Source of the DNA: Limnochordia bacterium
GTDB lineage: Bacteria; Bacillota; Limnochordia; DTU080
Reading direction: 5' to 3'
Assembly: GCA_050951545.1 (NCBI GenBank)
Contig: JBMNJG010000007.1
Coordinates: 416,001-480,000, forward strand
Length of the DNA: 64,000 nucleotides
In this document: positions 1 through 64,000 of the stretch, one piece after another
Layout of the letters: every line of letters starts with the position of its first letter
Position numbering within the stretch: the first letter of the stretch is position 1
Position numbers and translations under genes: made by a program
Notes under the pieces: generated by a model
The model's database searches: none
The model's input: only the letters and a program-made list of their open reading frames with translations
What the model was told of the DNA's origin: nothing

Positions 1-230
1 GCTATATAGGAGACCAACACATGGGCGACCAAGAGAGTGAAGATGGTCACGATGCTGTTAAGTAGCGGCGTCTCTTTGTCACTCATCGAGATGGCCGCCA
101 TATCTGCCAGGAGGATCGCCACCACGAACTCGAAGGGCTGAAGCTCGCCCACCTGTCGCTTCCCCATCACACGAGTGACAATGACCAGCACAGCGTATAA
201 GATCAGGGTGCGCACGGCGATAATCAGCAA
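1..230 (-). CDS. DUF421/YetF family membrane protein (5' part; runs off window start)
   Basis: Not in ORF track. Manual translation from TTG at 230 after AAGGAG: MLIIAVRTLILYAVLVIVTRVMGKRQVGELQPFEFVVAILLAD..., containing the R-x-MGKR-Q-x-x-EL-x-PF motif of DUF421. Confidence 0.85.
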   Translation of the reverse strand, partial: MLIIAVRTLILYAVLVIVTRVMGKRQVGELQPFEFVVAILLADMAAISMSDKETPLLNSIVTIFTLLVAHVLVSYI

Positions 231-314
231 GGCATTCGCTCCTTGTCGTCACGAGGTGGTTGGCATGGTCGCTACTAATCAGTGTTCCACCAACGGAGCT
301 CTTCATTCCCGTCC

Positions 315-470
315 TTAGCGCCGCCTGCTCATCGGCATTTTGACATACCAGCGGCCTCCTTGCTTGTATGCCTTGAGCTGGCCCCTGCGAATGCAGCGGC
401 GGGCACCTTCATGTGTCAGCCCGAAGCGTTCAGCCGCATCAGCGAGCTCACACCTGTAGAGAGTGTTCAC
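315..470 (-). CDS. small excisionase/MerR-like (HTH_17) DNA-binding protein
   Basis: GGAGG followed by GTG at 470; LADAAERFGLTHEGARRCIRRGQLKAYKQGGRWYV matches the HTH_17 pattern. Confidence 0.7.
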   Translation of the reverse strand: MNTLYRCELADAAERFGLTHEGARRCIRRGQLKAYKQGGRWYVKMPMSRRR

Positions 471-674
471 CCTCAGCCTCCATGGCCGGGGGAATCTGAG
501 GCGTTTCCTCACGCGCTCCACCCTTCCCGCTCCGCTCCACCATTCTATGCGTAGAGGGCAGGGTTGGGGCCCTAGCATGCGTGGGGTAACAGGAGTTGAG
601 GGTCCTGACAGTTAAGTAAGTAAAGCCGGGGCGACAAAGCCCGCAAATTCGCGCAAGCAAGCAGGTGAAGACCC

Positions 675-2261
675 ATGGGTGTAGGTGTCACACGACTTCG
701 CAGAATGACACCACTGGTGGAGGGTTTTTTTCTGCCAATTACTGGCGCACTGGCCTCTGCTGGCGTGGCAGCTGTAGCTTTGCGTCTCATGGCCCTAGCC
801 ACCGGGCTTGAGACGGGGTGGCTGGCTTATGTAGCTTTGTTCGTAGCGGGGGCTATCGGAGCTGGGGCTGGCGCACTGCGCGACCTACTGGAGCTCCCCA
901 GGACTCTGCGGCTGTTGGATCTGCTGATGGCAGTGCTTGTTGGAGCTGTACTGCTGTATCTGGGCCCTCGCACATCAGGTACGCTTCACATCGGAGGTGG
1001 CTCACAGTCGGTATCGCTAATAGGCGCGGGCCTGATCGGTGTCGTATTGGCCTGGTCTTTCGGCTCGTCGCTAGCGTGGGTAGTGGCCAGAGTGTATCCT
1101 TACCATCTGGCGCAGCCTCATAGCGAGGTTCTGGCTGAACGCTTGCTTGAACAGGCTAAATTGCAGGAGGCGTATGTGTTTCGACGTTCTATGTCGGCCA
1201 ACATAGAGGCATGGCGCAGTGCTGTCCAAGTCACGCTGACGCTTATCTTGCTATATCTGGTGATGACTCTGCTATGGACACCTCTGCAGCAGGAGCGCGG
1301 AGATATCCTGCTGGCTGTGTGGACTAGCGTGGCTTTTGGGGGAGTTCTCGCTTTCCTGGGGTTGGTGCACCTAGCCGGAAACCGTCGTTTGGAGGAGCGC
1401 TCGGGCAACGTGGTGGTGCTCCCTGGCTATAGTCGGGCCTGGGCTGGTGCTGTCTACGTGCCCTTGCTGGTTATCGCCGTGTTGGGCATCGCCTTGCCCA
1501 GTGATATCAGCCCTCTTGCCCATGTGGATTGGAATGCGGTGATGACCAGCTTTACGCAATGGTTGGTGGGGTGGGCATTCACTGGCCCAGCGAAGAAAGC
1601 TATGTACCAGGGGGTTTCTGCAGGTCACCAAGCGGGAGAACTGACGCATCATGCGCCAGCGGTATATGGGGGCACTGGCGGCAGCGGGCCATTCGGTGTC
1701 TTGGTGGTGATCGGGATACCCCTGGCACTGTATATCATCTGGTATGGTATCCGGAGGCTCGTCCGAATGCGTGACTACTCTGTAGAACAGGAGCGTGAGC
1801 GAGGCAGGGGGCTCCTGGCCATCCTCTGGGCGATTATCACCTGGCCGTGGCAAGCGTTGGTTCGCTGGTGGCGAAGCGCCCGTCCTAGCCAGGGTGCTGT
1901 CCGCGTACAGAAGGATAGGAGTGATAGCCCGCGAGCGCGTCGTCAGCGTCGGCGTGGGGCTCGAGTACATCCAGAAGACCCGGCGCTGTTCGTGCGTTAC
2001 ATCTATGGACGCGCCTTGCTCTCTGCTGCGAGGGCTGGTTTCCAGCGGCCAAAGCACCAGACGGCCCTGGAGTATGCCAGGAGTCTTGCCGAACGTGTTC
2101 CAGATACGGCAGAGCCTATGCAAGAGCTTACCCAGAGTTACTGCCATGTGCGTTATACGGACCAAGAGCCGGAGAAAGGAATTGGGGCACGCTCGGTAAG
2201 GCTTCTGCGTGCTGCCACGCGCGGATTGCGCTCTGCACGCCGAGCGAGGGTGGAGGACTAA
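675..2261 (+). CDS. multi-pass membrane protein with C-terminal DUF4129 domain
   Basis: Many hydrophobic segments; C-terminal Y...L...G..R...QTALEYA...LT..Y..VRY motif; true start may be slightly downstream. Confidence 0.75.
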   Translation: MGVGVTRLRRMTPLVEGFFLPITGALASAGVAAVALRLMALATGLETGWLAYVALFVAGAIGAGAGALRDLLELPRTLRLLDLLMAVLVGAVLLYLGPRTSGTLHIGGGSQSVSLIGAGLIGVVLAWSFGSSLAWVVARVYPYHLAQPHSEVLAERLLEQAKLQEAYVFRRSMSANIEAWRSAVQVTLTLILLYLVMTLLWTPLQQERGDILLAVWTSVAFGGVLAFLGLVHLAGNRRLEERSGNVVVLPGYSRAWAGAVYVPLLVIAVLGIALPSDISPLAHVDWNAVMTSFTQWLVGWAFTGPAKKAMYQGVSAGHQAGELTHHAPAVYGGTGGSGPFGVLVVIGIPLALYIIWYGIRRLVRMRDYSVEQERERGRGLLAILWAIITWPWQALVRWWRSARPSQGAVRVQKDRSDSPRARRQRRRGARVHPEDPALFVRYIYGRALLSAARAGFQRPKHQTALEYARSLAERVPDTAEPMQELTQSYCHVRYTDQEPEKGIGARSVRLLRAATRGLRSARRARVED

Positions 2262-2959
2262 TGGGGAAACGGGTGGTGAAGGGTGTGGTGGACCTGGTGG
2301 AGCAAATGCGAGGCGGTCTGATTGTGTCGTGTCAGGCCAGAGGTGATAACCCCCTTCAGGGGGCGATCTACATGACGGCAATGGCTCGCGCTGCGGCTAT
2401 GGGCGGGGCGGCCGCTATTCGGGCGGAAGGTCCTGATGATGTTCGGGCGATCGTGGGTGCAGTCACGGTTCCTGTGATTGGCCTGTACAAGGTCGATTAC
2501 CCAGATTCGCCAGTGTATATTACGCCTACATTGCGTGAGCTCGAGGCTGTGTTGGCGGCGGGGGCCCCTATCGTGGCAGTGGATGCCACAGCCCGTCAGC
2601 GGCCGGGCGAGAGCTTGCCAGAATTGGTGGCACGCATCCACGACGCAGGGCGGGTGGCGATGGCTGACATATCGACTTTGGAGGAAGCCTTGCAGGCGGA
2701 GGCGATGGGCTTCGATCTCGTAGCGACCACGCTATCGGGATACACGCCATATAGCCCACAGCTATCGGGTCCGGATCTGCGCTTAGTTGAACAGTGTGCT
2801 GCCCGGTGTCGTTGCCCAGTTATCGCTGAGGGGCGGATCGGGGACCCAGCTACCGCGGCGAGGGCCTTGGCGGCAGGGGCCTTTGCTGTGACTGTGGGAA
2901 CGGCCATCACTGATCCTGCCCGCATCACAGCCAATTTCGTCGCAGCGATGCAGTGGTAG
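2261..2959 (+). CDS. nanE: N-acetylmannosamine-6-phosphate 2-epimerase
   Basis: GLIVSCQA, PVIGLYK, VYITPT, MADISTLEE, TTLSGYT, IAEGRI, VGTAIT motifs; TAATG overlap with the upstream gene. Confidence 0.93.
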   Translation: MGKRVVKGVVDLVEQMRGGLIVSCQARGDNPLQGAIYMTAMARAAAMGGAAAIRAEGPDDVRAIVGAVTVPVIGLYKVDYPDSPVYITPTLRELEAVLAAGAPIVAVDATARQRPGESLPELVARIHDAGRVAMADISTLEEALQAEAMGFDLVATTLSGYTPYSPQLSGPDLRLVEQCAARCRCPVIAEGRIGDPATAARALAAGAFAVTVGTAITDPARITANFVAAMQW

Positions 2960-2967
2960 GCGATCAT

Positions 2968-4059
2968 TCAGCGCGGGTTGGCCAGAATGCGGGTGAGCAA
3001 GTCTGGTCGTAGGCTCTCTACCCCAGCGAAATCCATGTGGGGGGCGTAGATCGCTTCTAGCTCGTCATGCAGGCGCTTAGCCGTGGCCAGAGCGGCGATC
3101 GCTCGCTCTAGAATATGCGAGAAGAGCTGTTGGTTCTGCCCCAGTAGCTCCGCGTGGGCCTTGACTGTCGCTGGATGTCGACAAAGATCCATGTTGATCA
3201 CTGTGGCCTGTCTTGCTTCATAGAGATGCGGAGCAGTAGAGGTGATCACGGCGCAGCCAAGCGCAGGAATCAGAGCATGCTCGTATCGCTGGGGGTCTAG
3301 GCCACAATGGTACGCCTCGACCAGATAACCACGTTCCAGCGCGGCGTCGATCACCTTTTTGAGCAGGGTAGATTTGCCCGTGCCGGGCGAACCCGAGACC
3401 AGGATCTTGTGCGGCACTGCGTCCATCAGGCTGGGCAGGTGGTTATGGAATCCGGTAGGGGTAATGGCACTAGCGAAAAGGTGACGTATGCGCCCCACAT
3501 CGGCGGAGATGGGGCGGTGGCCGAAAAGACTGGCGATCGCCGAGGCCGCGTTCTCGTTAGCCCGGCCGTGGTTGAACTTCTCTTGGCTGATGTCGGCGGC
3601 GATCTCGTAGACATTTCTCGCAGCTGCCAGCAGGCGGTAGGCGCGCCAGAATGCTCGTGACGCGCCCGCTCTGGCGGCGAGGATCCGGTCCTTGTGTGGG
3701 CGGATACCGGCCTCATCACAGAACGGACCCAGGTTTACGATCTCGTCTACCACTCCTGGATGCACCGGGTCGATCAGATGTGGTGCGGTGCCATCAATAA
3801 GCGACACCTCCAGCTGTGGCATACGAATGGCGTCTAGGGAGGGAGCGTCGGAGGAACAGTGAAAGTACTCGACGTTGAACCCGCGACTTTGCATCTCTTG
3901 GCTTAGCCATTTCATAATAGTGGATTTCCCAGAGCCGGGTCCCCCCTTGATGATCATGATCCGCGTCGCGTCAATGGGGGCAATGTGGTGGAAAAAAGAG
4001 TGGAAGCCATTCGCAGTGTTGCCCCCAGCGAAGAGGTGCCTTTCGTTGCCTACGCTCAC
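2968..4059 (-). CDS. PRK06851-like ATPase with two P-loops
   Basis: FAGGNTANGFHS, KGGPGSGKST, HCSSD, DGTAPH, then a second module FASAITPTG...GSPGTGKST. Confidence 0.8.
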   Translation of the reverse strand: MSVGNERHLFAGGNTANGFHSFFHHIAPIDATRIMIIKGGPGSGKSTIMKWLSQEMQSRGFNVEYFHCSSDAPSLDAIRMPQLEVSLIDGTAPHLIDPVHPGVVDEIVNLGPFCDEAGIRPHKDRILAARAGASRAFWRAYRLLAAARNVYEIAADISQEKFNHGRANENAASAIASLFGHRPISADVGRIRHLFASAITPTGFHNHLPSLMDAVPHKILVSGSPGTGKSTLLKKVIDAALERGYLVEAYHCGLDPQRYEHALIPALGCAVITSTAPHLYEARQATVINMDLCRHPATVKAHAELLGQNQQLFSHILERAIAALATAKRLHDELEAIYAPHMDFAGVESLRPDLLTRILANPR

Positions 4060-4138
4060 AGGTTCTGCCTCCCGAGATGACGTTCATATCCAGCTTATAT
4101 GCTCTGCATTGTCAGTTTGTGCTGTATTGGTTTGGCTT

Positions 4139-4504
4139 TCATGACAGTGTCAGCCGGATCCAGGCCCAGACGAAATCGCGTCGCAAACGCCAGCCGCGCT
4201 CTGGGAGTCCAGCCACCACTTCAAGGGTGAACTTGTGGTAAAGGGTTTGGCACAGATTCACATCTCCCCACGTGGCGTCGAAAAGAATAGTCAGGGCAAG
4301 TCGGGCGGCGCCGGTCTCTGTCTGCCACTGGTCACGTATGGAGTCAGGCCGTGTCAGTTTGCGCAAGGGGTAGAGGGCACCCGACTCCTCGAGGTAGACC
4401 CGTGGTGTGCCGCCTTCATACCGCCCGACGTAGATGCGCTCCGAATCAACTAGGTACTCATCTGCCCGTTGCCAGCTTGGATATGCTTCAGGTTCGTAGG
4501 TCAT
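4139..4504 (-). CDS. DUF6166-like hypothetical protein
   Basis: GAARLALTIL...YHKFTLEVVAGLP..GW.L pattern. Confidence 0.55.
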   Translation of the reverse strand: MTYEPEAYPSWQRADEYLVDSERIYVGRYEGGTPRVYLEESGALYPLRKLTRPDSIRDQWQTETGAARLALTILFDATWGDVNLCQTLYHKFTLEVVAGLPERGWRLRRDFVWAWIRLTLS

Positions 4505-4725
4505 AGCGCGTGCACCTCGCTGCCCAGTGTTTTTTCACGGGCCTACTTTCAGCATTTGGGCCAATGCTTCCTACGAGTTATACAGCCTTCGTTATTTGAC
4601 CACGACCTTCGATACATTCTTCTGAAGGGGGGAGGTTTGGAGAATAGTTTATCATAGGGACCATGTCGGGTGACAGGGTGCGCAAGGAGGCGGATCATGC
4701 GAAGCGGAGCAGGGTGAGATGAGGG

Positions 4726-4756
4726 CCGCAGGGGGCGCCTTGGGCGCCCCCTGCGG
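4726..4756. terminator. GC-rich hairpin, probable terminator of the 4763-5941 gene
   Basis: CCGCAGGGGGCGCC-TTG-GGCGCCCCCTGCGG, a perfect 14-bp stem; no clear U-tract. Confidence 0.55.
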
Positions 4757-4762
4757 TGGGGG

Positions 4763-5941
4763 TTAGAAGGAGATAGCGAGCTCGATGCTGCGCAGGCCTG
4801 AAGGGATGTTCACCACGCCAGTAAAGTCCTGACCTGATGGCCCGGCAACTCGTACTTCATGCGAACCCGGGGTTAGGTAGTGCTTGAGTTTGGTTCTGCC
4901 TACATACGAGCCGTCAATATAGACTTGCCGCTCTGAAGGCCTAGATGTGATCTCCACAAGGACTTTCTGCTCTTTGACCACAATCCTCACCGTAGCTGAC
5001 GCTGTGGTACCGCGGTTGTCTTCAACCGTGAGGCGCGCAGTGTAGGTTCCTGGTCTGTTATACGTCCAGCGTGCTGATTCACCCGAAGCATCAGTACGAC
5101 CGTCGTCATCGAAGTCCCAGCGATACGAACGGATTGTGCCAGTAGGAGCGTAGGAACCTCTAGCCGAGAACGATATCGATGTGCCAAGTTCTACTTCTGT
5201 AGCACTGGCCTGGATGCGAGCCACAGGGGGCTGGAGACGCGGTATGAGCCACGAGTCTCGGCCAGCTTCCACATCATAGGCGCTCCAGGCGAAGGCTGAC
5301 CATGATCTCGTGTCGCGTACCCAATCCTGGAACTGCTTGAGCGTGGATGCGGCAGAACCCATTAGTGGGAAATCTCCGCCGCTACTGACAAGGCGCTCAA
5401 GGAATGAGATCCGCTGATTGGAGGCAATCAACAGAAGGTATTCGCGCCCAACAGGTCCTTCTACTCTAAACGTGTACCTGCCGCGGGGCAAGTTGTGAGT
5501 ACCGGCCTGGCTCATATAGGACTCGCGGTCCCAATTGTTTGGGAAAACCAGACGAATGTTGCCTCGCGTATCCACGTTGAGGATGTATGCATAGGCTGCA
5601 CGCGACAGGCGAAAAGAGATGCGGACATCACTGCCTATAGTGTAGGCTCTGCCGTCCGTCCATACGCTTACTGACTCAGGCGTAGGTGTGATTCCCTGAA
5701 CCACCATGCGTCGCGTGCTCGCATCGCCAGTGGAGGGGGCTGCCCCTTGCTGTTCGCCGAAGAGCTCTTGCATCTGTTTTACGAAATCGCTATCAGGTGC
5801 GCCTTGTGGCGCAGCTGTTTCGCTTTCCCATGGGGGAACCTCCGACTGGGCCATTGCTACGCTACCCAGGGTTAGCAGAATAAGCATCGCGAGCGTCAAG
5901 CTACCCGCAAACGTTCGCCGCGCTCTATTCATCAAAACCAT
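4763..5941 (-). CDS. secreted DUF4384 + PKD + PEGA domain protein
   Basis: Signal-peptide-like N-terminus; VWTD..Y.IG...AYAYILNVDT.G....FPN (DUF4384); SYRWDFDDDG...Y..PGTY.A.LTV.D (PKD); ITS.P....VYIDG.YVG.T (PEGA). Confidence 0.8.
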   Translation of the reverse strand: MVLMNRARRTFAGSLTLAMLILLTLGSVAMAQSEVPPWESETAAPQGAPDSDFVKQMQELFGEQQGAAPSTGDASTRRMVVQGITPTPESVSVWTDGRAYTIGSDVRISFRLSRAAYAYILNVDTRGNIRLVFPNNWDRESYMSQAGTHNLPRGRYTFRVEGPVGREYLLLIASNQRISFLERLVSSGGDFPLMGSAASTLKQFQDWVRDTRSWSAFAWSAYDVEAGRDSWLIPRLQPPVARIQASATEVELGTSISFSARGSYAPTGTIRSYRWDFDDDGRTDASGESARWTYNRPGTYTARLTVEDNRGTTASATVRIVVKEQKVLVEITSRPSERQVYIDGSYVGRTKLKHYLTPGSHEVRVAGPSGQDFTGVVNIPSGLRSIELAISF

Positions 5942-6147
5942 CTCCTCCGGACATCGAGTTTTGCCGTGTAGCCATGCCGTCGACGCGCCACGTGGGCTTC
6001 CTTGTCTTGGTGGACATCGGCATACACTGTAATGAGAGCTGCTGTGTCTCTCCCTGTTACGCTAACGTATGCCGAAAGCACTGAGAGGCCACCTTCAGGT
6101 AATGAAGATAGCCTCTCATCGTTAGTGTGCATTGTGGTGCTCGATCA

Positions 6148-7236
6148 CTATTTCGTCAGCCAGCGCTCCAAGAAGTCCAGTCCGGTGGTGGTCCGGATCT
6201 CATGACCACCTTCATGCAGATCGAGCTCTATTGCCTCTGGTATGCCGAGACGAGCATAGTGCTCTCGGGCTCTCTCGCAGGTCTCGACCACGAAAGGCCA
6301 CCAGGCTATGCCGTCCGCCTTTCCTGTTTGGATCTGCAGCGGGCGAGGGCAGATCAAAGAGGCGAGATCCTCGTCATGGAACTCTGCTAGCCAGCGCGGA
6401 ATAAAGACGTACTCCTCTTGCACCGAAAGAAAGCAACTGTAGCGGGGATCGTCAAAAACCATTTTCTTGACCCGATCGTTGAACCAGGCACAGCAGACGG
6501 CAGCTTTGATCCGTGGCTCGAGGGGGACGGTAAACAGGGTGTACGCACCGCCCAAGCTGATGCCCCACATACCCACGCGCTCGGCATCGATCTCTGGCAT
6601 CGCTAGTACAGTGTCGAGTAGGCAGCGAATCTTGTGAATCTCCACGCCCCATAGGGTAATGCCTAGCATCTTGCAGATGCGCTCTAGGCGGCTGCGCGGC
6701 GGCGCTCCCATGACATTCTTGGGGGCCAAGACCGCAAAGCCACGACGGACGAGCTCGCGACCATACTGCTGATAAGCACCGCCGCTGCCCGTGAGACCAA
6801 AGACCGTCTCCGGCGAGCTGCCAATGCCGTGTTGCGCTATCACCAGGGGCAGCTGGCCCGAACGTTTCTTGGGCAAGGCTACAACCCCGTGGGCCCGCAG
6901 ACTGCCAGCGACAGGCACTATCAGCCAGCGCGCCACCAGCTCGTCGTCTTCCATGAAGGGCTCCCAAACCACCTCGCCTTCGGGCTCAGGCAGGTCCAAG
7001 GTGGACAGATCGCCGACTGCTGCAAGCCAGCGGGCCCTGTTGGGTTCCACTGAATGCAGATAGGCCTGCCTCGAGCTGTAGTCACGGTTCCACAGTTTCT
7101 GGCGCGAGTGTGTCGAATGCTCACTTAGTGCGCGCAGGAAATCCTCAGTCTCCGTCTTTACCAGCCACTGCTTGTCGTTTACGACGCGGTCGATCACTTG
7201 AGGTGTGACGTGCAATGCGTTTTCGTATGATGGCAT
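6148..7236 (-). CDS. alpha/beta hydrolase (dienelactone hydrolase/acetylxylan esterase-like)
   Basis: PLVIAQHG, GISLGG nucleophile elbow, LICPRPL, HEGGH; start placed at ATG after GGAGG. Confidence 0.8.
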   Translation of the reverse strand: MPSYENALHVTPQVIDRVVNDKQWLVKTETEDFLRALSEHSTHSRQKLWNRDYSSRQAYLHSVEPNRARWLAAVGDLSTLDLPEPEGEVVWEPFMEDDELVARWLIVPVAGSLRAHGVVALPKKRSGQLPLVIAQHGIGSSPETVFGLTGSGGAYQQYGRELVRRGFAVLAPKNVMGAPPRSRLERICKMLGITLWGVEIHKIRCLLDTVLAMPEIDAERVGMWGISLGGAYTLFTVPLEPRIKAAVCCAWFNDRVKKMVFDDPRYSCFLSVQEEYVFIPRWLAEFHDEDLASLICPRPLQIQTGKADGIAWWPFVVETCERAREHYARLGIPEAIELDLHEGGHEIRTTTGLDFLERWLTK

Positions 7237-7339
7237 TACAAAACCTCCCTGGAGAGTGATGTCATGCTGTGCGGGCACGGGCTGCCACCTTAGGATTTTG
7301 GCGCCCATGCTATGTGTTGCTGAACGGTCTCCTTCTTGC

Positions 7340-10300
7340 CTAAGGAGCCGATACCTGGAAACAGGTCACCCCACCAGCGTCATCAGCGATGGTGACCGTA
7401 TCTGCATGGCCAGCAAAACTGGATAGGGGCATGCCCTTGAGTACACAACGGGCAAGAAGGCTGCCGTCAACGCCTACTTCATAGACCGATCGATCGGTAC
7501 AGGCGACGAGTAGTCGTTGGCCAAGGGCGTGCATGGCTCTGATCTCGTGCGGTAGCTGAACGGCCCAAAGTTGCGCTCCTGAGAAGTCAAAGGCCGTGAG
7601 CCAAGCAGATGGTGAGCCGACGATGATCTCTTGCACGCCATCTGCATTGACATCCAGCGTGGCTAGAGCACTGATCCAGTCGCCGAGAAGCCGTAGCCAC
7701 TTACGGTCGCCCGTCACGGCATCGTGCAAGGCCACTTCGTTGTAGGCATTTTTGCGACCGATGATGGCTTGCTGACAACCATCGCTTGATAGGTCAACGA
7801 TCTCTAAGCCCGGCACGGCTGTCATATCCCAGCTGCCGCGCTCGTTGTCGAAGGCGTTGCGGCTAAGCACGTTGCCCTTCGCGTCGAGCCGCCATACCGT
7901 ACTACCCGAAGAGGAGTAGCCGTTGCTTACGAGTATGGTCTTGCTACCGTCCGGCATCTTCATGGCTCGAAGCCGGTCAGGGATTCCCCACTCGATCTGA
8001 CGCAGCCACCTTGGCTGTCCATCGGCCCCGATTAGTTCGACACAGCCTCCACCTGTACCACAGATGATCTCGCTTTGACCGTCGTTGTCGACATCCTCAG
8101 TAAGGATCGCTTGCACTTTGGCTTTCAGCTCAGTGGTCCACCACGAGTAGATGGTCTCCGGCATGCGACAGCGATGCTGCCAGATAAGCTTACCGTTGTC
8201 AGGGTGTAAGGCGTACAGATGCTCATCATCACAGCCCACCAGAAGCTTACCAGGCATGTGCGAGAGGGCGCGTACAGCGGCTGGTGCTTGAATCCGCCAA
8301 CGCATCTGGCCCTGAGCATCCAGACACAAGACACCGCCGCAAGCAAGTCCAATGACCGTCTCTGTGCAACCGTCAGCGTCGATATCTGCGGCGTAGGTGC
8401 TGAGTGGCACTCCATCGATCGAAGACGACCAAGCAGGCATCAGGGCAGCGAGTGCAGATGATGTGTCCGGGGTGGAGCGAGGCACGGGTCGCTGAGCATC
8501 CTGGCAGATCTGCTGCCTGAGCAGCTCCATGTCTCGGGGAAGAACGGCTGTACTGGCGAGCTCGTGGTGGCCCGCACTGAGTCGGTGACAGGAATGATCG
8601 ATCTGTACCTCGACTGGCTCCATCGCCTCAACAGCCACTTCACCGGTGGACGGGATCAGCTCCACATGGCAAGGCACAGAGGTCGTGATGACTTTGCTGG
8701 TCCCTATGGCTATCTCACGGCAGTTGACCACCGCTATCGAATCGGCACCCGCACAGAAAGCACTGCCCATGAGTCGCAGGTTCGCCCGGCGGAAGCCCTC
8801 CAAACCGATGAGTCCCATATAGGCCAGTTCGTCTCCGCATAGGACGCACAGGGTGTCGCCAATCTTGATGACCTCGTAGTGAGCGGTTGTGTCACTTCCT
8901 TCGACATAGAGTAGGTTAGTAAAGACCTGTACGTCTCCTGCCTGCATCTTTCTGTCGACGATCTGGCGCACACGGTTGATGCCAGGGCGGCTACAGTAGC
9001 TTCGCCAGGGCATCGTGTCAGGCGGGCCAAACAGGCCCACCGTCTGTTCGCTGTAGCGCAAGGGGAAACCCTCGGCATTCTTGATATGAAAGACATCACG
9101 CGGGGCATCTGGCTGAGCTTGCTCCCAGACTGTGGAGGAGAAGTGACTACCCGTGATCTGCGGTTCGCCGATGGTTCGCCATTGACATTCCAATGAGTAA
9201 TGACCGTTCTCGGTGATTCTCACAGCATCGAGGACCACAAACCAGGCGCCCTTGCGCCAGAAGATGTGGCGATCCCACGATGAGAAGGCGTGCTGGTTGG
9301 CTCTGCTATGACTGTAACCGAAGCCACTCAGATTGGCCACGGCCTCCAGCGAAGCTACGCGGCCCAAGGGGGCACCCAGTCCCTCCTTGCATACAGTGAC
9401 CACGTTGTGGCAGACGGGGTTTTCACCACCGATATCACTCACTAAGAAGATGCGATCGTTCTGGGTGAAATGAGCAATGGAGTTGACGTCGGGCCACGGT
9501 TTGCTGTCGGGCCCGCCGTGGAGCCCGTCCAGAAGCAGATACTGATCGTGATGCTCAAAGCCAGAGCGCATAGTCAACTTGTCGAACGACTTCTCGAAAG
9601 GTACCGCGGAGCCGCGTTGGCGGTGCTCCCACGAAGCGAGTGGCAGGTAGTAGACGCCGACCATCTTTTCCATCGATGATTCGGGTCTGAGACCTGTAGC
9701 CCAGGCTTGGCCAGCGGTGAACTCTTCGGTGGTGTCGGTGAAGCCCGCCTTTTTCTCCGCTCTCTCCCGCAGATGGGTGGTGGCCAGTAGCTGACCGTTG
9801 CCCAGCAGAGCCGCGCATTTCTGCAGTGTATAGGTGGGATAGCTGGTGTACTCGCTTTGTCCGGTGTTGGGCATGTAGCCAGTGTTGTCACAGTGCATGA
9901 GGCAGAGTTCAGCGTAGTGCTCCAGAGCCCCGCTGGTGATCAGGCGTTCGTCGCCCAACAGCAGAGCGGGGATAAGCACGCTCTCCAAGTAGCTGTAGAT
10001 GCCTCGTCCACCTAGATCGCTGTCGCCCTTGCACATTGTCATCTGTCTATCAAAATAGGCGCGTACCGCGTCTAAGTTCCGCTTCCATTCGTCAGACGGC
10101 CAGTACTTGCCAAAGTAACGGCTGTCAGTCAGGGTGCAGTTGGCCTGCATGGCCAGGTGGCGGTCGTGCAAACCTTTGGCTGTACAGTGTAGGAGACGTT
10201 CGATACCCGCACTGCCATCACGTCCGCGAGCGTGACGCAAGAGACGTTCCGTAATCTGATAGCGCTCTTCGAAAGAGAAAAAGGGGCTTTCTTCGATGAG

Positions 10301-11014
10301 ATCCCAGATGATGGCGTGCATATGCGCTTTGTAATGATCCGTGCCATACAGGATCTCTGTCTGGAGCGCTAGGTCGCGGAAACGCTTCGCATACTGCGTA
10401 TCCCCGTTATAGAAGTAGATCAGGCCCGCTCGGCTAGCCTCGCTATATCCAGATGGAGTCCGTAGGTGGGCTGCAAGAAGACGCAGGCGAGGGTCAACCC
10501 ATTCCCCGTTTGGCGGCATTTCATGACCTCGGCCCAGTTGGATGTGGGCCAGGTAGCCCACGCACAAGGGTTCGGCGGGCTGCAGGTGATCACAGAAAAC
10601 ACGCGCGGCCTGGGCGACTCCCTCGTCATCACTGCCGCCAAGGAAGATCACATTATGGCCAGTGCCATACGGATCGTGCAGCGAGCGCACTAGGTAACCG
10701 CCTGGTCCTGGATACCACAGATCAAGCAGTGTGTACCATTGCCAATACAGTCTCTCGACGAACTTACTGGAGACAAGGTTGCCCAAGACGATGGCGTTCT
10801 GCCGGGAGAGCACATGCTGTGTGGACACATGCTCTGCATCGACGATTGGCAAATGCACACCACTTAGCTGCGCTATGCGGGCTTGCACTTCTGCCGCGAT
10901 GGTTTGATATGCATCCCGCCGACTGCTGGAGACGATGACGGCTTCGGGCTCGGAGGCCTGAGTGAGTATGGTGTTGATCCGGTAATCCCGCAAGCATATT
11001 TCCGATGGTTCCAT
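7340..11014 (-). CDS. large heparinase II/III-like protein with C-terminal FG-GAP/PQQ-type beta-propeller
   Basis: FDKLTMRSGF...YLLLDG, HNVV, WDRHIFW...WFVVLD motifs; repeated D.D.DG..E.. blades; start at MEPSEI after GGGG RBS. Confidence 0.6.
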   Translation of the reverse strand: MEPSEICLRDYRINTILTQASEPEAVIVSSSRRDAYQTIAAEVQARIAQLSGVHLPIVDAEHVSTQHVLSRQNAIVLGNLVSSKFVERLYWQWYTLLDLWYPGPGGYLVRSLHDPYGTGHNVIFLGGSDDEGVAQAARVFCDHLQPAEPLCVGYLAHIQLGRGHEMPPNGEWVDPRLRLLAAHLRTPSGYSEASRAGLIYFYNGDTQYAKRFRDLALQTEILYGTDHYKAHMHAIIWDLIEESPFFSFEERYQITERLLRHARGRDGSAGIERLLHCTAKGLHDRHLAMQANCTLTDSRYFGKYWPSDEWKRNLDAVRAYFDRQMTMCKGDSDLGGRGIYSYLESVLIPALLLGDERLITSGALEHYAELCLMHCDNTGYMPNTGQSEYTSYPTYTLQKCAALLGNGQLLATTHLRERAEKKAGFTDTTEEFTAGQAWATGLRPESSMEKMVGVYYLPLASWEHRQRGSAVPFEKSFDKLTMRSGFEHHDQYLLLDGLHGGPDSKPWPDVNSIAHFTQNDRIFLVSDIGGENPVCHNVVTVCKEGLGAPLGRVASLEAVANLSGFGYSHSRANQHAFSSWDRHIFWRKGAWFVVLDAVRITENGHYSLECQWRTIGEPQITGSHFSSTVWEQAQPDAPRDVFHIKNAEGFPLRYSEQTVGLFGPPDTMPWRSYCSRPGINRVRQIVDRKMQAGDVQVFTNLLYVEGSDTTAHYEVIKIGDTLCVLCGDELAYMGLIGLEGFRRANLRLMGSAFCAGADSIAVVNCREIAIGTSKVITTSVPCHVELIPSTGEVAVEAMEPVEVQIDHSCHRLSAGHHELASTAVLPRDMELLRQQICQDAQRPVPRSTPDTSSALAALMPAWSSSIDGVPLSTYAADIDADGCTETVIGLACGGVLCLDAQGQMRWRIQAPAAVRALSHMPGKLLVGCDDEHLYALHPDNGKLIWQHRCRMPETIYSWWTTELKAKVQAILTEDVDNDGQSEIICGTGGGCVELIGADGQPRWLRQIEWGIPDRLRAMKMPDGSKTILVSNGYSSSGSTVWRLDAKGNVLSRNAFDNERGSWDMTAVPGLEIVDLSSDGCQQAIIGRKNAYNEVALHDAVTGDRKWLRLLGDWISALATLDVNADGVQEIIVGSPSAWLTAFDFSGAQLWAVQLPHEIRAMHALGQRLLVACTDRSVYEVGVDGSLLARCVLKGMPLSSFAGHADTVTIADDAGGVTCFQVSAP

Positions 11015-11182
11015 GGATTTTCCCCCTGCTTGTGTGTGGTCATAGCGAGAGGATGGCGTGGACGGCAGTGCCATTCCGTCGCTATGTGAGCTTTCTCGAC
11101 TCGAGACGGGCCACCTGCAGGAGGGGTTTGTGTTCTGGGCGTTGCGCAGCATGATAATGCAGATACGCACATATCTTTCTGC

Positions 11183-12250
11183 ATGACCAAGCAGAAGGTA
11201 CACCCAGCAAGCCTCTCCTCTGCGAGCATAGCAGGCGTCTATATCGGGGCTGTGATCGGTGCAGGTTTTGCCTCGGGCCAAGAGATCTGGCGCTTTTTCG
11301 GTCTGTACGGATCAGGTGGCTTTGCTGGTCTGGCTCTGAGCAGTCTGCTCTTTGCGCTCTACGCCTGGGCGGTGCTGTACCTGGCGCAGCGTTTGGGTGC
11401 TCGCTCTCATCTGGAGGTGGTGACCCACATCGGCGGCCCTATATGGGGGAGGCTGATGGATGGCTTTCTGACAGTCTCGCTGCCAGCTGGTCTGACGATC
11501 ATGCTGGCGGGAGCCGGAGCTGGTTTGGCAGAACAGTATAGCATTCCCAGTGTGGTGGGCAGCACCGCCATGATGCTGGTGAGTGTGCTGACCGTGCTGA
11601 TGGGGGTTCACGGTGTGGTGACCGCCATCAGCCTGATGGCCCCTTTCCTCATCAGCGTCGTCGTCGTCATTTCCTGGCTAACCCTTCGCACAGGGGCTGT
11701 TGACTGGCGGTGGGCCCTTGCTTCTTCGGCAGCACCGGTGTCTTGGTTGGTCTCATCATTGGCCTATGTTTCGTATAACCTGGTGCTCGCAGTCTCCGTG
11801 TTGGCTCCTATGGGATCTTTGAGCGAAAAACGCGTCATGTCCTGGGCGGCCCTATGGGGTGGCCTGGGGCTCGGGCTCAGTGCTACCGCAGTCAATATCG
11901 CCATATTGAGCCAGGGCCCCGCTGTAATCGGCTGCGAGGTACCGATGCTCTTGGTGGCAGCGAGAGTGTTGCCGAGGGCACCCTGGATCTACACGATCTT
12001 ACTGCTGATTGAGATCTACACTACGGCTGTGGCCAACTTGTACGGTTTTGGCGTGCGTCTGGCGTCAGTGCACTCCAACTCCAAGGCCTTTGGGCGCATA
12101 GTGGTGATCACGGGATGCATGTGCCTTATCGGGGCTCAAGTGGGCTTTTCTCGCCTAGTGGTCGTGATCTACAGAATCATGGGGTACGTAGGAGCACTAT
12201 TCCTTATAGCCCTTACTATCTGGCTCTGTCGGGGAGTCAGGCATGAATAA
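11183..12250 (+). CDS. YkvI family membrane protein
   Basis: YIGAVIGAGFASGQEIWRFF signature, YVSYN, EIYTTAV; about 10 TM segments. Confidence 0.85.
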   Translation: MTKQKVHPASLSSASIAGVYIGAVIGAGFASGQEIWRFFGLYGSGGFAGLALSSLLFALYAWAVLYLAQRLGARSHLEVVTHIGGPIWGRLMDGFLTVSLPAGLTIMLAGAGAGLAEQYSIPSVVGSTAMMLVSVLTVLMGVHGVVTAISLMAPFLISVVVVISWLTLRTGAVDWRWALASSAAPVSWLVSSLAYVSYNLVLAVSVLAPMGSLSEKRVMSWAALWGGLGLGLSATAVNIAILSQGPAVIGCEVPMLLVAARVLPRAPWIYTILLLIEIYTTAVANLYGFGVRLASVHSNSKAFGRIVVITGCMCLIGAQVGFSRLVVVIYRIMGYVGALFLIALTIWLCRGVRHE

Positions 12251-12358
12251 AGTTGGTGGCTGTTTGTGTCAAAAGTGCACTTGCCTTCTTCACCGCATGG
12301 CTTCAGAATGATAGTAGGATTGATCGATCACACAGCCCCATTAGAGAGGAGTTGCACT

Positions 12359-13645
12359 GTGAAACGACACGTCTCACTCAACGTGCCTGTAGTCGTTGCA
12401 TTTCTGCTGGTCAGCAGTCTGGCTACAGCGAAGACAACCCTGGTTCATTACGCCTACACGGGCCACGGTCAAGCCTACAGAGAGTTCATCGAAGCCGCCA
12501 AGCTGGATTTCCAGAAAGCCAACCCCGACATAGCGATCGACGTGGTCGAGGGCAATGACTACACTAAAGCCCTGACCATGGCCATAGGCGGCGTTGGCCC
12601 AGACGTACTCGACATGTCCACCAACCTAGCTTTTTCCTACTTTGATTCTGGTATGCTATGTGATCTCACACCCCTGATGAGCAAGGACAAGGAATTCCGC
12701 ATCCAGGAGTTTATCCCGGCGGCACTTGTGGGTTATCAGGCTAGGGGAGCTACGTTTGGTTTACCCTCGAGCATCTACCAGATACTGTGCTTCTACAATC
12801 GCGATCTTTTTCTGCAGGCTGGCGTTAAGGAGCCATCTGCAATGGGCAGTTCCTGGACCTGGGAAGCGGCCCTGGCCGCTGGTAAGCGTCTCACTCGTGA
12901 TCGCGATGGTGATGGTGAGATGGATCAGTGGGGCGTCAACGCCAACTGGGAAATCTACCGCTGGCCAGTGTTCGCCCATCAGGCGGGTGGTCTGCTTTTT
13001 GACAGACTGGTAGAACCCACAAAGCCAACCTTTGATAGTCCAGCGGGACGTGCAGGTCTCCAGTTCCTAGCGAGCCTGTGGGCTGAGAACGCAGCCGTGC
13101 CCGCTTCTCAGATATACTCTGCGCACCTTCTTTTCTACAATGGTCAGATCGGGTTTTCATTGGTAGACGGTCCATCATCGCTGGCTAGCATTCCCGCCAA
13201 TAACAACGATCAGTTTGAGTGGGACGTGGTGCAGTTGCCCAAAGGGCCTGTCCATAACGGTACGTACCTCATTATGAATGGCTTCCAAATTGCCGCTGAT
13301 TCGCCTCATGTGGAAGAAGCGTGGAGGTGGCTGAAGTTCCTGGTGAGCAGAGAGCGCCTTCAGGATTTCATGATCAGGACGGGGAGAACACCTGCGCGAA
13401 GCGCTCTCCTGCGGGAGATCCCCAAGACCCTGGAGCAGATCCCCAACAATCTGCAGGCGGTCTCTGATGCTGTACTCAACCCCAACAGCCAACCACCGTA
13501 CTTGACCCCCATATACTCCAAGCTGAATGGGCCTAGCGCGCAGGCCATTCGGCCCGTGCTACTTGGAGAAAAAAGCGTTGTGAACGCGTTGCAGGAGCTG
13601 GACACGGTGGCTGCGGCTCTTCTTTCCGACCTGGAAAAGCAGTAG
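12359..13645 (+). CDS. sugar ABC transporter substrate-binding protein (orphan)
   Basis: Signal peptide from GTG after GAGGAG; F.K.NPDI, LFYNRDLF..AG, WTWE, EEAWRWLKFL. Confidence 0.88.
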   Translation: MKRHVSLNVPVVVAFLLVSSLATAKTTLVHYAYTGHGQAYREFIEAAKLDFQKANPDIAIDVVEGNDYTKALTMAIGGVGPDVLDMSTNLAFSYFDSGMLCDLTPLMSKDKEFRIQEFIPAALVGYQARGATFGLPSSIYQILCFYNRDLFLQAGVKEPSAMGSSWTWEAALAAGKRLTRDRDGDGEMDQWGVNANWEIYRWPVFAHQAGGLLFDRLVEPTKPTFDSPAGRAGLQFLASLWAENAAVPASQIYSAHLLFYNGQIGFSLVDGPSSLASIPANNNDQFEWDVVQLPKGPVHNGTYLIMNGFQIAADSPHVEEAWRWLKFLVSRERLQDFMIRTGRTPARSALLREIPKTLEQIPNNLQAVSDAVLNPNSQPPYLTPIYSKLNGPSAQAIRPVLLGEKSVVNALQELDTVAAALLSDLEKQ

Positions 13646-13678
13646 TCAGAGTACGCCATGACGTCTGACCAATGTAGA

Positions 13679-13707
13679 AAGCCGCCCGGTTACGTGCTGG
13701 GCGGCTT
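13679..13707. terminator. bidirectional hairpin between convergent genes
   Basis: AAGCCGCCCGG-N7-CTGGGCGGCTT. Confidence 0.65.
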
Positions 13708-13742
13708 CTCATGTGTACGCTCTGTGTCGCTGTGGGCGAAGG

Positions 13743-15086
13743 TCAGCCCAAATAGGCGTAGCGCAAGATGAAGAGCAGGGCCAGTATGTACATCCCTGGA
13801 TGCACTTCACGGCTTTTCCCCGAGCACAGCTTGATCAAGGGATAGCTGATGAACGCTAGAGCAATACCGTTGGCAATGGAATACGTCAGCGGCATAGCGA
13901 TCATGGCCAAGAAAGCTGGAATTGCTTCTGAGGCATCGTTCCACTTCACATCGAGAGCAGCCTTGATCATCAGTGAGCCCACGATGACCAGGGCTGGGGC
14001 GGTGACTGAACCAGCATCACCGATTGCCTTGACGAGCGGCGTGAAGAACAATGAGAGCAAGAAACAAGCGGAGACCACGAGACCAACAAGACCAGTGCGT
14101 CCGCCAGCGGCTACCCCGGCCGCAGACTCCACATAGCTGGTGACGGTGGGGGTGCCGAAGAACGAACCGCCCACAGTGCCGATGGCATCTGCCAACATAG
14201 CTTCTCTGGCCCGAGGCAGACGGCCGTTTTTGTCGAGGAAGTTAGCTTGTTTGGCCACTCCGATCAGGGTGCCAACGGTGTCGAACATGTCGACAAACAA
14301 GAAGGCGAAGATAATATCGAGCAGGCCTAGGCTCAGGGCTCCGCCAATATCCAGCTTGAACAGAATTGGCTGCCACACCGACAAGTGGGGCATTTGGAAG
14401 ATACCCGTCGGTAGTTGAACGACGCCTAGCGGAACTCCAAGAATCGCTGCCGCGATGATACCCCACAAAATGGCGCCCTTCACTCTCAGTGACATCAAGA
14501 TGCCTGTGATGATCACACCGATAAGGGTGAGCAAGGGAGCCGCCTCTGTGAGGCTACCTAGAGCTACGAAAGTCGCTGGGTTTCCGACGATCACACCGCC
14601 GTTCTTCAGACCGATAAACGCAATGAACAATCCAATACCAGCGGCAATGGCTCCTTTCAGCGAAGCTGGCACCGCATCGATAATAGCCTCACGGACCCTG
14701 GTGAGAGTGAGCAAGATGAAGACGACACCAGAGATGAAGACTGCACCCAAGGCTGTCTGCCAGGGCACGCCCATCCCCAAGACGATGGTGTACGTAAAGT
14801 ACGCGTTGAGCCCCATGCCAGGTGCCAGAGCGATGGGGTAGTTCGCCAAGAAGGCCATCAGTAAAGTGGCGAGGACTGTGGAGGCCACGGTGGCATACAT
14901 GACTGCCTCGAAGGGCATGCCTGTGGCTTGTACGATTCCTGGGTTGACGAAGATGATGTAGGCCATCGTCATGAACGTGGTTATCCCTGCAGCGACTTCG
15001 GTGCGCACATTCGTCTTGTTCTCTTTGAGTTTGAACCTGCGTTCAAGAAAACTGTCGTTTGCGCCCGGTGTAGCTTGTTGACTCAT
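13743..15086 (-). CDS. NCS2/AzgA family purine permease (PbuG-like)
   Basis: TTFMTMAYIIFVNP, APGMGLNAYF, GIGLFIAFIGL, FDTVGTL, YVESAAG, MPLTYSIA. Confidence 0.93.
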   Translation of the reverse strand: MSQQATPGANDSFLERRFKLKENKTNVRTEVAAGITTFMTMAYIIFVNPGIVQATGMPFEAVMYATVASTVLATLLMAFLANYPIALAPGMGLNAYFTYTIVLGMGVPWQTALGAVFISGVVFILLTLTRVREAIIDAVPASLKGAIAAGIGLFIAFIGLKNGGVIVGNPATFVALGSLTEAAPLLTLIGVIITGILMSLRVKGAILWGIIAAAILGVPLGVVQLPTGIFQMPHLSVWQPILFKLDIGGALSLGLLDIIFAFLFVDMFDTVGTLIGVAKQANFLDKNGRLPRAREAMLADAIGTVGGSFFGTPTVTSYVESAAGVAAGGRTGLVGLVVSACFLLSLFFTPLVKAIGDAGSVTAPALVIVGSLMIKAALDVKWNDASEAIPAFLAMIAMPLTYSIANGIALAFISYPLIKLCSGKSREVHPGMYILALLFILRYAYLG

Positions 15087-15177
15087 GGCTCTATACTGAC
15101 CTCCTTACGGGATGTCTTTGGTGGGTATTGATTCCATACAGACGAACGATATTCCTGTAGGGATCTGAAACGTTCGG

Positions 15178-15540
15178 TCACGTAGGTGCAAGTCCCTGTG
15201 GACGTGAGGGCTGCGTCGGTGCTTGAGCTTTCAGCCCATCGTCTGCTTGCGGCAGGACCTGCTGTTCATATAGCTTGGAGTACAGACCGCCTCCTTTGAG
15301 CAGTTGCCTATGCGTGGCTGATTCGACTATTCGGCCGTTGTCGACTACGAGAATAAGATCAGCCGCCAGAATGGTGGACAGACGATGGGCGATTACCAGG
15401 CTAGTTCGCTCAATCAGCAGGGGAGCCAGGGCCCGCTGCACGATGTGTTCGGCTTGCGAGTCTAGAGATGAGGTGGCCTCGTCAAGGATAAAGATGCGGG
15501 GATTGTTCAGAATCACCCGGGCGATAGCCACACGCTGTTT
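15178..15540 (-). pseudogene. 3' part of an ABC transporter ATPase, separated from its 5' part by element copy 1
   Basis: KQRVAIARVILNNPRIFILDEATSSLD...IAHRLST; joins in frame to ...KLSGGE ending at 19472. Confidence 0.9.
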
Positions 15541-17957
15541 TCGATTGGATCCGCTCTCCAGTGCGCGATCACGGCGGGCTCGCTCGGATCCCTCTGCGGA
15601 CCAAAAAGGTGGACGAATACCATGCACCATGCACACCCTCGCGAGACTCGCTCGGTAGTCGGACAGATGCACCCGGATTGGTACGTGAGTCGGGACCAAG
15701 AATCCGACCGTGATGGCAAAAGAGCCGCCTCATTAACCCCCGGGGCCAGTATGCGTGGTAAAAGCGCAGCGATGCGGCCTTCGCGGAGCCCTTTTTGCTC
15801 ATTTTGACCGGCCGAAGGGCTCATTTTCGCGCCCAAGAGCACGCTTTCCCGCCTTGGTGGCCCTTCTGGGGCTACCGGGCAGCACATAACCGAACGGTAG
15901 TGACTGCCTTTTGCCACTCAGTCGATGGGGTAAGCTCTCCAGTGCGCGATCACAGCGGGCTCGCTTGGGTCCCTCTGCGGACCAACCCTTCAGTGTTAAC
16001 CCGGTCGGTGCATTTCGAAAAGGTGGACGAACACCATGCACCATGCACACCCTCGCGAGACTCGCTCGGTAGTCGGACAGATGCACCCGCATTGGCACGC
16101 GAGTCGGGGCCAAGAATCCGACCGTGATGGCAAAAGAGCCGCCCCATTTACCCCCGGGCCCAGTATGTACGTGGTAAAAGCGCAGCGATGCGGCCTTCGC
16201 GGAGCCCTTTTTGCTCATTTTGACCGCCCGAAGGGCTTATTTCCCCGCCAAAAGAGCCGCGCTTTCCCGCCTTGGTGGCGCTTCTGGGGCTGCCGGGCGG
16301 CACATAACCCGAACGGTAGTCGACAGCCTTTTCCCACTCAGCCGATGGGGTCAGCTCCCCAGTGCGCGATCACGGCGGGCTCACTCGGGTCCTCTGCGGA
16401 CCGACCCTTCGGTGTATTTCGAAAAAGGTGGACAGATGCAATGGACGCGCTCGCGAAACAGGCCCTGCAGTCAGACACCAGCCGGATTGGTATGGAGGCC
16501 GGGCTAAGGATGTGGCCGCGATGGCAAGAGAGCCGCCCCATTAACCCCCGAGGCCAGCGTGCGTGGTAAAAGCGCAGCGATGCGGCCTTCGCGGAGCCCT
16601 TTTGGCTGGTTTGGACAGCCTGAAGGGTGCTTTTCGCCGCCTGAGAGCGCGCTTTCCCGCCCTGGTTCCGCTTCTGGAGCCTCCGGGCGGTACATAACCG
16701 GATGGTGACGATACCTTTTTCCCACTCAGTCGATGGGGTCAGCTCCCCAGTGCGGAATCACGGCGGGCTCACTCGGGTCCCTCTGCGGACCCACCTTCAC
16801 TGTTATCCCGGTCGGTGCATTTGGAAGAGAATGGACGGATCAATGGACACGCTCGCGCGACTCGCTCGGTAGTCGAACGGGATTCACCCGCATTGGCATG
16901 CGAGTCGGGACCAAGATCCGACGGCGATGGCAAAAGAGCCGCCTCATTAACCCCCGAGGCCAATGTACGTGGTAAAAGTGCAGCGATGCGGCCTTCGCGG
17001 AGCCCTTTTTGCCGATTTTGACCGCCCGAAGGGCTCATTTCCCCCCAAAAGAGCACGCTTTCTCGCCTTGGTGGCCCTTCTGGGGCTTCCGGACGGTACA
17101 TAACCCGACGGTGGTGATACCTTTTTCCCACTCAGTCGATGGAGTCAGCTCCCCAGTGCGCGATCACGGCGGGCTCACTCGGGTCCCTCTGCGGACCGAC
17201 CCTTCGGTGTTAACCCAGTCGGTGCATTTGGAAAAGATGGACGCATGGACACGCTTGCGAGACTCGCTCGCTCGCCGAACGGGATTTACCCGCATTGGCA
17301 TGCGAGTAGGGGCCAAGAATCCGACCGCCATGGCAAAAGAGCCGCCTCATTAACCCCCGGGGCCAGTATGCGTGGTAAAAGCGCAGCGATGCGGCCTTCG
17401 CGGTGCCCTTTTTGCTCATTTTGATTGCCCGAAGGGCTTATTTCCCCGCCTAAGGCCACGCTTTCTCGCCTTGGTGGCCCCTCTGGGGCTACCGGGCGGT
17501 ACATAACCCGACAGTGTCGATAGCGTTTTCCCACTCAGTCGATGGGGTCAGCTCCCCAGTGCGGAATCACGGCGGGCTCACTCGGGTCCCTCTCCGAACC
17601 GCCCCTTCGGTGTTGCCCTGGTCGGTGTATTTCGAAAAAGGTGGACGAACACCATGCACCATGCACACCCTCGCGAGACTCGCTCGGTAGTCGGACAGAT
17701 GCACCCGCATTGGCATGCGAGTCGGGGCCAAGGATCCGACCGTGATGGCAAAAGAGCCGCCTCATTAACCCCCGGGCCCAATGTACGTGGTAAAAGTGCA
17801 GCGATGCGGCCTTCGCGGAGCCCTTTTGGCTCATTTTGATCGCCCGAAGGGCTCATTTCCCCGCAAAGAGCACGCTTTCCGGCCTTGATGCCTCTTCCGG
17901 AGCTGCCGGACGGTACATAACCGAACAGTGTCGATCGCCTTTTCCCACTCAAACGAT
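15541..17957. repeat. tandem array of six ~380-420 bp imperfect units
   Basis: Anchor CCACTCA-GYCGAT recurs at ~15541 (partial), 15921, 16341, 16729, 17135, 17538 and 17952; shared blocks GGTAAAAGYGCAGCGATGCGGCCTTCGCGG and ACATAACC. Confidence 0.95.
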
Positions 17958-18081
17958 GATCCGAGGGTGAAATGCAATCGACTCCCGGTGGCCTCCGAGT
18001 TTTAGCGGGCAATGCGCGCGTTTTCAGCGAAAGCTGTGGAAGGATTCTGGCCTCACGTACCGAACATCGCATCGAGACAAT

Positions 18082-18095
18082 CGAACACATGATCG
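18082..18095 (+). promoter_or_regulatory. putative LexA (Cheo/SOS) box upstream of the nuclease gene
   Basis: CGAAC-ACAT-GATCG, one mismatch to the Firmicutes consensus CGAACRNRYGTTCG; weaker box 21 bp upstream; conserved in copy 2. Confidence 0.4.
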
Positions 18096-18113
18096 TTGTG
18101 TGAGGTGAGGCCC

Positions 18114-19175
18114 TTGTACTCTCTCTATGTAGATGAGGTGAACGTGCCGCTCTCACTGCTACTGACTCGCGAGCTAAAAGCCAGCGAGAAGATCGTTTGG
18201 ATGGCCTTAACGATGGATGATCAGCTGGAGGAAAGCTTCCTTTTCTCGCCCAGCCGCCTGGGGCGGCGCACGGGTATGTCCCGGCCTACCGTTCGCAGGG
18301 CGACAGCCAAGTTAACCACCGAGGGCTGGTTTGCTCCACCGGCTAGGCGGGGACCTAGCCAGACCGCGGCACAGAAGTCATCCCCGGACAAGGTCTCCGT
18401 GCCTGTCGAGTTAGTCATGGCTACTGAAATCCATGCACAGGCCAAATTGGTTTATGCCCTACTGCTGTCCAAACCTACGGACCCACCTCGCAAAAGGCAG
18501 TTCACATACGCTGAGTTAGCTGGCCGGATGAGTCTGAGCCCCCAAACCATCAAACACGCAGCTCGTCAGTTGGCCAAGCATGGTTGGCTGGAGATGGAGC
18601 AGGCGCACAAGCGGGCACCGATTCGCTTCACTCTCCACAACCCGGTTGATAAGCGAAATGTAAAAGAAATACTAGACGTGCAGGATGAGCTCCAGCGCGC
18701 TACGCACCTCGGAGAGGCTCTCATGCAGGCTATCTTCTTGGCGCTTGTCGATTGCCTTGACTTCGACGACGGAATGCGCCCAGGTTTCATGAGGAACCCA
18801 GCAACTGGCAAGCGTCTGGAGGTCGATCTCTTCTATTACTTGCACAATACGGCCATGGAGTTCAATGGGGCGCAACACTACCGCGTCACGGAGCGGAATT
18901 CGGCTGAGCAGGTCCATAAGCAGCAATGCCGTGACCAGACCAAACAGCAGATCTGCGCCAAGAAGAAGATCAAGCTGATCGTGATTCAGGCTCACGAGCT
19001 GTCCTGCAAGATCATCAAGCGCAAGATTCGCAGGCGGCTGCCATTCCGGCGCGGTCAGGACTTCAACCGGAAGCTCATCAACTATCTCGAGTGTAGATGC
19101 GGTGAGTACCAGCAAAGAATAGATGAACGTGGCTGGGGAACCGCCAGTGAATCTGAGAGAAAGCAAGACGAGTAG
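18114..19175 (+). CDS. tandem winged-HTH (HTH_36-like) + Vsr/DUF559-like PD-(D/E)xK nuclease
   Basis: Two VP..L.....L....K.V(W/Y)..L...L....(G/S).S..T......L...GW repeats; C-terminal RPGFMRNPATGKRLEVDLFY...AMEFNGAQHY...RDQTK...C....IKLIVI; TTG start after GAGGTGA (ORF track start 18096). Confidence 0.8.
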   Translation: MYSLYVDEVNVPLSLLLTRELKASEKIVWMALTMDDQLEESFLFSPSRLGRRTGMSRPTVRRATAKLTTEGWFAPPARRGPSQTAAQKSSPDKVSVPVELVMATEIHAQAKLVYALLLSKPTDPPRKRQFTYAELAGRMSLSPQTIKHAARQLAKHGWLEMEQAHKRAPIRFTLHNPVDKRNVKEILDVQDELQRATHLGEALMQAIFLALVDCLDFDDGMRPGFMRNPATGKRLEVDLFYYLHNTAMEFNGAQHYRVTERNSAEQVHKQQCRDQTKQQICAKKKIKLIVIQAHELSCKIIKRKIRRRLPFRRGQDFNRKLINYLECRCGEYQQRIDERGWGTASESERKQDE

Positions 19176-19255
19176 TCACCCTGGGTCGCCTCGTCCGTTT
19201 CATTAGGGCTCGCATCAGCCGTGCAGCCAATGGTAGTGCGCGTCCACCCGCCGCT

Positions 19256-19432
19256 GGCTACCCCATTGGCAGCGGATGCGTAGAAAGCGCCTGTAAGCAG
19301 GTTGTTGTTAGGCGCCACAAGCAATCTGGAATGCGTTGGAGCCAACTTAGGGCACAGCAGATGCTAAACGTTGCAGCGTACTCCCACGGTGAACAGTGGG
19401 ACGATTTCTGGGAGAGGCGGGAGGCAGCATGA
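19256..19432 (+). pseudogene. C-terminal remnant of an ISKra4/ISLre2-type (p-MULT) transposase
   Basis: Manual translation GYPIGSGCVESACKQVVVRRHKQSGMRWS...WDDFW. Confidence 0.85.
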
Positions 19433-19471
19433 TTAGGAACGGGTGTTCGCCGCGATTTCGCGTGTGCACCC

Positions 19472-19966
19472 TTCGCCGCCGGACAGCTTGACGTCTCGCT
19501 CTCCTACAACAGTGTCATAGCCTTTGGGAAGGCTCATGATCATGTCGTGAATGAAGGCCGCCTTAGCAGCTTCGATCATCTCATCCTCACTAGCTTCAGG
19601 TTGGGCGTAGAGCAGGTTGTCGCGCACGCAGGCATTGAACATGAACACATCCTGAGTCACGATTCCTATTTGCCGGCGTAACGAGGCGAGGGAGACTTGG
19701 CGGACATGACAGCCGTCGATCGTGATGACGCCGTCTTGGATCTCGTACAGCCGGGGTACTAAGTTGGTGATGGTGGTTTTTCCTGCTCCTGAGGGGCCCA
19801 CAAGAGCGACCAGTTGCCCAGTCGGCCGTAAAGGCGCGAAGCAAATGATTGCACCGCGATCACCGTCCCCAAAGAGATCTCACCTTTTGGCGCACAAAGA
19901 TCTTGCTCAGAATGACGCCGCTAATGGGCCCCATCCCATGCCACCACTGCGTCCGCCTAAGCCCAT
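19472..19966 (-). pseudogene. 5' part of the ABC transporter, with large internal deletions
   Basis: GAGGAGG + ATG (MGLGGRSGGMGWGP), a TM6 scrap GEISLGTVIAVQSFASRLYG, then GQLVALVGPSGAGKTT...KLSGGE. Confidence 0.85.
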
Positions 19967-20254
19967 ACCCCTTCCTCCTCTGCAGGTCAGTTCACAACAC
20001 GTAGTTCTGCATCTGCACACCTCGACCTTCTAGCTGCGGATGCAACAAGGTACAATAGGCTATAGGAAGGCCTTTGTTTACGGGAGCCGTAAAGATAGTG
20101 TGCAAAATGCGTTCACGGAGATAGTAAACCACGTGTGGACGTATTGGCTAAACTGTGCAATACTGGGAACATATCCTAGGCTGCAGCATCATGGACGCTC
20201 GACTGGGTCTACGAGCTGAAGAAGGCTGTTCACATGGATGGGAGGCGACAGGCA

Positions 20255-21529
20255 ATGACGAGTATGCGTAGGGTCTCAGGTGTTGTTCTATTGACGGTCT
20301 TGGCTATGGCTTCATTGACGAGTGCTGCTTCGGTAAAGGTAGTGCATGTGATGGCAGATCATGGTGAGCCGTTCTTGCAGTTCCTTCAAGAGCGGGCGCA
20401 GGCTTTCCAAGTCAAGTACCCGGGAGTCGAGGTCGAGGTATTCGCCCAGCAGGCCGATTACACGACCAAAGCTCAGCTTATGATCGCTGCTGGTACGCAG
20501 GTGGACATTCTTGACTCGACACATAGTTTCATGACATTCTCGTTTAACGACGCCCTAGCTGATCTGATGCCCTATGTCAAGGCTGAGAAGATCAACCTCG
20601 ATCGTGATATGCTACCCTTTGCTCAGCTGGTTCTTATGAAGGACGGCAAGCTGTACGGAGTCCCCAGTCAGCTGTACGGTGTCGTGGCCTCCTACAATCG
20701 CACCTATTTCGACGAGATCGGCCTTACTCCGCTGTCCAAACTGGGCGATGCTTGGACGTGGGACTGGTTGCGCAACAATGCGGGGCGCCTTCTCAAGGAT
20801 ATTGATGCTGACGGCGTGCTCGAGACCGGAGCGGTCACGTTCAGCGCTTCGTTCATCAACGTGTCGCCGGCCATCCATCAGGCAGGCGGTAGCATGTTTG
20901 ACAGTTACATTCACCCGCGCTACGTGAATATGACGAACCCAGCGGTGCGCACTGGCCTGGGCTTCTATGCCGAACTGAAGCAGCGCGGCTGGGTCGGCTC
21001 ACAGTCATACTTCACTAAACGCGGCAACGCCATCAACCTGTATGCTACTGGAGCACACAGCTCCAATTTCGTGGTAGACGGTGATGTCTTCGAAGCGGCA
21101 GTCCATCCGAAGGGTCCAGTGCGCCGAGGTGGACAGACCATGTTTGGGCCTTTCCATGTCCCGGCGGCTTCAAAGCAGCAGGAGTGGGCTTTTCGCTGGA
21201 TTGCCTTTCTGGGTATGAGCGAGGAATCACAAGTGAAGATGATGGATGCGACGGGTCGAATACCGGCGCACCCACCGACCCTGCGCAAAATGGCGAACTT
21301 CATGGGTCGCACTGAGCCGCACAAACGCGACTACCTGTTGCAGGTGACGGAGGCCTCAATGCACGCAGATATGTACCCCCATACGCTCACCCAAGCAGAA
21401 GGGGCGATGCGGGCGATATTCGAGCCAGCCTTCAATGAGGTACTTAATGGAAAGCTCGCTCTGGAGAGTTTCCTGGAGAGAATGCAGTCTCAGCTACAGA
21501 TCGAGCTCGATAAGCTGTGGGCGAAATAA
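20255..21529 (+). CDS. sugar ABC transporter substrate-binding protein (orphan)
   Basis: Signal peptide; F..KYPGVEVE, LADLMPY, GKLYGVP, YNRTYF, WTWD. Confidence 0.87.
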   Translation: MTSMRRVSGVVLLTVLAMASLTSAASVKVVHVMADHGEPFLQFLQERAQAFQVKYPGVEVEVFAQQADYTTKAQLMIAAGTQVDILDSTHSFMTFSFNDALADLMPYVKAEKINLDRDMLPFAQLVLMKDGKLYGVPSQLYGVVASYNRTYFDEIGLTPLSKLGDAWTWDWLRNNAGRLLKDIDADGVLETGAVTFSASFINVSPAIHQAGGSMFDSYIHPRYVNMTNPAVRTGLGFYAELKQRGWVGSQSYFTKRGNAINLYATGAHSSNFVVDGDVFEAAVHPKGPVRRGGQTMFGPFHVPAASKQQEWAFRWIAFLGMSEESQVKMMDATGRIPAHPPTLRKMANFMGRTEPHKRDYLLQVTEASMHADMYPHTLTQAEGAMRAIFEPAFNEVLNGKLALESFLERMQSQLQIELDKLWAK

Positions 21530-21613
21530 GTGTGCTGAGCTTACGGGGATACTAGCGGCAGCTCTCTTGGCTGACCCAAAGGAGCGTGGTCCGTGTCGCT
21601 AGCCAATGCATAA

Positions 21614-21644
21614 GAGACCGCCAGGGCATGGCTCAGGCGGTCTC
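21614..21644. terminator. hairpin terminator
   Basis: GAGACCGCC-N13-GGCGGTCTC downstream of the binding-protein gene. Confidence 0.55.
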
Positions 21645-21662
21645 ATCACGTATCTGTCGAGC

Positions 21663-21691
21663 TTGACATCATTTCCCTGGAACCGTAGGCT
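21663..21691 (+). promoter_or_regulatory. sigmaA-type promoter of helD
   Basis: TTGACA-17 bp-TAGGCT, 44 bp before the ATG. Confidence 0.6.
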
Positions 21692-21735
21692 AACGATACA
21701 GGTGCAGGCATCATTGCGGGGAGGATTCGTCGCGG

Positions 21736-24006
21736 ATGGTAGATAGAGGAGACTGGCATGAGGAGATCGCCAGATTGGCCTTTGTGGTCAAGCTAGTAAG
21801 CGATCGACTCGAAGAGACGCGTTCTGTGGTCCGCGAGCAGACTGGTAGCGCCCGAGAGCAGAGACGCTCGATGTGGGAAGACGCCCCTCGTCAGGTGACA
21901 AGTACGGAGGAATGGAGCGAACTCGCTCAGATCACGACCGCTCTCAGGCAACAGGAACGCAACCTGGCGTTTTACAAGCAGCAAGTGCAGCGCCTGGAGC
22001 GGATGCTGGGCGCACCCTACTTTGGACGGATCGATTTCCGGGAATCTGGCACTGAACAAGCAGAGCGCATATACGTTGGCATCGGCGCCCTACATGATCC
22101 AGCCACGGGTGAACTCGAAGTTTTTGACTGGCGGGCTCCCGTCTGCAGTCTTTTCTATGATGCGGAACTTGGTCCGGCGCAGTACGAGTGTCACGATGGC
22201 GTTATTGCTGGTGATGTGACCCTGAAGCGTCAGTTTAGGATCACAGACGCTCATTTGGAGTTCATGTTTGACACTGATCTAAAGATTGATGATGAGATGC
22301 TGCAGGAACTTCTGGGGCGCCAGACGGACGAAAAGATGAGGAGCATCGTCACCAGCATCCAGCGAGAGCAGAACCGAGTGATCCGCGACCAGGATCACGG
22401 TCTGCTTCTGGTCCAGGGTCCGGCTGGCAGCGGCAAGACCGCGATTGCGCTCCACCGCGCGGCCTACCTGCTGTACAAGCATCGCGACAGTCTCAGCGCC
22501 AAAGATATTGTCATCTTCTCACCGAACCGCGTGTTCAGTGACTACATCTCAGCCGTATTGCCGGAGCTTGGCGAGGAGAACGTCCAGCAGACCACTATGC
22601 ACGAGTATGCACTTCAGGAACTGGAGCCTCGATTCCGTGTGGAAGGGGTCTACTCTCAGCTCGAGTACCTTCTTGCTCCGCGGCTTGGCCATGGCTCTTC
22701 CGTGCGCGAGGAGGCTATTTGCTACAAAGCTTCACCCCATTTTCTGAACATGTTGCGCAACTACGTCCGCTTCTTGGAGAGCGGCGGGGCGACTACTTTC
22801 TGGGATGTGGTACACGCCGAGAAGGTGGTCATGTCGAAGGAAGAGATGAAGCGTCTTTATACCGTGAGCTATCGCGATTTGGCGTTGGCCAAGCGCCTCG
22901 AGAAAATTCGGCAGCGTGTGCTGTATCTCTTGGAGCCCTTGGAGGAGGCACGTCGCCTTGAGTGGCGAGAGATACTAACCAGTGGGCCCGATCGCATGTT
23001 TGCGTGGGAGATCAAAAGTGAGAGTCTTCGGCGTACGAAGGAGGAGTTCGCGCCTTTGAAGGCCCGACTCACTGCCTGGGCTTCATGTGACTACTCTCGT
23101 GCGTATCGTCGTCTGTTCAAGGATGCGGCTCTTTCTCGCGAACTGGCAGGTGGACAGGATCCACCTGCGGAGTGGGCGCACATCTGCAGGCAGACGTTGG
23201 CCGCACTGGCCGATAACCGCCTTCCCTATGAAGATGTGGCACCGATGCTGTATCTGAAGCGGGCAGTCGAGGGAGCCCCCATACTCCATTCGGTGCGGCA
23301 TGTTATCGTAGACGAGGGGCAGGATTACACGCCCTTACAGTACGAGGTCTTGGGCATGATATTTCCGCGCTGCAGCCTTACCGTCTTGGGGGATCTGCAT
23401 CAAACGGTTCACCCCTACATGCATGCGAGTAACCATACAGAGATCACTGAAGCGTTGCGCCGTGAAGACAGCACCTTCGTCTGCCTCACAAAAAGCTATC
23501 GCTCGACACAACAGATCATGGAATTCGCTCGCCACCTGCTGACTGAGCCGGATGAGGTGGAGGTAGTGCGGCGTAATGGGCCCAAACCGCTCATGACCTT
23601 CGTGCCGAGTGAAGAAGAGCTCAATGAGACGCTTGTCCATGACCTGGAAGGCCTTCGTGCACGTGGCTATGGCTCCATCGCTGTGCTTTGCAAGACCAAT
23701 GCTGAAGCTCGCTGGGTCCACCATCAGCTACAGGATAGGTTACCAATACACCTGCTTACCGCAGAGGCTGAACACTTCAGAAAGGGCCTGCTTGTGTTGC
23801 CAGCCTATTTGGCCAAGGGACTGGAGTTTGATGCGGTAGTGATCTATGACGCGGGCGCGAACAAGTATCGGGAGGAAGAGGAGAGGGGGCTTCTGTACAC
23901 GGCGTGTACGCGCGCCCTGCACGAGCTGCATGTGTACTATACGGACGAGCTGACCCCTCTTTTCCGCGATCTAGATTCGCAGCTGTTCACGACAGAATCA
24001 GGTTGA
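21736..24006 (+). CDS. helD: RNA polymerase recycling motor ATPase HelD
   Basis: PYFGRIDF, YVGI, DWRAP, KRQF.I, IVTSIQREQN, QGPAGSGKT, ALHRAAYLLY, DEGQD, KSYRST, AKGLEFD. Confidence 0.92.
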   Translation: MVDRGDWHEEIARLAFVVKLVSDRLEETRSVVREQTGSAREQRRSMWEDAPRQVTSTEEWSELAQITTALRQQERNLAFYKQQVQRLERMLGAPYFGRIDFRESGTEQAERIYVGIGALHDPATGELEVFDWRAPVCSLFYDAELGPAQYECHDGVIAGDVTLKRQFRITDAHLEFMFDTDLKIDDEMLQELLGRQTDEKMRSIVTSIQREQNRVIRDQDHGLLLVQGPAGSGKTAIALHRAAYLLYKHRDSLSAKDIVIFSPNRVFSDYISAVLPELGEENVQQTTMHEYALQELEPRFRVEGVYSQLEYLLAPRLGHGSSVREEAICYKASPHFLNMLRNYVRFLESGGATTFWDVVHAEKVVMSKEEMKRLYTVSYRDLALAKRLEKIRQRVLYLLEPLEEARRLEWREILTSGPDRMFAWEIKSESLRRTKEEFAPLKARLTAWASCDYSRAYRRLFKDAALSRELAGGQDPPAEWAHICRQTLAALADNRLPYEDVAPMLYLKRAVEGAPILHSVRHVIVDEGQDYTPLQYEVLGMIFPRCSLTVLGDLHQTVHPYMHASNHTEITEALRREDSTFVCLTKSYRSTQQIMEFARHLLTEPDEVEVVRRNGPKPLMTFVPSEEELNETLVHDLEGLRARGYGSIAVLCKTNAEARWVHHQLQDRLPIHLLTAEAEHFRKGLLVLPAYLAKGLEFDAVVIYDAGANKYREEEERGLLYTACTRALHELHVYYTDELTPLFRDLDSQLFTTESG

Positions 24007-24444
24007 TCGTAGAAGCAGATAACCGCCCGCAGCCAACAGAAGCAAGCCGAGCGCGTTAAGCCACTCAAAACTCAACTGCTCCATCCCGAGCAGACCCAAG
24101 TGGTCGATAAGGGCTGCAGTGGCCACTTGCCCGACAATGATGGCAGTGGTTGCGGGCGCCACGCCTACCTGAGGCATAGCTCGTACGACTCCATAGGTAA
24201 TGCCTACGCCCAGAAACCCTCCGAGGTAAAAGTACCATTGCACCTCGCCGAGTTTGGGCCATTGCCCGGAGCCAAGACCTATGAGCAGCAAGGCTAGAGT
24301 GAAGGCGCTGCTGGTCACGTGAACCATAAGCGTGGCCTCGAGCAGCCCTACTGCTTTGCCGAGGCCCGAGTTGAGCGCACCCTGTGCGGCCATCAACAAG
24401 CCAGCTACAGCTGCTACCGATAGGGCAATCAAATGTGTGGACAG
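23998..24444 (-). CDS. DMT family (YdcZ-like) transporter
   Basis: AAQGALNSGL, WYFYLGGFLG, IIVGQVATAALIDHLG; start uncertain. Confidence 0.85.
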   Translation of the reverse strand: MSTHLIALSVAAVAGLLMAAQGALNSGLGKAVGLLEATLMVHVTSSAFTLALLLIGLGSGQWPKLGEVQWYFYLGGFLGVGITYGVVRAMPQVGVAPATTAIIVGQVATAALIDHLGLLGMEQLSFEWLNALGLLLLAAGGYLLLRST

Positions 24445-24538
24445 TGTGATCCCTCCGCTGCCAGTAATATGGGCTTGCAGTCGCCATGCTATACTGCGGT
24501 GTAGGTTCGGATCCCACGTCGTTCTTGAAGAAAGGAAT

Positions 24539-26710
24539 GTGCACGAAGTGGAACAAGCGGATGCCACAGATGACAGCAGACAGACGGCTGTGCAGATCGC
24601 CCAGCAGGTGGGAGTACCAGCAGCCCAGGTAGCGCAGGCTCTGCAGCTTTTGGATGCTGGGGACACCATTCCCTTTGTGGCTCGTTATAGGAAGGAAGCC
24701 ACAGGAGGCCTCGATGAGGTTCAGCTGCGTAACATTGCCGCAGAGGCGCAACGCTGGCGGGCTTTGCAGGAGCGCAAGAGCGAGGTTATCCGCCTTTTGC
24801 AGACGCAGGAGAAGCTGACGCTAGAGCTGGAGGCAGCTATAGTCGAGGCCACCAGTCTGCAACGGGTGGAAGACCTGTACCGGCCCTATCGGCCGAAGCG
24901 CCGCACACGCGCCAGTATTGCCAGAGAGCGAGGGCTCGAGCCGTTGGCTGAGGCGTTGTTGCGGCGTGACGCCCACTGGCCTGAACTCGAACGGTTGGCA
25001 GAGAGTACCGAGCTGATGGATATACAGGAAGCGTTGGCTGGCGCAGCAGACATCCTGGCCGAGAGGGTGTCGGATGACCCAGCTACCCGGACCGCGCTGC
25101 GTGCGCTCGCTCAGCAGCGGGCGGTCCTTTCGTCTCAATGCGCACTTTCAGAGGAGCGACAAGACGAACGCACGCCCTATGAGATCTACTATAACTTTGC
25201 ACGGCCAGTCCGTGAATTGCGGCCCCATGCGGTCTTGGCGATAGATCGCGGTGAACGGGAGGGCGTCTTGCGGGTTTCCGTGGAGCTACCCGAGGAGGCT
25301 GCGCTGCGCCATCTGCAGCGCAGTTGGATCAAGGTCCCCGACAGCCGTGTGGGTGCATTCTTAGAAGAGATGCTTCTTGACAGCTATAAGCGCCTTCTGG
25401 CTCCTGCTATCGAACGGGAGATCAGGCGACAGCTGACTGAGAGCGCTGGTCAGCATGCCATCGCTGTCTTTGCGCGCAACCTAGATAGTCTACTTATGCA
25501 GGCCCCCGTGCGCGGCGTCAGGGTGTTGGGGCTCGATCCGGGTTTCCGCACGGGCTGCAAGGCAGCAGTAGTGGATGAGACTGGTCGCCTATGCGCTACC
25601 GCCACTGTGTACCCCCACCCGCCACATAGCCAGCAGGAGGCGACAGAGGCGCTGCTGCAGGAGCTGATGGTGAGCCATGGCGTTGAGCTGGTGGCCATCG
25701 GTAACGGCACGGCTTCTCGGGAGACAGAGAGGCTCGTCGCTGAGGTGATCCGCTCGCTTCCTGCAGTCAACTATGTCATCGTAAGTGAGGCGGGAGCCTC
25801 CGTCTATTCTGCGTCTGATCTGGCCAGGGAGGAGCTTCCCGACTTAGACGTCTCGTTGAGGGGGGCTGTATCGATAGCCCGCCGCGTGCAGGATCCTTTG
25901 GCCGAGCTGGTGAAAATCGAGCCGAAGTCGATCGGCGTAGGGCAGTATCAGCACGATGTGGATCAGAAGGCTTTGGCACAAACGCTCTCTGATGTCGTGG
26001 AGTCGTGTGTCAACCGCGTTGGGGTCAATCTCAACACAGCTTCCGCGGCGTTGTTGCAGCATATCGCTGGCCTTAGCACCTCGTTGAGTCGCCGCATCGT
26101 CAGTTACCGTGACGAACATGGGCAGTTTCTTACGCGGCAGGAGCTGCTGAAGGTGAAGGGATTGGGGCCCAAGACGTTCAAACAGGCAGCAGGCTTTCTG
26201 CGTATTCCTGACGGAGTGATGCCTTTGGACGGCACAGCGGTTCATCCAGAATCCTACGATCTGGCCGAGAAGATCCTGAAGATGGCTGGCCTGAACTTAG
26301 ATGCCATGCGCACAGGGGTGTCGGTTGGCATAGAGGCCAAAGAGGCGGCCTCTGCTTTGGCTGCCGGCTTGCCCACCGTGACCGACATCCTGGAGGCTCT
26401 GCAGCGTCCAGGTCTTGATCCGCGCACGGAGCTTCCTCCACCTCCATTCCGCAGGGATATCCTACACATGGAGGAGTTGCGGCCAGGCATGCAGCTCACT
26501 GGGACGGTCACCAATGTGGTTGACTTCGGAGCCTTTGTGGATATCGGTGTCGAAAAGGGAGGCCTCATTCACATCTCGAAGTTTGGGGGTGGCTTTATCA
26601 AGCACCCACTTGACGTAGTAGCGGTGGGTCAGCCAGTGCAGGTGGAGGTCTTGGATGTGGATCTGGAGCGGGGTAGGATCGCCTTGGCTCTGGTGCGCGA
26701 CGGATCATGA
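24539..26710 (+). CDS. tex: Tex family RNA-binding transcription accessory protein
   Basis: TIPFVARYRKE, EDLYRPY, GLDPGFRTGCK, IGNGTASRE, SIGVGQYQHD, C-terminal S1 domain. Confidence 0.95.
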   Translation: MHEVEQADATDDSRQTAVQIAQQVGVPAAQVAQALQLLDAGDTIPFVARYRKEATGGLDEVQLRNIAAEAQRWRALQERKSEVIRLLQTQEKLTLELEAAIVEATSLQRVEDLYRPYRPKRRTRASIARERGLEPLAEALLRRDAHWPELERLAESTELMDIQEALAGAADILAERVSDDPATRTALRALAQQRAVLSSQCALSEERQDERTPYEIYYNFARPVRELRPHAVLAIDRGEREGVLRVSVELPEEAALRHLQRSWIKVPDSRVGAFLEEMLLDSYKRLLAPAIEREIRRQLTESAGQHAIAVFARNLDSLLMQAPVRGVRVLGLDPGFRTGCKAAVVDETGRLCATATVYPHPPHSQQEATEALLQELMVSHGVELVAIGNGTASRETERLVAEVIRSLPAVNYVIVSEAGASVYSASDLAREELPDLDVSLRGAVSIARRVQDPLAELVKIEPKSIGVGQYQHDVDQKALAQTLSDVVESCVNRVGVNLNTASAALLQHIAGLSTSLSRRIVSYRDEHGQFLTRQELLKVKGLGPKTFKQAAGFLRIPDGVMPLDGTAVHPESYDLAEKILKMAGLNLDAMRTGVSVGIEAKEAASALAAGLPTVTDILEALQRPGLDPRTELPPPPFRRDILHMEELRPGMQLTGTVTNVVDFGAFVDIGVEKGGLIHISKFGGGFIKHPLDVVAVGQPVQVEVLDVDLERGRIALALVRDGS

Positions 26711-26778
26711 TAGCATAGAGCGCTTGCCAGCAAGACAAGAACCAGCTGGTCAGCGTGAGGAAGAGGGGTCAGCTGTTC

Positions 26779-27603
26779 ATGCGACAGATGCAGGCGCGTA
26801 TCATGCGAGAGTTGAATGTGAAACCCAGTATCGACCCGAAACAGGAGATTCGGGAGCGAGTGGCGTTTCTGACGGAGTATGTGCTGCGCATGGGGGCTCG
26901 CGGTTTTGTCTTGGGGATATCGGGAGGGCAAGACTCGACACTGGCCGGGCGCCTGGCCCAGTTGGCCGTGGAGCAAGCCGCGGCCGAGAGCGGCAACGAG
27001 CAGACCTTTGTGGCGGTGCGTTTGCCATACGGCGTGCAACTTGATGAGGAGGACGCGGCCCTGGCTTTGCAGTTCATCGGGCCGACGCGGGTGGTGACGA
27101 TTAACATACAGGAGGCCGTCGATGCCTCGGCACGCGCTTTTGAAAGCGCCTTGGGCTGTCCAATGAGCGACTTCATCAAGGGCAATGCCAAAGCGCGTGA
27201 ACGCATGAAGGTGCAGTATGATATCGCTGGACAGCTTGGTCTGCTTGTGGTCGGTACCGACCAAGCTGCGGAAGCTGTTACAGGTTTTTACACCAAGTTT
27301 GGTGATGGGGCCTGTGACGTAGAACCGTTGGCGGGGCTCACCAAAAGGCAGGGCAGGCAGATGCTGGTGGCCATGCAGGCTCCAGCTCGGTTGTACGAGA
27401 AGGTGCCCACGGCGGATCTGCTCGACGAGTCTCCCGGCCGTACCGACGAGGATGAGCTGGGTATCAGTTATGATGCCATCGACGATTACCTGGAGGGGAG
27501 AGAGATAGATCCGACCGTAGCACAGCGTATTGAGCGTCGCTTCATCGCTAGCCAGCATAAGCGGCGTTTGCCAGTGACGCCAGCGGACAGTTGGTGGAGG
27601 TAG
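26779..27603 (+). CDS. nadE: NH3-dependent NAD+ synthetase
   Basis: [41 protein letters not shown]. Confidence 0.96.
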
Positions 27604-27616
27604 AGACTCGGGGGGC

Positions 27617-28189
27617 GTGTTTGTGACATCGTTTCTGCTCGCATTCGGACTCGTTTTTCTTGCGGAGTTGGGGGACAAGACCCAGCTGGTGGCACTTACT
27701 TTTGCCACTCGATTCAACCCGTGGGTGGTCTTCGCTGGTATCGGTACGGCCACCGTGGTGCTGAACGGCCTCTCTGTCTTGCTCGGAAGCCTCGTGGGCG
27801 GGTTGTTGCCAGTGGCGTGGATCAAGCTAGTGGCTGGTCTCGCCTTTATCGGCTTCGGTGCCTGGACACTGCGCAACAACTGCTCTGAGCAAGAGGGGCA
27901 GGACGCAGCGTGTTCCACTTCGCCCTTTTGGGCGGTGGCCATCACCTTTTTTCTTGGTGAGCTGGGGGACAAGACCATGCTGAGCACTCTCACTCTGGCT
28001 GCGACTCAGTCTGCTTTTTTTGTCTGGTTGGGGGCTACTGCCGGAATGTTGCTCTGCGACGGCTTGGCCATCTGGGTGGGCCAGGCTCTGGGCGCGCGTC
28101 TGCCGGAGCGGCTAATCCAATTGGGGGCAGCCATCATCTTTTTCCTCTTTGGAGGGCTCAGCCTTCTTCAAGCAGGCCTGACACTCTAG
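27617..28189 (+). CDS. TMEM165/GDT1 (UPF0016) Mn/Ca transporter
   Basis: Two ELGDKT motifs. Confidence 0.92.
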   Translation: MFVTSFLLAFGLVFLAELGDKTQLVALTFATRFNPWVVFAGIGTATVVLNGLSVLLGSLVGGLLPVAWIKLVAGLAFIGFGAWTLRNNCSEQEGQDAACSTSPFWAVAITFFLGELGDKTMLSTLTLAATQSAFFVWLGATAGMLLCDGLAIWVGQALGARLPERLIQLGAAIIFFLFGGLSLLQAGLTL

Positions 28190-28302
28190 TCCATTATTGA
28201 AGGCACGGACGGGGGCTGGTTGGTCTCAGCCTTCTGCGGATGTGTAGCAGGGCTGCATCTGCGTCACCCTATAGGAAGTCTGGTAACTCGGAGGGTGAAG
28301 CA

Positions 28303-28902
28303 GTGCGGCCCATATGGCTAGGTGTGCTAGGGGTCATCGCCTTGGGAATCGGGGTTCTTCTCGCATGTGCTGTCGCACCCTCCATTCGCTGGGGTGTCCC
28401 TGGTGCTGATATCTCTCTGGCTGCAGGCGAAAGAGGCTATGCGCTACAGCTTATGCCGCCTAGAGTCGTTTACACCTATCCGCGAGTGACGGACAGTCGC
28501 GAGCGGATTATCATTGAAAAAGGGGCGAACATGCTTTACTACTACCGGGGCGGGGTCCTTCGCGAGCGGTATGAGGTGGCGACGGGACGCGAACCGCATT
28601 TCACTCCAGAGGGCTCCTTCTATGTCGCTGTCAAACTACGCGAACCTGAAGGCCCGGACTTGGAGGATGCGCAGCTAGGTAGTCGGTGGTTGGGCCTCGC
28701 GGTGCCCGATGAGGCCGACAGGCGAGGTCCGCCTGGTGATAGTAGAAGTCCGGTGGGTCAGAAGTACGGCATTCATGGCACCGATGAACCAGCCTCCATC
28801 GGCACCCATGCGTCAGGTGGATGTATCCGCATGAAGAACGCGGATGTCATCCGCCTTTTTGATCAGGTAGAGGTGGGCACACCCGTAGAGGTAAGACTAT
28901 AG
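28303..28902 (+). CDS. L,D-transpeptidase (YkuD domain)
   Basis: VATG...TPEG, YGIHGT....SIG..ASGGCIRM; N-terminal TM anchor. Confidence 0.92.
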   Translation: MRPIWLGVLGVIALGIGVLLACAVAPSIRWGVPGADISLAAGERGYALQLMPPRVVYTYPRVTDSRERIIIEKGANMLYYYRGGVLRERYEVATGREPHFTPEGSFYVAVKLREPEGPDLEDAQLGSRWLGLAVPDEADRRGPPGDSRSPVGQKYGIHGTDEPASIGTHASGGCIRMKNADVIRLFDQVEVGTPVEVRL

Positions 28903-28908
28903 GCCCGT

Positions 28909-30081
28909 CTATGACGAGGAATCCCTGGCGGAGCGGACCCGTTGGGTAAGCATACGCATCAGTACGAAAGCGACCGCCGCATACAGGGTGCAACTGCGGT
29001 AGCCCCAGGCCACCCCGGCATAGTCGTTGGTGAGACCGATCACCAGCTGGAAGAGGCCGTTAATCGCTCCGGAGAGGGTAATGATGATGCTGGTCGTGGT
29101 GGGAGCGTTTGTGCCGAAGACCTCCATGGCGATGGCCATGAGGGTTGGCCACATGATGGCGATGAAGAAGCCAGTGACTGGCAAGAGCCAGAGCCCATGG
29201 CGGCCCAACCCGAAGCCGACAGCGAATAGTGTCAGGCTAGCCGCGGTGGCCAGGTTCATGCTACGTATGTAGCCAATACGTTCGATCGCCAATCCACTGA
29301 AAAGGCGAGAAACAGTGAACAGGACATAGAAGGCCGATACGAAACTGGCACCAGCGACCCTCGGGTCCAGTCCATAGACGTCCTGCAGATGCAGACCTCC
29401 CCAGTTAGCTGCACCGAATTCGATTACTTCCATGAAGCCAAGGGTCAAGGCGAAAAGCCAGACGATCGGACTTGCCAGTGCATCTGCTAGAGAGACGCGG
29501 GGTACAGAAGCCTCGCCTTGCGGGGTGCTCGGGGTCTCATCAAAGCGGGTGCGCCAGATAAACACAGATAAAACCACCAGAGGCATCAGTACGATGATGT
29601 AGACGTGTCTCCAACTGAAGTCGTAGCTGTTGGTCAGCACTCCGGCAGCCTTGGGGCCTAACACTGCTCCCAAACCGTAGAAGAAATGCATGAGGTTCAT
29701 CATGAGGGCGGCCCTAGTGGTGAAGACCACGGTGGCCATCGCGTTGGCTCCCACCTCGAAGAAGCCAAAGCCTGCGTTGATAATCAGCAAAGAGATGGAA
29801 GCCGCCCAGAACGTGGGGGAGGCTAGCGTCGCTAACGCTCCCATAGAGATGAGGGCGTAGCCCATTAGGACCGCCTTTTTGGTTCCGAAGCGATGCATGA
29901 ATAGACTGGCTATCAGGCAAAAGACCACGTAGCCATACCACGTAAACGAGGCTAGGCCGCCCTGCTGCGTGTAGGCGACACCGAACTCAGCCTTAATGAG
30001 GGGGAAAGAGACCCCTTTGATATTTTCGACCAGGCCGAAGGTAAGCATGGTCGCATAGATGATGATGGAATAGATCAGCAT
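28909..30081 (-). CDS. MFS transporter (FucP/TsgA-like)
   Basis: About 12 TM segments; MNLMHFFYGLGAVLGP, ANWG; start uncertain. Confidence 0.85.
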   Translation of the reverse strand: MLIYSIIIYATMLTFGLVENIKGVSFPLIKAEFGVAYTQQGGLASFTWYGYVVFCLIASLFMHRFGTKKAVLMGYALISMGALATLASPTFWAASISLLIINAGFGFFEVGANAMATVVFTTRAALMMNLMHFFYGLGAVLGPKAAGVLTNSYDFSWRHVYIIVLMPLVVLSVFIWRTRFDETPSTPQGEASVPRVSLADALASPIVWLFALTLGFMEVIEFGAANWGGLHLQDVYGLDPRVAGASFVSAFYVLFTVSRLFSGLAIERIGYIRSMNLATAASLTLFAVGFGLGRHGLWLLPVTGFFIAIMWPTLMAIAMEVFGTNAPTTTSIIITLSGAINGLFQLVIGLTNDYAGVAWGYRSCTLYAAVAFVLMRMLTQRVRSARDSSS

Positions 30082-30192
30082 GTGTGGTGGTTCCTGGTCT
30101 TGCCCCCTAATCCTGCAATTCCTCATCCAGGGAGGACATCGCTGCTTGCATGTGGTAGCCCCTTCACATGCGAATGTATGCGGGAGGTGGGA

Positions 30193-31056
30193 ATGCTGGA
30201 GATGTGGTTTCATGAAAAAGAAAGTGAGCACCTGCATGTAGGCCATCGAGTAACTCGGGTCTTGTTTCACGGGCGCTCGCAGTATCAGGAGATCGCCATC
30301 ATCGACACGGTGGAGTTCGGGCGGATGCTCGTCTTGGATGGTATCGCGCAGTTGTCGTTGCGGGATGAGTTTGTCTATCATGAGATGCTGGCGCACGTAC
30401 CGTTGCTTGCCCATCCCAATCCCGAGCGTGTGCTGGTGATCGGCGGTGGCGACGGTGGGACGGTGCGCGAAGTCCTTAAGCACCCGGAAGTTGGGCACGT
30501 ACACTTGGTAGAGATCGATGGGCAGGTGATAGATGCCTGTCGGGAATTCTTGCCGCAGTTAGCCCACAGTCTGGACAACCCCCGGGTGAGCGTGCATGTG
30601 GCTGATGGCATTGAGTTCATGCAACAGCAGACGGATGCTTTCGATGTGATTCTGGTCGATTCCACGGATCCTTTAGGCCCATCGGAGGGGCTATTCACAG
30701 CCACCTTCTATGCTGACGCGGCCACGGCCCTTCGTGCGGATGGTGTCTTGGCAGTACAGAGCGAATCACCTTTCTTTACGCCTCAGCTGGTGCAGGACGT
30801 ATATCGGGCGATAGGCTCCTGTTTCCCTGAGGTCCGCCTATACATGGCGACCGTGCCCATCTACTCGCTAGCACCTTGGAGTTTTACGCTGGCCAGCAAG
30901 AGACCCCAAGAGGCAATCTCCTTTAGAGAGGCCCCTGAGGAAATGCATACGAAGTACTACTCCTCAGGGATTCGTGAGGCTTGTTTTTGCTTGCCACCGT
31001 ATGTCAGAACGCTGCTGACTGGACAGGAAGCACAGGCGGTTTCCGGCGGCTCATGA
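30193..31056 (+). CDS. speE: spermidine synthase
   Basis: YHEMLAH, VLVIGGGDGG, LVEID, DVILVDSTDP. Confidence 0.95.
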   Translation: MLEMWFHEKESEHLHVGHRVTRVLFHGRSQYQEIAIIDTVEFGRMLVLDGIAQLSLRDEFVYHEMLAHVPLLAHPNPERVLVIGGGDGGTVREVLKHPEVGHVHLVEIDGQVIDACREFLPQLAHSLDNPRVSVHVADGIEFMQQQTDAFDVILVDSTDPLGPSEGLFTATFYADAATALRADGVLAVQSESPFFTPQLVQDVYRAIGSCFPEVRLYMATVPIYSLAPWSFTLASKRPQEAISFREAPEEMHTKYYSSGIREACFCLPPYVRTLLTGQEAQAVSGGS

Positions 31057-31073
31057 ACAGCGTGAGATGAAGA

Positions 31074-31092
31074 GGGGACCTTTGCGGTCCCC
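31074..31092. terminator. hairpin between convergent genes
   Basis: GGGGACC-TTTGC-GGTCCCC. Confidence 0.55.
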
Positions 31093-31119
31093 CAGTCTAT
31101 CTTGCGTGTCTAGTCGGAT

Positions 31120-31779
31120 CTACTGGAACGTGGCTGTGGCGAAAGACGCGGTACTGCCCCAGGCCCAGCCCTTCGGGAAGTAAATCTGTCCTTCACGGCT
31201 GCCGCCCTTGGTATCGCAATCGTCAGCGCCAAAGGAGATGGGGAAGCTGACGCCGCTGGCCGGATCCTTGCCAATGATGGATTTGATCGCCGTCAGAGGA
31301 ATGGAAGCCTCTACCACATAGCCGCTCGCCGCTGGGACGACCGCCAGTTTGGTCCCCGTCGTGTCTATGCCGTGCCAGTTAGCGATCTCAGGCGTTTTGC
31401 CATTGGCCAGTGTGAAACCAATCTGACTACCCGCGAGCCACACCTCTACGCAATCCGTCTGCCAGGAGTCGGACCCTGACCGCTCAAATACCAAGACGTC
31501 ATCGATGACTCGGAAGGCGAGGTAGAGGTTGTCGTCGTCATAAGCAAACATGCCGAAAAAGCTGAGATCATCATCGTTCTTCACGTCAGCAGCGTCTGCT
31601 ATGAGTCCCGAACTGACATACGTAGCCGGACCAGACCACTCATTGAGGTTGCCGTCAACAGTGATCGCGCCTGCCTTGACCTTGGAAATGGCGATGGGTT
31701 CGCCAGCTGCGAGAACAGAGCCCGTGAGGAACAGACATAACCCTAAGCACATGAGTAATGCCGCATTCCGCTTCATCAT
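31120..31779 (-). CDS. secreted CBM9-like sugar-binding protein
   Basis: Signal peptide; ITVDGNLNEW, YDDDNLYLAF.V.DD, D.VEVW, GY.VEASIP. Confidence 0.8.
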   Translation of the reverse strand: MMKRNAALLMCLGLCLFLTGSVLAAGEPIAISKVKAGAITVDGNLNEWSGPATYVSSGLIADAADVKNDDDLSFFGMFAYDDDNLYLAFRVIDDVLVFERSGSDSWQTDCVEVWLAGSQIGFTLANGKTPEIANWHGIDTTGTKLAVVPAASGYVVEASIPLTAIKSIIGKDPASGVSFPISFGADDCDTKGGSREGQIYFPKGWAWGSTASFATATFQ

Positions 31780-31981
31780 TTCTGTGTCCCCCTCGAAGTA
31801 GTGTGGCATTTATGGACTGCTGGTCAGGTCACCAGTAGTATGGTAATTCATGATTGGTTGGTTTTCTCCTCTTCAGTAATCACTTCATGTCGAATACGCG
31901 TGTCGGCGGCCACCTACCTAGGCGAGGCAGGAGGTCACACGCTAGGAATCGTAGTAGTCCCTATGTCCACAGTCAATCGAG

Positions 31982-32179
31982 GTGGGTCTATTGAACAGAG
32001 AATGGCAGAATCGGGCTGCGGCGGTTGTCTTAGCAGTCGCAGGGGTCACCTTGTTCGTCTTGAATGCTCTGGACCTTCTGTGGGGATGGTTTGTCTACCC
32101 TGATGGCGCCCTTGCTATGGTCTTGGGCATCGCTATCGCTGGAGCCTTGCTGATGAGCAGGCCGGAACGATCCGAATGA
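31982..32179 (+). CDS. small 2-TM hypothetical protein
   Basis: Two hydrophobic helices; no family recognised. Confidence 0.4.
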   Translation: MGLLNREWQNRAAAVVLAVAGVTLFVLNALDLLWGWFVYPDGALAMVLGIAIAGALLMSRPERSE

Positions 32180-32227
32180 GAGACGCAACGTGTAACACTC
32201 GCCGGAGGTGCCTACGCCCCTTGCGCA

Positions 32228-32722
32228 GTGCGTACGCATATTGGTGACGCTCAGGTTCAGATGACTGTAGATACGGAGTATCCTTTCCGCGACGTGGTGG
32301 CATTCACTGTGTCTACAGATCGCCGGGCCGAGTTTGCTATCTGGCTACGCATCCCAGACTGGGCCCAAGGTGCTACTGTTGAGCTAGCCGAAGAGGTACT
32401 TTCGCCTGCAACTGGAGGCTTTTATCGCCTGGAGCGAGTGTGGAAAGGAACGGTTTCTTCTGTGCTTCGCTTGCCCATGCAGGTAGAGCTGATGAATCGT
32501 CCGGGCAACCTGTACGCACACATGCGGGGACCTCTCGTGTATTCCCTGTCGCTAGGGGAGCGGTGGGTGCGCGTCAATGAGGACACTCCGGGCCGCGAGC
32601 CACCACATTGCGACTATGAGGTGTATGCTACGAGTCCCTGGAACTACGGCCTATGTCTTGACTCGGAAATGCCCCAGAGCGGCGTGATCTTTGAGGAGCA
32701 GCTGCACCCACCCCAGCCATGA
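32228..32722 (+). pseudogene. internal fragment of a GH127-like (beta-L-arabinofuranosidase) protein
   Basis: TEYPF...LRIPDWA...LRLPM...RGPLVYSL...PWNY; no catalytic N-terminal domain or RBS. Confidence 0.7.
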
Positions 32723-32853
32723 CCTGGATAGCCGAGGAAGAGGAGGAACTCAAGCTTATTCCCTATGGTTGCACGAGTCTGCGGGTTACCGAGATGCCTC
32801 TGGTCTGAGGGCCAGAGAGCTGGTGCTGAAAGGTGGCCCCATCCTCGCTGTCC

Positions 32854-33768
32854 TTAACCAGCCGATGTCTGCGACCCGTCAGCGGGACGTGTTCGGTACT
32901 CGCTTGGCGACATCCGCATCTTCTGTCTAAAGACACGGGCAAAGTAAGAGGGACTGCCGAAGCCGACCGCGTCACTGATCGCTGCAATCGGTCGTGCGGT
33001 GTACAGGAGGAGCCGACATGCTTCTGCCAGTCGGCGATCGTTGATGTACTCGATAGGGGGCCGTCCTGTTGACGAGCGGATGAGCCGCCAAATGTGGCTT
33101 TCTGAGTAGCTAAACACCCGAGCGAGATTACTGACCGACAGGTCATCCCGCAGATGTCTTTCGATGTATGCTATCAGCTCTGGCACGGGATTACCGTGGG
33201 CATCTTCGCGATATGCCGGGGATGGCGGCGTGTCTTGCTCGCGAAGTTCGCTGCCGCCAACCAAAAGAAGCAGCTTGTCGATAAGAGGGTGTAGGTGTCG
33301 CTTTGTCTCACGGCCTCTGGCCATGAGCGCGGCACTGATCTCTTCGAAAACGCTCTGAACACTGTCTTGGGTCATCAGATCGATGTGGCGCTTCAGAATC
33401 ACCCGTTCCGAAACAAGCTCGCCGTTGCTGAAGGTGGGCAGAAAGCACAGGTTCCATCGTTCGTAGTTGCTGTCTATGAGCGGTGTGTGAGGTAATGATG
33501 CTGGAAACACAACCATCGTTCCAGGTGACATGGTGTAGTCGGTGCGGGCGATGCGCATGACCCCTTCGCCGCACTCACAGAAGATGATCTCCGTGCCTTC
33601 GTGTTGGTGCGGTTCGTGGCGGTAGTACCCTTCGGGATATCGTTTCCATGCACAGAAAACGCCCAAGCGCGATACGGTGCGAGACATTCCCCGATCCCAA
33701 GATGACAGGCGTTCTGTTTTCGTCACGATGGGCCCCCTGGAATTACGCGAGATCTGTACCATCCACAT
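32854..33768 (-). CDS. AraC family transcriptional regulator
   Basis: Cupin H.H...E; C-terminal ISDAVGFGSPSYFARVFRQKMRMSPSEYR. Confidence 0.92.
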   Translation of the reverse strand: MWMVQISRNSRGPIVTKTERLSSWDRGMSRTVSRLGVFCAWKRYPEGYYRHEPHQHEGTEIIFCECGEGVMRIARTDYTMSPGTMVVFPASLPHTPLIDSNYERWNLCFLPTFSNGELVSERVILKRHIDLMTQDSVQSVFEEISAALMARGRETKRHLHPLIDKLLLLVGGSELREQDTPPSPAYREDAHGNPVPELIAYIERHLRDDLSVSNLARVFSYSESHIWRLIRSSTGRPPIEYINDRRLAEACRLLLYTARPIAAISDAVGFGSPSYFARVFRQKMRMSPSEYRTRPADGSQTSAG

Positions 33769-33836
33769 AAAAGTATTAGACTACATCCGCTCCTGATCCT
33801 GCCATATACTTGTATGTGCAAGGGGGGTAACCATGC

Positions 33837-36800
33837 ATGACCTTTTGGATGAGGAAATACTCCAAGCCCTTGGTCGTTTTCTGGATTCTGGTTGCACTAG
33901 GTGTTGCGGTTGGGGTGTCCGCTGCTGGTAGTGTGACCGAAGAGGCGAATCTGCTCGCCAATCCCGGGTTTGAGTTAGGCGAACAGGGTGATTTCCCTGT
34001 CGGCTGGTCAGGCCGAGGGGCTGGAAAATATTGGGTTAAGCTGATTGAAGAAGAAGCCTACTCCGGAGACAGGATGGTCGGTTTGTTTACACCGCACGAC
34101 CGAACGTCGGGTTGGGGGATACAAACCGAGCCAATCCCCGTCACAGCGGGCCGTACATATGAAGCGGCTGGCATGATCAAGCTTCTCGGAGCACGGGTAC
34201 AGATATACATCGAATTCTATGGCAGCTCTGGAGCTCGGATCAAGCCATACGTCGGGCAGACGAGAGTCAACGATGAGTGGACATGGCTCAGCATATCCGG
34301 AGAGGCACCGGAAGGGTCAGCTTACGCTCGTGTGTTACTGTATATGCCGCCTAACGTGCCCAATACGTGTGCCTATTTCGACGACATTACCTTCACCGAG
34401 ATCGTGGAGGAAGAGGTGGCAGAGGAGGACACAAGGCGGAGTCCAGGGACATTCTATGTATCATCTGGCGGCGACAACCACAATGACGGTACCCTTGAGG
34501 CCCCCTGGGCGACTGTAGGGTACGCTTCTGCCCGGGCGATCCCTGGCGATACGATTGTCTTCTTGCCCGGTGAGTACGAAGGGGTGCTAAAGCCGCTGCG
34601 TAGTGGCACGGCAGATGCGCCGATTGTCTTCAGAGCATCGGAGCGCCGAACAGCCCGATTGGCTGGCGAATCAGGTGCGGCCTACGCGATCGAACTATCA
34701 AACGTGGAGCACATTTCCGTCGAGGGCTTTCACGTGAAACCAAAATCATCTCAAGGACGTTGGCTGCTCGTCCAGGGCTCCAAACACATTCGTATCAATG
34801 ACGTCCTGATGGAAGATGCGACTGGTGGAATGCCCTTCCTTATCACTCACAGTGAACACATTCAAGTGCGCGATAGCGTGATTCAGCGGTATATAGGCGG
34901 CAACATGGCGCGGGTTGGCGATTCGGCACACATCCTTTTTGAAGGCAATGCGATTTCCCGCACGGGGCACAGTCCGTTCCAGTTCTACCCGGAAAGATCC
35001 ACCCGCAACGTGGTCATCCGCGGCAACGTCTTTCATGCCGCGTGGGGGCGCAATTTCGAGTTTTTTGGTACGGAAAACATCCTCTTTGAGCATAACATCG
35101 TCACCAATGCTTTCGACGGCGGGCGCTCGGCCAGCACGAATGCCAAGTTCGCCGTGGAGCGGGGCATATTCCGCTTTAATCGGGTGTTTCGCAATTGGGG
35201 CGGAGCACTGCATCTGTATACCTTCCGCGAGCAATGGCTGAGCCACATTCGTCTTTACAACAATGTCTTCGACGACAACTATGAGTACGGCATCGCAACC
35301 AGCGACTCGCCCGCTCAGATGCGTGACGTCGTCTTTGTCAACAACGTGTTCTCCCGCAATGACGTGCATGGGGGTCACCGTCAAGTTCAGTTTCAATCGA
35401 TGGGAATGCCGGAGAAAGGTCCGGAGGGTGAGCTGGTCCCTCGTGTGCGCTTCTTGAGCAATGCTCTTTCCGCCAGCGACCCCGACTTCATGTCAACACT
35501 CAGTTTCGGTGGGCGTCGCTTGGACATCGGTACTGTAGAAAGCGACGCCTGGCGGCAGCCTTCCCTATCGAATCAGTCTGTTCACTTCTCGGGTAATGCG
35601 GCGTTCTCTCCACAGTTTGCTGACGCCAAGACGTACAACCATGCCCTCGCACCTGGTAGCCCACTCATAGATGGCGGTCGCTTCTTGACTTCGACTGTTG
35701 GGGCAGGAGAGGGGCGTACGGTTCGCGTTGAAGACGCGATGTATTTCTACGACGGCTTCGGCATCGAGGGCGAGCAGGGTGATCTCGTGGTGGTCGGATC
35801 GCCGGACCAGTTGGCTCGTATAGTGAAGGTTGATTATGAGGCCAACGAGATCACGCTGGACCGCATCGTGAACTGGCAAGACGGGGCTCCCGTGAGCTTC
35901 CCTTGGGGTGGCCAGGCCCCCGATATGGGGGTGTACGAGCACGGTGCGGGCGGTCGGCCGTCCGTGCAGATAGTGGCGCGCCCCTTTTTCGTTCGACCTC
36001 AAGACGAAGTGCGCTTGTCAGCGACTCTCGCTAATATCGGTGATCCTGTCGAGATTCGCTGGCAGTTGGGTGATGGCACGATCGCTTTTGGTGCCGAATT
36101 GACGCATGTCTATGATGAGCCATACGATTATCCGATACGAGTGAGGGTGACGACGAAGTCGGGAGAGGTCTTTCGCGGCACGGGGTACGTCGTCGTCGAA
36201 CCGATGCGACCAGTCGATGATCCGTTGCTTCATTCGACGTTTGACAAGGAAGACGAAGACTGGTGGTGGTACTGGAAGTGTTACACGCCAGCCCCGGTCG
36301 ATTGGAGCCATGAGATCGATGGTGCATCGGGCAACGGAGTGCTTCGGATCTCGAACCCCGGTGGCGGCACCCTCCCGCTCAGAGTGGCACCCGCCAAATG
36401 GGATATTGACCAGTATCCATGGATTTTCTTGCGTTACCGCGTATCTCCCGGTGCTCCGATTGGGCTCTATCTAGACGGGTTCAGCGATACGGAGGGCAGA
36501 GGGCAAAGAAAGTGGCTTGCTGCGGCATCAGGTGAGCGCAACACCCGTACGGGTCGCTTGACCCCTTACGAACTGATCGACGATGGTAACTGGCATGTGC
36601 TGCTTATGGACGCGCGGCTAATACGTGCCGATTTCCCAGAGGTCAGCGTGTTGAAGAGACTCGGGATGGAGGCGCTGTCGGTATCAAGACAGGGCGATGC
36701 GTACTGGCTCGACGAGATCGCTATAGTGCCCGATGAGGCTCTGCGCAACTCCGCCTGGGAGGAGAAGCTGACGCATAGGCAAAGAGGTCACATCGACATC

Positions 36801-37574
36801 GTTTCGCCAAGAGAGGGAGCAGTAGTAAGTGGCGAGATGGTGCTTGATCTCGCGCTAGTCGCCTATGGCGAAGTCGGCGAGATGCCTACAGACTCGTTCG
36901 TACAGGGAATCACTGTGGATGTTGATGGTCAGGTTGTTCTTTCAACTGCTGACGGCCGTGAAGTTGAGGATCTGCGGATCGATACCAATGCCTTATCCGA
37001 TGGCTCCCATCAACTTGCCGTTACGCTGACCGATGAAGTGGGCATGACGATAACGTGCCGCGCTGCGTTCACGGTGCGCAACTGGCAAGTGATGAGAGAT
37101 CGATTGGAGCCTCCGGAGGAATGGTCATTCTTTGGTGAGACGATGACGACGGATCTAAGCAAGACGACGGCCGAATCAGGTGGCTGGGCGTATGCCTCAG
37201 AGTTGGAGCAGTCCGCTTTCGAGGGCGTATCGGGGAAGGTAAAGACGACCGCCAACGAGGAGTATCTCATCTGGGAAGCCCCAGGGCTACGTAACTTCGA
37301 GATCCTTGTCTATACGACGATGAGTGACATCGGAAGTGTTGTGAGGGTGGAGGCAGACACGGGCGACTCAGAATGGGTCGGTCTTCCATGCGTCACGACA
37401 AGAGCCGGGGCCATCGGGTCTGGAGACCCGTCATGGACCACGTTTACGATTACTGGCAATGGGCCGCAAGGGGCAGAGGCCACTGCTTTTCGGCTAATCG
37501 TCGGATCAGAAGCGCCAGCATATGCACTCGGGGTCGAAGAGGTCGTGTTGGACATACGTTCGTCTTGTTTCTGA
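33837..37574 (+). CDS. secreted multidomain protein: CBM4/9-like + right-handed beta-helix + PKD + Ig-like + conserved C-terminal domain
   Basis: Signal peptide; NLLANPGFE...YFDDI; FYVS..GD..NDGT..APWAT; repeated V.RGNVF strands; WQLGDG. Confidence 0.75.
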   Translation: MTFWMRKYSKPLVVFWILVALGVAVGVSAAGSVTEEANLLANPGFELGEQGDFPVGWSGRGAGKYWVKLIEEEAYSGDRMVGLFTPHDRTSGWGIQTEPIPVTAGRTYEAAGMIKLLGARVQIYIEFYGSSGARIKPYVGQTRVNDEWTWLSISGEAPEGSAYARVLLYMPPNVPNTCAYFDDITFTEIVEEEVAEEDTRRSPGTFYVSSGGDNHNDGTLEAPWATVGYASARAIPGDTIVFLPGEYEGVLKPLRSGTADAPIVFRASERRTARLAGESGAAYAIELSNVEHISVEGFHVKPKSSQGRWLLVQGSKHIRINDVLMEDATGGMPFLITHSEHIQVRDSVIQRYIGGNMARVGDSAHILFEGNAISRTGHSPFQFYPERSTRNVVIRGNVFHAAWGRNFEFFGTENILFEHNIVTNAFDGGRSASTNAKFAVERGIFRFNRVFRNWGGALHLYTFREQWLSHIRLYNNVFDDNYEYGIATSDSPAQMRDVVFVNNVFSRNDVHGGHRQVQFQSMGMPEKGPEGELVPRVRFLSNALSASDPDFMSTLSFGGRRLDIGTVESDAWRQPSLSNQSVHFSGNAAFSPQFADAKTYNHALAPGSPLIDGGRFLTSTVGAGEGRTVRVEDAMYFYDGFGIEGEQGDLVVVGSPDQLARIVKVDYEANEITLDRIVNWQDGAPVSFPWGGQAPDMGVYEHGAGGRPSVQIVARPFFVRPQDEVRLSATLANIGDPVEIRWQLGDGTIAFGAELTHVYDEPYDYPIRVRVTTKSGEVFRGTGYVVVEPMRPVDDPLLHSTFDKEDEDWWWYWKCYTPAPVDWSHEIDGASGNGVLRISNPGGGTLPLRVAPAKWDIDQYPWIFLRYRVSPGAPIGLYLDGFSDTEGRGQRKWLAAASGERNTRTGRLTPYELIDDGNWHVLLMDARLIRADFPEVSVLKRLGMEALSVSRQGDAYWLDEIAIVPDEALRNSAWEEKLTHRQRGHIDIVSPREGAVVSGEMVLDLALVAYGEVGEMPTDSFVQGITVDVDGQVVLSTADGREVEDLRIDTNALSDGSHQLAVTLTDEVGMTITCRAAFTVRNWQVMRDRLEPPEEWSFFGETMTTDLSKTTAESGGWAYASELEQSAFEGVSGKVKTTANEEYLIWEAPGLRNFEILVYTTMSDIGSVVRVEADTGDSEWVGLPCVTTRAGAIGSGDPSWTTFTITGNGPQGAEATAFRLIVGSEAPAYALGVEEVVLDIRSSCF

Positions 37575-37644
37575 TGTGCGGCCGTTGTAGGCATCTGCGT
37601 ACACCGCTATGGATCGAGTACTACGTCAACCAGCTAATCCGGCG

Positions 37645-37743
37645 ATGAACGCCGTATTAGGAGGCGAGAAGACACCGGAGCAGGCCTTACATGATGTACA
37701 GCTTGTGATGGTGGATCGCTTCCGCAGTGTCTTTGGCCAGTAG
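37645..37743 (+). pseudogene. C-terminal scrap of a sugar-binding protein
   Basis: Manual translation MNAVLGGEKTPEQALHDVQ resembles SBP C-terminal helices (compare PVLLGEKSVVNALQELD in 12359-13645). Confidence 0.5.
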
Positions 37744-37802
37744 GGACTATATCGAAATCGTCCGGTTTCGTTTCCCCGACCGATTCGGTAGCTGTAACGC
37801 AT

Positions 37803-37843
37803 GCCCCGGGGATGACGGTCAGCCATTGCTCGTCCCCCGGGGC
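37803..37843. terminator. GC-rich hairpin between convergent units
   Basis: GCCCCGGGG...GACG / CGTC...CCCCGGGGC. Confidence 0.55.
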
Positions 37844-37851
37844 TCTGCATG

Positions 37852-38577
37852 TCACAGGCGGTTGGTTTGGTAACGTGCCCACATATCATCTGCTATGCGC
37901 CAGGACTCTCCCCCCACGCCGTATCTGCTGAAGTGTTGGCATACATTCTCAATGTCTCGATGCAAAAACGCATAGGCTTGCGAGTTGAATCGAGCGTCAA
38001 CGGCCTGAGGAAAGTCGATCACCTTGATGCTGCCCTGCCAGTAAAGGATGTTGAACGGCGACAGGTCGGCATGAACCAGATGATGGGTGAGCCACAGTCT
38101 GATGTTCTCGACGAGACGCTGGTATATTTCCGGCGCTTCATCTGCTTCTAGGTGTACCCTGTTCAGCTGCGACGCCGGTCCGAGTTCATCACCGACATAC
38201 TCCATGAGAATGGCGTTCTCGCTCATGGCCAAGGACAAGGGGACGTCGGCTCCGGCGGCATGCAGCACGCTTAGGGTCTTGAACTCGTTCTCCAACCACA
38301 CGCTGAAATCGACTACCCGGCCCACTTGTGTTTTGTTTCGCGAAGCACGCCGCAAGCGAGAGTCGGCAATGTAGAAGCCTTCCCGGTACGCCGCGTCATG
38401 TCTGAAACCACGAGACTCCGGGTTTGCGTATACCTTAGCGAGCAGCAAGTCGTAACCCGTGGCGGGGTTCGCTTGGCAGCAGTAGGCAGTGGCCTCTTTG
38501 CCGCTCTTCAACGGTTCTAGGACTTCGGTTATCCAACCTTCATCGACGAAGCTTTGTAGTGTGGGCAGTTTTGACAT
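37852..38577 (-). CDS. RIO1 family kinase/ATPase
   Basis: LKSGKEA, AKVY, ILMEYVG, VHADLSPFNIL, IDFPQAV, RDIEN. Confidence 0.92.
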   Translation of the reverse strand: MSKLPTLQSFVDEGWITEVLEPLKSGKEATAYCCQANPATGYDLLLAKVYANPESRGFRHDAAYREGFYIADSRLRRASRNKTQVGRVVDFSVWLENEFKTLSVLHAAGADVPLSLAMSENAILMEYVGDELGPASQLNRVHLEADEAPEIYQRLVENIRLWLTHHLVHADLSPFNILYWQGSIKVIDFPQAVDARFNSQAYAFLHRDIENVCQHFSRYGVGGESWRIADDMWARYQTNRL

Positions 38578-38726
38578 CCTGCTACTCTCCCCTCGCGGGT
38601 GAGAGGCACATGAGCAGCTGCACAGTGTGCTAAAGGTGGCGTCGTGGATGGGAAGGGGCTTTCCGGGAAGCAAGGAGAGGAAAGCTTGGGCTCATCTCTG
38701 CCCTGGGCTCATGAGATGCAGAACGT

Positions 38727-38801
38727 CTAGCGGGGATTTGTTTGATCGCGTTCAGGTGAGGGCGGACGACACCGTATGCAGTTAGGCGTGCATGCTATCA
38801 T
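38727..38801 (-). CDS. putative 24-aa leader peptide upstream of the RIO1 kinase
   Basis: GGAGGTGA RBS + ATG; MIACTPNCIRCRPPSPERDQTNPR. Confidence 0.35.
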   Translation of the reverse strand: MIACTPNCIRCRPPSPERDQTNPR

Positions 38802-38831
38802 GGCCCTCACCTCCAGTGGATGTTTGTCTCT

Positions 38832-38861
38832 AATGTAGCATGTGGGCGTTGCACGAGTCAA
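38832..38861 (-). promoter_or_regulatory. sigmaA-type promoter for the leader/RIO1 unit
   Basis: TTGACT-18 bp-TACATT with TGn extended -10. Confidence 0.65.
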
Positions 38862-38938
38862 CGTTGCGACCATACGGGGGGCCGCGCAAAGAACTGCGGT
38901 AATCTCCCTGCGTCCGCTTGGGTTGGTGGTAGGAACCT

Positions 38939-40307
38939 AGCGATGCGGTCTTCGCGAAGCCCTTCTGCTCATTTTGATCGCCCGAAGGGCCTATTTCCCC
39001 GCCTAAGGGCACGCTTTCCCGCCTTGATTTCGGTTCTGGGGCTACCGGGCAGCACATAACCGAACGGTAGTGACTGCCTTTTTCCACTCAGCCGATTGGG
39101 GTCAGCTCCCCAGTGCGCGATCACAGCGGGCTCGCTCGGGTCCCTCTGCGAACCGACCCTTCAGTGTTAACCCGGTCGGTGTATTTCGAGAAAGGTGGAC
39201 AGATGCAATGGACGCGCTCGGGAAACAGGCTCTGCAGTCAGACACCAGCCGGATTGGTATGTGAGGCCGGGCTAAGGATGTGGCCGCGATGGCAAGAGAG
39301 CCGCCCCATCAACCCCCGGGGCCAATGTACGTGGTAAAAGTGCAGCGATGCGGTCTTCGCGAAGCCCTTTTTGCTCATTTTGACCGCCTGAAGGGCTCTT
39401 TTCCCCGCAAGAGCACGCTTTCCCGCCTTGATTTCGCTTCTGGGGCTACCGGGCAGCACATAACCCGACGGTAGTGACGGCCTTTTCCCACTCAGCCGAT
39501 TGGATCAGCTCTCCAGTGCGCGATCACAGCGGGCTCGCTCGGGTCCCTCTGCGGACCGACCCTTCGGTGTTGCCCCGGTCGGTGCATTCGAACAGAATGG
39601 ACGGACACCATGCACACGCTTGCGAGACTGGCTCGGCAGTCGGACACCAGCCGGATTGGTATGTGAGGCCCGGCTAAGGATGTGGCCGCGATGGCAAGAG
39701 AGCCGCCCTATTTACCCCCGGAGCAGGTGTGGGTGGTAAAAGTGCAGCGATGCGGCCTTCGCGAAGCCCTTTTGGCTGGTCTGGACGGCCTGAAGGGCCC
39801 TTTTCCCCCCAAAAGAGCGCGCTTTCCCGCCCTGGTGGCCCCTCTGGAGCTACCGCGCAGCACATAACCCGACGCAATTGATAGCCTTTTCCCACTCAGT
39901 CGATGGGGTCAGCTCCCCAGTGCGCGATCACAGCTGGCTCGCTCGGGTCCCTCTGCGAACCGACCCTTCAGTGTTAACCCGGTCGGTGCATTTGGAAGAG
40001 AATGGACGGATCAATGGACACGCTCGCGAGACTGGCTCGGTAGTCAGACACCAGCCGGATTGGCATGCGAGTCGGGGCCAAGAATCCGACCGCGATGGCA
40101 AGAGAGCCCCTCATTAACCCCCGGGCCCAATGTACGTGGTAAAAGTGCAGCGATGCGGCCTTCGCGGAGCCCTTTTGGCTCATTTTGATCGCCCGAAGGG
40201 CTCATTTCCCCGCCCAAGGGCACGCTTTCCGGCCTTGATGCCTCTTCCGGAGCTGCCGGGCGGTACATAACCGAACAGTGGCGATACCTTTTTCCCACTC
40301 AGCCGAT
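38939..40307. repeat. tandem array of ~3.4 units of ~404 bp, same family as 15541-17957
   Basis: Anchors at 39091, 39495, 39899 and 40302 (spacing 404, 404, 403). Confidence 0.95.
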
Positions 40308-40464
40308 GATCCGAGGGTGAAATGCTAATCGACTCCCGGTGGCCACCGGGTCTTAGCTGGCAATGCGCGCGTTTTCGGCGAAAGCTGTGGAAGGATTCTG
40401 GTCTCACGTACCGAACATCCCATCGAGACAATCGAACACATGATCGTTGTGTGAGGTGAGGCCC

Positions 40465-41526
40465 TTGTACTCTCTCTATGTAGATGAGGTGAACGTGCCG
40501 CTCTCACTGCTACTGACTCGCGAGCTAAAGGCCAGCGAGAAGATCGTTTGGATGGCCTTAACGATGGATGATCAGCTGGAGGAAAGCTTCCTTTTCTCGC
40601 CCAGCCGCCTGGGGCGGCGCACGGGTATGTCCCGGCCTACCGTTCGCAGGGCGACAGCCAAGTTAACCACCGAGGGCTGGTTTGCTCCACCGGCTAGGCG
40701 GGGTCCTAGCCAGACCGCGGCACAGAAGCCATCCCCGGATAGGGTCTCCGTGCCTGTGGAGCTAGTCATGGCTACTGAAATCCATGCACAGGCCAAATTG
40801 GTTTATGCCCTACTGCTGTCCAAACCTACGGATCCACCTCGCAAAAGGCAGTTCACATACGCTGAGTTAGCCGGCCGGATGAGTCTGAGCCCCCAAACCA
40901 TCAAACACGCGGCTCGTCAGTTGGCCAAGCATGGTTGGCTGGAGATGGAGCAGGCGCACAAGCGGGCACCGATTCGCTTCACTCTCCACAACCCGGTTGA
41001 TAAGCGAAATGTAAAAGAAATACTAGACGTGCAGGATGAGCTCCACCGCGCTACGCACCTCGGAGAGGCTCTCATGCAGGCTATCTTCTTGGCGCTTGTC
41101 GATTGCCTTGACTTCGACGACGGAATGCGCCCAGGTTTCATGAGGAACCCAGCAACTGGCAAGCGTCTGGAGGTCGATCTCTTCTATTACTTGCACAATA
41201 CGGCCATGGAGTTCAATGGGGCGCAACACTACCGCGTCACGGAGCGGAATTCGGCTGAGCAGGTCCATAAGCAGCAATGCCGTGACCAGACCAAACAGCA
41301 GATCTGCGCTAAGAAGAAGATCAAGCTGATCGTGATTCAGACTCACGAGCTGTCCTGCAAGATCATCAAGCGCAAGATTCACAGGCGGCTGCCATTCCGG
41401 CGCGGTCAGGACTTCAACCGGAAGCTCATCAACTATCTCGAGTGTAGATGCGGTGAGTACCAGCAAAGAATAGATGAACGTGGCTGGGGAACCGCCAGCC
41501 AATCTGAGAGAAAGCAAGACGAGTAA
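40465..41526 (+). CDS. tandem winged-HTH + Vsr/DUF559-like nuclease (second copy)
   Basis: Only 6 aa differences from 18114-19175 (by-eye comparison). Confidence 0.8.
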   Translation: MYSLYVDEVNVPLSLLLTRELKASEKIVWMALTMDDQLEESFLFSPSRLGRRTGMSRPTVRRATAKLTTEGWFAPPARRGPSQTAAQKPSPDRVSVPVELVMATEIHAQAKLVYALLLSKPTDPPRKRQFTYAELAGRMSLSPQTIKHAARQLAKHGWLEMEQAHKRAPIRFTLHNPVDKRNVKEILDVQDELHRATHLGEALMQAIFLALVDCLDFDDGMRPGFMRNPATGKRLEVDLFYYLHNTAMEFNGAQHYRVTERNSAEQVHKQQCRDQTKQQICAKKKIKLIVIQTHELSCKIIKRKIHRRLPFRRGQDFNRKLINYLECRCGEYQQRIDERGWGTASQSERKQDE

Positions 41527-41713
41527 TCACCCTGGGTCACCTTGTCCGTTTCGTCAGGGCTCGCATCAGCCGTGCAGCCAATGTTGATGCGCGTCCACCC
41601 GCCGCTGGCGATCAGGGCAACACGTCTGCACTGATCTTCACTCAGACGGCACCGTGACATAACCAGCAGTTGACCGCCATGTCTCGTGTGCACTCCCAAT
41701 CCCCCTATCGACG

Positions 41714-42150
41714 GGGTCCACGCAAAAAATAGCGGAAAGTAAGTGCCGAACGTAGATTCCCAACAAGGAGTTTATGGGGCAAATGGAAAAAGAGATCTCT
41801 GACAACCATCCGCGGGCTCACGTCCGCAGAAGGAGAGATCTCTTTAACTACCAGTATAGTATATCCGGCCGAAACCATCAGCACTCAAGAGGCACCTTCG
41901 CAGGAGGAGATGAACCCTTTATCCGAGGCTGGAGGCCGCTGGCTACCCCATTGGCAGCGGATGCGTAGAAAGCGCCTGTAAGCAGGTTGTTGTTAGGCGC
42001 CACGAGCAATCGCGTTGGAGCCAACTTGGGGCACAGCAGATGCTAAACGTTGCAGCATACTCCCACGGTGAACAGTGGGACGATTTCTGGGAGAGGCTGG
42101 AGGCCGCATGATTAGGAACGGGTGTTCGCCGCGATTTCACGTGTGCACCC
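41714..42150 (+). mobile_element. 437-bp internally deleted ISKra4/ISLre2-type IS (MITE-like)
   Basis: IRL GGGTCCACGCAAAAAATAGCGG; AGGAGGAG + ATG AAC joined directly to C-terminal YPRLEAAGYPIGSGCVESACKQ; IRR rc GGGTGCACACGTGAAATCGCGG (16/22 to IRL). Confidence 0.8.
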
Positions 42151-42270
42151 ACCATACGGAGTTTCAGTGGAGGACGATCCGCGCCAGGCACTCAGCTCCA
42201 TGTGTTTGCAGGCATCTGGGTCGCGGCGACTAAGATGTGCATGGACCTGGTGACATGGAGGCTGGATCAG

Positions 42271-45147
42271 ATGCTAACGGTTGACATGGTGCATAGGACT
42301 GACGTGCTGGTGTGCGGTGCCACCAGTGGCGCGGTGGCGGCGGCGCTGGCGGCTAAGAAACAGGGCGTTTCGGTGATGGTGGTTTCGGATCGCTCGTACT
42401 TTGGCGAGGAGACGGCGGGCGCGATGCGACTGTGGCAACATGGCCGCTCCGACGACCCCTTATACCGGGGGATCTTTGGCGAGGGCGGGCCTGTGCAACC
42501 CCCGACGCCCGGTCATGTGAAACGCATTTTGGACACGGCGTTGCTCAGGGCGGAAATCCCGTTCCTCTTTGAAAGTCGGCCAGTCTTTCTGCTGCGGGAT
42601 GAGGATGGGCAGGTTGCGGGCGTTGTCTTGGCTTCGCGTACGGCGCTGTACGGAGTGCGCTGTCGTGCTGCGGTGGACGCCAGCCGAACAGGGGTGCTTA
42701 CGCGTGTAGCTGGTCTGCCTCTAAGGCGCGTGAAGGTGCCAGCGGTACGTGAGCTCGTAGTGGTAGGTGCCACTCCACCAGAGGGGAGCCCGTTCACTTG
42801 GCAGGAGGCGGAGTCTCCTTTTTCGGTCACGAGCGACGACAAGACGAGACTATTCCCAGCGTATCGGTTACGCCTGCCGTTGTCGCAGGCGCGTGACTCA
42901 CTTACTCTCCAATTGTCTGCGGACCATGGGGATCGGGCACGAGCGCACTATCCTGGCATTCTCTACAGCGCCGACACATTCACTGATGCGCTTGACGAAC
43001 GCCTGGGAGTGGAGGCTGACTTGAGGAACGACCTGCATCTGCTCGCAGACCACGAACTCGTCCATCTGAATGGAAGGCTCATCGTCGCCAACGCCTTGCT
43101 GCCGCTCAGTGCAAGCGGTGCGTCGTGTCTAGACGATCTAGCTGGACAGTTGGCTTTGGGACACCGAGCGGGGCTATTGGCTTCTGAGTACGCGGCTGGC
43201 CTTCCGGTTGTTGAAGGCCCATTGGCGTGCCATGCAGGTGCACAGGGGCGGACGGACGGCCTGAGGTTCGCAGAGCGACTCAGGCGGCCCCGAGAGGGCA
43301 CAGAAGCTGAGCAGGTAGGCATTCATGGCGTACCAGTCTTTGATGCCTGTGATGTGTTGGTGGCTGGTGGGGGCACGGCAGGAGCACCTGCAGGCATAGG
43401 GGCGGCTCGTTCCGGCGCCCGCACGGTGGTCCTGGAACGGCTGCATGGTCTGGGTGGCGTGGGAACCTTGGGGCTGATCACCCACTACTGGTATGGAAAT
43501 CGAGTCGGGTTCACTGCGGAGATGGACGCCGGGGTTGAGGCGTGCGCCAAGGAGGCGCCGGAGCGGCCGGGGCGCTGGAATCCGGAAGAGAAGATGGGCT
43601 GGTACCTGCGAGCATTGCGTGATGCCGGGGCCAGCGCATGGCTCGGTAGTTTCGCGTTTGGTGCGGAAATGGACGGATCACAGGTGACGGGCGTCTTGGT
43701 CTCGACGCCCTATGGCACGGGGATGGTGCGCGCCGGGGCAGTTGTGGATGCCACTGGCAACGCAGACGTTGCCGCGGCGGCGGGGGCACCGTGCCGTGTG
43801 ATCGACCATCGCCATGTGGCTGTTCAGGGAGCAGGGCTTTCGTCTCGTCGGCCGGGCATCTACTACCGGAATTCGGACCACGCATTCATTGACGACACCG
43901 ATGCGTTGGGGGTAACGCACGCCTATGTGAATGCCCGGGCCAAGTTCGCGCAGGAGTTTGACGTAGCAGTGATAGTCGGCAGTCGCGAGCGACGGCAGGT
44001 CATCGGTGAGCACGAGATCTCGCCTCTGGACCTGCTAGCCAAGCGGACGTATCCTGACACCATCGTCATTGCTCGGAGCAATTTCGATACTCACGGATAC
44101 ACTGTGCATCCGGTTTTCATGGTCGTGCCGCCAGATCAACAAGCACTTATGGCACACGTACCCTTCCGGTGTCTCGTGCCGCAGGGCGTCGACAGGGTTC
44201 TCGTAACTGGTCTGGGTGTGAGTGCACATCGAGATGCTCTGCCCGTCATTCGCATGCAACCAGATGTGCAGAATCAAGGTTACGCTGCGGGCCTGGCGGC
44301 AAGCATGGCTGCCAAAGCACGATCCGGCTTCCAGAATATCGATGTACGGAAGCTGCAAAAGGAACTGGTCGATGAGGGTATTCTGGATGCGGAGGTGCTT
44401 AGGCATACTGACTCGTTCCCGCTTGCTGCGGAAGTAGTAAGGGAGGCTGCGGTGCGTGGGCCCTCTGATCTTTTCACGGCAGCGATCATCATGGGCTACC
44501 CTGAGGTGAGCACGCCGATTCTCTTGGAGATACTGCAGCGCGGCGCTGATGAGAAGCAGAGGGAAGACGCTGCGCTCATTCTTGGGCTGAGCGGGCGAGT
44601 GGAGGCCGTGGCATCGCTCGTGGAGATGATTGACTCGCGGGAGTGGGATGAGGGCTGGGATTACACAGGCATGGGGCAGTTCGGTCGGAGCATGAGTCGC
44701 CTGGACGCCCTCATCATCGCGCTGGGCAAGACAGGCGACCCTGCTGCCATCTCGACCATCCTGCGCAAGATCCAGACCCTCGATGAAAGAAGCGCGTTTT
44801 CGCATTGTCGTGCCGTTTCCGTGGCTGCTAGTGCATTCACAAACTCCGGACTTGCCGAGGCACTATATGCTCTCCTGCAAAAGCCGGGGATGCAGGGGCA
44901 CGCGCATCTGCGGACAGCGCAGGTCATTGCCGATGTCAATGACAGTCCCGTGGAAACAGAGGCCCGTAATCAGTCTCTCAAGGAGTTGGTTCTAGGACGG
45001 GGGCTCTATCTCTGTGGCGATCACGAGGGTCTAGGGCGCCACATTCTTGAGACTTATGCTGATGATCTGCGCGGTCACTACGCCCGCCATGCACAGGCGA
45101 TTTTGGGACACGCTGATCTGGAGTCACTACGGGCAGAAGTGATGTGA
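42271..45147 (+). CDS. duplicated FAD-dependent oxidoreductase with C-terminal HEAT-like repeats
   Basis: Two DVLV.G...G..AA FAD motifs, VDATGNAD, RERRQVIG, VPFRCLVP, IRMQP. Confidence 0.85.
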   Translation: MLTVDMVHRTDVLVCGATSGAVAAALAAKKQGVSVMVVSDRSYFGEETAGAMRLWQHGRSDDPLYRGIFGEGGPVQPPTPGHVKRILDTALLRAEIPFLFESRPVFLLRDEDGQVAGVVLASRTALYGVRCRAAVDASRTGVLTRVAGLPLRRVKVPAVRELVVVGATPPEGSPFTWQEAESPFSVTSDDKTRLFPAYRLRLPLSQARDSLTLQLSADHGDRARAHYPGILYSADTFTDALDERLGVEADLRNDLHLLADHELVHLNGRLIVANALLPLSASGASCLDDLAGQLALGHRAGLLASEYAAGLPVVEGPLACHAGAQGRTDGLRFAERLRRPREGTEAEQVGIHGVPVFDACDVLVAGGGTAGAPAGIGAARSGARTVVLERLHGLGGVGTLGLITHYWYGNRVGFTAEMDAGVEACAKEAPERPGRWNPEEKMGWYLRALRDAGASAWLGSFAFGAEMDGSQVTGVLVSTPYGTGMVRAGAVVDATGNADVAAAAGAPCRVIDHRHVAVQGAGLSSRRPGIYYRNSDHAFIDDTDALGVTHAYVNARAKFAQEFDVAVIVGSRERRQVIGEHEISPLDLLAKRTYPDTIVIARSNFDTHGYTVHPVFMVVPPDQQALMAHVPFRCLVPQGVDRVLVTGLGVSAHRDALPVIRMQPDVQNQGYAAGLAASMAAKARSGFQNIDVRKLQKELVDEGILDAEVLRHTDSFPLAAEVVREAAVRGPSDLFTAAIIMGYPEVSTPILLEILQRGADEKQREDAALILGLSGRVEAVASLVEMIDSREWDEGWDYTGMGQFGRSMSRLDALIIALGKTGDPAAISTILRKIQTLDERSAFSHCRAVSVAASAFTNSGLAEALYALLQKPGMQGHAHLRTAQVIADVNDSPVETEARNQSLKELVLGRGLYLCGDHEGLGRHILETYADDLRGHYARHAQAILGHADLESLRAEVM

Positions 45148-45291
45148 GCTAGCGGGAACCTATTCCGTATACCAATGTCATTAGCGCGAAAATGCTAAGT
45201 AATTGTGCTGCACGAGTGCTAAGGTAGACAAGGCTGGTAGGGTTTTGCCTATGCGTTTGCGTACCGATCGGGAGGTGAGCCTCGTAAGCAG

Positions 45292-46458
45292 GTGGTTGAA
45301 ACGTGGATTCGGGAGTTTGAACGCTCCCATCCTCATGTGCGTATCGAATGGCTTCCGGTAGGCGAAGAAAAGGTTGTTGTGTCGATGTTGGGTGGTGTGG
45401 GACCCGATGTGACCGAGGTGTTTGGCGATTTCGCTCAACGGTTGGCCCGCGCGGGGTTGCTCCTGGATCTAAGACCGTTTGTGAAAAGGGACTTCGGTGC
45501 CCAGGAGATTGCGGATTTCTGGCCACCCGCCTGGGACGCTTCTTTCGTAAAATTCGGTTCACAGCAGGGCGTTCAGTTTCGTATCCCACGTTACATGCTT
45601 ACGACCGTCTTTTACTACAACGAAGACCTCTTCCGGCAGGGTGGTCTGGCCACCCCCGCTGAACTGGATGCTCGTGGCGCCTGGGATTGGGCAAGCCTGA
45701 GGAGCTCTGCAAAGAAGCTGACTCGGCGAACTGGCGACACGATCAGCACCTATGGGTTTGTGACTAACACCACTGCTTGGAGACGGATCGTCAACTGGGC
45801 CCGGGCTACTGGAGGCGACTTCTTCGATCCCCGTGATCCGACGCGCTTCATCGGCGATATGCCAGAAGCCGTGGAGGGCATCTCCTTTTTGCAGAACATG
45901 ATCTGGGAAGACCAGTGCATGGCTCCGGGCTGGGCACATTCATCTTTCTACCAGGGGAAGGTCGGCGTCGTAGAGGATGGTATTCATGCCATCATGGATC
46001 GGTTCGAGACCCGTATTCAACAAGCCTTTGCTTGGAACATCGTACCTACGCCCGTTGGACCAACAGGGCGCAATGCCTACACTGGTGACGATGGGTTTTC
46101 CATTTGGATTAACACTCAACATCCAGAGGAAGCGTGGAAGTTCGTGAAGTTCATGACCTCCAAGGATGGGCAAGATCTGATGATCCGGCATGAGGGGTTA
46201 GCCCCAGTGCGACAATCTGCGATGAGAAGCTACAGCGCGGTTCGTCCGCATCTGAACCTGTACTCTCTAGCACTAAACATGCAGCAGGCTGCACCGCCAA
46301 TTGCCAGCTACTTAGTCGGTGATGTGAGCCGTATCGGCGAAATCATGACTCAGGTACTGCAGACTTCATTGGTTGACAATGACAAGCCCTACGAACAGGC
46401 GGCTCGAGAGGCGAAGCCTGTTTTGGAGTCACTAATCCGAGAGTCAATGGGGCGATAG
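45292..46458 (+). CDS. sugar ABC substrate-binding protein lacking a signal peptide (possibly 5'-truncated)
   Basis: FERSHPHV, LLDLRPF, YYNEDLF, WDW, EEAWKFVKFM; in-frame stop at 45238-45240 precedes the mature region. Confidence 0.8.
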   Translation: MVETWIREFERSHPHVRIEWLPVGEEKVVVSMLGGVGPDVTEVFGDFAQRLARAGLLLDLRPFVKRDFGAQEIADFWPPAWDASFVKFGSQQGVQFRIPRYMLTTVFYYNEDLFRQGGLATPAELDARGAWDWASLRSSAKKLTRRTGDTISTYGFVTNTTAWRRIVNWARATGGDFFDPRDPTRFIGDMPEAVEGISFLQNMIWEDQCMAPGWAHSSFYQGKVGVVEDGIHAIMDRFETRIQQAFAWNIVPTPVGPTGRNAYTGDDGFSIWINTQHPEEAWKFVKFMTSKDGQDLMIRHEGLAPVRQSAMRSYSAVRPHLNLYSLALNMQQAAPPIASYLVGDVSRIGEIMTQVLQTSLVDNDKPYEQAAREAKPVLESLIRESMGR

Positions 46459-46460
46459 CG

Positions 46461-49400
46461 ATGTTACGTTCATCTTGGTGGCACAACGGGCTGTTCTTGG
46501 TACTCGTCGCCATGGGAACATTGACCATCACTATGGTTGGAGGGGCGCAGGGCCGTCTTCTATTCAGTGACGACTTTGCAGACGCCCCGGTGGGTGGTTT
46601 CCCACCGGGCTGGCGAATATCTGCACGCGGGGATTATCTACAAGTGGTGAATGACCCCACGGCGAAGGGGGGTCGAGCGGTTAGAATCTTGGGTGATCCC
46701 TCAAGAGCCAGCAGTATGGTAGTTGAGCTCTCCACCGAGGATCCTGTGATCGTCATAGAGCACTCGGTGCGTTGGGTGAAGAATTCAGGTCTAAACTACT
46801 ACGTTTACGGCCAGCCCAGCGGCAACAACGTGAACTGGTTTGTTGACCAGCGGGGACATCTAAACTACCGCTTCACTCAGAATGGCAAGGTGACAACAGC
46901 GCAGGCAGGGCTCCTGAATCCGGGATGGAATCGTGTGCGAGTACAGGCTGACTACGAGCGCAACGAGGTGTACTTGTACCTTAACGATCTTGAGATCCCT
47001 GCGTTAGGACCACTGCCTTTTCGCACCCCGGTCGATGACTGGAGAGTGATCCGACTGACTTTTTACGACACAGGCAGAAAGGCTAACGTATCCGAGCTCA
47101 CGGAATCCTACTACGACGATGTGCGGGTGTGGAGTCTGAGTCGTGAGGAGGTTGAGGGTGCGGACTCGGCAGAGCCCGTTCAGGCTATCTCCGCCCGGAG
47201 CACCATCTGGGCTGGCGATCTACCGCCCAGGGCTAAGGTGGTGCCCCCGCTCCCCAGTGAGCCACCTGAGGCGAGCGTAGAGCGGGTGCGTGTGCCGCTG
47301 ACCGTGACCGAGGACTCCGGGGTGCGGCGCATCGGACAACCCGTTAGCTCGGGAATACCCTTACCGCGTGGTCAACTCTGGGACGATGCAGGCTTGCGAC
47401 TGCTCAATGCAGACGGTGTGGAAGTGCCACTGCAGACTGAGGTCTTGGCCCGTTGGCCTGATGACAGCATTCGATGGGTTTTGCTCATTTTTCAAGCGGA
47501 TCTGTTGCCTCGGGAGCGGGCTCGGTTTAATGCGGAGTACGGTAGTGCTGTCGAAAGAGCTCAGCGGAGGGGTCTCCAGCTCCATAGAGATGGGAATTCG
47601 CTGCAAGTAGCAGCGGGAGCACTCAAGTGGAGCCTCCCTTCCGAGGGCGTCACCGCGGCAGTGGATCGGGCGGGTGAGGAGTGGCGCTGGGTTGGGGTAC
47701 CGACGCTGACAGCTCGGGACAAGGATGGTTTTGTCTACATTAGCGCGGGCACTAGCTATGCAGTAGACGTCGAAGAGGACGGCCCGCAACGAGCAGTAGT
47801 GCGTATCAGGGGGGAGCTTCGTGCAGAAAGCCCCGGGGCCCCGGGACTCTTCGCTTTCGAGTACCGCCTTTTCTTCTTCCGGGATCGGGCCGTCGTCCGC
47901 ATAGATCCAGTCCTGACAAACCTCATGGCTCATGCAGGTGCAGGGTCGGAGGTCATTGAGCTGCATGAAGTCTCTTTGGTTTTCCCCAAGTGGTTGTCTG
48001 GTCAGGATGCTCTGGCTTACGAGTTGGGCCTCCTGTCTCCTTCTGACGCGGGAGCACAGCATCTGATCGGAATGGCTTCTGAAGCTACTTCGGGGGTACC
48101 TGAGAGAATCACCGGAAAGACGTTCGGAGGATTTCGCTTGGCGCAAGAGGATGTGGGGCTCTTGCGCATGGCGGATCAGCCCGAAGATATTATGCTCTCC
48201 AAGCGAAGCAGCGGTTGGATCCATTTCACACGTGGCGAGCGGCAGGTCGGTGTGGGGGTTCGCCATTTCTGGGAGCAGTTTTCGAAGGGTTTTGAGGTAA
48301 CCCCGGCCGGCGATCTTTGCATTCATCTCTGGGTGGATGGGTCACTCACTATGCGCGGCGGCGAGGCGAAGCGCCACGAGGTGTATGTCTCTCTCGAAGA
48401 TGAACCCAACATGGCAGCCTGGCTGCAGCCTCTGATGGCTGTCGCTTCTCCGGAGTGGTACTCAGACACTGAAGGAATGGGTCAGCCGATTTTCGTCTAT
48501 GATCCGGAGCTACTACCGCTGCTGGATCCGAGTGTCGCGGCCTACGAGGAGTTTGTGCAGGAGGGTTTCGTCCAGCTTCTTCGCAACAGAGAGGTCCTGA
48601 AGGAGTACGGTTGGCGACATTTCGGAGATTGGTCCACCACGTGGGATCCTGACGGCTGGGGAAACATTGAGTGCGACTTGGCCCGTGCATTCTTCCTTCA
48701 GTTTGCCAGAACTGGTGAGTTGGAGTACCTGCGGTTTGCAGAGACCGCGGCCCGGCATTGGATGGATCTGGACATCATCTGGGCTGCTGACACCCTATCG
48801 TGGCTAGGTGGTGGGATTGAGCATTCGACAGCCCATCGCTCCAAGACTGTGGATACGGGACACACGTGGTTGCAGGGTCTGGTGGACTACTACTTGTTCA
48901 CCGGGGATCGTCGTAGCCTGGAGGCGGCCCTGTTGACTGGAGATTGGTTCGCGCGCATGGCTCTGGAGCGACCAGCGAGCGGGCCTCGCCTTCACAACCG
49001 TCCAGGCGCGCGCCGTCCAGGCTGGGCATTGATCGCTCTAATGCGCTTGGCGCATCTAGGTGACCCCTATTACTTGGAGGCTGCCCAAGCCTTAGTACAG
49101 ATCATGGCCGAGGAACAGACCGCAGATGGCCAGTGGACGTATGGGATCCCTGAGGCGGAACTGCCAGGTGAGGGGCGCCCTCAGCTAACCAAGGGGTTTA
49201 TGACAGCTTTGACTCTCAAGGGCTTGGTTGATTATGAGCGCTTTACTGGCGATCCCTTGGCCGCGGATCTCCTAGTCAAAGGGACGCGTTTTCTTGTGGA
49301 TGAAATGTGGGATTACGACGTAGGAGGGTTCCAATACATACATCATCCTAAGTTCCCGCCGTCTGTGGGATCAGGGACCTTTCTGTTTCTTGACAGCTTA

Positions 49401-50357
49401 GTACGCACGTACCAGCTCACGAAAGACGAACGCTTCCTACACGTCGCGCGGCGGGCTTTTGAAGCAGCGGTGGCCAAACTCAAGGTAAGTGAAAGCAACT
49501 TCGGTAAGAGCATAGCCCAGGCTATTCGCCAGACTCCGGAGTCCATGGTCGGCTTTGTGGCCGAGCCTCTTCCCTACGTTGTTAGAGCTCCAGAAGAGCT
49601 GCAGCTATATAAGGGCTCGCCAGTCACACTGGAAGTCACCTTTACGAGAAGGGATGCTGAAGAGGGATATCGCGGTAGCGTGCGCGTTCTTGGCACGCCT
49701 GAGGGTCTTTCTATGGAAGAGACAGAGCTTCCGTTCGAATTGAGGCCTGGTGAGCGGAGTGCCGTGCTGCGGTTCAACGCCGTGGTCGGCGATACTTTGT
49801 ATCCTGGAACGTATTCGATGCAATTCCAGGAGATAGTGACGAGGGTTTCTGCGTGCTCAGCAGTCAGAGTACGTGGCTGGCGGCGTCTGGATGCGTTTCG
49901 GCCTCCTGTAGAACATGGTTGGTTTGGCTCCTTCAGTTTCTCGGCGACACTCGAGGAGTCTGCAGGATGGACCTACGCAACTGATAGCCAAGATGCTCCC
50001 TACGGTTTGGTTAACCGACGCGTGCGTCAGGGATCTGGTGAGGAGTATCTTGTTTACGAAGTCCCTGGACTCTACAGCTTCCAGTTGGTGGCCTTGGTGC
50101 CCCATGAGGAAGTCGAGGGTCTTGGCGAATGCCTGCAAATCTGGATCGGTAATCAGGGTGAGGAATGGAGTCGGGTCGGTGTTGATGTAGCCTGGGAGGC
50201 AAGTGAAGGAATGCCGCTAGCGAAGGTTACACTCTCTCCCAGCACTCGTCTGCGGGGCGATAGGAGCCTGCTCAAGATCGTGGTCGCTGGTGCTGGTGCC
50301 AGCAGATGGCCTCAGTTGGGCGAGCTCCAGTTGGAGGGCTGGGATCTGAACTCATAG
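46461..50357 (+). CDS. secreted YetA/PcRGLX-like (exo-rhamnogalacturonan lyase-like) multidomain protein
   Basis: Signal peptide; PVSSGIPLPRG...VPLQTEVLARWPDDSIRW; FWEQF; YGWRHFGDW; HTWLQGL.DYY..TGD. Confidence 0.72.
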   Translation: MLRSSWWHNGLFLVLVAMGTLTITMVGGAQGRLLFSDDFADAPVGGFPPGWRISARGDYLQVVNDPTAKGGRAVRILGDPSRASSMVVELSTEDPVIVIEHSVRWVKNSGLNYYVYGQPSGNNVNWFVDQRGHLNYRFTQNGKVTTAQAGLLNPGWNRVRVQADYERNEVYLYLNDLEIPALGPLPFRTPVDDWRVIRLTFYDTGRKANVSELTESYYDDVRVWSLSREEVEGADSAEPVQAISARSTIWAGDLPPRAKVVPPLPSEPPEASVERVRVPLTVTEDSGVRRIGQPVSSGIPLPRGQLWDDAGLRLLNADGVEVPLQTEVLARWPDDSIRWVLLIFQADLLPRERARFNAEYGSAVERAQRRGLQLHRDGNSLQVAAGALKWSLPSEGVTAAVDRAGEEWRWVGVPTLTARDKDGFVYISAGTSYAVDVEEDGPQRAVVRIRGELRAESPGAPGLFAFEYRLFFFRDRAVVRIDPVLTNLMAHAGAGSEVIELHEVSLVFPKWLSGQDALAYELGLLSPSDAGAQHLIGMASEATSGVPERITGKTFGGFRLAQEDVGLLRMADQPEDIMLSKRSSGWIHFTRGERQVGVGVRHFWEQFSKGFEVTPAGDLCIHLWVDGSLTMRGGEAKRHEVYVSLEDEPNMAAWLQPLMAVASPEWYSDTEGMGQPIFVYDPELLPLLDPSVAAYEEFVQEGFVQLLRNREVLKEYGWRHFGDWSTTWDPDGWGNIECDLARAFFLQFARTGELEYLRFAETAARHWMDLDIIWAADTLSWLGGGIEHSTAHRSKTVDTGHTWLQGLVDYYLFTGDRRSLEAALLTGDWFARMALERPASGPRLHNRPGARRPGWALIALMRLAHLGDPYYLEAAQALVQIMAEEQTADGQWTYGIPEAELPGEGRPQLTKGFMTALTLKGLVDYERFTGDPLAADLLVKGTRFLVDEMWDYDVGGFQYIHHPKFPPSVGSGTFLFLDSLVRTYQLTKDERFLHVARRAFEAAVAKLKVSESNFGKSIAQAIRQTPESMVGFVAEPLPYVVRAPEELQLYKGSPVTLEVTFTRRDAEEGYRGSVRVLGTPEGLSMEETELPFELRPGERSAVLRFNAVVGDTLYPGTYSMQFQEIVTRVSACSAVRVRGWRRLDAFRPPVEHGWFGSFSFSATLEESAGWTYATDSQDAPYGLVNRRVRQGSGEEYLVYEVPGLYSFQLVALVPHEEVEGLGECLQIWIGNQGEEWSRVGVDVAWEASEGMPLAKVTLSPSTRLRGDRSLLKIVVAGAGASRWPQLGELQLEGWDLNS

Positions 50358-50428
50358 GTTCGCGCGAGGCATACCGCCTTGGCCACAACGAGGAGCATGT
50401 TTCTGTACCCTGGCGCTCAGGCCTGTAC

Positions 50429-51325
50429 CTACTGGGCGCCTTCTACTAACCAAGCCTTGTACACAGTGGGAGCGACCCCAGACTGTAGCTTGAAAGCTCT
50501 CGAGAAGCTGCTCACGTCGTTGTATTGGCAGGCCAGGGCTGTTTCAGTGACGCTTTCCCCCGCGTGAAGAAGAGCATGTGCCAGGGAGAAGCGGGTGGTG
50601 TTTAGGTGTTCCCTGAGGTTCATCCCGGTCGCTCTGCGGAAGATTCGCCGGAGGTGCCCTTCGCTGATCTCCAGACGCTTGGCTAGATCGCCTACATGGA
50701 ATATGGCGGTACCGTCTTGTCCATTCATGCGTTCGACGCATTCGACAAGCCACTCCTCATGAGGGGTCGGCCTTTCGTTGGTAACCGCGGTAGTTGGGCT
50801 TTCCTCGTCAATGCAACGCAGAATCTCAAGCAAGAGCCTAGAGATATGAGGGCGGGATGAGCGACTCCAGTCAGCACACTCGACATAGAGCCTTTGCATG
50901 AGGGCACAAAGCTTTTTCTGCATTGGCGCAGGCACGCTGAACTGGCGACAAGGTCTTGTGTTCGTAGGCAGGAGATGCAGAAGCGAGTTGGTTGGCTCTC
51001 TCACGCTCGAAGTGGGAAGAGCTAGCGGAAAGTGGACGACTCGGCGTGCGTACTCTGTAGAGGAAGAGGCATAGAGCTGGTGAGGAACAGGTCCCAGCAA
51101 CAGGGTTACGTGGCCAGGAAGGAGGGGGAATCTCTGTCTGCTGCGCGTCACCTCGAAGAAACCGGACCCTTCCTCGCAGTAGTGCAGTTCTATGTGCGGA
51201 TGCTGGTGAGCGGTGGTGTGGCCTGAGGATTTTCGCAACTGGTAGACGCGGAAATCTTGGAGTAGTGGCGTAGGGGTAGGGAACGGATGATACTGCGCTA
51301 GCACTGTACACCTTCCTCTCCGCAA
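50429..51325 (-). CDS. AraC family transcriptional regulator
   Basis: HQHPHIELHY cupin; SEGHLRRIFR...YNDVSSFSRAFK. Confidence 0.9.
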   Translation of the reverse strand: MRRGRCTVLAQYHPFPTPTPLLQDFRVYQLRKSSGHTTAHQHPHIELHYCEEGSGFFEVTRSRQRFPLLPGHVTLLLGPVPHQLYASSSTEYARRVVHFPLALPTSSVREPTNSLLHLLPTNTRPCRQFSVPAPMQKKLCALMQRLYVECADWSRSSRPHISRLLLEILRCIDEESPTTAVTNERPTPHEEWLVECVERMNGQDGTAIFHVGDLAKRLEISEGHLRRIFRRATGMNLREHLNTTRFSLAHALLHAGESVTETALACQYNDVSSFSRAFKLQSGVAPTVYKAWLVEGAQ

Positions 51326-51795
51326 TTCAAGGTAGCATGAACATCACGCCTGCCTGCCATATACTCCAATTTGACGACACCAGGCAGAAACCTGCCGGGG
51401 TGGTTGCGGGTTGGGGCACGACGCGGCGGAATCCATCTTTTCGGTTCTTACCTGTTGCCAAGACATGGCGAGCGATGTAGAATGTGGTTGTTGTTTGGCT
51501 GAGTTCAATCTAGGATATCAATTGCCGCATTTACACAGAAAGGGGGGCAAAGGGATGACCAAGAGGCGTCTAGTACGGTCCTGCGTAATCATTGTGCATG
51601 TCACAGACCTGGTTGTTGGCGCGCCCTTGGGAAGCATCTCTTTGCGCTTGTGTGTTCGAAACGGTGATCCCCCCTAATGAAGGGTGTAGCGGGATTTGCC
51701 CGAACCACGGCGCGCATCGGTGTCGTGGTTTTTCTTTACCGCGAAACCGACCTTTTGGGCACCGCTGTCGGATCGAGGCATCAGGAGGTGTTATC

Positions 51796-54102
51796 GTGAA
51801 GGTTCTTTGGCCACTACCATCTGAGGTCAGACAAGAGGTGGAGGGGCGACTGACTGTTGGTGAGAGGATAGAGGTAGCTCTGGCAACGGATTTGGCTACG
51901 CCGTCTGCTTTTGCTGTTGGATGGATGATCGCCACAGACAAGCGCATTATCGTGCTTGTGCCTGCCGCCGACGATGGTGATCCACTGCAAGCAGATTCTG
52001 ATGCTGTTACGCACAGAAATGGTACTACCGCTATACCAGCGGTTGGATGTCTTCCGCGTGTGCAAGAGCAGTGGCGTATAGCGGAGTATCCCCTGGACCA
52101 GGTCGAGTGGGCCAAGGTGGAGCCGCTGGTTGGTGGAGGCAAACTGTGCATTCAGGTCGGGTCACGGCTTGTCGAAGCGGTCTTTTTCTCCAGTTCTCTC
52201 ATCGAGAGATTTGCAGAAGCTGCTCGCACTATCGAGAAGCTGGCCAAGGGAACGCCACCCGACAACGCCAATGTGGAGGAGCCCACGCGCTGTGGCAAGT
52301 GTCAACGCCTCCTACCCGAGCCGGGTGGCCTGTGCCCTGCGTGTGTGCAGAAAGCTGCGGTGCTCATGCGCATTGCGCGCTATATCAAGCCGTACTGGCC
52401 TAGCGCTCTGGCCCTGGCTCTGATTGCCCTGGGCAGTACGGGTGCTCAGCTGATACCGCCCTACGTGTCGCGTATCTTGCTGGACCGGGTGCTCGTACCG
52501 AGGCAAAACATACATTTGCTTCCGTGGTTGGCACTGACTTTGCTCAGCATGTCTGCTCTTGAGGCTGGTGCCGGTGCCTTACATGGGTGGATCGTGGCCT
52601 CCCTGAGCGCCAAGGTGACACGTGACATCCGCGCTCACATCTATCGGGTGCTAGAACGCCTCACGCTGCGTTTCTATGACAAGCGGCAGACTGGGGCCAT
52701 CATGTCGCGAGTGACCAATGACGCTGACCGACTCAACGGTATCTTGGTGGATGGTCTGCCCTATCTGATCTCGAATTTCCTGCTTGTGTGCGGTGTGGCG
52801 GTTATGCTGTTTGCACTTGACTGGAAGCTGGCCCTTCTGGCGTTGCTACCCGCTCCGCTCTTAATCATGGGCGGTACGATCTTTTGGCGCCGGATGCGCA
52901 GTGTCTTCTACACGTGTGGGCAGAAGTGGTCTAACTTCTCCGCCTACCTGAACGAGTCCATCACAGGCATCAAGGTAGTGAAGGCCTTTGCCCAGGAGGA
53001 CAAGGAGATCGGACGCCTTGATAGGCGTAACGAAGCTCTCTGTACGGCCAACGTGAGTGCTGATCGGTTGTGGATGATGTTTTTCACCACAATGAATCTG
53101 ACCTCCAGTTTGGGAATAGTCATTGTGTGGTTCTTCGGTGGCAGACGCGTGTTGGCTGGTGAAGTGACCGTCGGCGAACTAGTCGCGTTTGTTCAGTACC
53201 AGATGATCATGTATCGACCGCTCCAGTGGTTCGCCCAGCTCAACAACTGGCTTACCCGGGCGCTTGCGGGCGCCGAGCGCATTTTCGAAGTGATCGATGC
53301 CGACCCGGAGCCCTACCAGAGCAGTGACTATCAGGCGCTTCCCGACATCCGCGGTGAGGTGGAGTTTCGGGGGGTCACCTTTGGTTACGAACGCTACAAG
53401 CCCGTGTTGAAGGGGGTAAACCTCCATGTGCAGCCCGGCGAGATGATAGGTCTGGTAGGTCGGTCAGGGGCTGGTAAGAGCACTCTCATCAACCTTCTGT
53501 GCCGCTTCTACGATCCGGACGAGGGCCAGATTCTGGTGGATGGTATAGACCAGAGAGAAATCCGTCTGGAAAGCCTGCGCAGTCGGATTGGTATGGTGCT
53601 GCAGGAGCCGTTTCTGTTCAACGGCACTATTGCTGAGAACATTGCCTACGGCAAACCCGATGCCTCCCTGGATGAGATCATCCGGGCAGCTCGGGCAGCA
53701 AATGCCCATACTTTTGTCGTCAACAAGCCGGATGGCTACGACACGCAGGTTGGCGAGCGGGGCGCTAAGCTGTCTGTGGGGGAACGTCAGCGGGTATCCA
53801 TCGCCCGAGCGATTCTGCATGACCCACGCATCTTGATCATGGACGAAGCTACGGCTTCCGTCGATACAGAGACGGAGCGACAGATCCAGGAGGCCATTGG
53901 GCGGCTGGTTCAGGGTAGGACTACGTTTGCCATTGCTCACCGCCTGTCGACCCTACGCAACGCCAACCGACTGGTAGTGATTGATGAGGGGACGATAGCA
54001 GAGGTGGGAACTCACGATGAGCTGATGGAGCGAAAGGGGTTGTACCACCGGCTGGTCAACATGCAGACGGAGGTCAACAAACTCCGCGCCGTTGACGGGT
54101 AG
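51796..54102 (+). CDS. ABC transporter permease/ATPase with N-terminal extension and Cys4 motif
   Basis: GTG after AGGAGG; CGKC..CPAC; TMD; GRSGAGKST, LSVGERQR, DEATASVD, IAHRLSTL. Confidence 0.92.
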   Translation: MKVLWPLPSEVRQEVEGRLTVGERIEVALATDLATPSAFAVGWMIATDKRIIVLVPAADDGDPLQADSDAVTHRNGTTAIPAVGCLPRVQEQWRIAEYPLDQVEWAKVEPLVGGGKLCIQVGSRLVEAVFFSSSLIERFAEAARTIEKLAKGTPPDNANVEEPTRCGKCQRLLPEPGGLCPACVQKAAVLMRIARYIKPYWPSALALALIALGSTGAQLIPPYVSRILLDRVLVPRQNIHLLPWLALTLLSMSALEAGAGALHGWIVASLSAKVTRDIRAHIYRVLERLTLRFYDKRQTGAIMSRVTNDADRLNGILVDGLPYLISNFLLVCGVAVMLFALDWKLALLALLPAPLLIMGGTIFWRRMRSVFYTCGQKWSNFSAYLNESITGIKVVKAFAQEDKEIGRLDRRNEALCTANVSADRLWMMFFTTMNLTSSLGIVIVWFFGGRRVLAGEVTVGELVAFVQYQMIMYRPLQWFAQLNNWLTRALAGAERIFEVIDADPEPYQSSDYQALPDIRGEVEFRGVTFGYERYKPVLKGVNLHVQPGEMIGLVGRSGAGKSTLINLLCRFYDPDEGQILVDGIDQREIRLESLRSRIGMVLQEPFLFNGTIAENIAYGKPDASLDEIIRAARAANAHTFVVNKPDGYDTQVGERGAKLSVGERQRVSIARAILHDPRILIMDEATASVDTETERQIQEAIGRLVQGRTTFAIAHRLSTLRNANRLVVIDEGTIAEVGTHDELMERKGLYHRLVNMQTEVNKLRAVDG

Positions 54103-54165
54103 GCGAGCGAAACACAAGGGATCCTCTGGTCTTCGTGTCGGAGCAAGAGGGGAACAGGAGGGAAG

Positions 54166-54741
54166 ATGATCGTGAAGGGTGCTAGTTTGGCAGAACAGCA
54201 ATCGATGGAGCAATGGGCGCACCACATCGATGCTGATTACGCTCGGGATTCTTGGCAGCCGGGGATGCTGGATCCTAGAGACATCGTGTTGCGTCAGTCA
54301 AGCGGGTGGGGGATGACGCTTACACTGCGGGACGTTCGCACCTGGTTAGGTGTGCGTATCGTCCGTGCGTTCCCACTGTCACAGGGCTGGAAGTATATGA
54401 CATTCCTGAACCGCAAGAACGATGAGATAGGTACCATCCGTAGCCTGAAGGACCTCGAACCAGTGACTCGTCAGCTGGCAGAAACCGAGATACGACATCG
54501 CTACTTGGTGAACGTGATTCAGAGCATTCACTCGTTGCGCTGTGAAGGTGACACACTCTATCTCGGTGTCAGTTGCCAGCGTGGTCAGCGGGAGTGTGTG
54601 GTCAAAGCCACGAGGGAGACCGTGGTTCGGCTTGACGACGCCAGGCTGATCATTGTGGATGTAGACGGCAACCGGTTTGAGATAGACGACATACAGCGTT
54701 TTGGCAGACGAGTGCAAGAGACCTTCAACCAGGTGCTTTGA
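54166..54741 (+). CDS. DUF1854 family protein
   Basis: RAFPLS...EIG.I..L..L...E...RY...I..I; D.DGNRF.I.D; usual partner of this ABC type. Confidence 0.8.
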   Translation: MIVKGASLAEQQSMEQWAHHIDADYARDSWQPGMLDPRDIVLRQSSGWGMTLTLRDVRTWLGVRIVRAFPLSQGWKYMTFLNRKNDEIGTIRSLKDLEPVTRQLAETEIRHRYLVNVIQSIHSLRCEGDTLYLGVSCQRGQRECVVKATRETVVRLDDARLIIVDVDGNRFEIDDIQRFGRRVQETFNQVL

Positions 54742-54992
54742 TGCGTCACAGAGTGAGGTCGCCGTGGACCGGAAAGGGTTGCGTGGCAACCTCTTCTCAT
54801 CTAGCGATGGTGTCCGCGGGCGGCAAAAGAGGTCCGCTTCGGTTTTCCTTTCCGCCTGTAACCGCCGTTAGACCTGTCTCTTCCACCCAAAAACCTCGCC
54901 CGGCCACGGAAAACATGCTCTAGCTCGTCGGATCTGCCCTTCGAGGCAACAGAAATGGGCCGAACCCGACATGGTTTGCCACATCCGGCGGT

Positions 54993-55135
54993 ATGGTGTA
55001 CGTGCCTGAAGCTCTGCTGCTCTCCAGTGAGCTACAGGCGACTGACAAAGTGATCTATGGCACTGCAGCTTGGTACTCTACAGCCGCACGAACTGGTCCG
55101 AGGAGAGGGGCCGAGCTGGCAAACTCTGAATAAAA
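54993..55135 (+). pseudogene. frameshifted N-terminal remnant of a divergent paralog of the wHTH-nuclease
   Basis: VYVPEALLLSSELQATDKVI/MALQL..LQPHELVRGEGPSWQTL aligns with VNVPLSLLLTRELKASEKIVWMALTM...FSPSRLGRRTGMSRPTV. Confidence 0.65.
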
Positions 55136-55136
55136 C

Positions 55137-55364
55137 ATGCGTCCCATGAACGTCTCGCGTTCCGGTACCGTCAATCTGTCGGTGGGGAAATACGTTCCGC
55201 CTTCGAAGGGTGTTCGACGGTTGCGGGATGGGGATGTCCTCTTTAATAACACAAACAGCCCGGAGTTAGTAGGCAAGACCGCATTCGTACAGAAAGCTGG
55301 CGACTGGGGATTTTCGAGTCACATGACGAGGCTAGCTTTTCACCGGGGGACTAGCCCTAGATAG
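55137..55364 (+). pseudogene. type I restriction-modification specificity subunit (HsdS) fragment
   Basis: LRDGDVLFNNTNSPELVGKTA...FSSHMTRL. Confidence 0.75.
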
Positions 55365-55709
55365 GCTGGGATACGTCGTGGAAGGTACTGGGCGCAAGCG
55401 ATGCCTAATCCATTTCTCTCTCATCGACAACACCACCGAGTCAGTCAGTGCATGGATCCCACAGAACCCCTATACCCTCAAGGGTCTTGGGGGGTGGAGG
55501 GGAGTTACTGGTCTCTAGGGAGTGAGAAGCAGAAGGGAGACGGAGCTGCAAGACCTAGCTACAGACCCTGCAAGGCTCGTAGCCTGGTCCTTCCCCCTTC
55601 TACTCCTCCTGACTGAGCAACCTCAGAACCCCAAGCACTTCCCCGTTCTGTGTTCCTTGGCTACGCTACAGGGATACACTGCTCAACGTCCATGACCGTA
55701 CCCGTGCGC

Positions 55710-55889
55710 TCAAGCGGGGACGGAGGGACGGTTCCGCTGCTGGTCTTCCACCGACCACTTCTCATCGAGATCCCTAATGACACGTACCTCTGTCTCAGCC
55801 ACTGCATGTGTGTACCTGTTCGCCATAGCCATCGTCTTGTGCCCTAGCCTGCTCATGATGTTCTTAACGGGCATCCCCTCGTCAGCCAG
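55710..55889 (-). pseudogene. tyrosine integrase, extreme C-terminus (downstream of the IS insertion)
   Basis: LADEGMPVKNIMSRLGHK...RYTH: LGH and catalytic Tyr. Confidence 0.85.
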
Positions 55890-58247
55890 CTGGTCCTTAC
55901 CCTTACTTAACACCGTGGCTCATGGTGAGCGGGCGAATATGCTGAACAACTCAACTGCTTCCACTGCGTTGTCCAAATGCTGCAACCCGCGCCAAAGAAC
56001 CTGGGTGCCGGGCATGCCGTCGCTTTTTCGCCCCAAGTGTCCGCCTAGCTGCCCAACCATCCGAACCGCTTCAGCCATGGTAGGTGGTTTGTCCGGTGGA
56101 CGAGGGTTCTTGGTGACAAGGCAGCACAGCCGTTTTCCATTCAACGTCAGTAAAGAATGAAGTGCAAGCAACATCGGGGGTGTCCCGGCCCAGCATGGTC
56201 AGGTGGTAGATCCTCCAGGCCACGACCATGTCCAGTCCAATACAGGCTTGCAGGCTATCAGCTGTGCCGAGTTGCCGATTGCGGATACGACAGCCACTCT
56301 TCAGCGTACGATGGTATACTTCAATACCCCAGCGGCCAGCGTACCATTCCACTCTCGTTTTGGCATCCTTCGCAGTTTCGACCGGGACCGTCGTGAGTAG
56401 CATCCATTCTAGCGGTACTGTCGGTTGCGCAGTATCGCTTTCCGGAGGGAGCTCTGAAAGGCGGACTGCCCATAGCACTATAGGTGGTCCCTTGGCATCG
56501 CGTTTAGGGGGACGCACCTCTACCTTGGAAAAACGCAGCTCAACCCAAGTATCGCGAGCTTTTCGAGAGCCAGCATGTGGAATGTGAATTTTGAGCTTCG
56601 CGGCCACGTCGCGGGCAGCCAAAAAATCCCACAGGTAGCTTTGTTCTTCTCTATCAACTTTGCGAAGAAGCGCCCTATCAGACCTGATCAGAAGCCCAGG
56701 CCCGAGAGGATCCTTGGTTGCCTCGACAAGCAATTCATACATGTCAGATTCACGATCACCGACACTGACGATCAGTGTATCGGGACACAGCTTCTGTATC
56801 TCGGCCACCTTGCGGAAACTGTGCAGCCACTTGATGCTTTCCTTTTCCTCGATAGGTAGCCGCTGTCTTTTCTTGCTTTTGCCAGTTTCCTGTGGGTCGC
56901 GTACCCAACATTGCGCATCGAGAATTCCTAACGGCGTTCCCTCTGGCGTAAAAGCCAAGGTATCGTGCAAGAGCATACCGAGACCCTCACCGCCGGAACC
57001 TGTGGGACCAAGCCCCTCCGTCATAGGATGCGTATTATAATCGAGAGTGGTGGTATCCTGAGGGGCGAGCACCACGGGATGCTCCTTGATACGCTCAATT
57101 GTGGCCTCCGTATGAGGCGTGAGTATTACGTCCATGCTAACCGCCTTATTGCTGAAGAATCGATATGCCGCCATCGTGCGAGCCTTCGAACCGCATGCCT
57201 CTGGTATGTTCGCCTCGGAGTTATTGTAGAAATCCTGAGCGAGTATGTACAGACGCTGCTTGAGCCTTTCGTCAAAGAAACGAACGGTGCCAAACTCCTC
57301 TTCAGCCCAGTGAGCTGGCTCTTCAGGCCGAGGTAGCTCACATAGTTGCACTGGTGGAGCCTGACACAGACTTTGCCGCCACTCAGCGCAAAGAGGATAG
57401 AGAAAGATTCGTTTCCGAACACCGTCTCGCCTTCCTGCTGTGACGCCGACTTCCTCCCAGTTGGCCGCTTTGTAGCATGTGCCTAAGAAATGAGAAGGAT
57501 CAACAAAGCTCTCTACCAATAACGGGCGAACGGCGTAGCGCTCCTCCCAATCGTCCGCCAGCCGAGCAAGCGCCAAGGATAGCACGTGCGAGGCCAGATT
57601 GGGTACTTCCACCGAGGGTGCGATCAAGAAGCGAGCATTGCAGACAACCTGTGGCAAATTCGCTCTTCTGGCTGCTTCAGTCCAACCAATGTGTTCGTCA
57701 CGTGCCTTGAGCGCAAACGATGCCGACGTGAAAGCTAAGGCCCCTATGGCCCCATAGATCGAGCTCTCCACCAGGTACCTAATCTGAGCGCCACATAGCG
57801 GGCCGCTCCCCAAGTAATGATAGGTATCCAAAAGAGATCGCCAGGTCTGATGCGCTTTGGCGTAGCGACTACTAACGGGTTGCACAATGATCTCACCCAA
57901 CTCCTGTAGCGAGCAGGCGACCTGTGCAACCTCTATCCCAACAGGATCACCCAGATCCTGGAAAGCAAAGGTGATGTTAACTGCAGGTAGGGAGACCAAG
58001 TCTCTACGTTCAAGCTCCGCAAGAGCTTTGCGGCAACCCATCTCCTTCGGGTCACCATTAGGCGAACGCCAATCGTTCTCATCACACAATCGCCGGGACA
58101 ACTCTCGGCGCGAGATCGAAGGCTCCGCCTTGACCCACCTGTTAATCATCTCGATAATGGACTTGGTAAAATGAAAGCCGTTGATCCACATCATGCCTAA
58201 AGGCTAGCATGATCAACCCCCCGGTGTCAAGCGTGTGCGAGGACCAG
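55890..58247 (-). mobile_element. IS4 family (IS50/Tn5-like) insertion sequence
   Basis: 9-bp TSD GTCAGCCAG (55881-55889 and 58248-58256); IRs start CTGGTCCT (17/24 match). Confidence 0.93.
55920..58194 (-). pseudogene. IS4/IS50-type transposase with N-terminal DUF4338-like domain; +1 frameshift near 56130
   Basis: YHYLG, RFLI, NLASHVL, GTCYKAANW; QDTT, EEKES.KW, DRESD, WMLLT, Y..RW.IE.YH..LKSGC; LGGHLGRK.DG.PG continues in another frame. Confidence 0.9.
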
Positions 58248-58550
58248 GTCAGCCAGGAGGGTGCCATGGCTGTGCCTAAGGCCGTGGAACTTGATGTACG
58301 GGAGCCCTGCCTTAGACACAAGGGCTTTCCACCTGTCTACGATGGTCGACTTGCCTAGGGCTGGGCCAGTGGTTCTCCTCCTGTCACCAGGGAAGACGTA
58401 GCTGTTGGGATTCACCAGCAGGTCCCGACTAAGCAACACCTTATGCTGAAACTCTAGGGCCTGCCGGGTCAGCGACATCATTGGGATGTCCCGCTTGCCT
58501 TTGGCACCCGACTTCAGGGGGCCTACACGCTGCTGCCCTCCGACCTCAGA
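58248..58550 (-). pseudogene. tyrosine integrase catalytic-domain fragment (upstream of the IS insertion)
   Basis: LKS..GKRDIP...YVFP...IKFHGLRHSHGTLL; N-terminus absent. Confidence 0.85.
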
Positions 58551-58555
58551 GATGG

Positions 58556-58617
58556 CTTGACGAGCGCATGACGATTGCCCTGCTCGACAGGCTGACCCAT
58601 CGTGCACACATCCTACT
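58556..58617 (+). pseudogene. IS21 IstB helper ATPase scrap
   Basis: DERMTIALLDRLTHRAHIL. Confidence 0.7.
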
Positions 58618-58618
58618 T

Positions 58619-58900
58619 GGGTACCTGCTATATCCCGGCAAGCACTATGGCATTGACGGGCCTTTGGGCACCGTCAGACTGGCCATGGTCAGGGAGGGCA
58701 ATGAAGACCTGGAGTATTTCTGGCTTTACCGCACGCTCGCTGAGCAGGCTGGTCTTTCGGATGAGGTGATTGAGGCGCAAGTCCAGTCGCTGATCGAGCC
58801 CCTGGCCCGCAACCTGCGGGACTGGGAGAGAGACCCGCGTCTTCTCTACAAGCAACGAGAGGCCGTGGCCCAGCAGATCATTGAGCTGCTGCCACAGTAG
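58619..58900 (+). pseudogene. DUF4091-like glycoside hydrolase C-terminal fragment
   Basis: GYLLYPG...GP..TVRL...REG.EDLEY. Confidence 0.7.
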
Positions 58901-58908
58901 AGCACGAC

Positions 58909-58932
58909 AGGGCGGGCATCAAGTCCCGCCCT
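58909..58932. terminator. hairpin terminator
   Basis: AGGGCGGG-N8-CCCGCCCT between convergent units. Confidence 0.55.
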
Positions 58933-58973
58933 AGCCTCGTCATTGCCGGTAGGGATGTCACTTCTCAGGGTGG

Positions 58974-59942
58974 TTAGGGAGTCGTGTAGGCTGGTACTAC
59001 TCGTATGTTCCCTGTATAGCTATCCACTGCAGCGACACTACGCACGCGTCCTTGCTCGTCCAACGCACAATCGACCTCGGTCAGATCGTTGATGGAGTCG
59101 AGCTCCAGGCGTTGATTTCCTATCTGGATGTAGCCACCTACGAGCCAGCGTGCTTGGGCTTCGGGATGGGGGCTGCGCCGATGATCGTCAAAGAAGCTCA
59201 GCACCACACTGAGATATTCCGGTAGGCGCAGATCGTGACCTAGGCCAGGCAACTCCACATAGGCGACTGGTTTGCTTAACTCCTCAGCGAAGGCCTTGTA
59301 GCGTCTGGCCATGACGACAGGTACCCGCGGGTCTTCCACGCCGTGAAAGATAAGTAGAGGAGCTCGCAAGTTGGGCAAAAGGTGGAGCCCACTGCGGGCT
59401 CGGTAGGCGTTGGGGTCTTGGTCAGGCGTCACACCTAGCCAGACATCCATTTCATCGCGAAACTCACCCACACGGTCGCCGTTGTACCACAGGGCATAGT
59501 CGGATATGCCACACAAAACGACGCCAGCTGCGAAGAAATGAGGGAACTTCGCCATAGCAGCGTATGTATTGCCCCCGCCTCCACTGCCTCCAAGGCAGTA
59601 GACAGTCTCTGGGTCACGGATAAACTCCGCGTAGCGTCGGCGGACGTAGTTTACGGCGTCGATGCCATCAAGCAGCTCCCAGCCATTGACGTCCGGCACA
59701 CCGCCACTTGGTCCTCGGCCTCGCATGTCGACGTTCACCACTACGAAATAGGGAGCCAGGACTTGGGCCATATGCCGGGCGCTCCTGCGCTCGCCGTGCC
59801 AACCGTGAAAGAGCAGCAGCAGAGGCGCTGGGTGAGCAGGTAGATAGACATCCGTGAATAACTGGCAATCCGTATCGCGAGAAGAAGAGTAGACGACGTC
59901 GTACTCTGCGCGCCAGGCGCTTGAGGTCGCATCGCTTGACAT
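58974..59942 (-). CDS. S9/prolyl oligopeptidase-like alpha/beta hydrolase
   Basis: LLFHGW, DMRGRG, GGSGGG nucleophile, FHG.ED..VP, GH. Confidence 0.82.
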   Translation of the reverse strand: MSSDATSSAWRAEYDVVYSSSRDTDCQLFTDVYLPAHPAPLLLLFHGWHGERRSARHMAQVLAPYFVVVNVDMRGRGPSGGVPDVNGWELLDGIDAVNYVRRRYAEFIRDPETVYCLGGSGGGGNTYAAMAKFPHFFAAGVVLCGISDYALWYNGDRVGEFRDEMDVWLGVTPDQDPNAYRARSGLHLLPNLRAPLLIFHGVEDPRVPVVMARRYKAFAEELSKPVAYVELPGLGHDLRLPEYLSVVLSFFDDHRRSPHPEAQARWLVGGYIQIGNQRLELDSINDLTEVDCALDEQGRVRSVAAVDSYTGNIRVVPAYTTP

Positions 59943-60014
59943 TCGGGGATCGCTCCTATCGGAATGATGCTGGTTTTCTTCATCGTAGCCGCCACGCAGT
60001 CCTGCACGGCACTT

Positions 60015-61715
60015 TCATGCGGTATCCATAGCGCGGTCAACTGCCTGCGGTACCTGTGCCAACGGCACAATCTTGGTCTCGCCAGTACGTCTGGAGATCA
60101 GTTCGGCACCCCCGGCAGCCAGAGATCGTTCGCCAACGGTGATGCGCAGTGGCATGCCCAGCAGGTCGGCATCCATGAACTTCACACCAGCGCTCACATC
60201 GCGATCATCGAATAGTACTTCATCTCTGCCCAGGGTGCTGTAGAGCTCTTCGGCCGCTGCGCGCACAGCATCACTCTTCCCAATCACCACTAGATGGCAC
60301 TTGTAGGGCGCCACTGCAGCTGGCCACATAATGCCGCGTTCGTCATGGCGGTGTTCGATGATGCAGGCCAGCAGCCTCGTGAGGCCAATGCCGTAGCACC
60401 CCATCAGCAGAGGACGCGATGTACCGTTTTCGTCGGTAAAACAGGCGTTCATCGCTGTTGAGTACTTTGTACCCAGTTGGAAGATGTTGGCCGCTTCAAT
60501 GCCCCGGCGGGTTTCCAGCGGGCTACCGCATTCGACGCAGGGCTGGCCTGCCTGAGCTAGGGCGATGTCGCCAACCAGGTCAGCAGTGAAATCACGGCCG
60601 TAGCGCACACCGACCAAGTGGAAGTCGGGTCGGTTGGCTCCGCTGACGAGATCGCCGCAGTCGGGTACGGAATCATCGGCCACTATCAGTACGGGCGCGT
60701 TTGTGTGGAGTCCAACGGGACCCGCGAAGCCCACACAAAGGCCGACTCGCTCGGCTTCTTCAGCGGAGAGAGTCTGAGCCTCCGCTCCTAACAGCTGGCT
60801 CAGTTTCTGCGGGTTCACGTCTAGATCGCCACGGATGAGCGCCAAGACCACTTGTTTGCCCGCAGCGTAGAAGACTGACTTCAGCGTTTCCTGCGGAGTG
60901 CAGCCCAGGTAGTCACAGAGATCAGCGATCGTTTTGCAGCCCGGTGTATGACTAGTCTCAAGGTCGCGCTCCTTCGCATCGCGGCTGGCAGCCCCTTTTT
61001 TCGCTTTGGCCACCTCTTGGTTCGCTGCGTAGTGGCATGCAGGGCAGACGACTAGCGTGTCTTCGCCTCTTGGGGCGATGAACATGAACTCGTGCGCGAT
61101 GAGTCCACCCATCATTCCGGTATCGGACTGCACCACCAGCACCGGAAGAGACAGACGCTCGAATATTCGCTCGTAGGCGTGGAAGACGGTGTGGTAAACG
61201 TCCTCCAGGCTACGCTGCGAGGCGTGGAAGCTGTAGGCATCTTTCATGAGAAACTCCCGCAACCGGATCAGGCCAGCGCGGGGGCGTGCCTCATCGCGGA
61301 ACTTTGTCTGAATCTGATACACAAGGAGAGGGAGTTGTCGGTACGAGTCGACCATCGACCCGACCAGGTCGGTCACGACCTCTTCATGCGTCATAGCCAG
61401 AACCATGGGGTGGCCTGTGCGATCGGTGAATCGGGCCAAGGTGGCGTCGAGTTCGCTGTAGCGACCGCTGGTCTCCCAGAGTTCTGCAGGTTGCACTAGC
61501 GGCAGAAGGAGCTCCTGGGCGCCGATGGCCTCCATCTCCTGGCGCACAATGTCTTCGATATGGCGGAGCGCCCGGTGTGCAAGAGGTGTGAGGCTGTAGA
61601 TGCCAGCGGCAACTCGTCGGATGAGACCTGAGCGCAAGAGTAATCGGTGGCTCGGTAGCTCGGCCTCGATCGGTGTGTGTTTCTGGGTTTTGCACAGTAG
61701 CTGGCTCAGGCGCAT
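60015..61715 (-). CDS. proS: proline--tRNA ligase (with INS editing domain)
   Basis: SHRLLLRSG, WETSGRY, THEE, KFRDE.RPR.GL.R.REF.MKDAYSF, MGCYGIG; GGAGG RBS. Confidence 0.97.
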   Translation of the reverse strand: MRLSQLLCKTQKHTPIEAELPSHRLLLRSGLIRRVAAGIYSLTPLAHRALRHIEDIVRQEMEAIGAQELLLPLVQPAELWETSGRYSELDATLARFTDRTGHPMVLAMTHEEVVTDLVGSMVDSYRQLPLLVYQIQTKFRDEARPRAGLIRLREFLMKDAYSFHASQRSLEDVYHTVFHAYERIFERLSLPVLVVQSDTGMMGGLIAHEFMFIAPRGEDTLVVCPACHYAANQEVAKAKKGAASRDAKERDLETSHTPGCKTIADLCDYLGCTPQETLKSVFYAAGKQVVLALIRGDLDVNPQKLSQLLGAEAQTLSAEEAERVGLCVGFAGPVGLHTNAPVLIVADDSVPDCGDLVSGANRPDFHLVGVRYGRDFTADLVGDIALAQAGQPCVECGSPLETRRGIEAANIFQLGTKYSTAMNACFTDENGTSRPLLMGCYGIGLTRLLACIIEHRHDERGIMWPAAVAPYKCHLVVIGKSDAVRAAAEELYSTLGRDEVLFDDRDVSAGVKFMDADLLGMPLRITVGERSLAAGGAELISRRTGETKIVPLAQVPQAVDRAMDTA

Positions 61716-61836
61716 GCTCGTCCTCCCTAGCGGACTTTGCCATAGGGTTCCATGGGAGGAGACGAAGTCCTGCGACAAGCGAAGACTCCACTAGTTGTGA
61801 TGGCGTCGTGAGCTTGCAGCAACCCGGCCTACACAC

Positions 61837-62913
61837 TTATCTCTCTGGCGTGCTTAGCTTCTGGTTGAGGTGACTGCAATAGGCGATAGGGTTGGTGTAG
61901 AGGGTACGAAACTCGTCATGCAGGCCAGCCTGAAGAAAGGTTATTCTCTGGTCTCGGGTGTTCACTTCAATCAACCACGGTTTCCCGTCAGTGTCAATGC
62001 CTACATCCAGGCCGAGGTCGGCGGCATAGTGATAGTGGCCCGCGACAGCTTGCGCAACGTCAAACGCCAGTCGGATGATTCTCTCTGGCAGAACAGCGGA
62101 GATTGAGGGCGCAAACGCGGCCTTGATGGCGTTCTCGCCGGGCATGGCATGGCCCCCTTGGGCGAGGTTGGTGAGGAAGGGGTGTCCGGTCGCCACTTTG
62201 GCTACCATACCCGCGACTACCCAGTTACCCTCGCCGTCTCGCTGCACTGGTACGCGCAGGTCGAAGGGTCTTCCCTCGTACTGAGCAAGGTTGATGCATT
62301 GCTGTAGCAGATAGCGGTGCGAGCTCATTCGAGTCCTGAGGTGCTTCCGCAGAGCGGGGCGGGAGAGCTCCCGCGTTGACTGGCCTGTCACGAGGACGCG
62401 CTGCTTTGACAGCGGCACGATTTTCAGAATGCCCTGACCAACCGACCCGATCTTGGGTTTCATGATCATGCTGTGTCCAGTATCTAGCTGCCTCCTAAGT
62501 TGGTACCAGCAGCTATCCCACGTTGGCGGGATGTGCCCGCTCGCCGATGCACTACCGGACAGAATCTGGTGCATCTTCTGCTTGCTCTGCATGCGGTGAG
62601 GGTTTACGAGTATAGTACCGCGGCGACGCAACGTGTCAAGAATCTGTAGCGGGGCGTTTGTCTGGTACAGCACCCGCTTATGAATGACTTTGGGAATTGG
62701 CGCGGCTTGTCTCTGCCAACCTTGCGAGGAGGGAACGTAGCCACGCAGGCTGTGACGGCGTACGCTGATGTCATTGATGGAAAACACGATGATATCAATG
62801 CCTTCTGCCAGGGCGATCTCTCTATACAGAGAAACTTGCTCGTGCGTTGGCCGATCCCGCAGAGCCCTGTGCAGCACAAGTCTATCGACCAGGATGCCAA
62901 TCCGATCTGACAC
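61837..62913 (-). CDS. YheC/YheD family ATP-grasp (spore-coat-associated) protein
   Basis: KP..GS.G.GI, YLLQQ.I.L....GRPFDLRV.VQR, TNL..GG, LGLD.GID..G..W.IEVN. Confidence 0.9.
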   Translation of the reverse strand: MSDRIGILVDRLVLHRALRDRPTHEQVSLYREIALAEGIDIIVFSINDISVRRHSLRGYVPSSQGWQRQAAPIPKVIHKRVLYQTNAPLQILDTLRRRGTILVNPHRMQSKQKMHQILSGSASASGHIPPTWDSCWYQLRRQLDTGHSMIMKPKIGSVGQGILKIVPLSKQRVLVTGQSTRELSRPALRKHLRTRMSSHRYLLQQCINLAQYEGRPFDLRVPVQRDGEGNWVVAGMVAKVATGHPFLTNLAQGGHAMPGENAIKAAFAPSISAVLPERIIRLAFDVAQAVAGHYHYAADLGLDVGIDTDGKPWLIEVNTRDQRITFLQAGLHDEFRTLYTNPIAYCSHLNQKLSTPER

Positions 62914-62958
62914 AGCATGTGCCCCTCTCTCTGGGTTCAGCGGTGGCGATGCCAGCCT

Positions 62959-63630
62959 CTAGACGCGGCTACGGCGCCTGGCTCTTCTGCGAACTCTGTA
63001 CCTCCACCACGCATGGCGTGATCGCCAGCCATAGGCATAGAGCACTCGCGTAGTAACTGGGCGTGGTGTTCTACGCAACCGAAGCGCACAACCCCGTGCA
63101 AAACGCACCTCGATGCCCCTCTGCCGAGCTACGGAGAGGAGGTATCTGATCGCGGGCCTTTGGCGCAGATACTCCCTGCGTTTGACGTCGATGCCCCATA
63201 GGCCAATGGTGTCGTAGCCTTCCGTGATGGCCAGAGCGATGAGGTAGGAGGCCGTGCTTGTAAAACATCGTCCAAACTCTTTTCGCAGTTTTCGCATGGG
63301 AAAGGGGACGCTATTGGGAATGCGCGGGTGTGTTCTCTGCATGTATACCGGACCGTTGAACTGGCGCATGAAACGCATATAGCCCTGAAAGGATCTACGT
63401 CCTGGCTTTTTCGTCGCCAGCTGCTGTCTCAGATCGGTGATAGCATGCAGCTCAAACCAGCGCGTGACTCTGGGGTAACGGTAGAGTCGACTGGAGAACC
63501 CCCAGATCTCCCATGATGGGTCGCGGTAGGGCGCTCGGCGGCGGGACGGACCACCGCCGACGATGGCTACCCTTTTGCGGGCAGCGGGTTTCGTAGAGCA
63601 GGTGCTGTCATCAGGCATGTCAATCCACAT
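62959..63630 (-). CDS. Arg-rich hypothetical protein, Rossmann-like N-terminus (possible GT29/Maf-like fold)
   Basis: VAIVGGGPS, WEIWG, RWFELH, FTSTASYLIALA, IGLWGID; poly-Arg tail. Confidence 0.6.
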   Translation of the reverse strand: MWIDMPDDSTCSTKPAARKRVAIVGGGPSRRRAPYRDPSWEIWGFSSRLYRYPRVTRWFELHAITDLRQQLATKKPGRRSFQGYMRFMRQFNGPVYMQRTHPRIPNSVPFPMRKLRKEFGRCFTSTASYLIALAITEGYDTIGLWGIDVKRREYLRQRPAIRYLLSVARQRGIEVRFARGCALRLRRTPRPVTTRVLYAYGWRSRHAWWRYRVRRRARRRSRV

Positions 63631-63649
63631 CCTTGGTCAAGGTGCTACC

Positions 63650-64000
63650 TTAGCGGCGTTTCCGGCGCCGCCGCCTCCTCCGCCACCAAGCCCTTGGAGA
63701 CTGCCAGTCATATCCGTAGAGCACGTCCGTGACTGTCAGAATGGGCGGTATCGGAATCCGTAGGGGACACCCTGGGGGGAGATAGACTTCAGTACCTTTT
63801 GTCCTCGCTACACCGAGCAGATACTCCACCCCAGGGCGTTGATGGGCGTAGACAGTCCGTTCCGTGAGGTGGATGCCCCAGACGCCTATGGTCTCGTATG
63901 CCTCCAAGATGGCCAGGGCGATCAGATAAGATGCGGTGCTGGTGAAGCACCTGCCAAGAGCGTCCAATGCCTCTTGCAGTGGGTACTCTACGCTCTTGGG
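63650..64000 (-). CDS. paralog of 62959-63630 (3' part; starts beyond window end)
   Basis: Shares GRCFTSTASYLIALAI.E.Y.TIG.WGI, QRP...YLL.VAR and VLY.Y.W.S..AWWR + poly-Arg. Confidence 0.75.
   Translation of the reverse strand, partial: PKSVEYPLQEALDALGRCFTSTASYLIALAILEAYETIGVWGIHLTERTVYAHQRPGVEYLLGVARTKGTEVYLPPGCPLRIPIPPILTVTDVLYGYDWQSPRAWWRRRRRRRKRR

What the first reader, a model, noticed from the sequence alone, without database searches (positions are those of the whole stretch)
15541..19471. Candidate undescribed system: mobile ~400-bp tandem-repeat array coupled to a dual-wHTH nuclease, present twice
Seen: two independent insertions (15541-19471, 38878-42150) share the same order: long non-coding array, ~150-bp leader, ~355-aa ORF, p-MULT-type right end. 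The ORFs are ~98% identical (by eye 10 synonymous and 6 non-synonymous changes, suggesting purifying selection), while the arrays differ in unit number (6 vs ~3.4) and composition. Unit lengths (381, 420, 388, 406, 403, 414; 404, 404, 403) break any reading frame. Knowledge: CRISPR and TIGR units are tens of bp and plasmid iterons ~20 bp; I know no described system with ~400-bp units tied to an HTH_36 + Vsr-like nuclease. Inference: the array is the functional partner of the protein, either a binding/wrapping or titration platform (origin, centromere or addiction-like) or a source of repeated structured RNAs.
Basis: partly seen in the sequence, partly recalled or inferred. Interest (0 to 1): 0.92.

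Follow-up and report, generated by a model that had tools for sequence, protein, structure and literature searches.

The report
Transposon with nuclease gene and repeat array
The two loci are copies of a multi-copy jumping element whose only gene encodes a DNA-binding nuclease of no known transposase class and which always carries a long tandem-repeat array, an architecture found in no described bacterial element in the searches run here.

The parts
15541..17958 (+). Copy A: tandem array, 6 unit starts (about 403-bp units). It is truncated on the left inside a unit and has no left terminus.
17959..18095 (+). Copy A: non-repeated leader between the array and the ORF.
   Evidence: 88% mean identity between copies
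18096..19175 (+). Copy A: gene for the double winged-helix plus Vsr-type nuclease protein (359 codons from TTG; likely start at 18114).
19176..19471 (+). Copy A: 3' segment ending in the right terminal repeat (19450-19471). It lacks the stretch matching 41610-41934 of copy B, a deletion between 8-bp CCGCTGGC repeats.
15178..15540 (-). Flank: C-terminal half of an ABC ATPase gene, starting at KQRVAIAR. The gene is split by copy A.
   Evidence: reading of the sequence
19472..19801 (-). Flank: N-terminal half of the same ABC ATPase gene, ending at LSGGE. There is no target duplication at this insertion.
   Evidence: reading of the sequence
38869..38877 (.). Copy B: left copy of the 9-bp target duplication ACCATACGG.
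38878..38899 (+). Copy B: left terminal inverted repeat (L end).
38926..40308 (+). Copy B: tandem array, 4 unit starts (3.4 units of about 404 bp).
40309..40446 (+). Copy B: leader.
40447..41526 (+). Copy B: gene for the same protein (6 residue differences from copy A).
41674..41695 (-). Copy B: internal R-type end (R'), followed by an 18-bp spacer at 41696-41713.
41714..42150 (+). Copy B: ORF-less 437-bp module. It runs from an internal L-type end (41714-41735) to the outer right terminal repeat (42129-42150).
42151..42159 (.). Copy B: right copy of the 9-bp target duplication ACCATACGG.

Best explanation
Both loci are copies of a transposable element of an undescribed family. SHOWN: it is multi-copy. 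There are 15 ORF-bearing copies of this subfamily and 28 loci counting three sister subfamilies, about 69 kb or 1.9% of the genome. Complete copies end in imperfect 22-bp inverted repeats (GGGGCCACGC... and ...GTGTGCACCC) and are flanked by exact 9-bp target duplications at unrelated sites. The only gene encodes two winged helices of the replication-initiator (lambda O / DnaD / Pi-like) kind fused to a Vsr / EDxHD-homing-endonuclease-type nuclease domain, with its acidic, His and Lys residues conserved. The gene is kept intact and under purifying selection across copies. Each subfamily carries its own non-coding tandem array next to the gene. INFERRED: the protein is the element's own mobility protein. 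Its winged helices bind reiterated sites in the array, which acts as an iteron-like loading or titration platform near the L-type end. They also bind the ends, and the nuclease domain makes the cuts, with staggered target cuts 9 bp apart. Host repair would finish the joining, because a hydrolytic nuclease has no known strand-transfer activity. Arrays change by unequal exchange (2-6 units per copy).
Against: No Vsr-type or other hydrolytic nuclease is known to carry out inverted-repeat, target-duplicating transposition alone (recalled knowledge), and no joining activity is predicted. The termini show no significant likeness to the units (26 and 22 of 300 shuffles reach the score). They share no conserved 10-mers with the units. 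Sequence therefore gives no sign that one protein binds both. Units of different subfamilies are not alike except for one short stretch between subfamilies 1 and 2 (1 of 200 shuffles; the others are not significant). Only 12-16 of 78 foreign loci have a detectable array. My scan for inverted repeats plus 9-bp duplications around foreign homologues gave nothing above noise. Copy A entered its ABC gene with no duplication and from an internal array position. Three of the 7 copies with both ends lack an exact duplication. No two copies are identical (maximum 99.4%), so current activity is not shown. The two same-genus genomes have no copy. The second residue of the EDxHD motif appears to be Asn (N257) here; this comes from reading the alignment, not from a superposition.
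Confidence: 0.5

Rival explanations
1. Non-autonomous cassette. The inverted repeats are recognised by a transposase encoded elsewhere, possibly single-copy or in the missing ~6% of the genome. The winged-helix nuclease is then a passenger: a selfish homing-endonuclease-like gene or a regulator. The arrays would be its own binding sites or a by-product.
For: The L- and R-type ends are nearly the same in subfamilies 1 and 2 although the proteins are only 54% identical, as expected if one outside enzyme serves both. An ISLre2-like element in the same genome also makes 9-bp duplications (the family name is my reading of the translation). The nuclease type is hydrolytic. An ORF-less 437-bp module with both end types exists. 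The genome is 93.9% complete.
Against: None of the four other multi-copy insertion sequences shares the ends. By my own hand alignment of the printed ends, the ISLre2-like tip matches 10 of 22 positions, which I judge near chance. A genome-wide scan for the end pattern found no further element with another gene (noisy, 72 hits against about 45 expected). A mere passenger would not be expected to stay intact in 13 of 15 copies with pN/pS 0.17, or to be the sole gene in four diverged subfamilies. No transposase recurs beside homologues in 78 foreign loci.
Confidence: 0.27
2. Replicon-like or partition-like module. The protein is a Rep-type initiator or centromere binder and the array is its iteron or centromere set, carried on an integrating element.
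For: The double winged helix aligns to Pi and RepE initiators. PHROG and Pfam hits are to lambda O-like and DnaD-like initiator domains. Direct repeats lie on either side of the gene, as in F and P1 replicons (recalled knowledge). AspA centromere binders are among the weak fold hits.
Against: There are 0 homologues in 72,556 plasmids, and the phage hits cover only the nuclease domain. Twenty-eight chromosomal origins would be hard to tolerate (inference). Units are 94-650 bp, not 17-22 bp. The inverted repeats and 9-bp duplications are not explained by this reading. No helicase loader, partition ATPase or other partner gene recurs nearby.
Confidence: 0.1
3. The array is transcribed into repeated structured or guide RNAs that act with the nuclease, a CRISPR/TIGR-like logic.
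For: It is a long non-coding array beside a nuclease gene. One RNA-library contig touches the array at 17597-17659.
Against: There was no Rfam match at E up to 1. Consensus folds of 44 units have 5 of 76 and 10 of 80 pairs with compensatory change, no more than with partners slid by 1-3 columns (5-11 and 6-9). There is no repeat-plus-spacer build, because variation is spread over the whole unit. Promoter-like and terminator-like sites are at shuffle level. The orientation of the array relative to the gene flips between subfamilies.
Confidence: 0.05

Closest known systems
I-Bth0305I and the EDxHD (Vsr-like) homing endonucleases
   Different: I-Bth0305I sits in a group I intron, recognises one gene target, leaves 2-base overhangs and spreads by homologous repair. 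This element has inverted-repeat ends, 9-bp duplications at unrelated sites, winged helices instead of NUMOD motifs, and an array.
TnsA of Tn7
   Different: TnsA only cuts 5' ends and needs TnsB and TnsC, and Tn7 makes 5-bp duplications (recalled). Here there is no second gene, the domain order is reversed and the duplications are 9 bp.
Iteron-binding initiators (Pi, RepE, lambda O) with their iterons
   Different: Iterons are 17-22 bp on plasmids and phages. Here the units are 94-650 bp, the elements are chromosomal and transposon-bounded, a nuclease is fused, and no plasmid homologue exists.
Eukaryotic TIR transposons with subterminal repeat arrays (En/Spm-CACTA, Mutator)
   Same: These have terminal inverted repeats, target duplications and reiterated subterminal transposase-binding sites (recalled; Muta1 paper seen only in the search listing).
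   Different: Those use DDE transposases, short binding motifs and both ends. Here the element is bacterial, the protein is of another class, the units are long and lie towards one end.
DUF559 / DUF2726 proteins with N-terminal HTH (for example AbiEi_4-DUF559)
   Same: They share an HTH plus Vsr-like nuclease build. They are multi-copy and often lie near mobile DNA (PMC3424549 notes DUF2726 among mobile elements in Fusobacteria; passages read). DUF2726 is hit by 8 of 58 relatives.
   Different: To my knowledge none is described as the sole gene of an inverted-repeat, target-duplicating element, or with arrays. The AbiEi_4 hit here is below cut-off (17.2 bits against 25).

Membership tests
TIR transposon / insertion sequence | Terminal inverted repeats | tested here: met
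   The L and R ends match at 13-15 of 22 positions. The same end types recur in subfamilies 2 and 3b.
TIR transposon / insertion sequence | Target-site duplication of fixed length | tested here: met
   Exact 9-bp duplications occur in 4 of 7 copies with both ends. Three lack one, and copy A has none.
TIR transposon / insertion sequence | Many copies at unrelated sites | tested here: met
   There are 15 + 4 + 9 ORF-bearing loci on 12 of 16 contigs, with different flanks.
TIR transposon / insertion sequence | Encodes a transposase of a recognised class (DDE, HUH, serine, tyrosine, DEDD, Cas1) | tested here: not met
   No such Pfam or NCBIfam domain in P0001, in 58 relatives or in 8 longer relatives.
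Vsr / DUF559 / DUF2726 / EDxHD nuclease group | Vsr-type restriction-endonuclease-like fold | tested here: met
Vsr / DUF559 / DUF2726 / EDxHD nuclease group | Match to the family's sequence models | tested here: inconclusive
   P0001 has no Pfam hit on residues 190-359. DUF2726 is hit by 8 of 58 relatives, best 4.2e-5. phrog_559 scores 1.2e-11 and phrog_9084 scores 1e-9.
Vsr / DUF559 / DUF2726 / EDxHD nuclease group | Catalytic Asp, His and Asp of the EDxHD motif | tested here: inconclusive
   D244, E255, H261, D280 and K283 are conserved in at least 90% of relatives. N257 stands where I expect the motif's D. No residue-level superposition was done.
Iteron-binding replication initiators (Rep_3, lambda O, DnaD-like) | Two tandem winged-helix domains | tested here: met
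Iteron-binding replication initiators (Rep_3, lambda O, DnaD-like) | Match to initiator sequence models | tested here: inconclusive
   HTH_36 is above cut-off. DnaD_N scores 21.2 bits against 27. Phage_rep_O is hit by 2 of 58 relatives. PHROG 'replication initiation O-like' scores 7.5e-8. There is no Rep_3 hit.
Iteron-binding replication initiators (Rep_3, lambda O, DnaD-like) | Tandem iterons of about 17-22 bp | tested here: not met
   Units are about 94, 262-288, 405 and 440-650 bp.
Iteron-binding replication initiators (Rep_3, lambda O, DnaD-like) | Resides on a plasmid or phage replicon | tested here: not met
   0 of 72,556 plasmid records match. Six phage records match the nuclease domain only.
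Homing endonuclease gene | One conserved target site, spread by homologous repair without terminal repeats or duplications | tested here: not met
   Flanks differ in every copy, and inverted repeats and 9-bp duplications are present.
CRISPR / TIGR-type arrays | Short repeats alternating with unique spacers | tested here: not met
   The whole 405-bp unit is homologous between units, variation is diffuse and there is no spacer-like block.
CRISPR / TIGR-type arrays | Conserved RNA structure or a known RNA family | tested here: not met
   Rfam gave 0 matches at E up to 1. Compensatory pairs are no more frequent than in the slid controls.
Tn7-type TnsA system | Partner genes (TnsB-type DDE transposase, TnsC ATPase) in the element | tested here: not met
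   The element holds one gene. There is no recurrent neighbour in 78 foreign loci.

The most novel reading that the evidence does not exclude
This is a new class of prokaryotic transposon. Its transposase would be a replication-initiator-type double winged helix fused to a Vsr/EDxHD homing-endonuclease-type nuclease, outside the DDE, HUH, serine, tyrosine, DEDD and Cas1 classes. It would load on a long iteron-like tandem array beside one end, linking homing endonucleases, iteron-binding initiators and cut-and-paste transposons.
Probability: 0.4. Interest if true: 0.88.

Novelty: new variant of a known kind. Interest (0 to 1): 0.74.

Why it matters
If the protein moves the element, it adds a transposase class built from parts known only in other roles: initiator winged helices and a homing-endonuclease nuclease. 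It would also show a bacterial transposon that uses long reiterated binding platforms, a feature otherwise known from eukaryotic elements and plasmid iterons. Such a compact sequence-reading nuclease of about 350 residues with a modular DNA-binding half would interest mobile-DNA and genome-engineering researchers. If instead the element is moved in trans, the strict pairing of a conserved nuclease gene with fast-evolving arrays in four subfamilies still needs an explanation. The element makes up about 2% of a Limnochordia-related genome from anaerobic digesters, so it also matters for assembling and annotating these MAGs.

Tried and rejected
1. 'Each unit contains a copy of the left terminus.' I proposed this from reading the sequence (note 2). 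I rejected it because the 48-bp L, R and L' termini align to the unit consensus no better than shuffles do (26, 22 and 294 of 300 shuffles reach the score on the + strand). No conserved unit 10-mer occurs in the L terminus or the leader. The ORF-less module had 15 hits against a shuffle mean of 3.2 and a maximum of 13. These come from 2-3 sites, so this is only a lead.

2. Shared 'boxes' between the units of the three subfamilies. Only subfamily 2 against subfamily 1 is marginal (1 of 200 shuffles). Subfamily 3 against 1 and 3 against 2 are not significant in the same orientation. The boxes are not found in arrays of foreign loci, apart from a periodic hit in L096.

3. Structured RNA: no support.

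4. Hidden coding: stops occur in all six frames. The ungapped blocks were too short for a periodicity test.

5. Promoters and terminators are at shuffle level.

6. Empty sites in the two same-genus genomes. These genomes are only about 76% identical. For copy B no empty site was found. For copy A the whole stretch of about 15170-20330 is missing at the syntenic place. Neither gives a clean before/after comparison.

7. Inverted repeats plus 9-bp duplications around homologues in 107 foreign and related loci gave only noise-level hits. The positive control recovered 2 of the 4 known cases at the threshold used.

8. Ends of subfamily 3a. Homology starts inside a unit-like stretch on the left and ends in the array on the right, so the termini look like direct repeats. 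No consistent end or duplication was found. This is left unresolved.

9. Trans-acting transposase: see the first rival explanation.

10. Defence system: PADLOC gave only HTH-level hits with no accepted stretch.

11. Whole-protein Foldseek and sequence search of the PDB returned only winged-helix regulators.

12. RNA libraries. Contigs of three metatranscriptome runs cover parts of the ORF (18233-19187) and almost none of the array. They are contigs, DNA carry-over is not excluded, and uncovered parts prove nothing.

13. Literature. 'DUF2726' gave 8 papers. The five-term search on subterminal and tandem repeats in insertion sequences gave 53 papers, 15 listed. 'Vsr-like / transposon / winged helix / target site duplication' gave 8 papers, 6 listed. 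By title and abstract start, none describes such an element. This is a limited search of an open-access library only. Supplementary files of PMC3424549 and PMC3239194 (family member lists) were not opened and might list relatives.

Full report
WHAT IS THERE. The window holds exactly two large-period tandem arrays. One is at 15628-17958 (403 bp x 5.7, 81% matches) and the other at 38939-40307 (404 bp x 3.4, 84%). Each is followed by a non-repeated leader of about 138 bp and a 359-codon ORF, at 18096-19175 and 40447-41526. The ORFs differ at 17 of 1080 bases and 6 residues.

IT IS A MULTI-COPY MOBILE ELEMENT. I laid the whole genome (3.64 Mb, 16 contigs; window = C7:416001-480000). BLAST and tblastn found 15 ORF-bearing copies of this element. 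Thirteen are intact and two are broken. All 15 have 2-6 unit starts of about 405 bp upstream.

There are also three sister subfamilies:
- Subfamily 2 has 4 loci at about 54% protein identity. Two of them lie in a duplicated segment.
- Subfamily 3a has 7 loci at about 48% identity, one of them frameshifted.
- Subfamily 3b has 2 loci at about 47% identity.

Together with their repeats these loci cover about 69 kb, 1.9% of the genome.

Complete subfamily 1 copies begin with GGGGCCACGCAAAAAACTGCGG and end with ...CGTGTGCACCC. The two ends match as inverted repeats at 13-15 of 22 positions. Of 7 copies in which both an L-type and an R-type end were found, 4 have exact 9-bp target duplications. These include window copy B, with ACCATACGG at 38869-38877 and 42151-42159. 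The other 3 have none.

Copy B is composite. After the ORF comes an internal R-type end (41674-41695), an 18-bp spacer, then an internal L-type end (41714) that opens a 437-bp ORF-less module running to the outer R end. The same internal junction is present in two other copies. Copy A lacks the stretch matching 41610-41934 through a deletion between 8-bp CCGCTGGC repeats.

Copy A is also left-truncated. It starts inside a unit, and it splits an ABC ATPase gene cleanly between LSGGE and KQRVAIAR with no duplication.

THE PROTEIN. Pfam gives HTH_36 at residues 111-165 and a second winged helix around residues 51-79. It gives nothing for residues 190-359.

The family is real but unnamed. A word-indexed search found 9 clusters. 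The exhaustive HMMER search found 1597 representatives at E 0.001 or better, and 149 at 1e-30 or better. The ESM Atlas neighbours are 'hypothetical', mostly from Bacillota.

I modelled the C-terminal domain alone from a 16-row alignment (pLDDT 89). Its top matches among 48,161 chains are:

Foldseek alone gave no match at E 0.001 or better. DUF2726 is hit by 8 of 58 relatives. Steczkiewicz et al. place Vsr, DUF559 and DUF2726 in one group of the PD-(D/E)XK superfamily (PMC3424549, passages read).

PHROGs split the protein the same way. The winged helices hit 'replication initiation O-like', 'replication initiation protein' and DnaD-like families (7.5e-8, 3e-7). The C-terminus hits 'homing endonuclease', 'intron encoded nuclease' and a family labelled HNH endonuclease (1e-9 to 1e-11).

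D244, E255, H261, D280 and K283 are conserved in at least 90% of 58 relatives.

Eight longer relatives (409-544 aa) carry no extra Pfam domain. There are no plasmid homologues (0 of 72,556), and six phage records match the nuclease domain only.

SELECTION AND AGE. Across the 13 intact copies the ORFs are 98.3% identical. The leader is 88.3% identical, the last partial unit 89.0% and the 3' stretch 91.8%. pS is 0.049, pN is 0.0085 and the ratio is 0.17. Of 69 variable sites, 44 are at codon position 3. The gene is therefore kept functional in many copies, and the copies are not brand new.

THE ARRAYS. The 44 full units are on average 85.8% identical, and almost every unit differs from every other by more than 6%. 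Variation is spread along the unit, with one well-conserved block of about 55 bp and no spacer-like part.

The units do not code for protein. They match no Rfam family. They show no covariation beyond the slid controls on either strand. They are not enriched in promoter-like or terminator-like sites.

Every subfamily has its own array:
- Subfamily 1: about 405 bp, upstream of the gene.
- Subfamily 2: about 262-288 bp, downstream in all 4 loci.
- Subfamily 3a: about 94 bp x 2.1-4.6, downstream in all 7 loci, plus one unit-like stretch upstream.
- Subfamily 3b: three repeats spaced 441-645 bp, starting about 100 bp upstream of the gene in one copy. In the other copy two repeat copies lie about 1.3 kb apart.

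In subfamilies 1 and 2 the array lies towards the L-type end while the gene's orientation is flipped. The array therefore goes with the element's architecture rather than with expression of the gene.

The units of different subfamilies are essentially unrelated in sequence.

OTHER GENOMES. The protein was found in 11 of 31 related genomes, counting this one. It was found in 0 of 2 genomes of the same genus, 3 of 3 other genera of the family, 6 of 6 of the same order and 1 of 19 of the rest of the class. There are up to 18 and 13 matches per genome.

In the species-level collection, 78 loci encode relatives. Most are in Symbiobacteriaceae, Limnochordia, Thermaerobacter and other Bacillota MAGs. 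Their copies are old: similarity is 70-80% and confined to the ORF.

Arrays of period 40 or more lie within 500 bp of the gene in 12 of 78 loci (density ratio 5.5 against the rest of the loci, binomial p 3e-5). They lie within 1.5 kb in 16 loci. Two caveats apply. Kin are not independent, and short-read MAGs collapse or break at such repeats, as in L106, which ends inside an array.

Three of 20 further loci from four related genomes have 168-285-bp units upstream. Two orthologous loci of different species (L045, L047) both keep a 168-bp array downstream.

No neighbour gene recurs. The largest family, ABC transporters, is present in 5 of 78 loci, and no transposase recurs.

WHAT MOVES IT. The genome's other multi-copy elements are these, with family names taken from my reading of the translations and not tested against Pfam:
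- an IS1634-like element (6-bp duplications)
- an ISLre2-like element (9-bp duplications)
- an IS4/IS701-like element
- IS21
- an 824-bp piece of an IS4-like gene

None has ends like this element. A pattern scan for the ends found no other gene-bearing element, but the scan is noisy.

The simplest reading is therefore that the element is autonomous and the winged-helix nuclease is its mobility protein. That is inference. No hydrolytic Vsr-type nuclease is known to transpose DNA by itself. The termini share no detectable motif with the units. I could not find inverted repeats and duplications around foreign homologues.

PUBLIC READS. The stretch is held by 14 DNA runs of digester, bioreactor, sludge and landfill metagenomes at half its sampled words or more. 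It is held in part by 6 RNA-library runs.

In one DNA run the word depth over the unit (121-464) exceeds that over the ORF (37-48), as expected for a reiterated unit. That run may be the source sample.

RNA-library contigs cover parts of the ORF. Two RNA runs from two studies share a joint 18520>19434 with short sides (28 and 38 letters), which I do not interpret.

VERDICT. The 'system' is a transposable element family with a protein of no known transposase class and an obligatory but fast-evolving tandem array.

The array-protein partnership is supported by co-occurrence and by the initiator-type winged helices. It is not supported by any direct test. I put 0.5 on the autonomous-transposon reading with an iteron-like platform. 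I put 0.27 on a cassette moved in trans, 0.1 on a replicon-like or partition-like module and 0.05 on an RNA array.

Noticed in passing
window 41674-41735 (also G000 C7:660068 region and C16:2058-2119): An internal R-type end, an 18-bp spacer and an L-type end are conserved in three copies. This looks like two elements fused end to end that then moved as one unit. Its origin is not worked out (nested insertion or dimer junction).
   Followed up: partly
window about 15170-20330: The whole stretch, the split ABC ATPase gene plus copy A, is missing at the syntenic site of both same-genus genomes. There the neighbouring genes lie about 190-210 bp apart. The ABC gene may itself be imported DNA.
   Followed up: partly
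window 56841-57664, inside ORF 56071-58194 (-): An 824-bp stretch is repeated 3 times in the genome, inside a 707-aa ORF that reads like a Tn5/IS4-type transposase. That is my reading of the translation, not a Pfam scan.
   Followed up: partly
G000 C10:60281-63856 and C14:342-2151, 6610-8669: IS21-like elements (IstA/IstB-like ORFs by reading) have inserted into or beside arrays of the element, leaving arrays without the ORF.
   Followed up: partly
G000 C2:219040-220734, C9:24088-25782, C16:149380-151074: A 1695-bp ISLre2-like insertion sequence has exact 9-bp duplications, the same length as for the element studied, but different ends.
   Followed up: yes
window 18520 > 19434: Contigs of two RNA-library runs from two studies join these points, skipping 913 bases with CG between. 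The joint is not seen in the DNA run laid. The sides are only 28 and 38 letters, so it may be a deleted variant or an artefact.
   Followed up: no
G000 C8:487-5851 and C9 (locus f2_C9 4053-9164): The 27-kb contig C8 and part of C9 share more than 5 kb, including a subfamily 2 element with identical flanks. This is a segmental duplication or an assembly duplicate.
   Followed up: no
L045 7236-7685 and L047 6981-7462: Orthologous loci in two Fermentithermobacillaceae MAGs both keep a degenerate 168-bp array just downstream of the homologue. The gene-array pair has persisted through speciation at a fixed site.
   Followed up: partly
subfamily 3a loci (for example G000 C16:78535-79563 with flanks): The left edge carries one unit-like stretch in the same orientation as the downstream 94-bp array. 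The termini therefore look like direct, not inverted, repeats, and no consistent duplication was found.
   Followed up: partly
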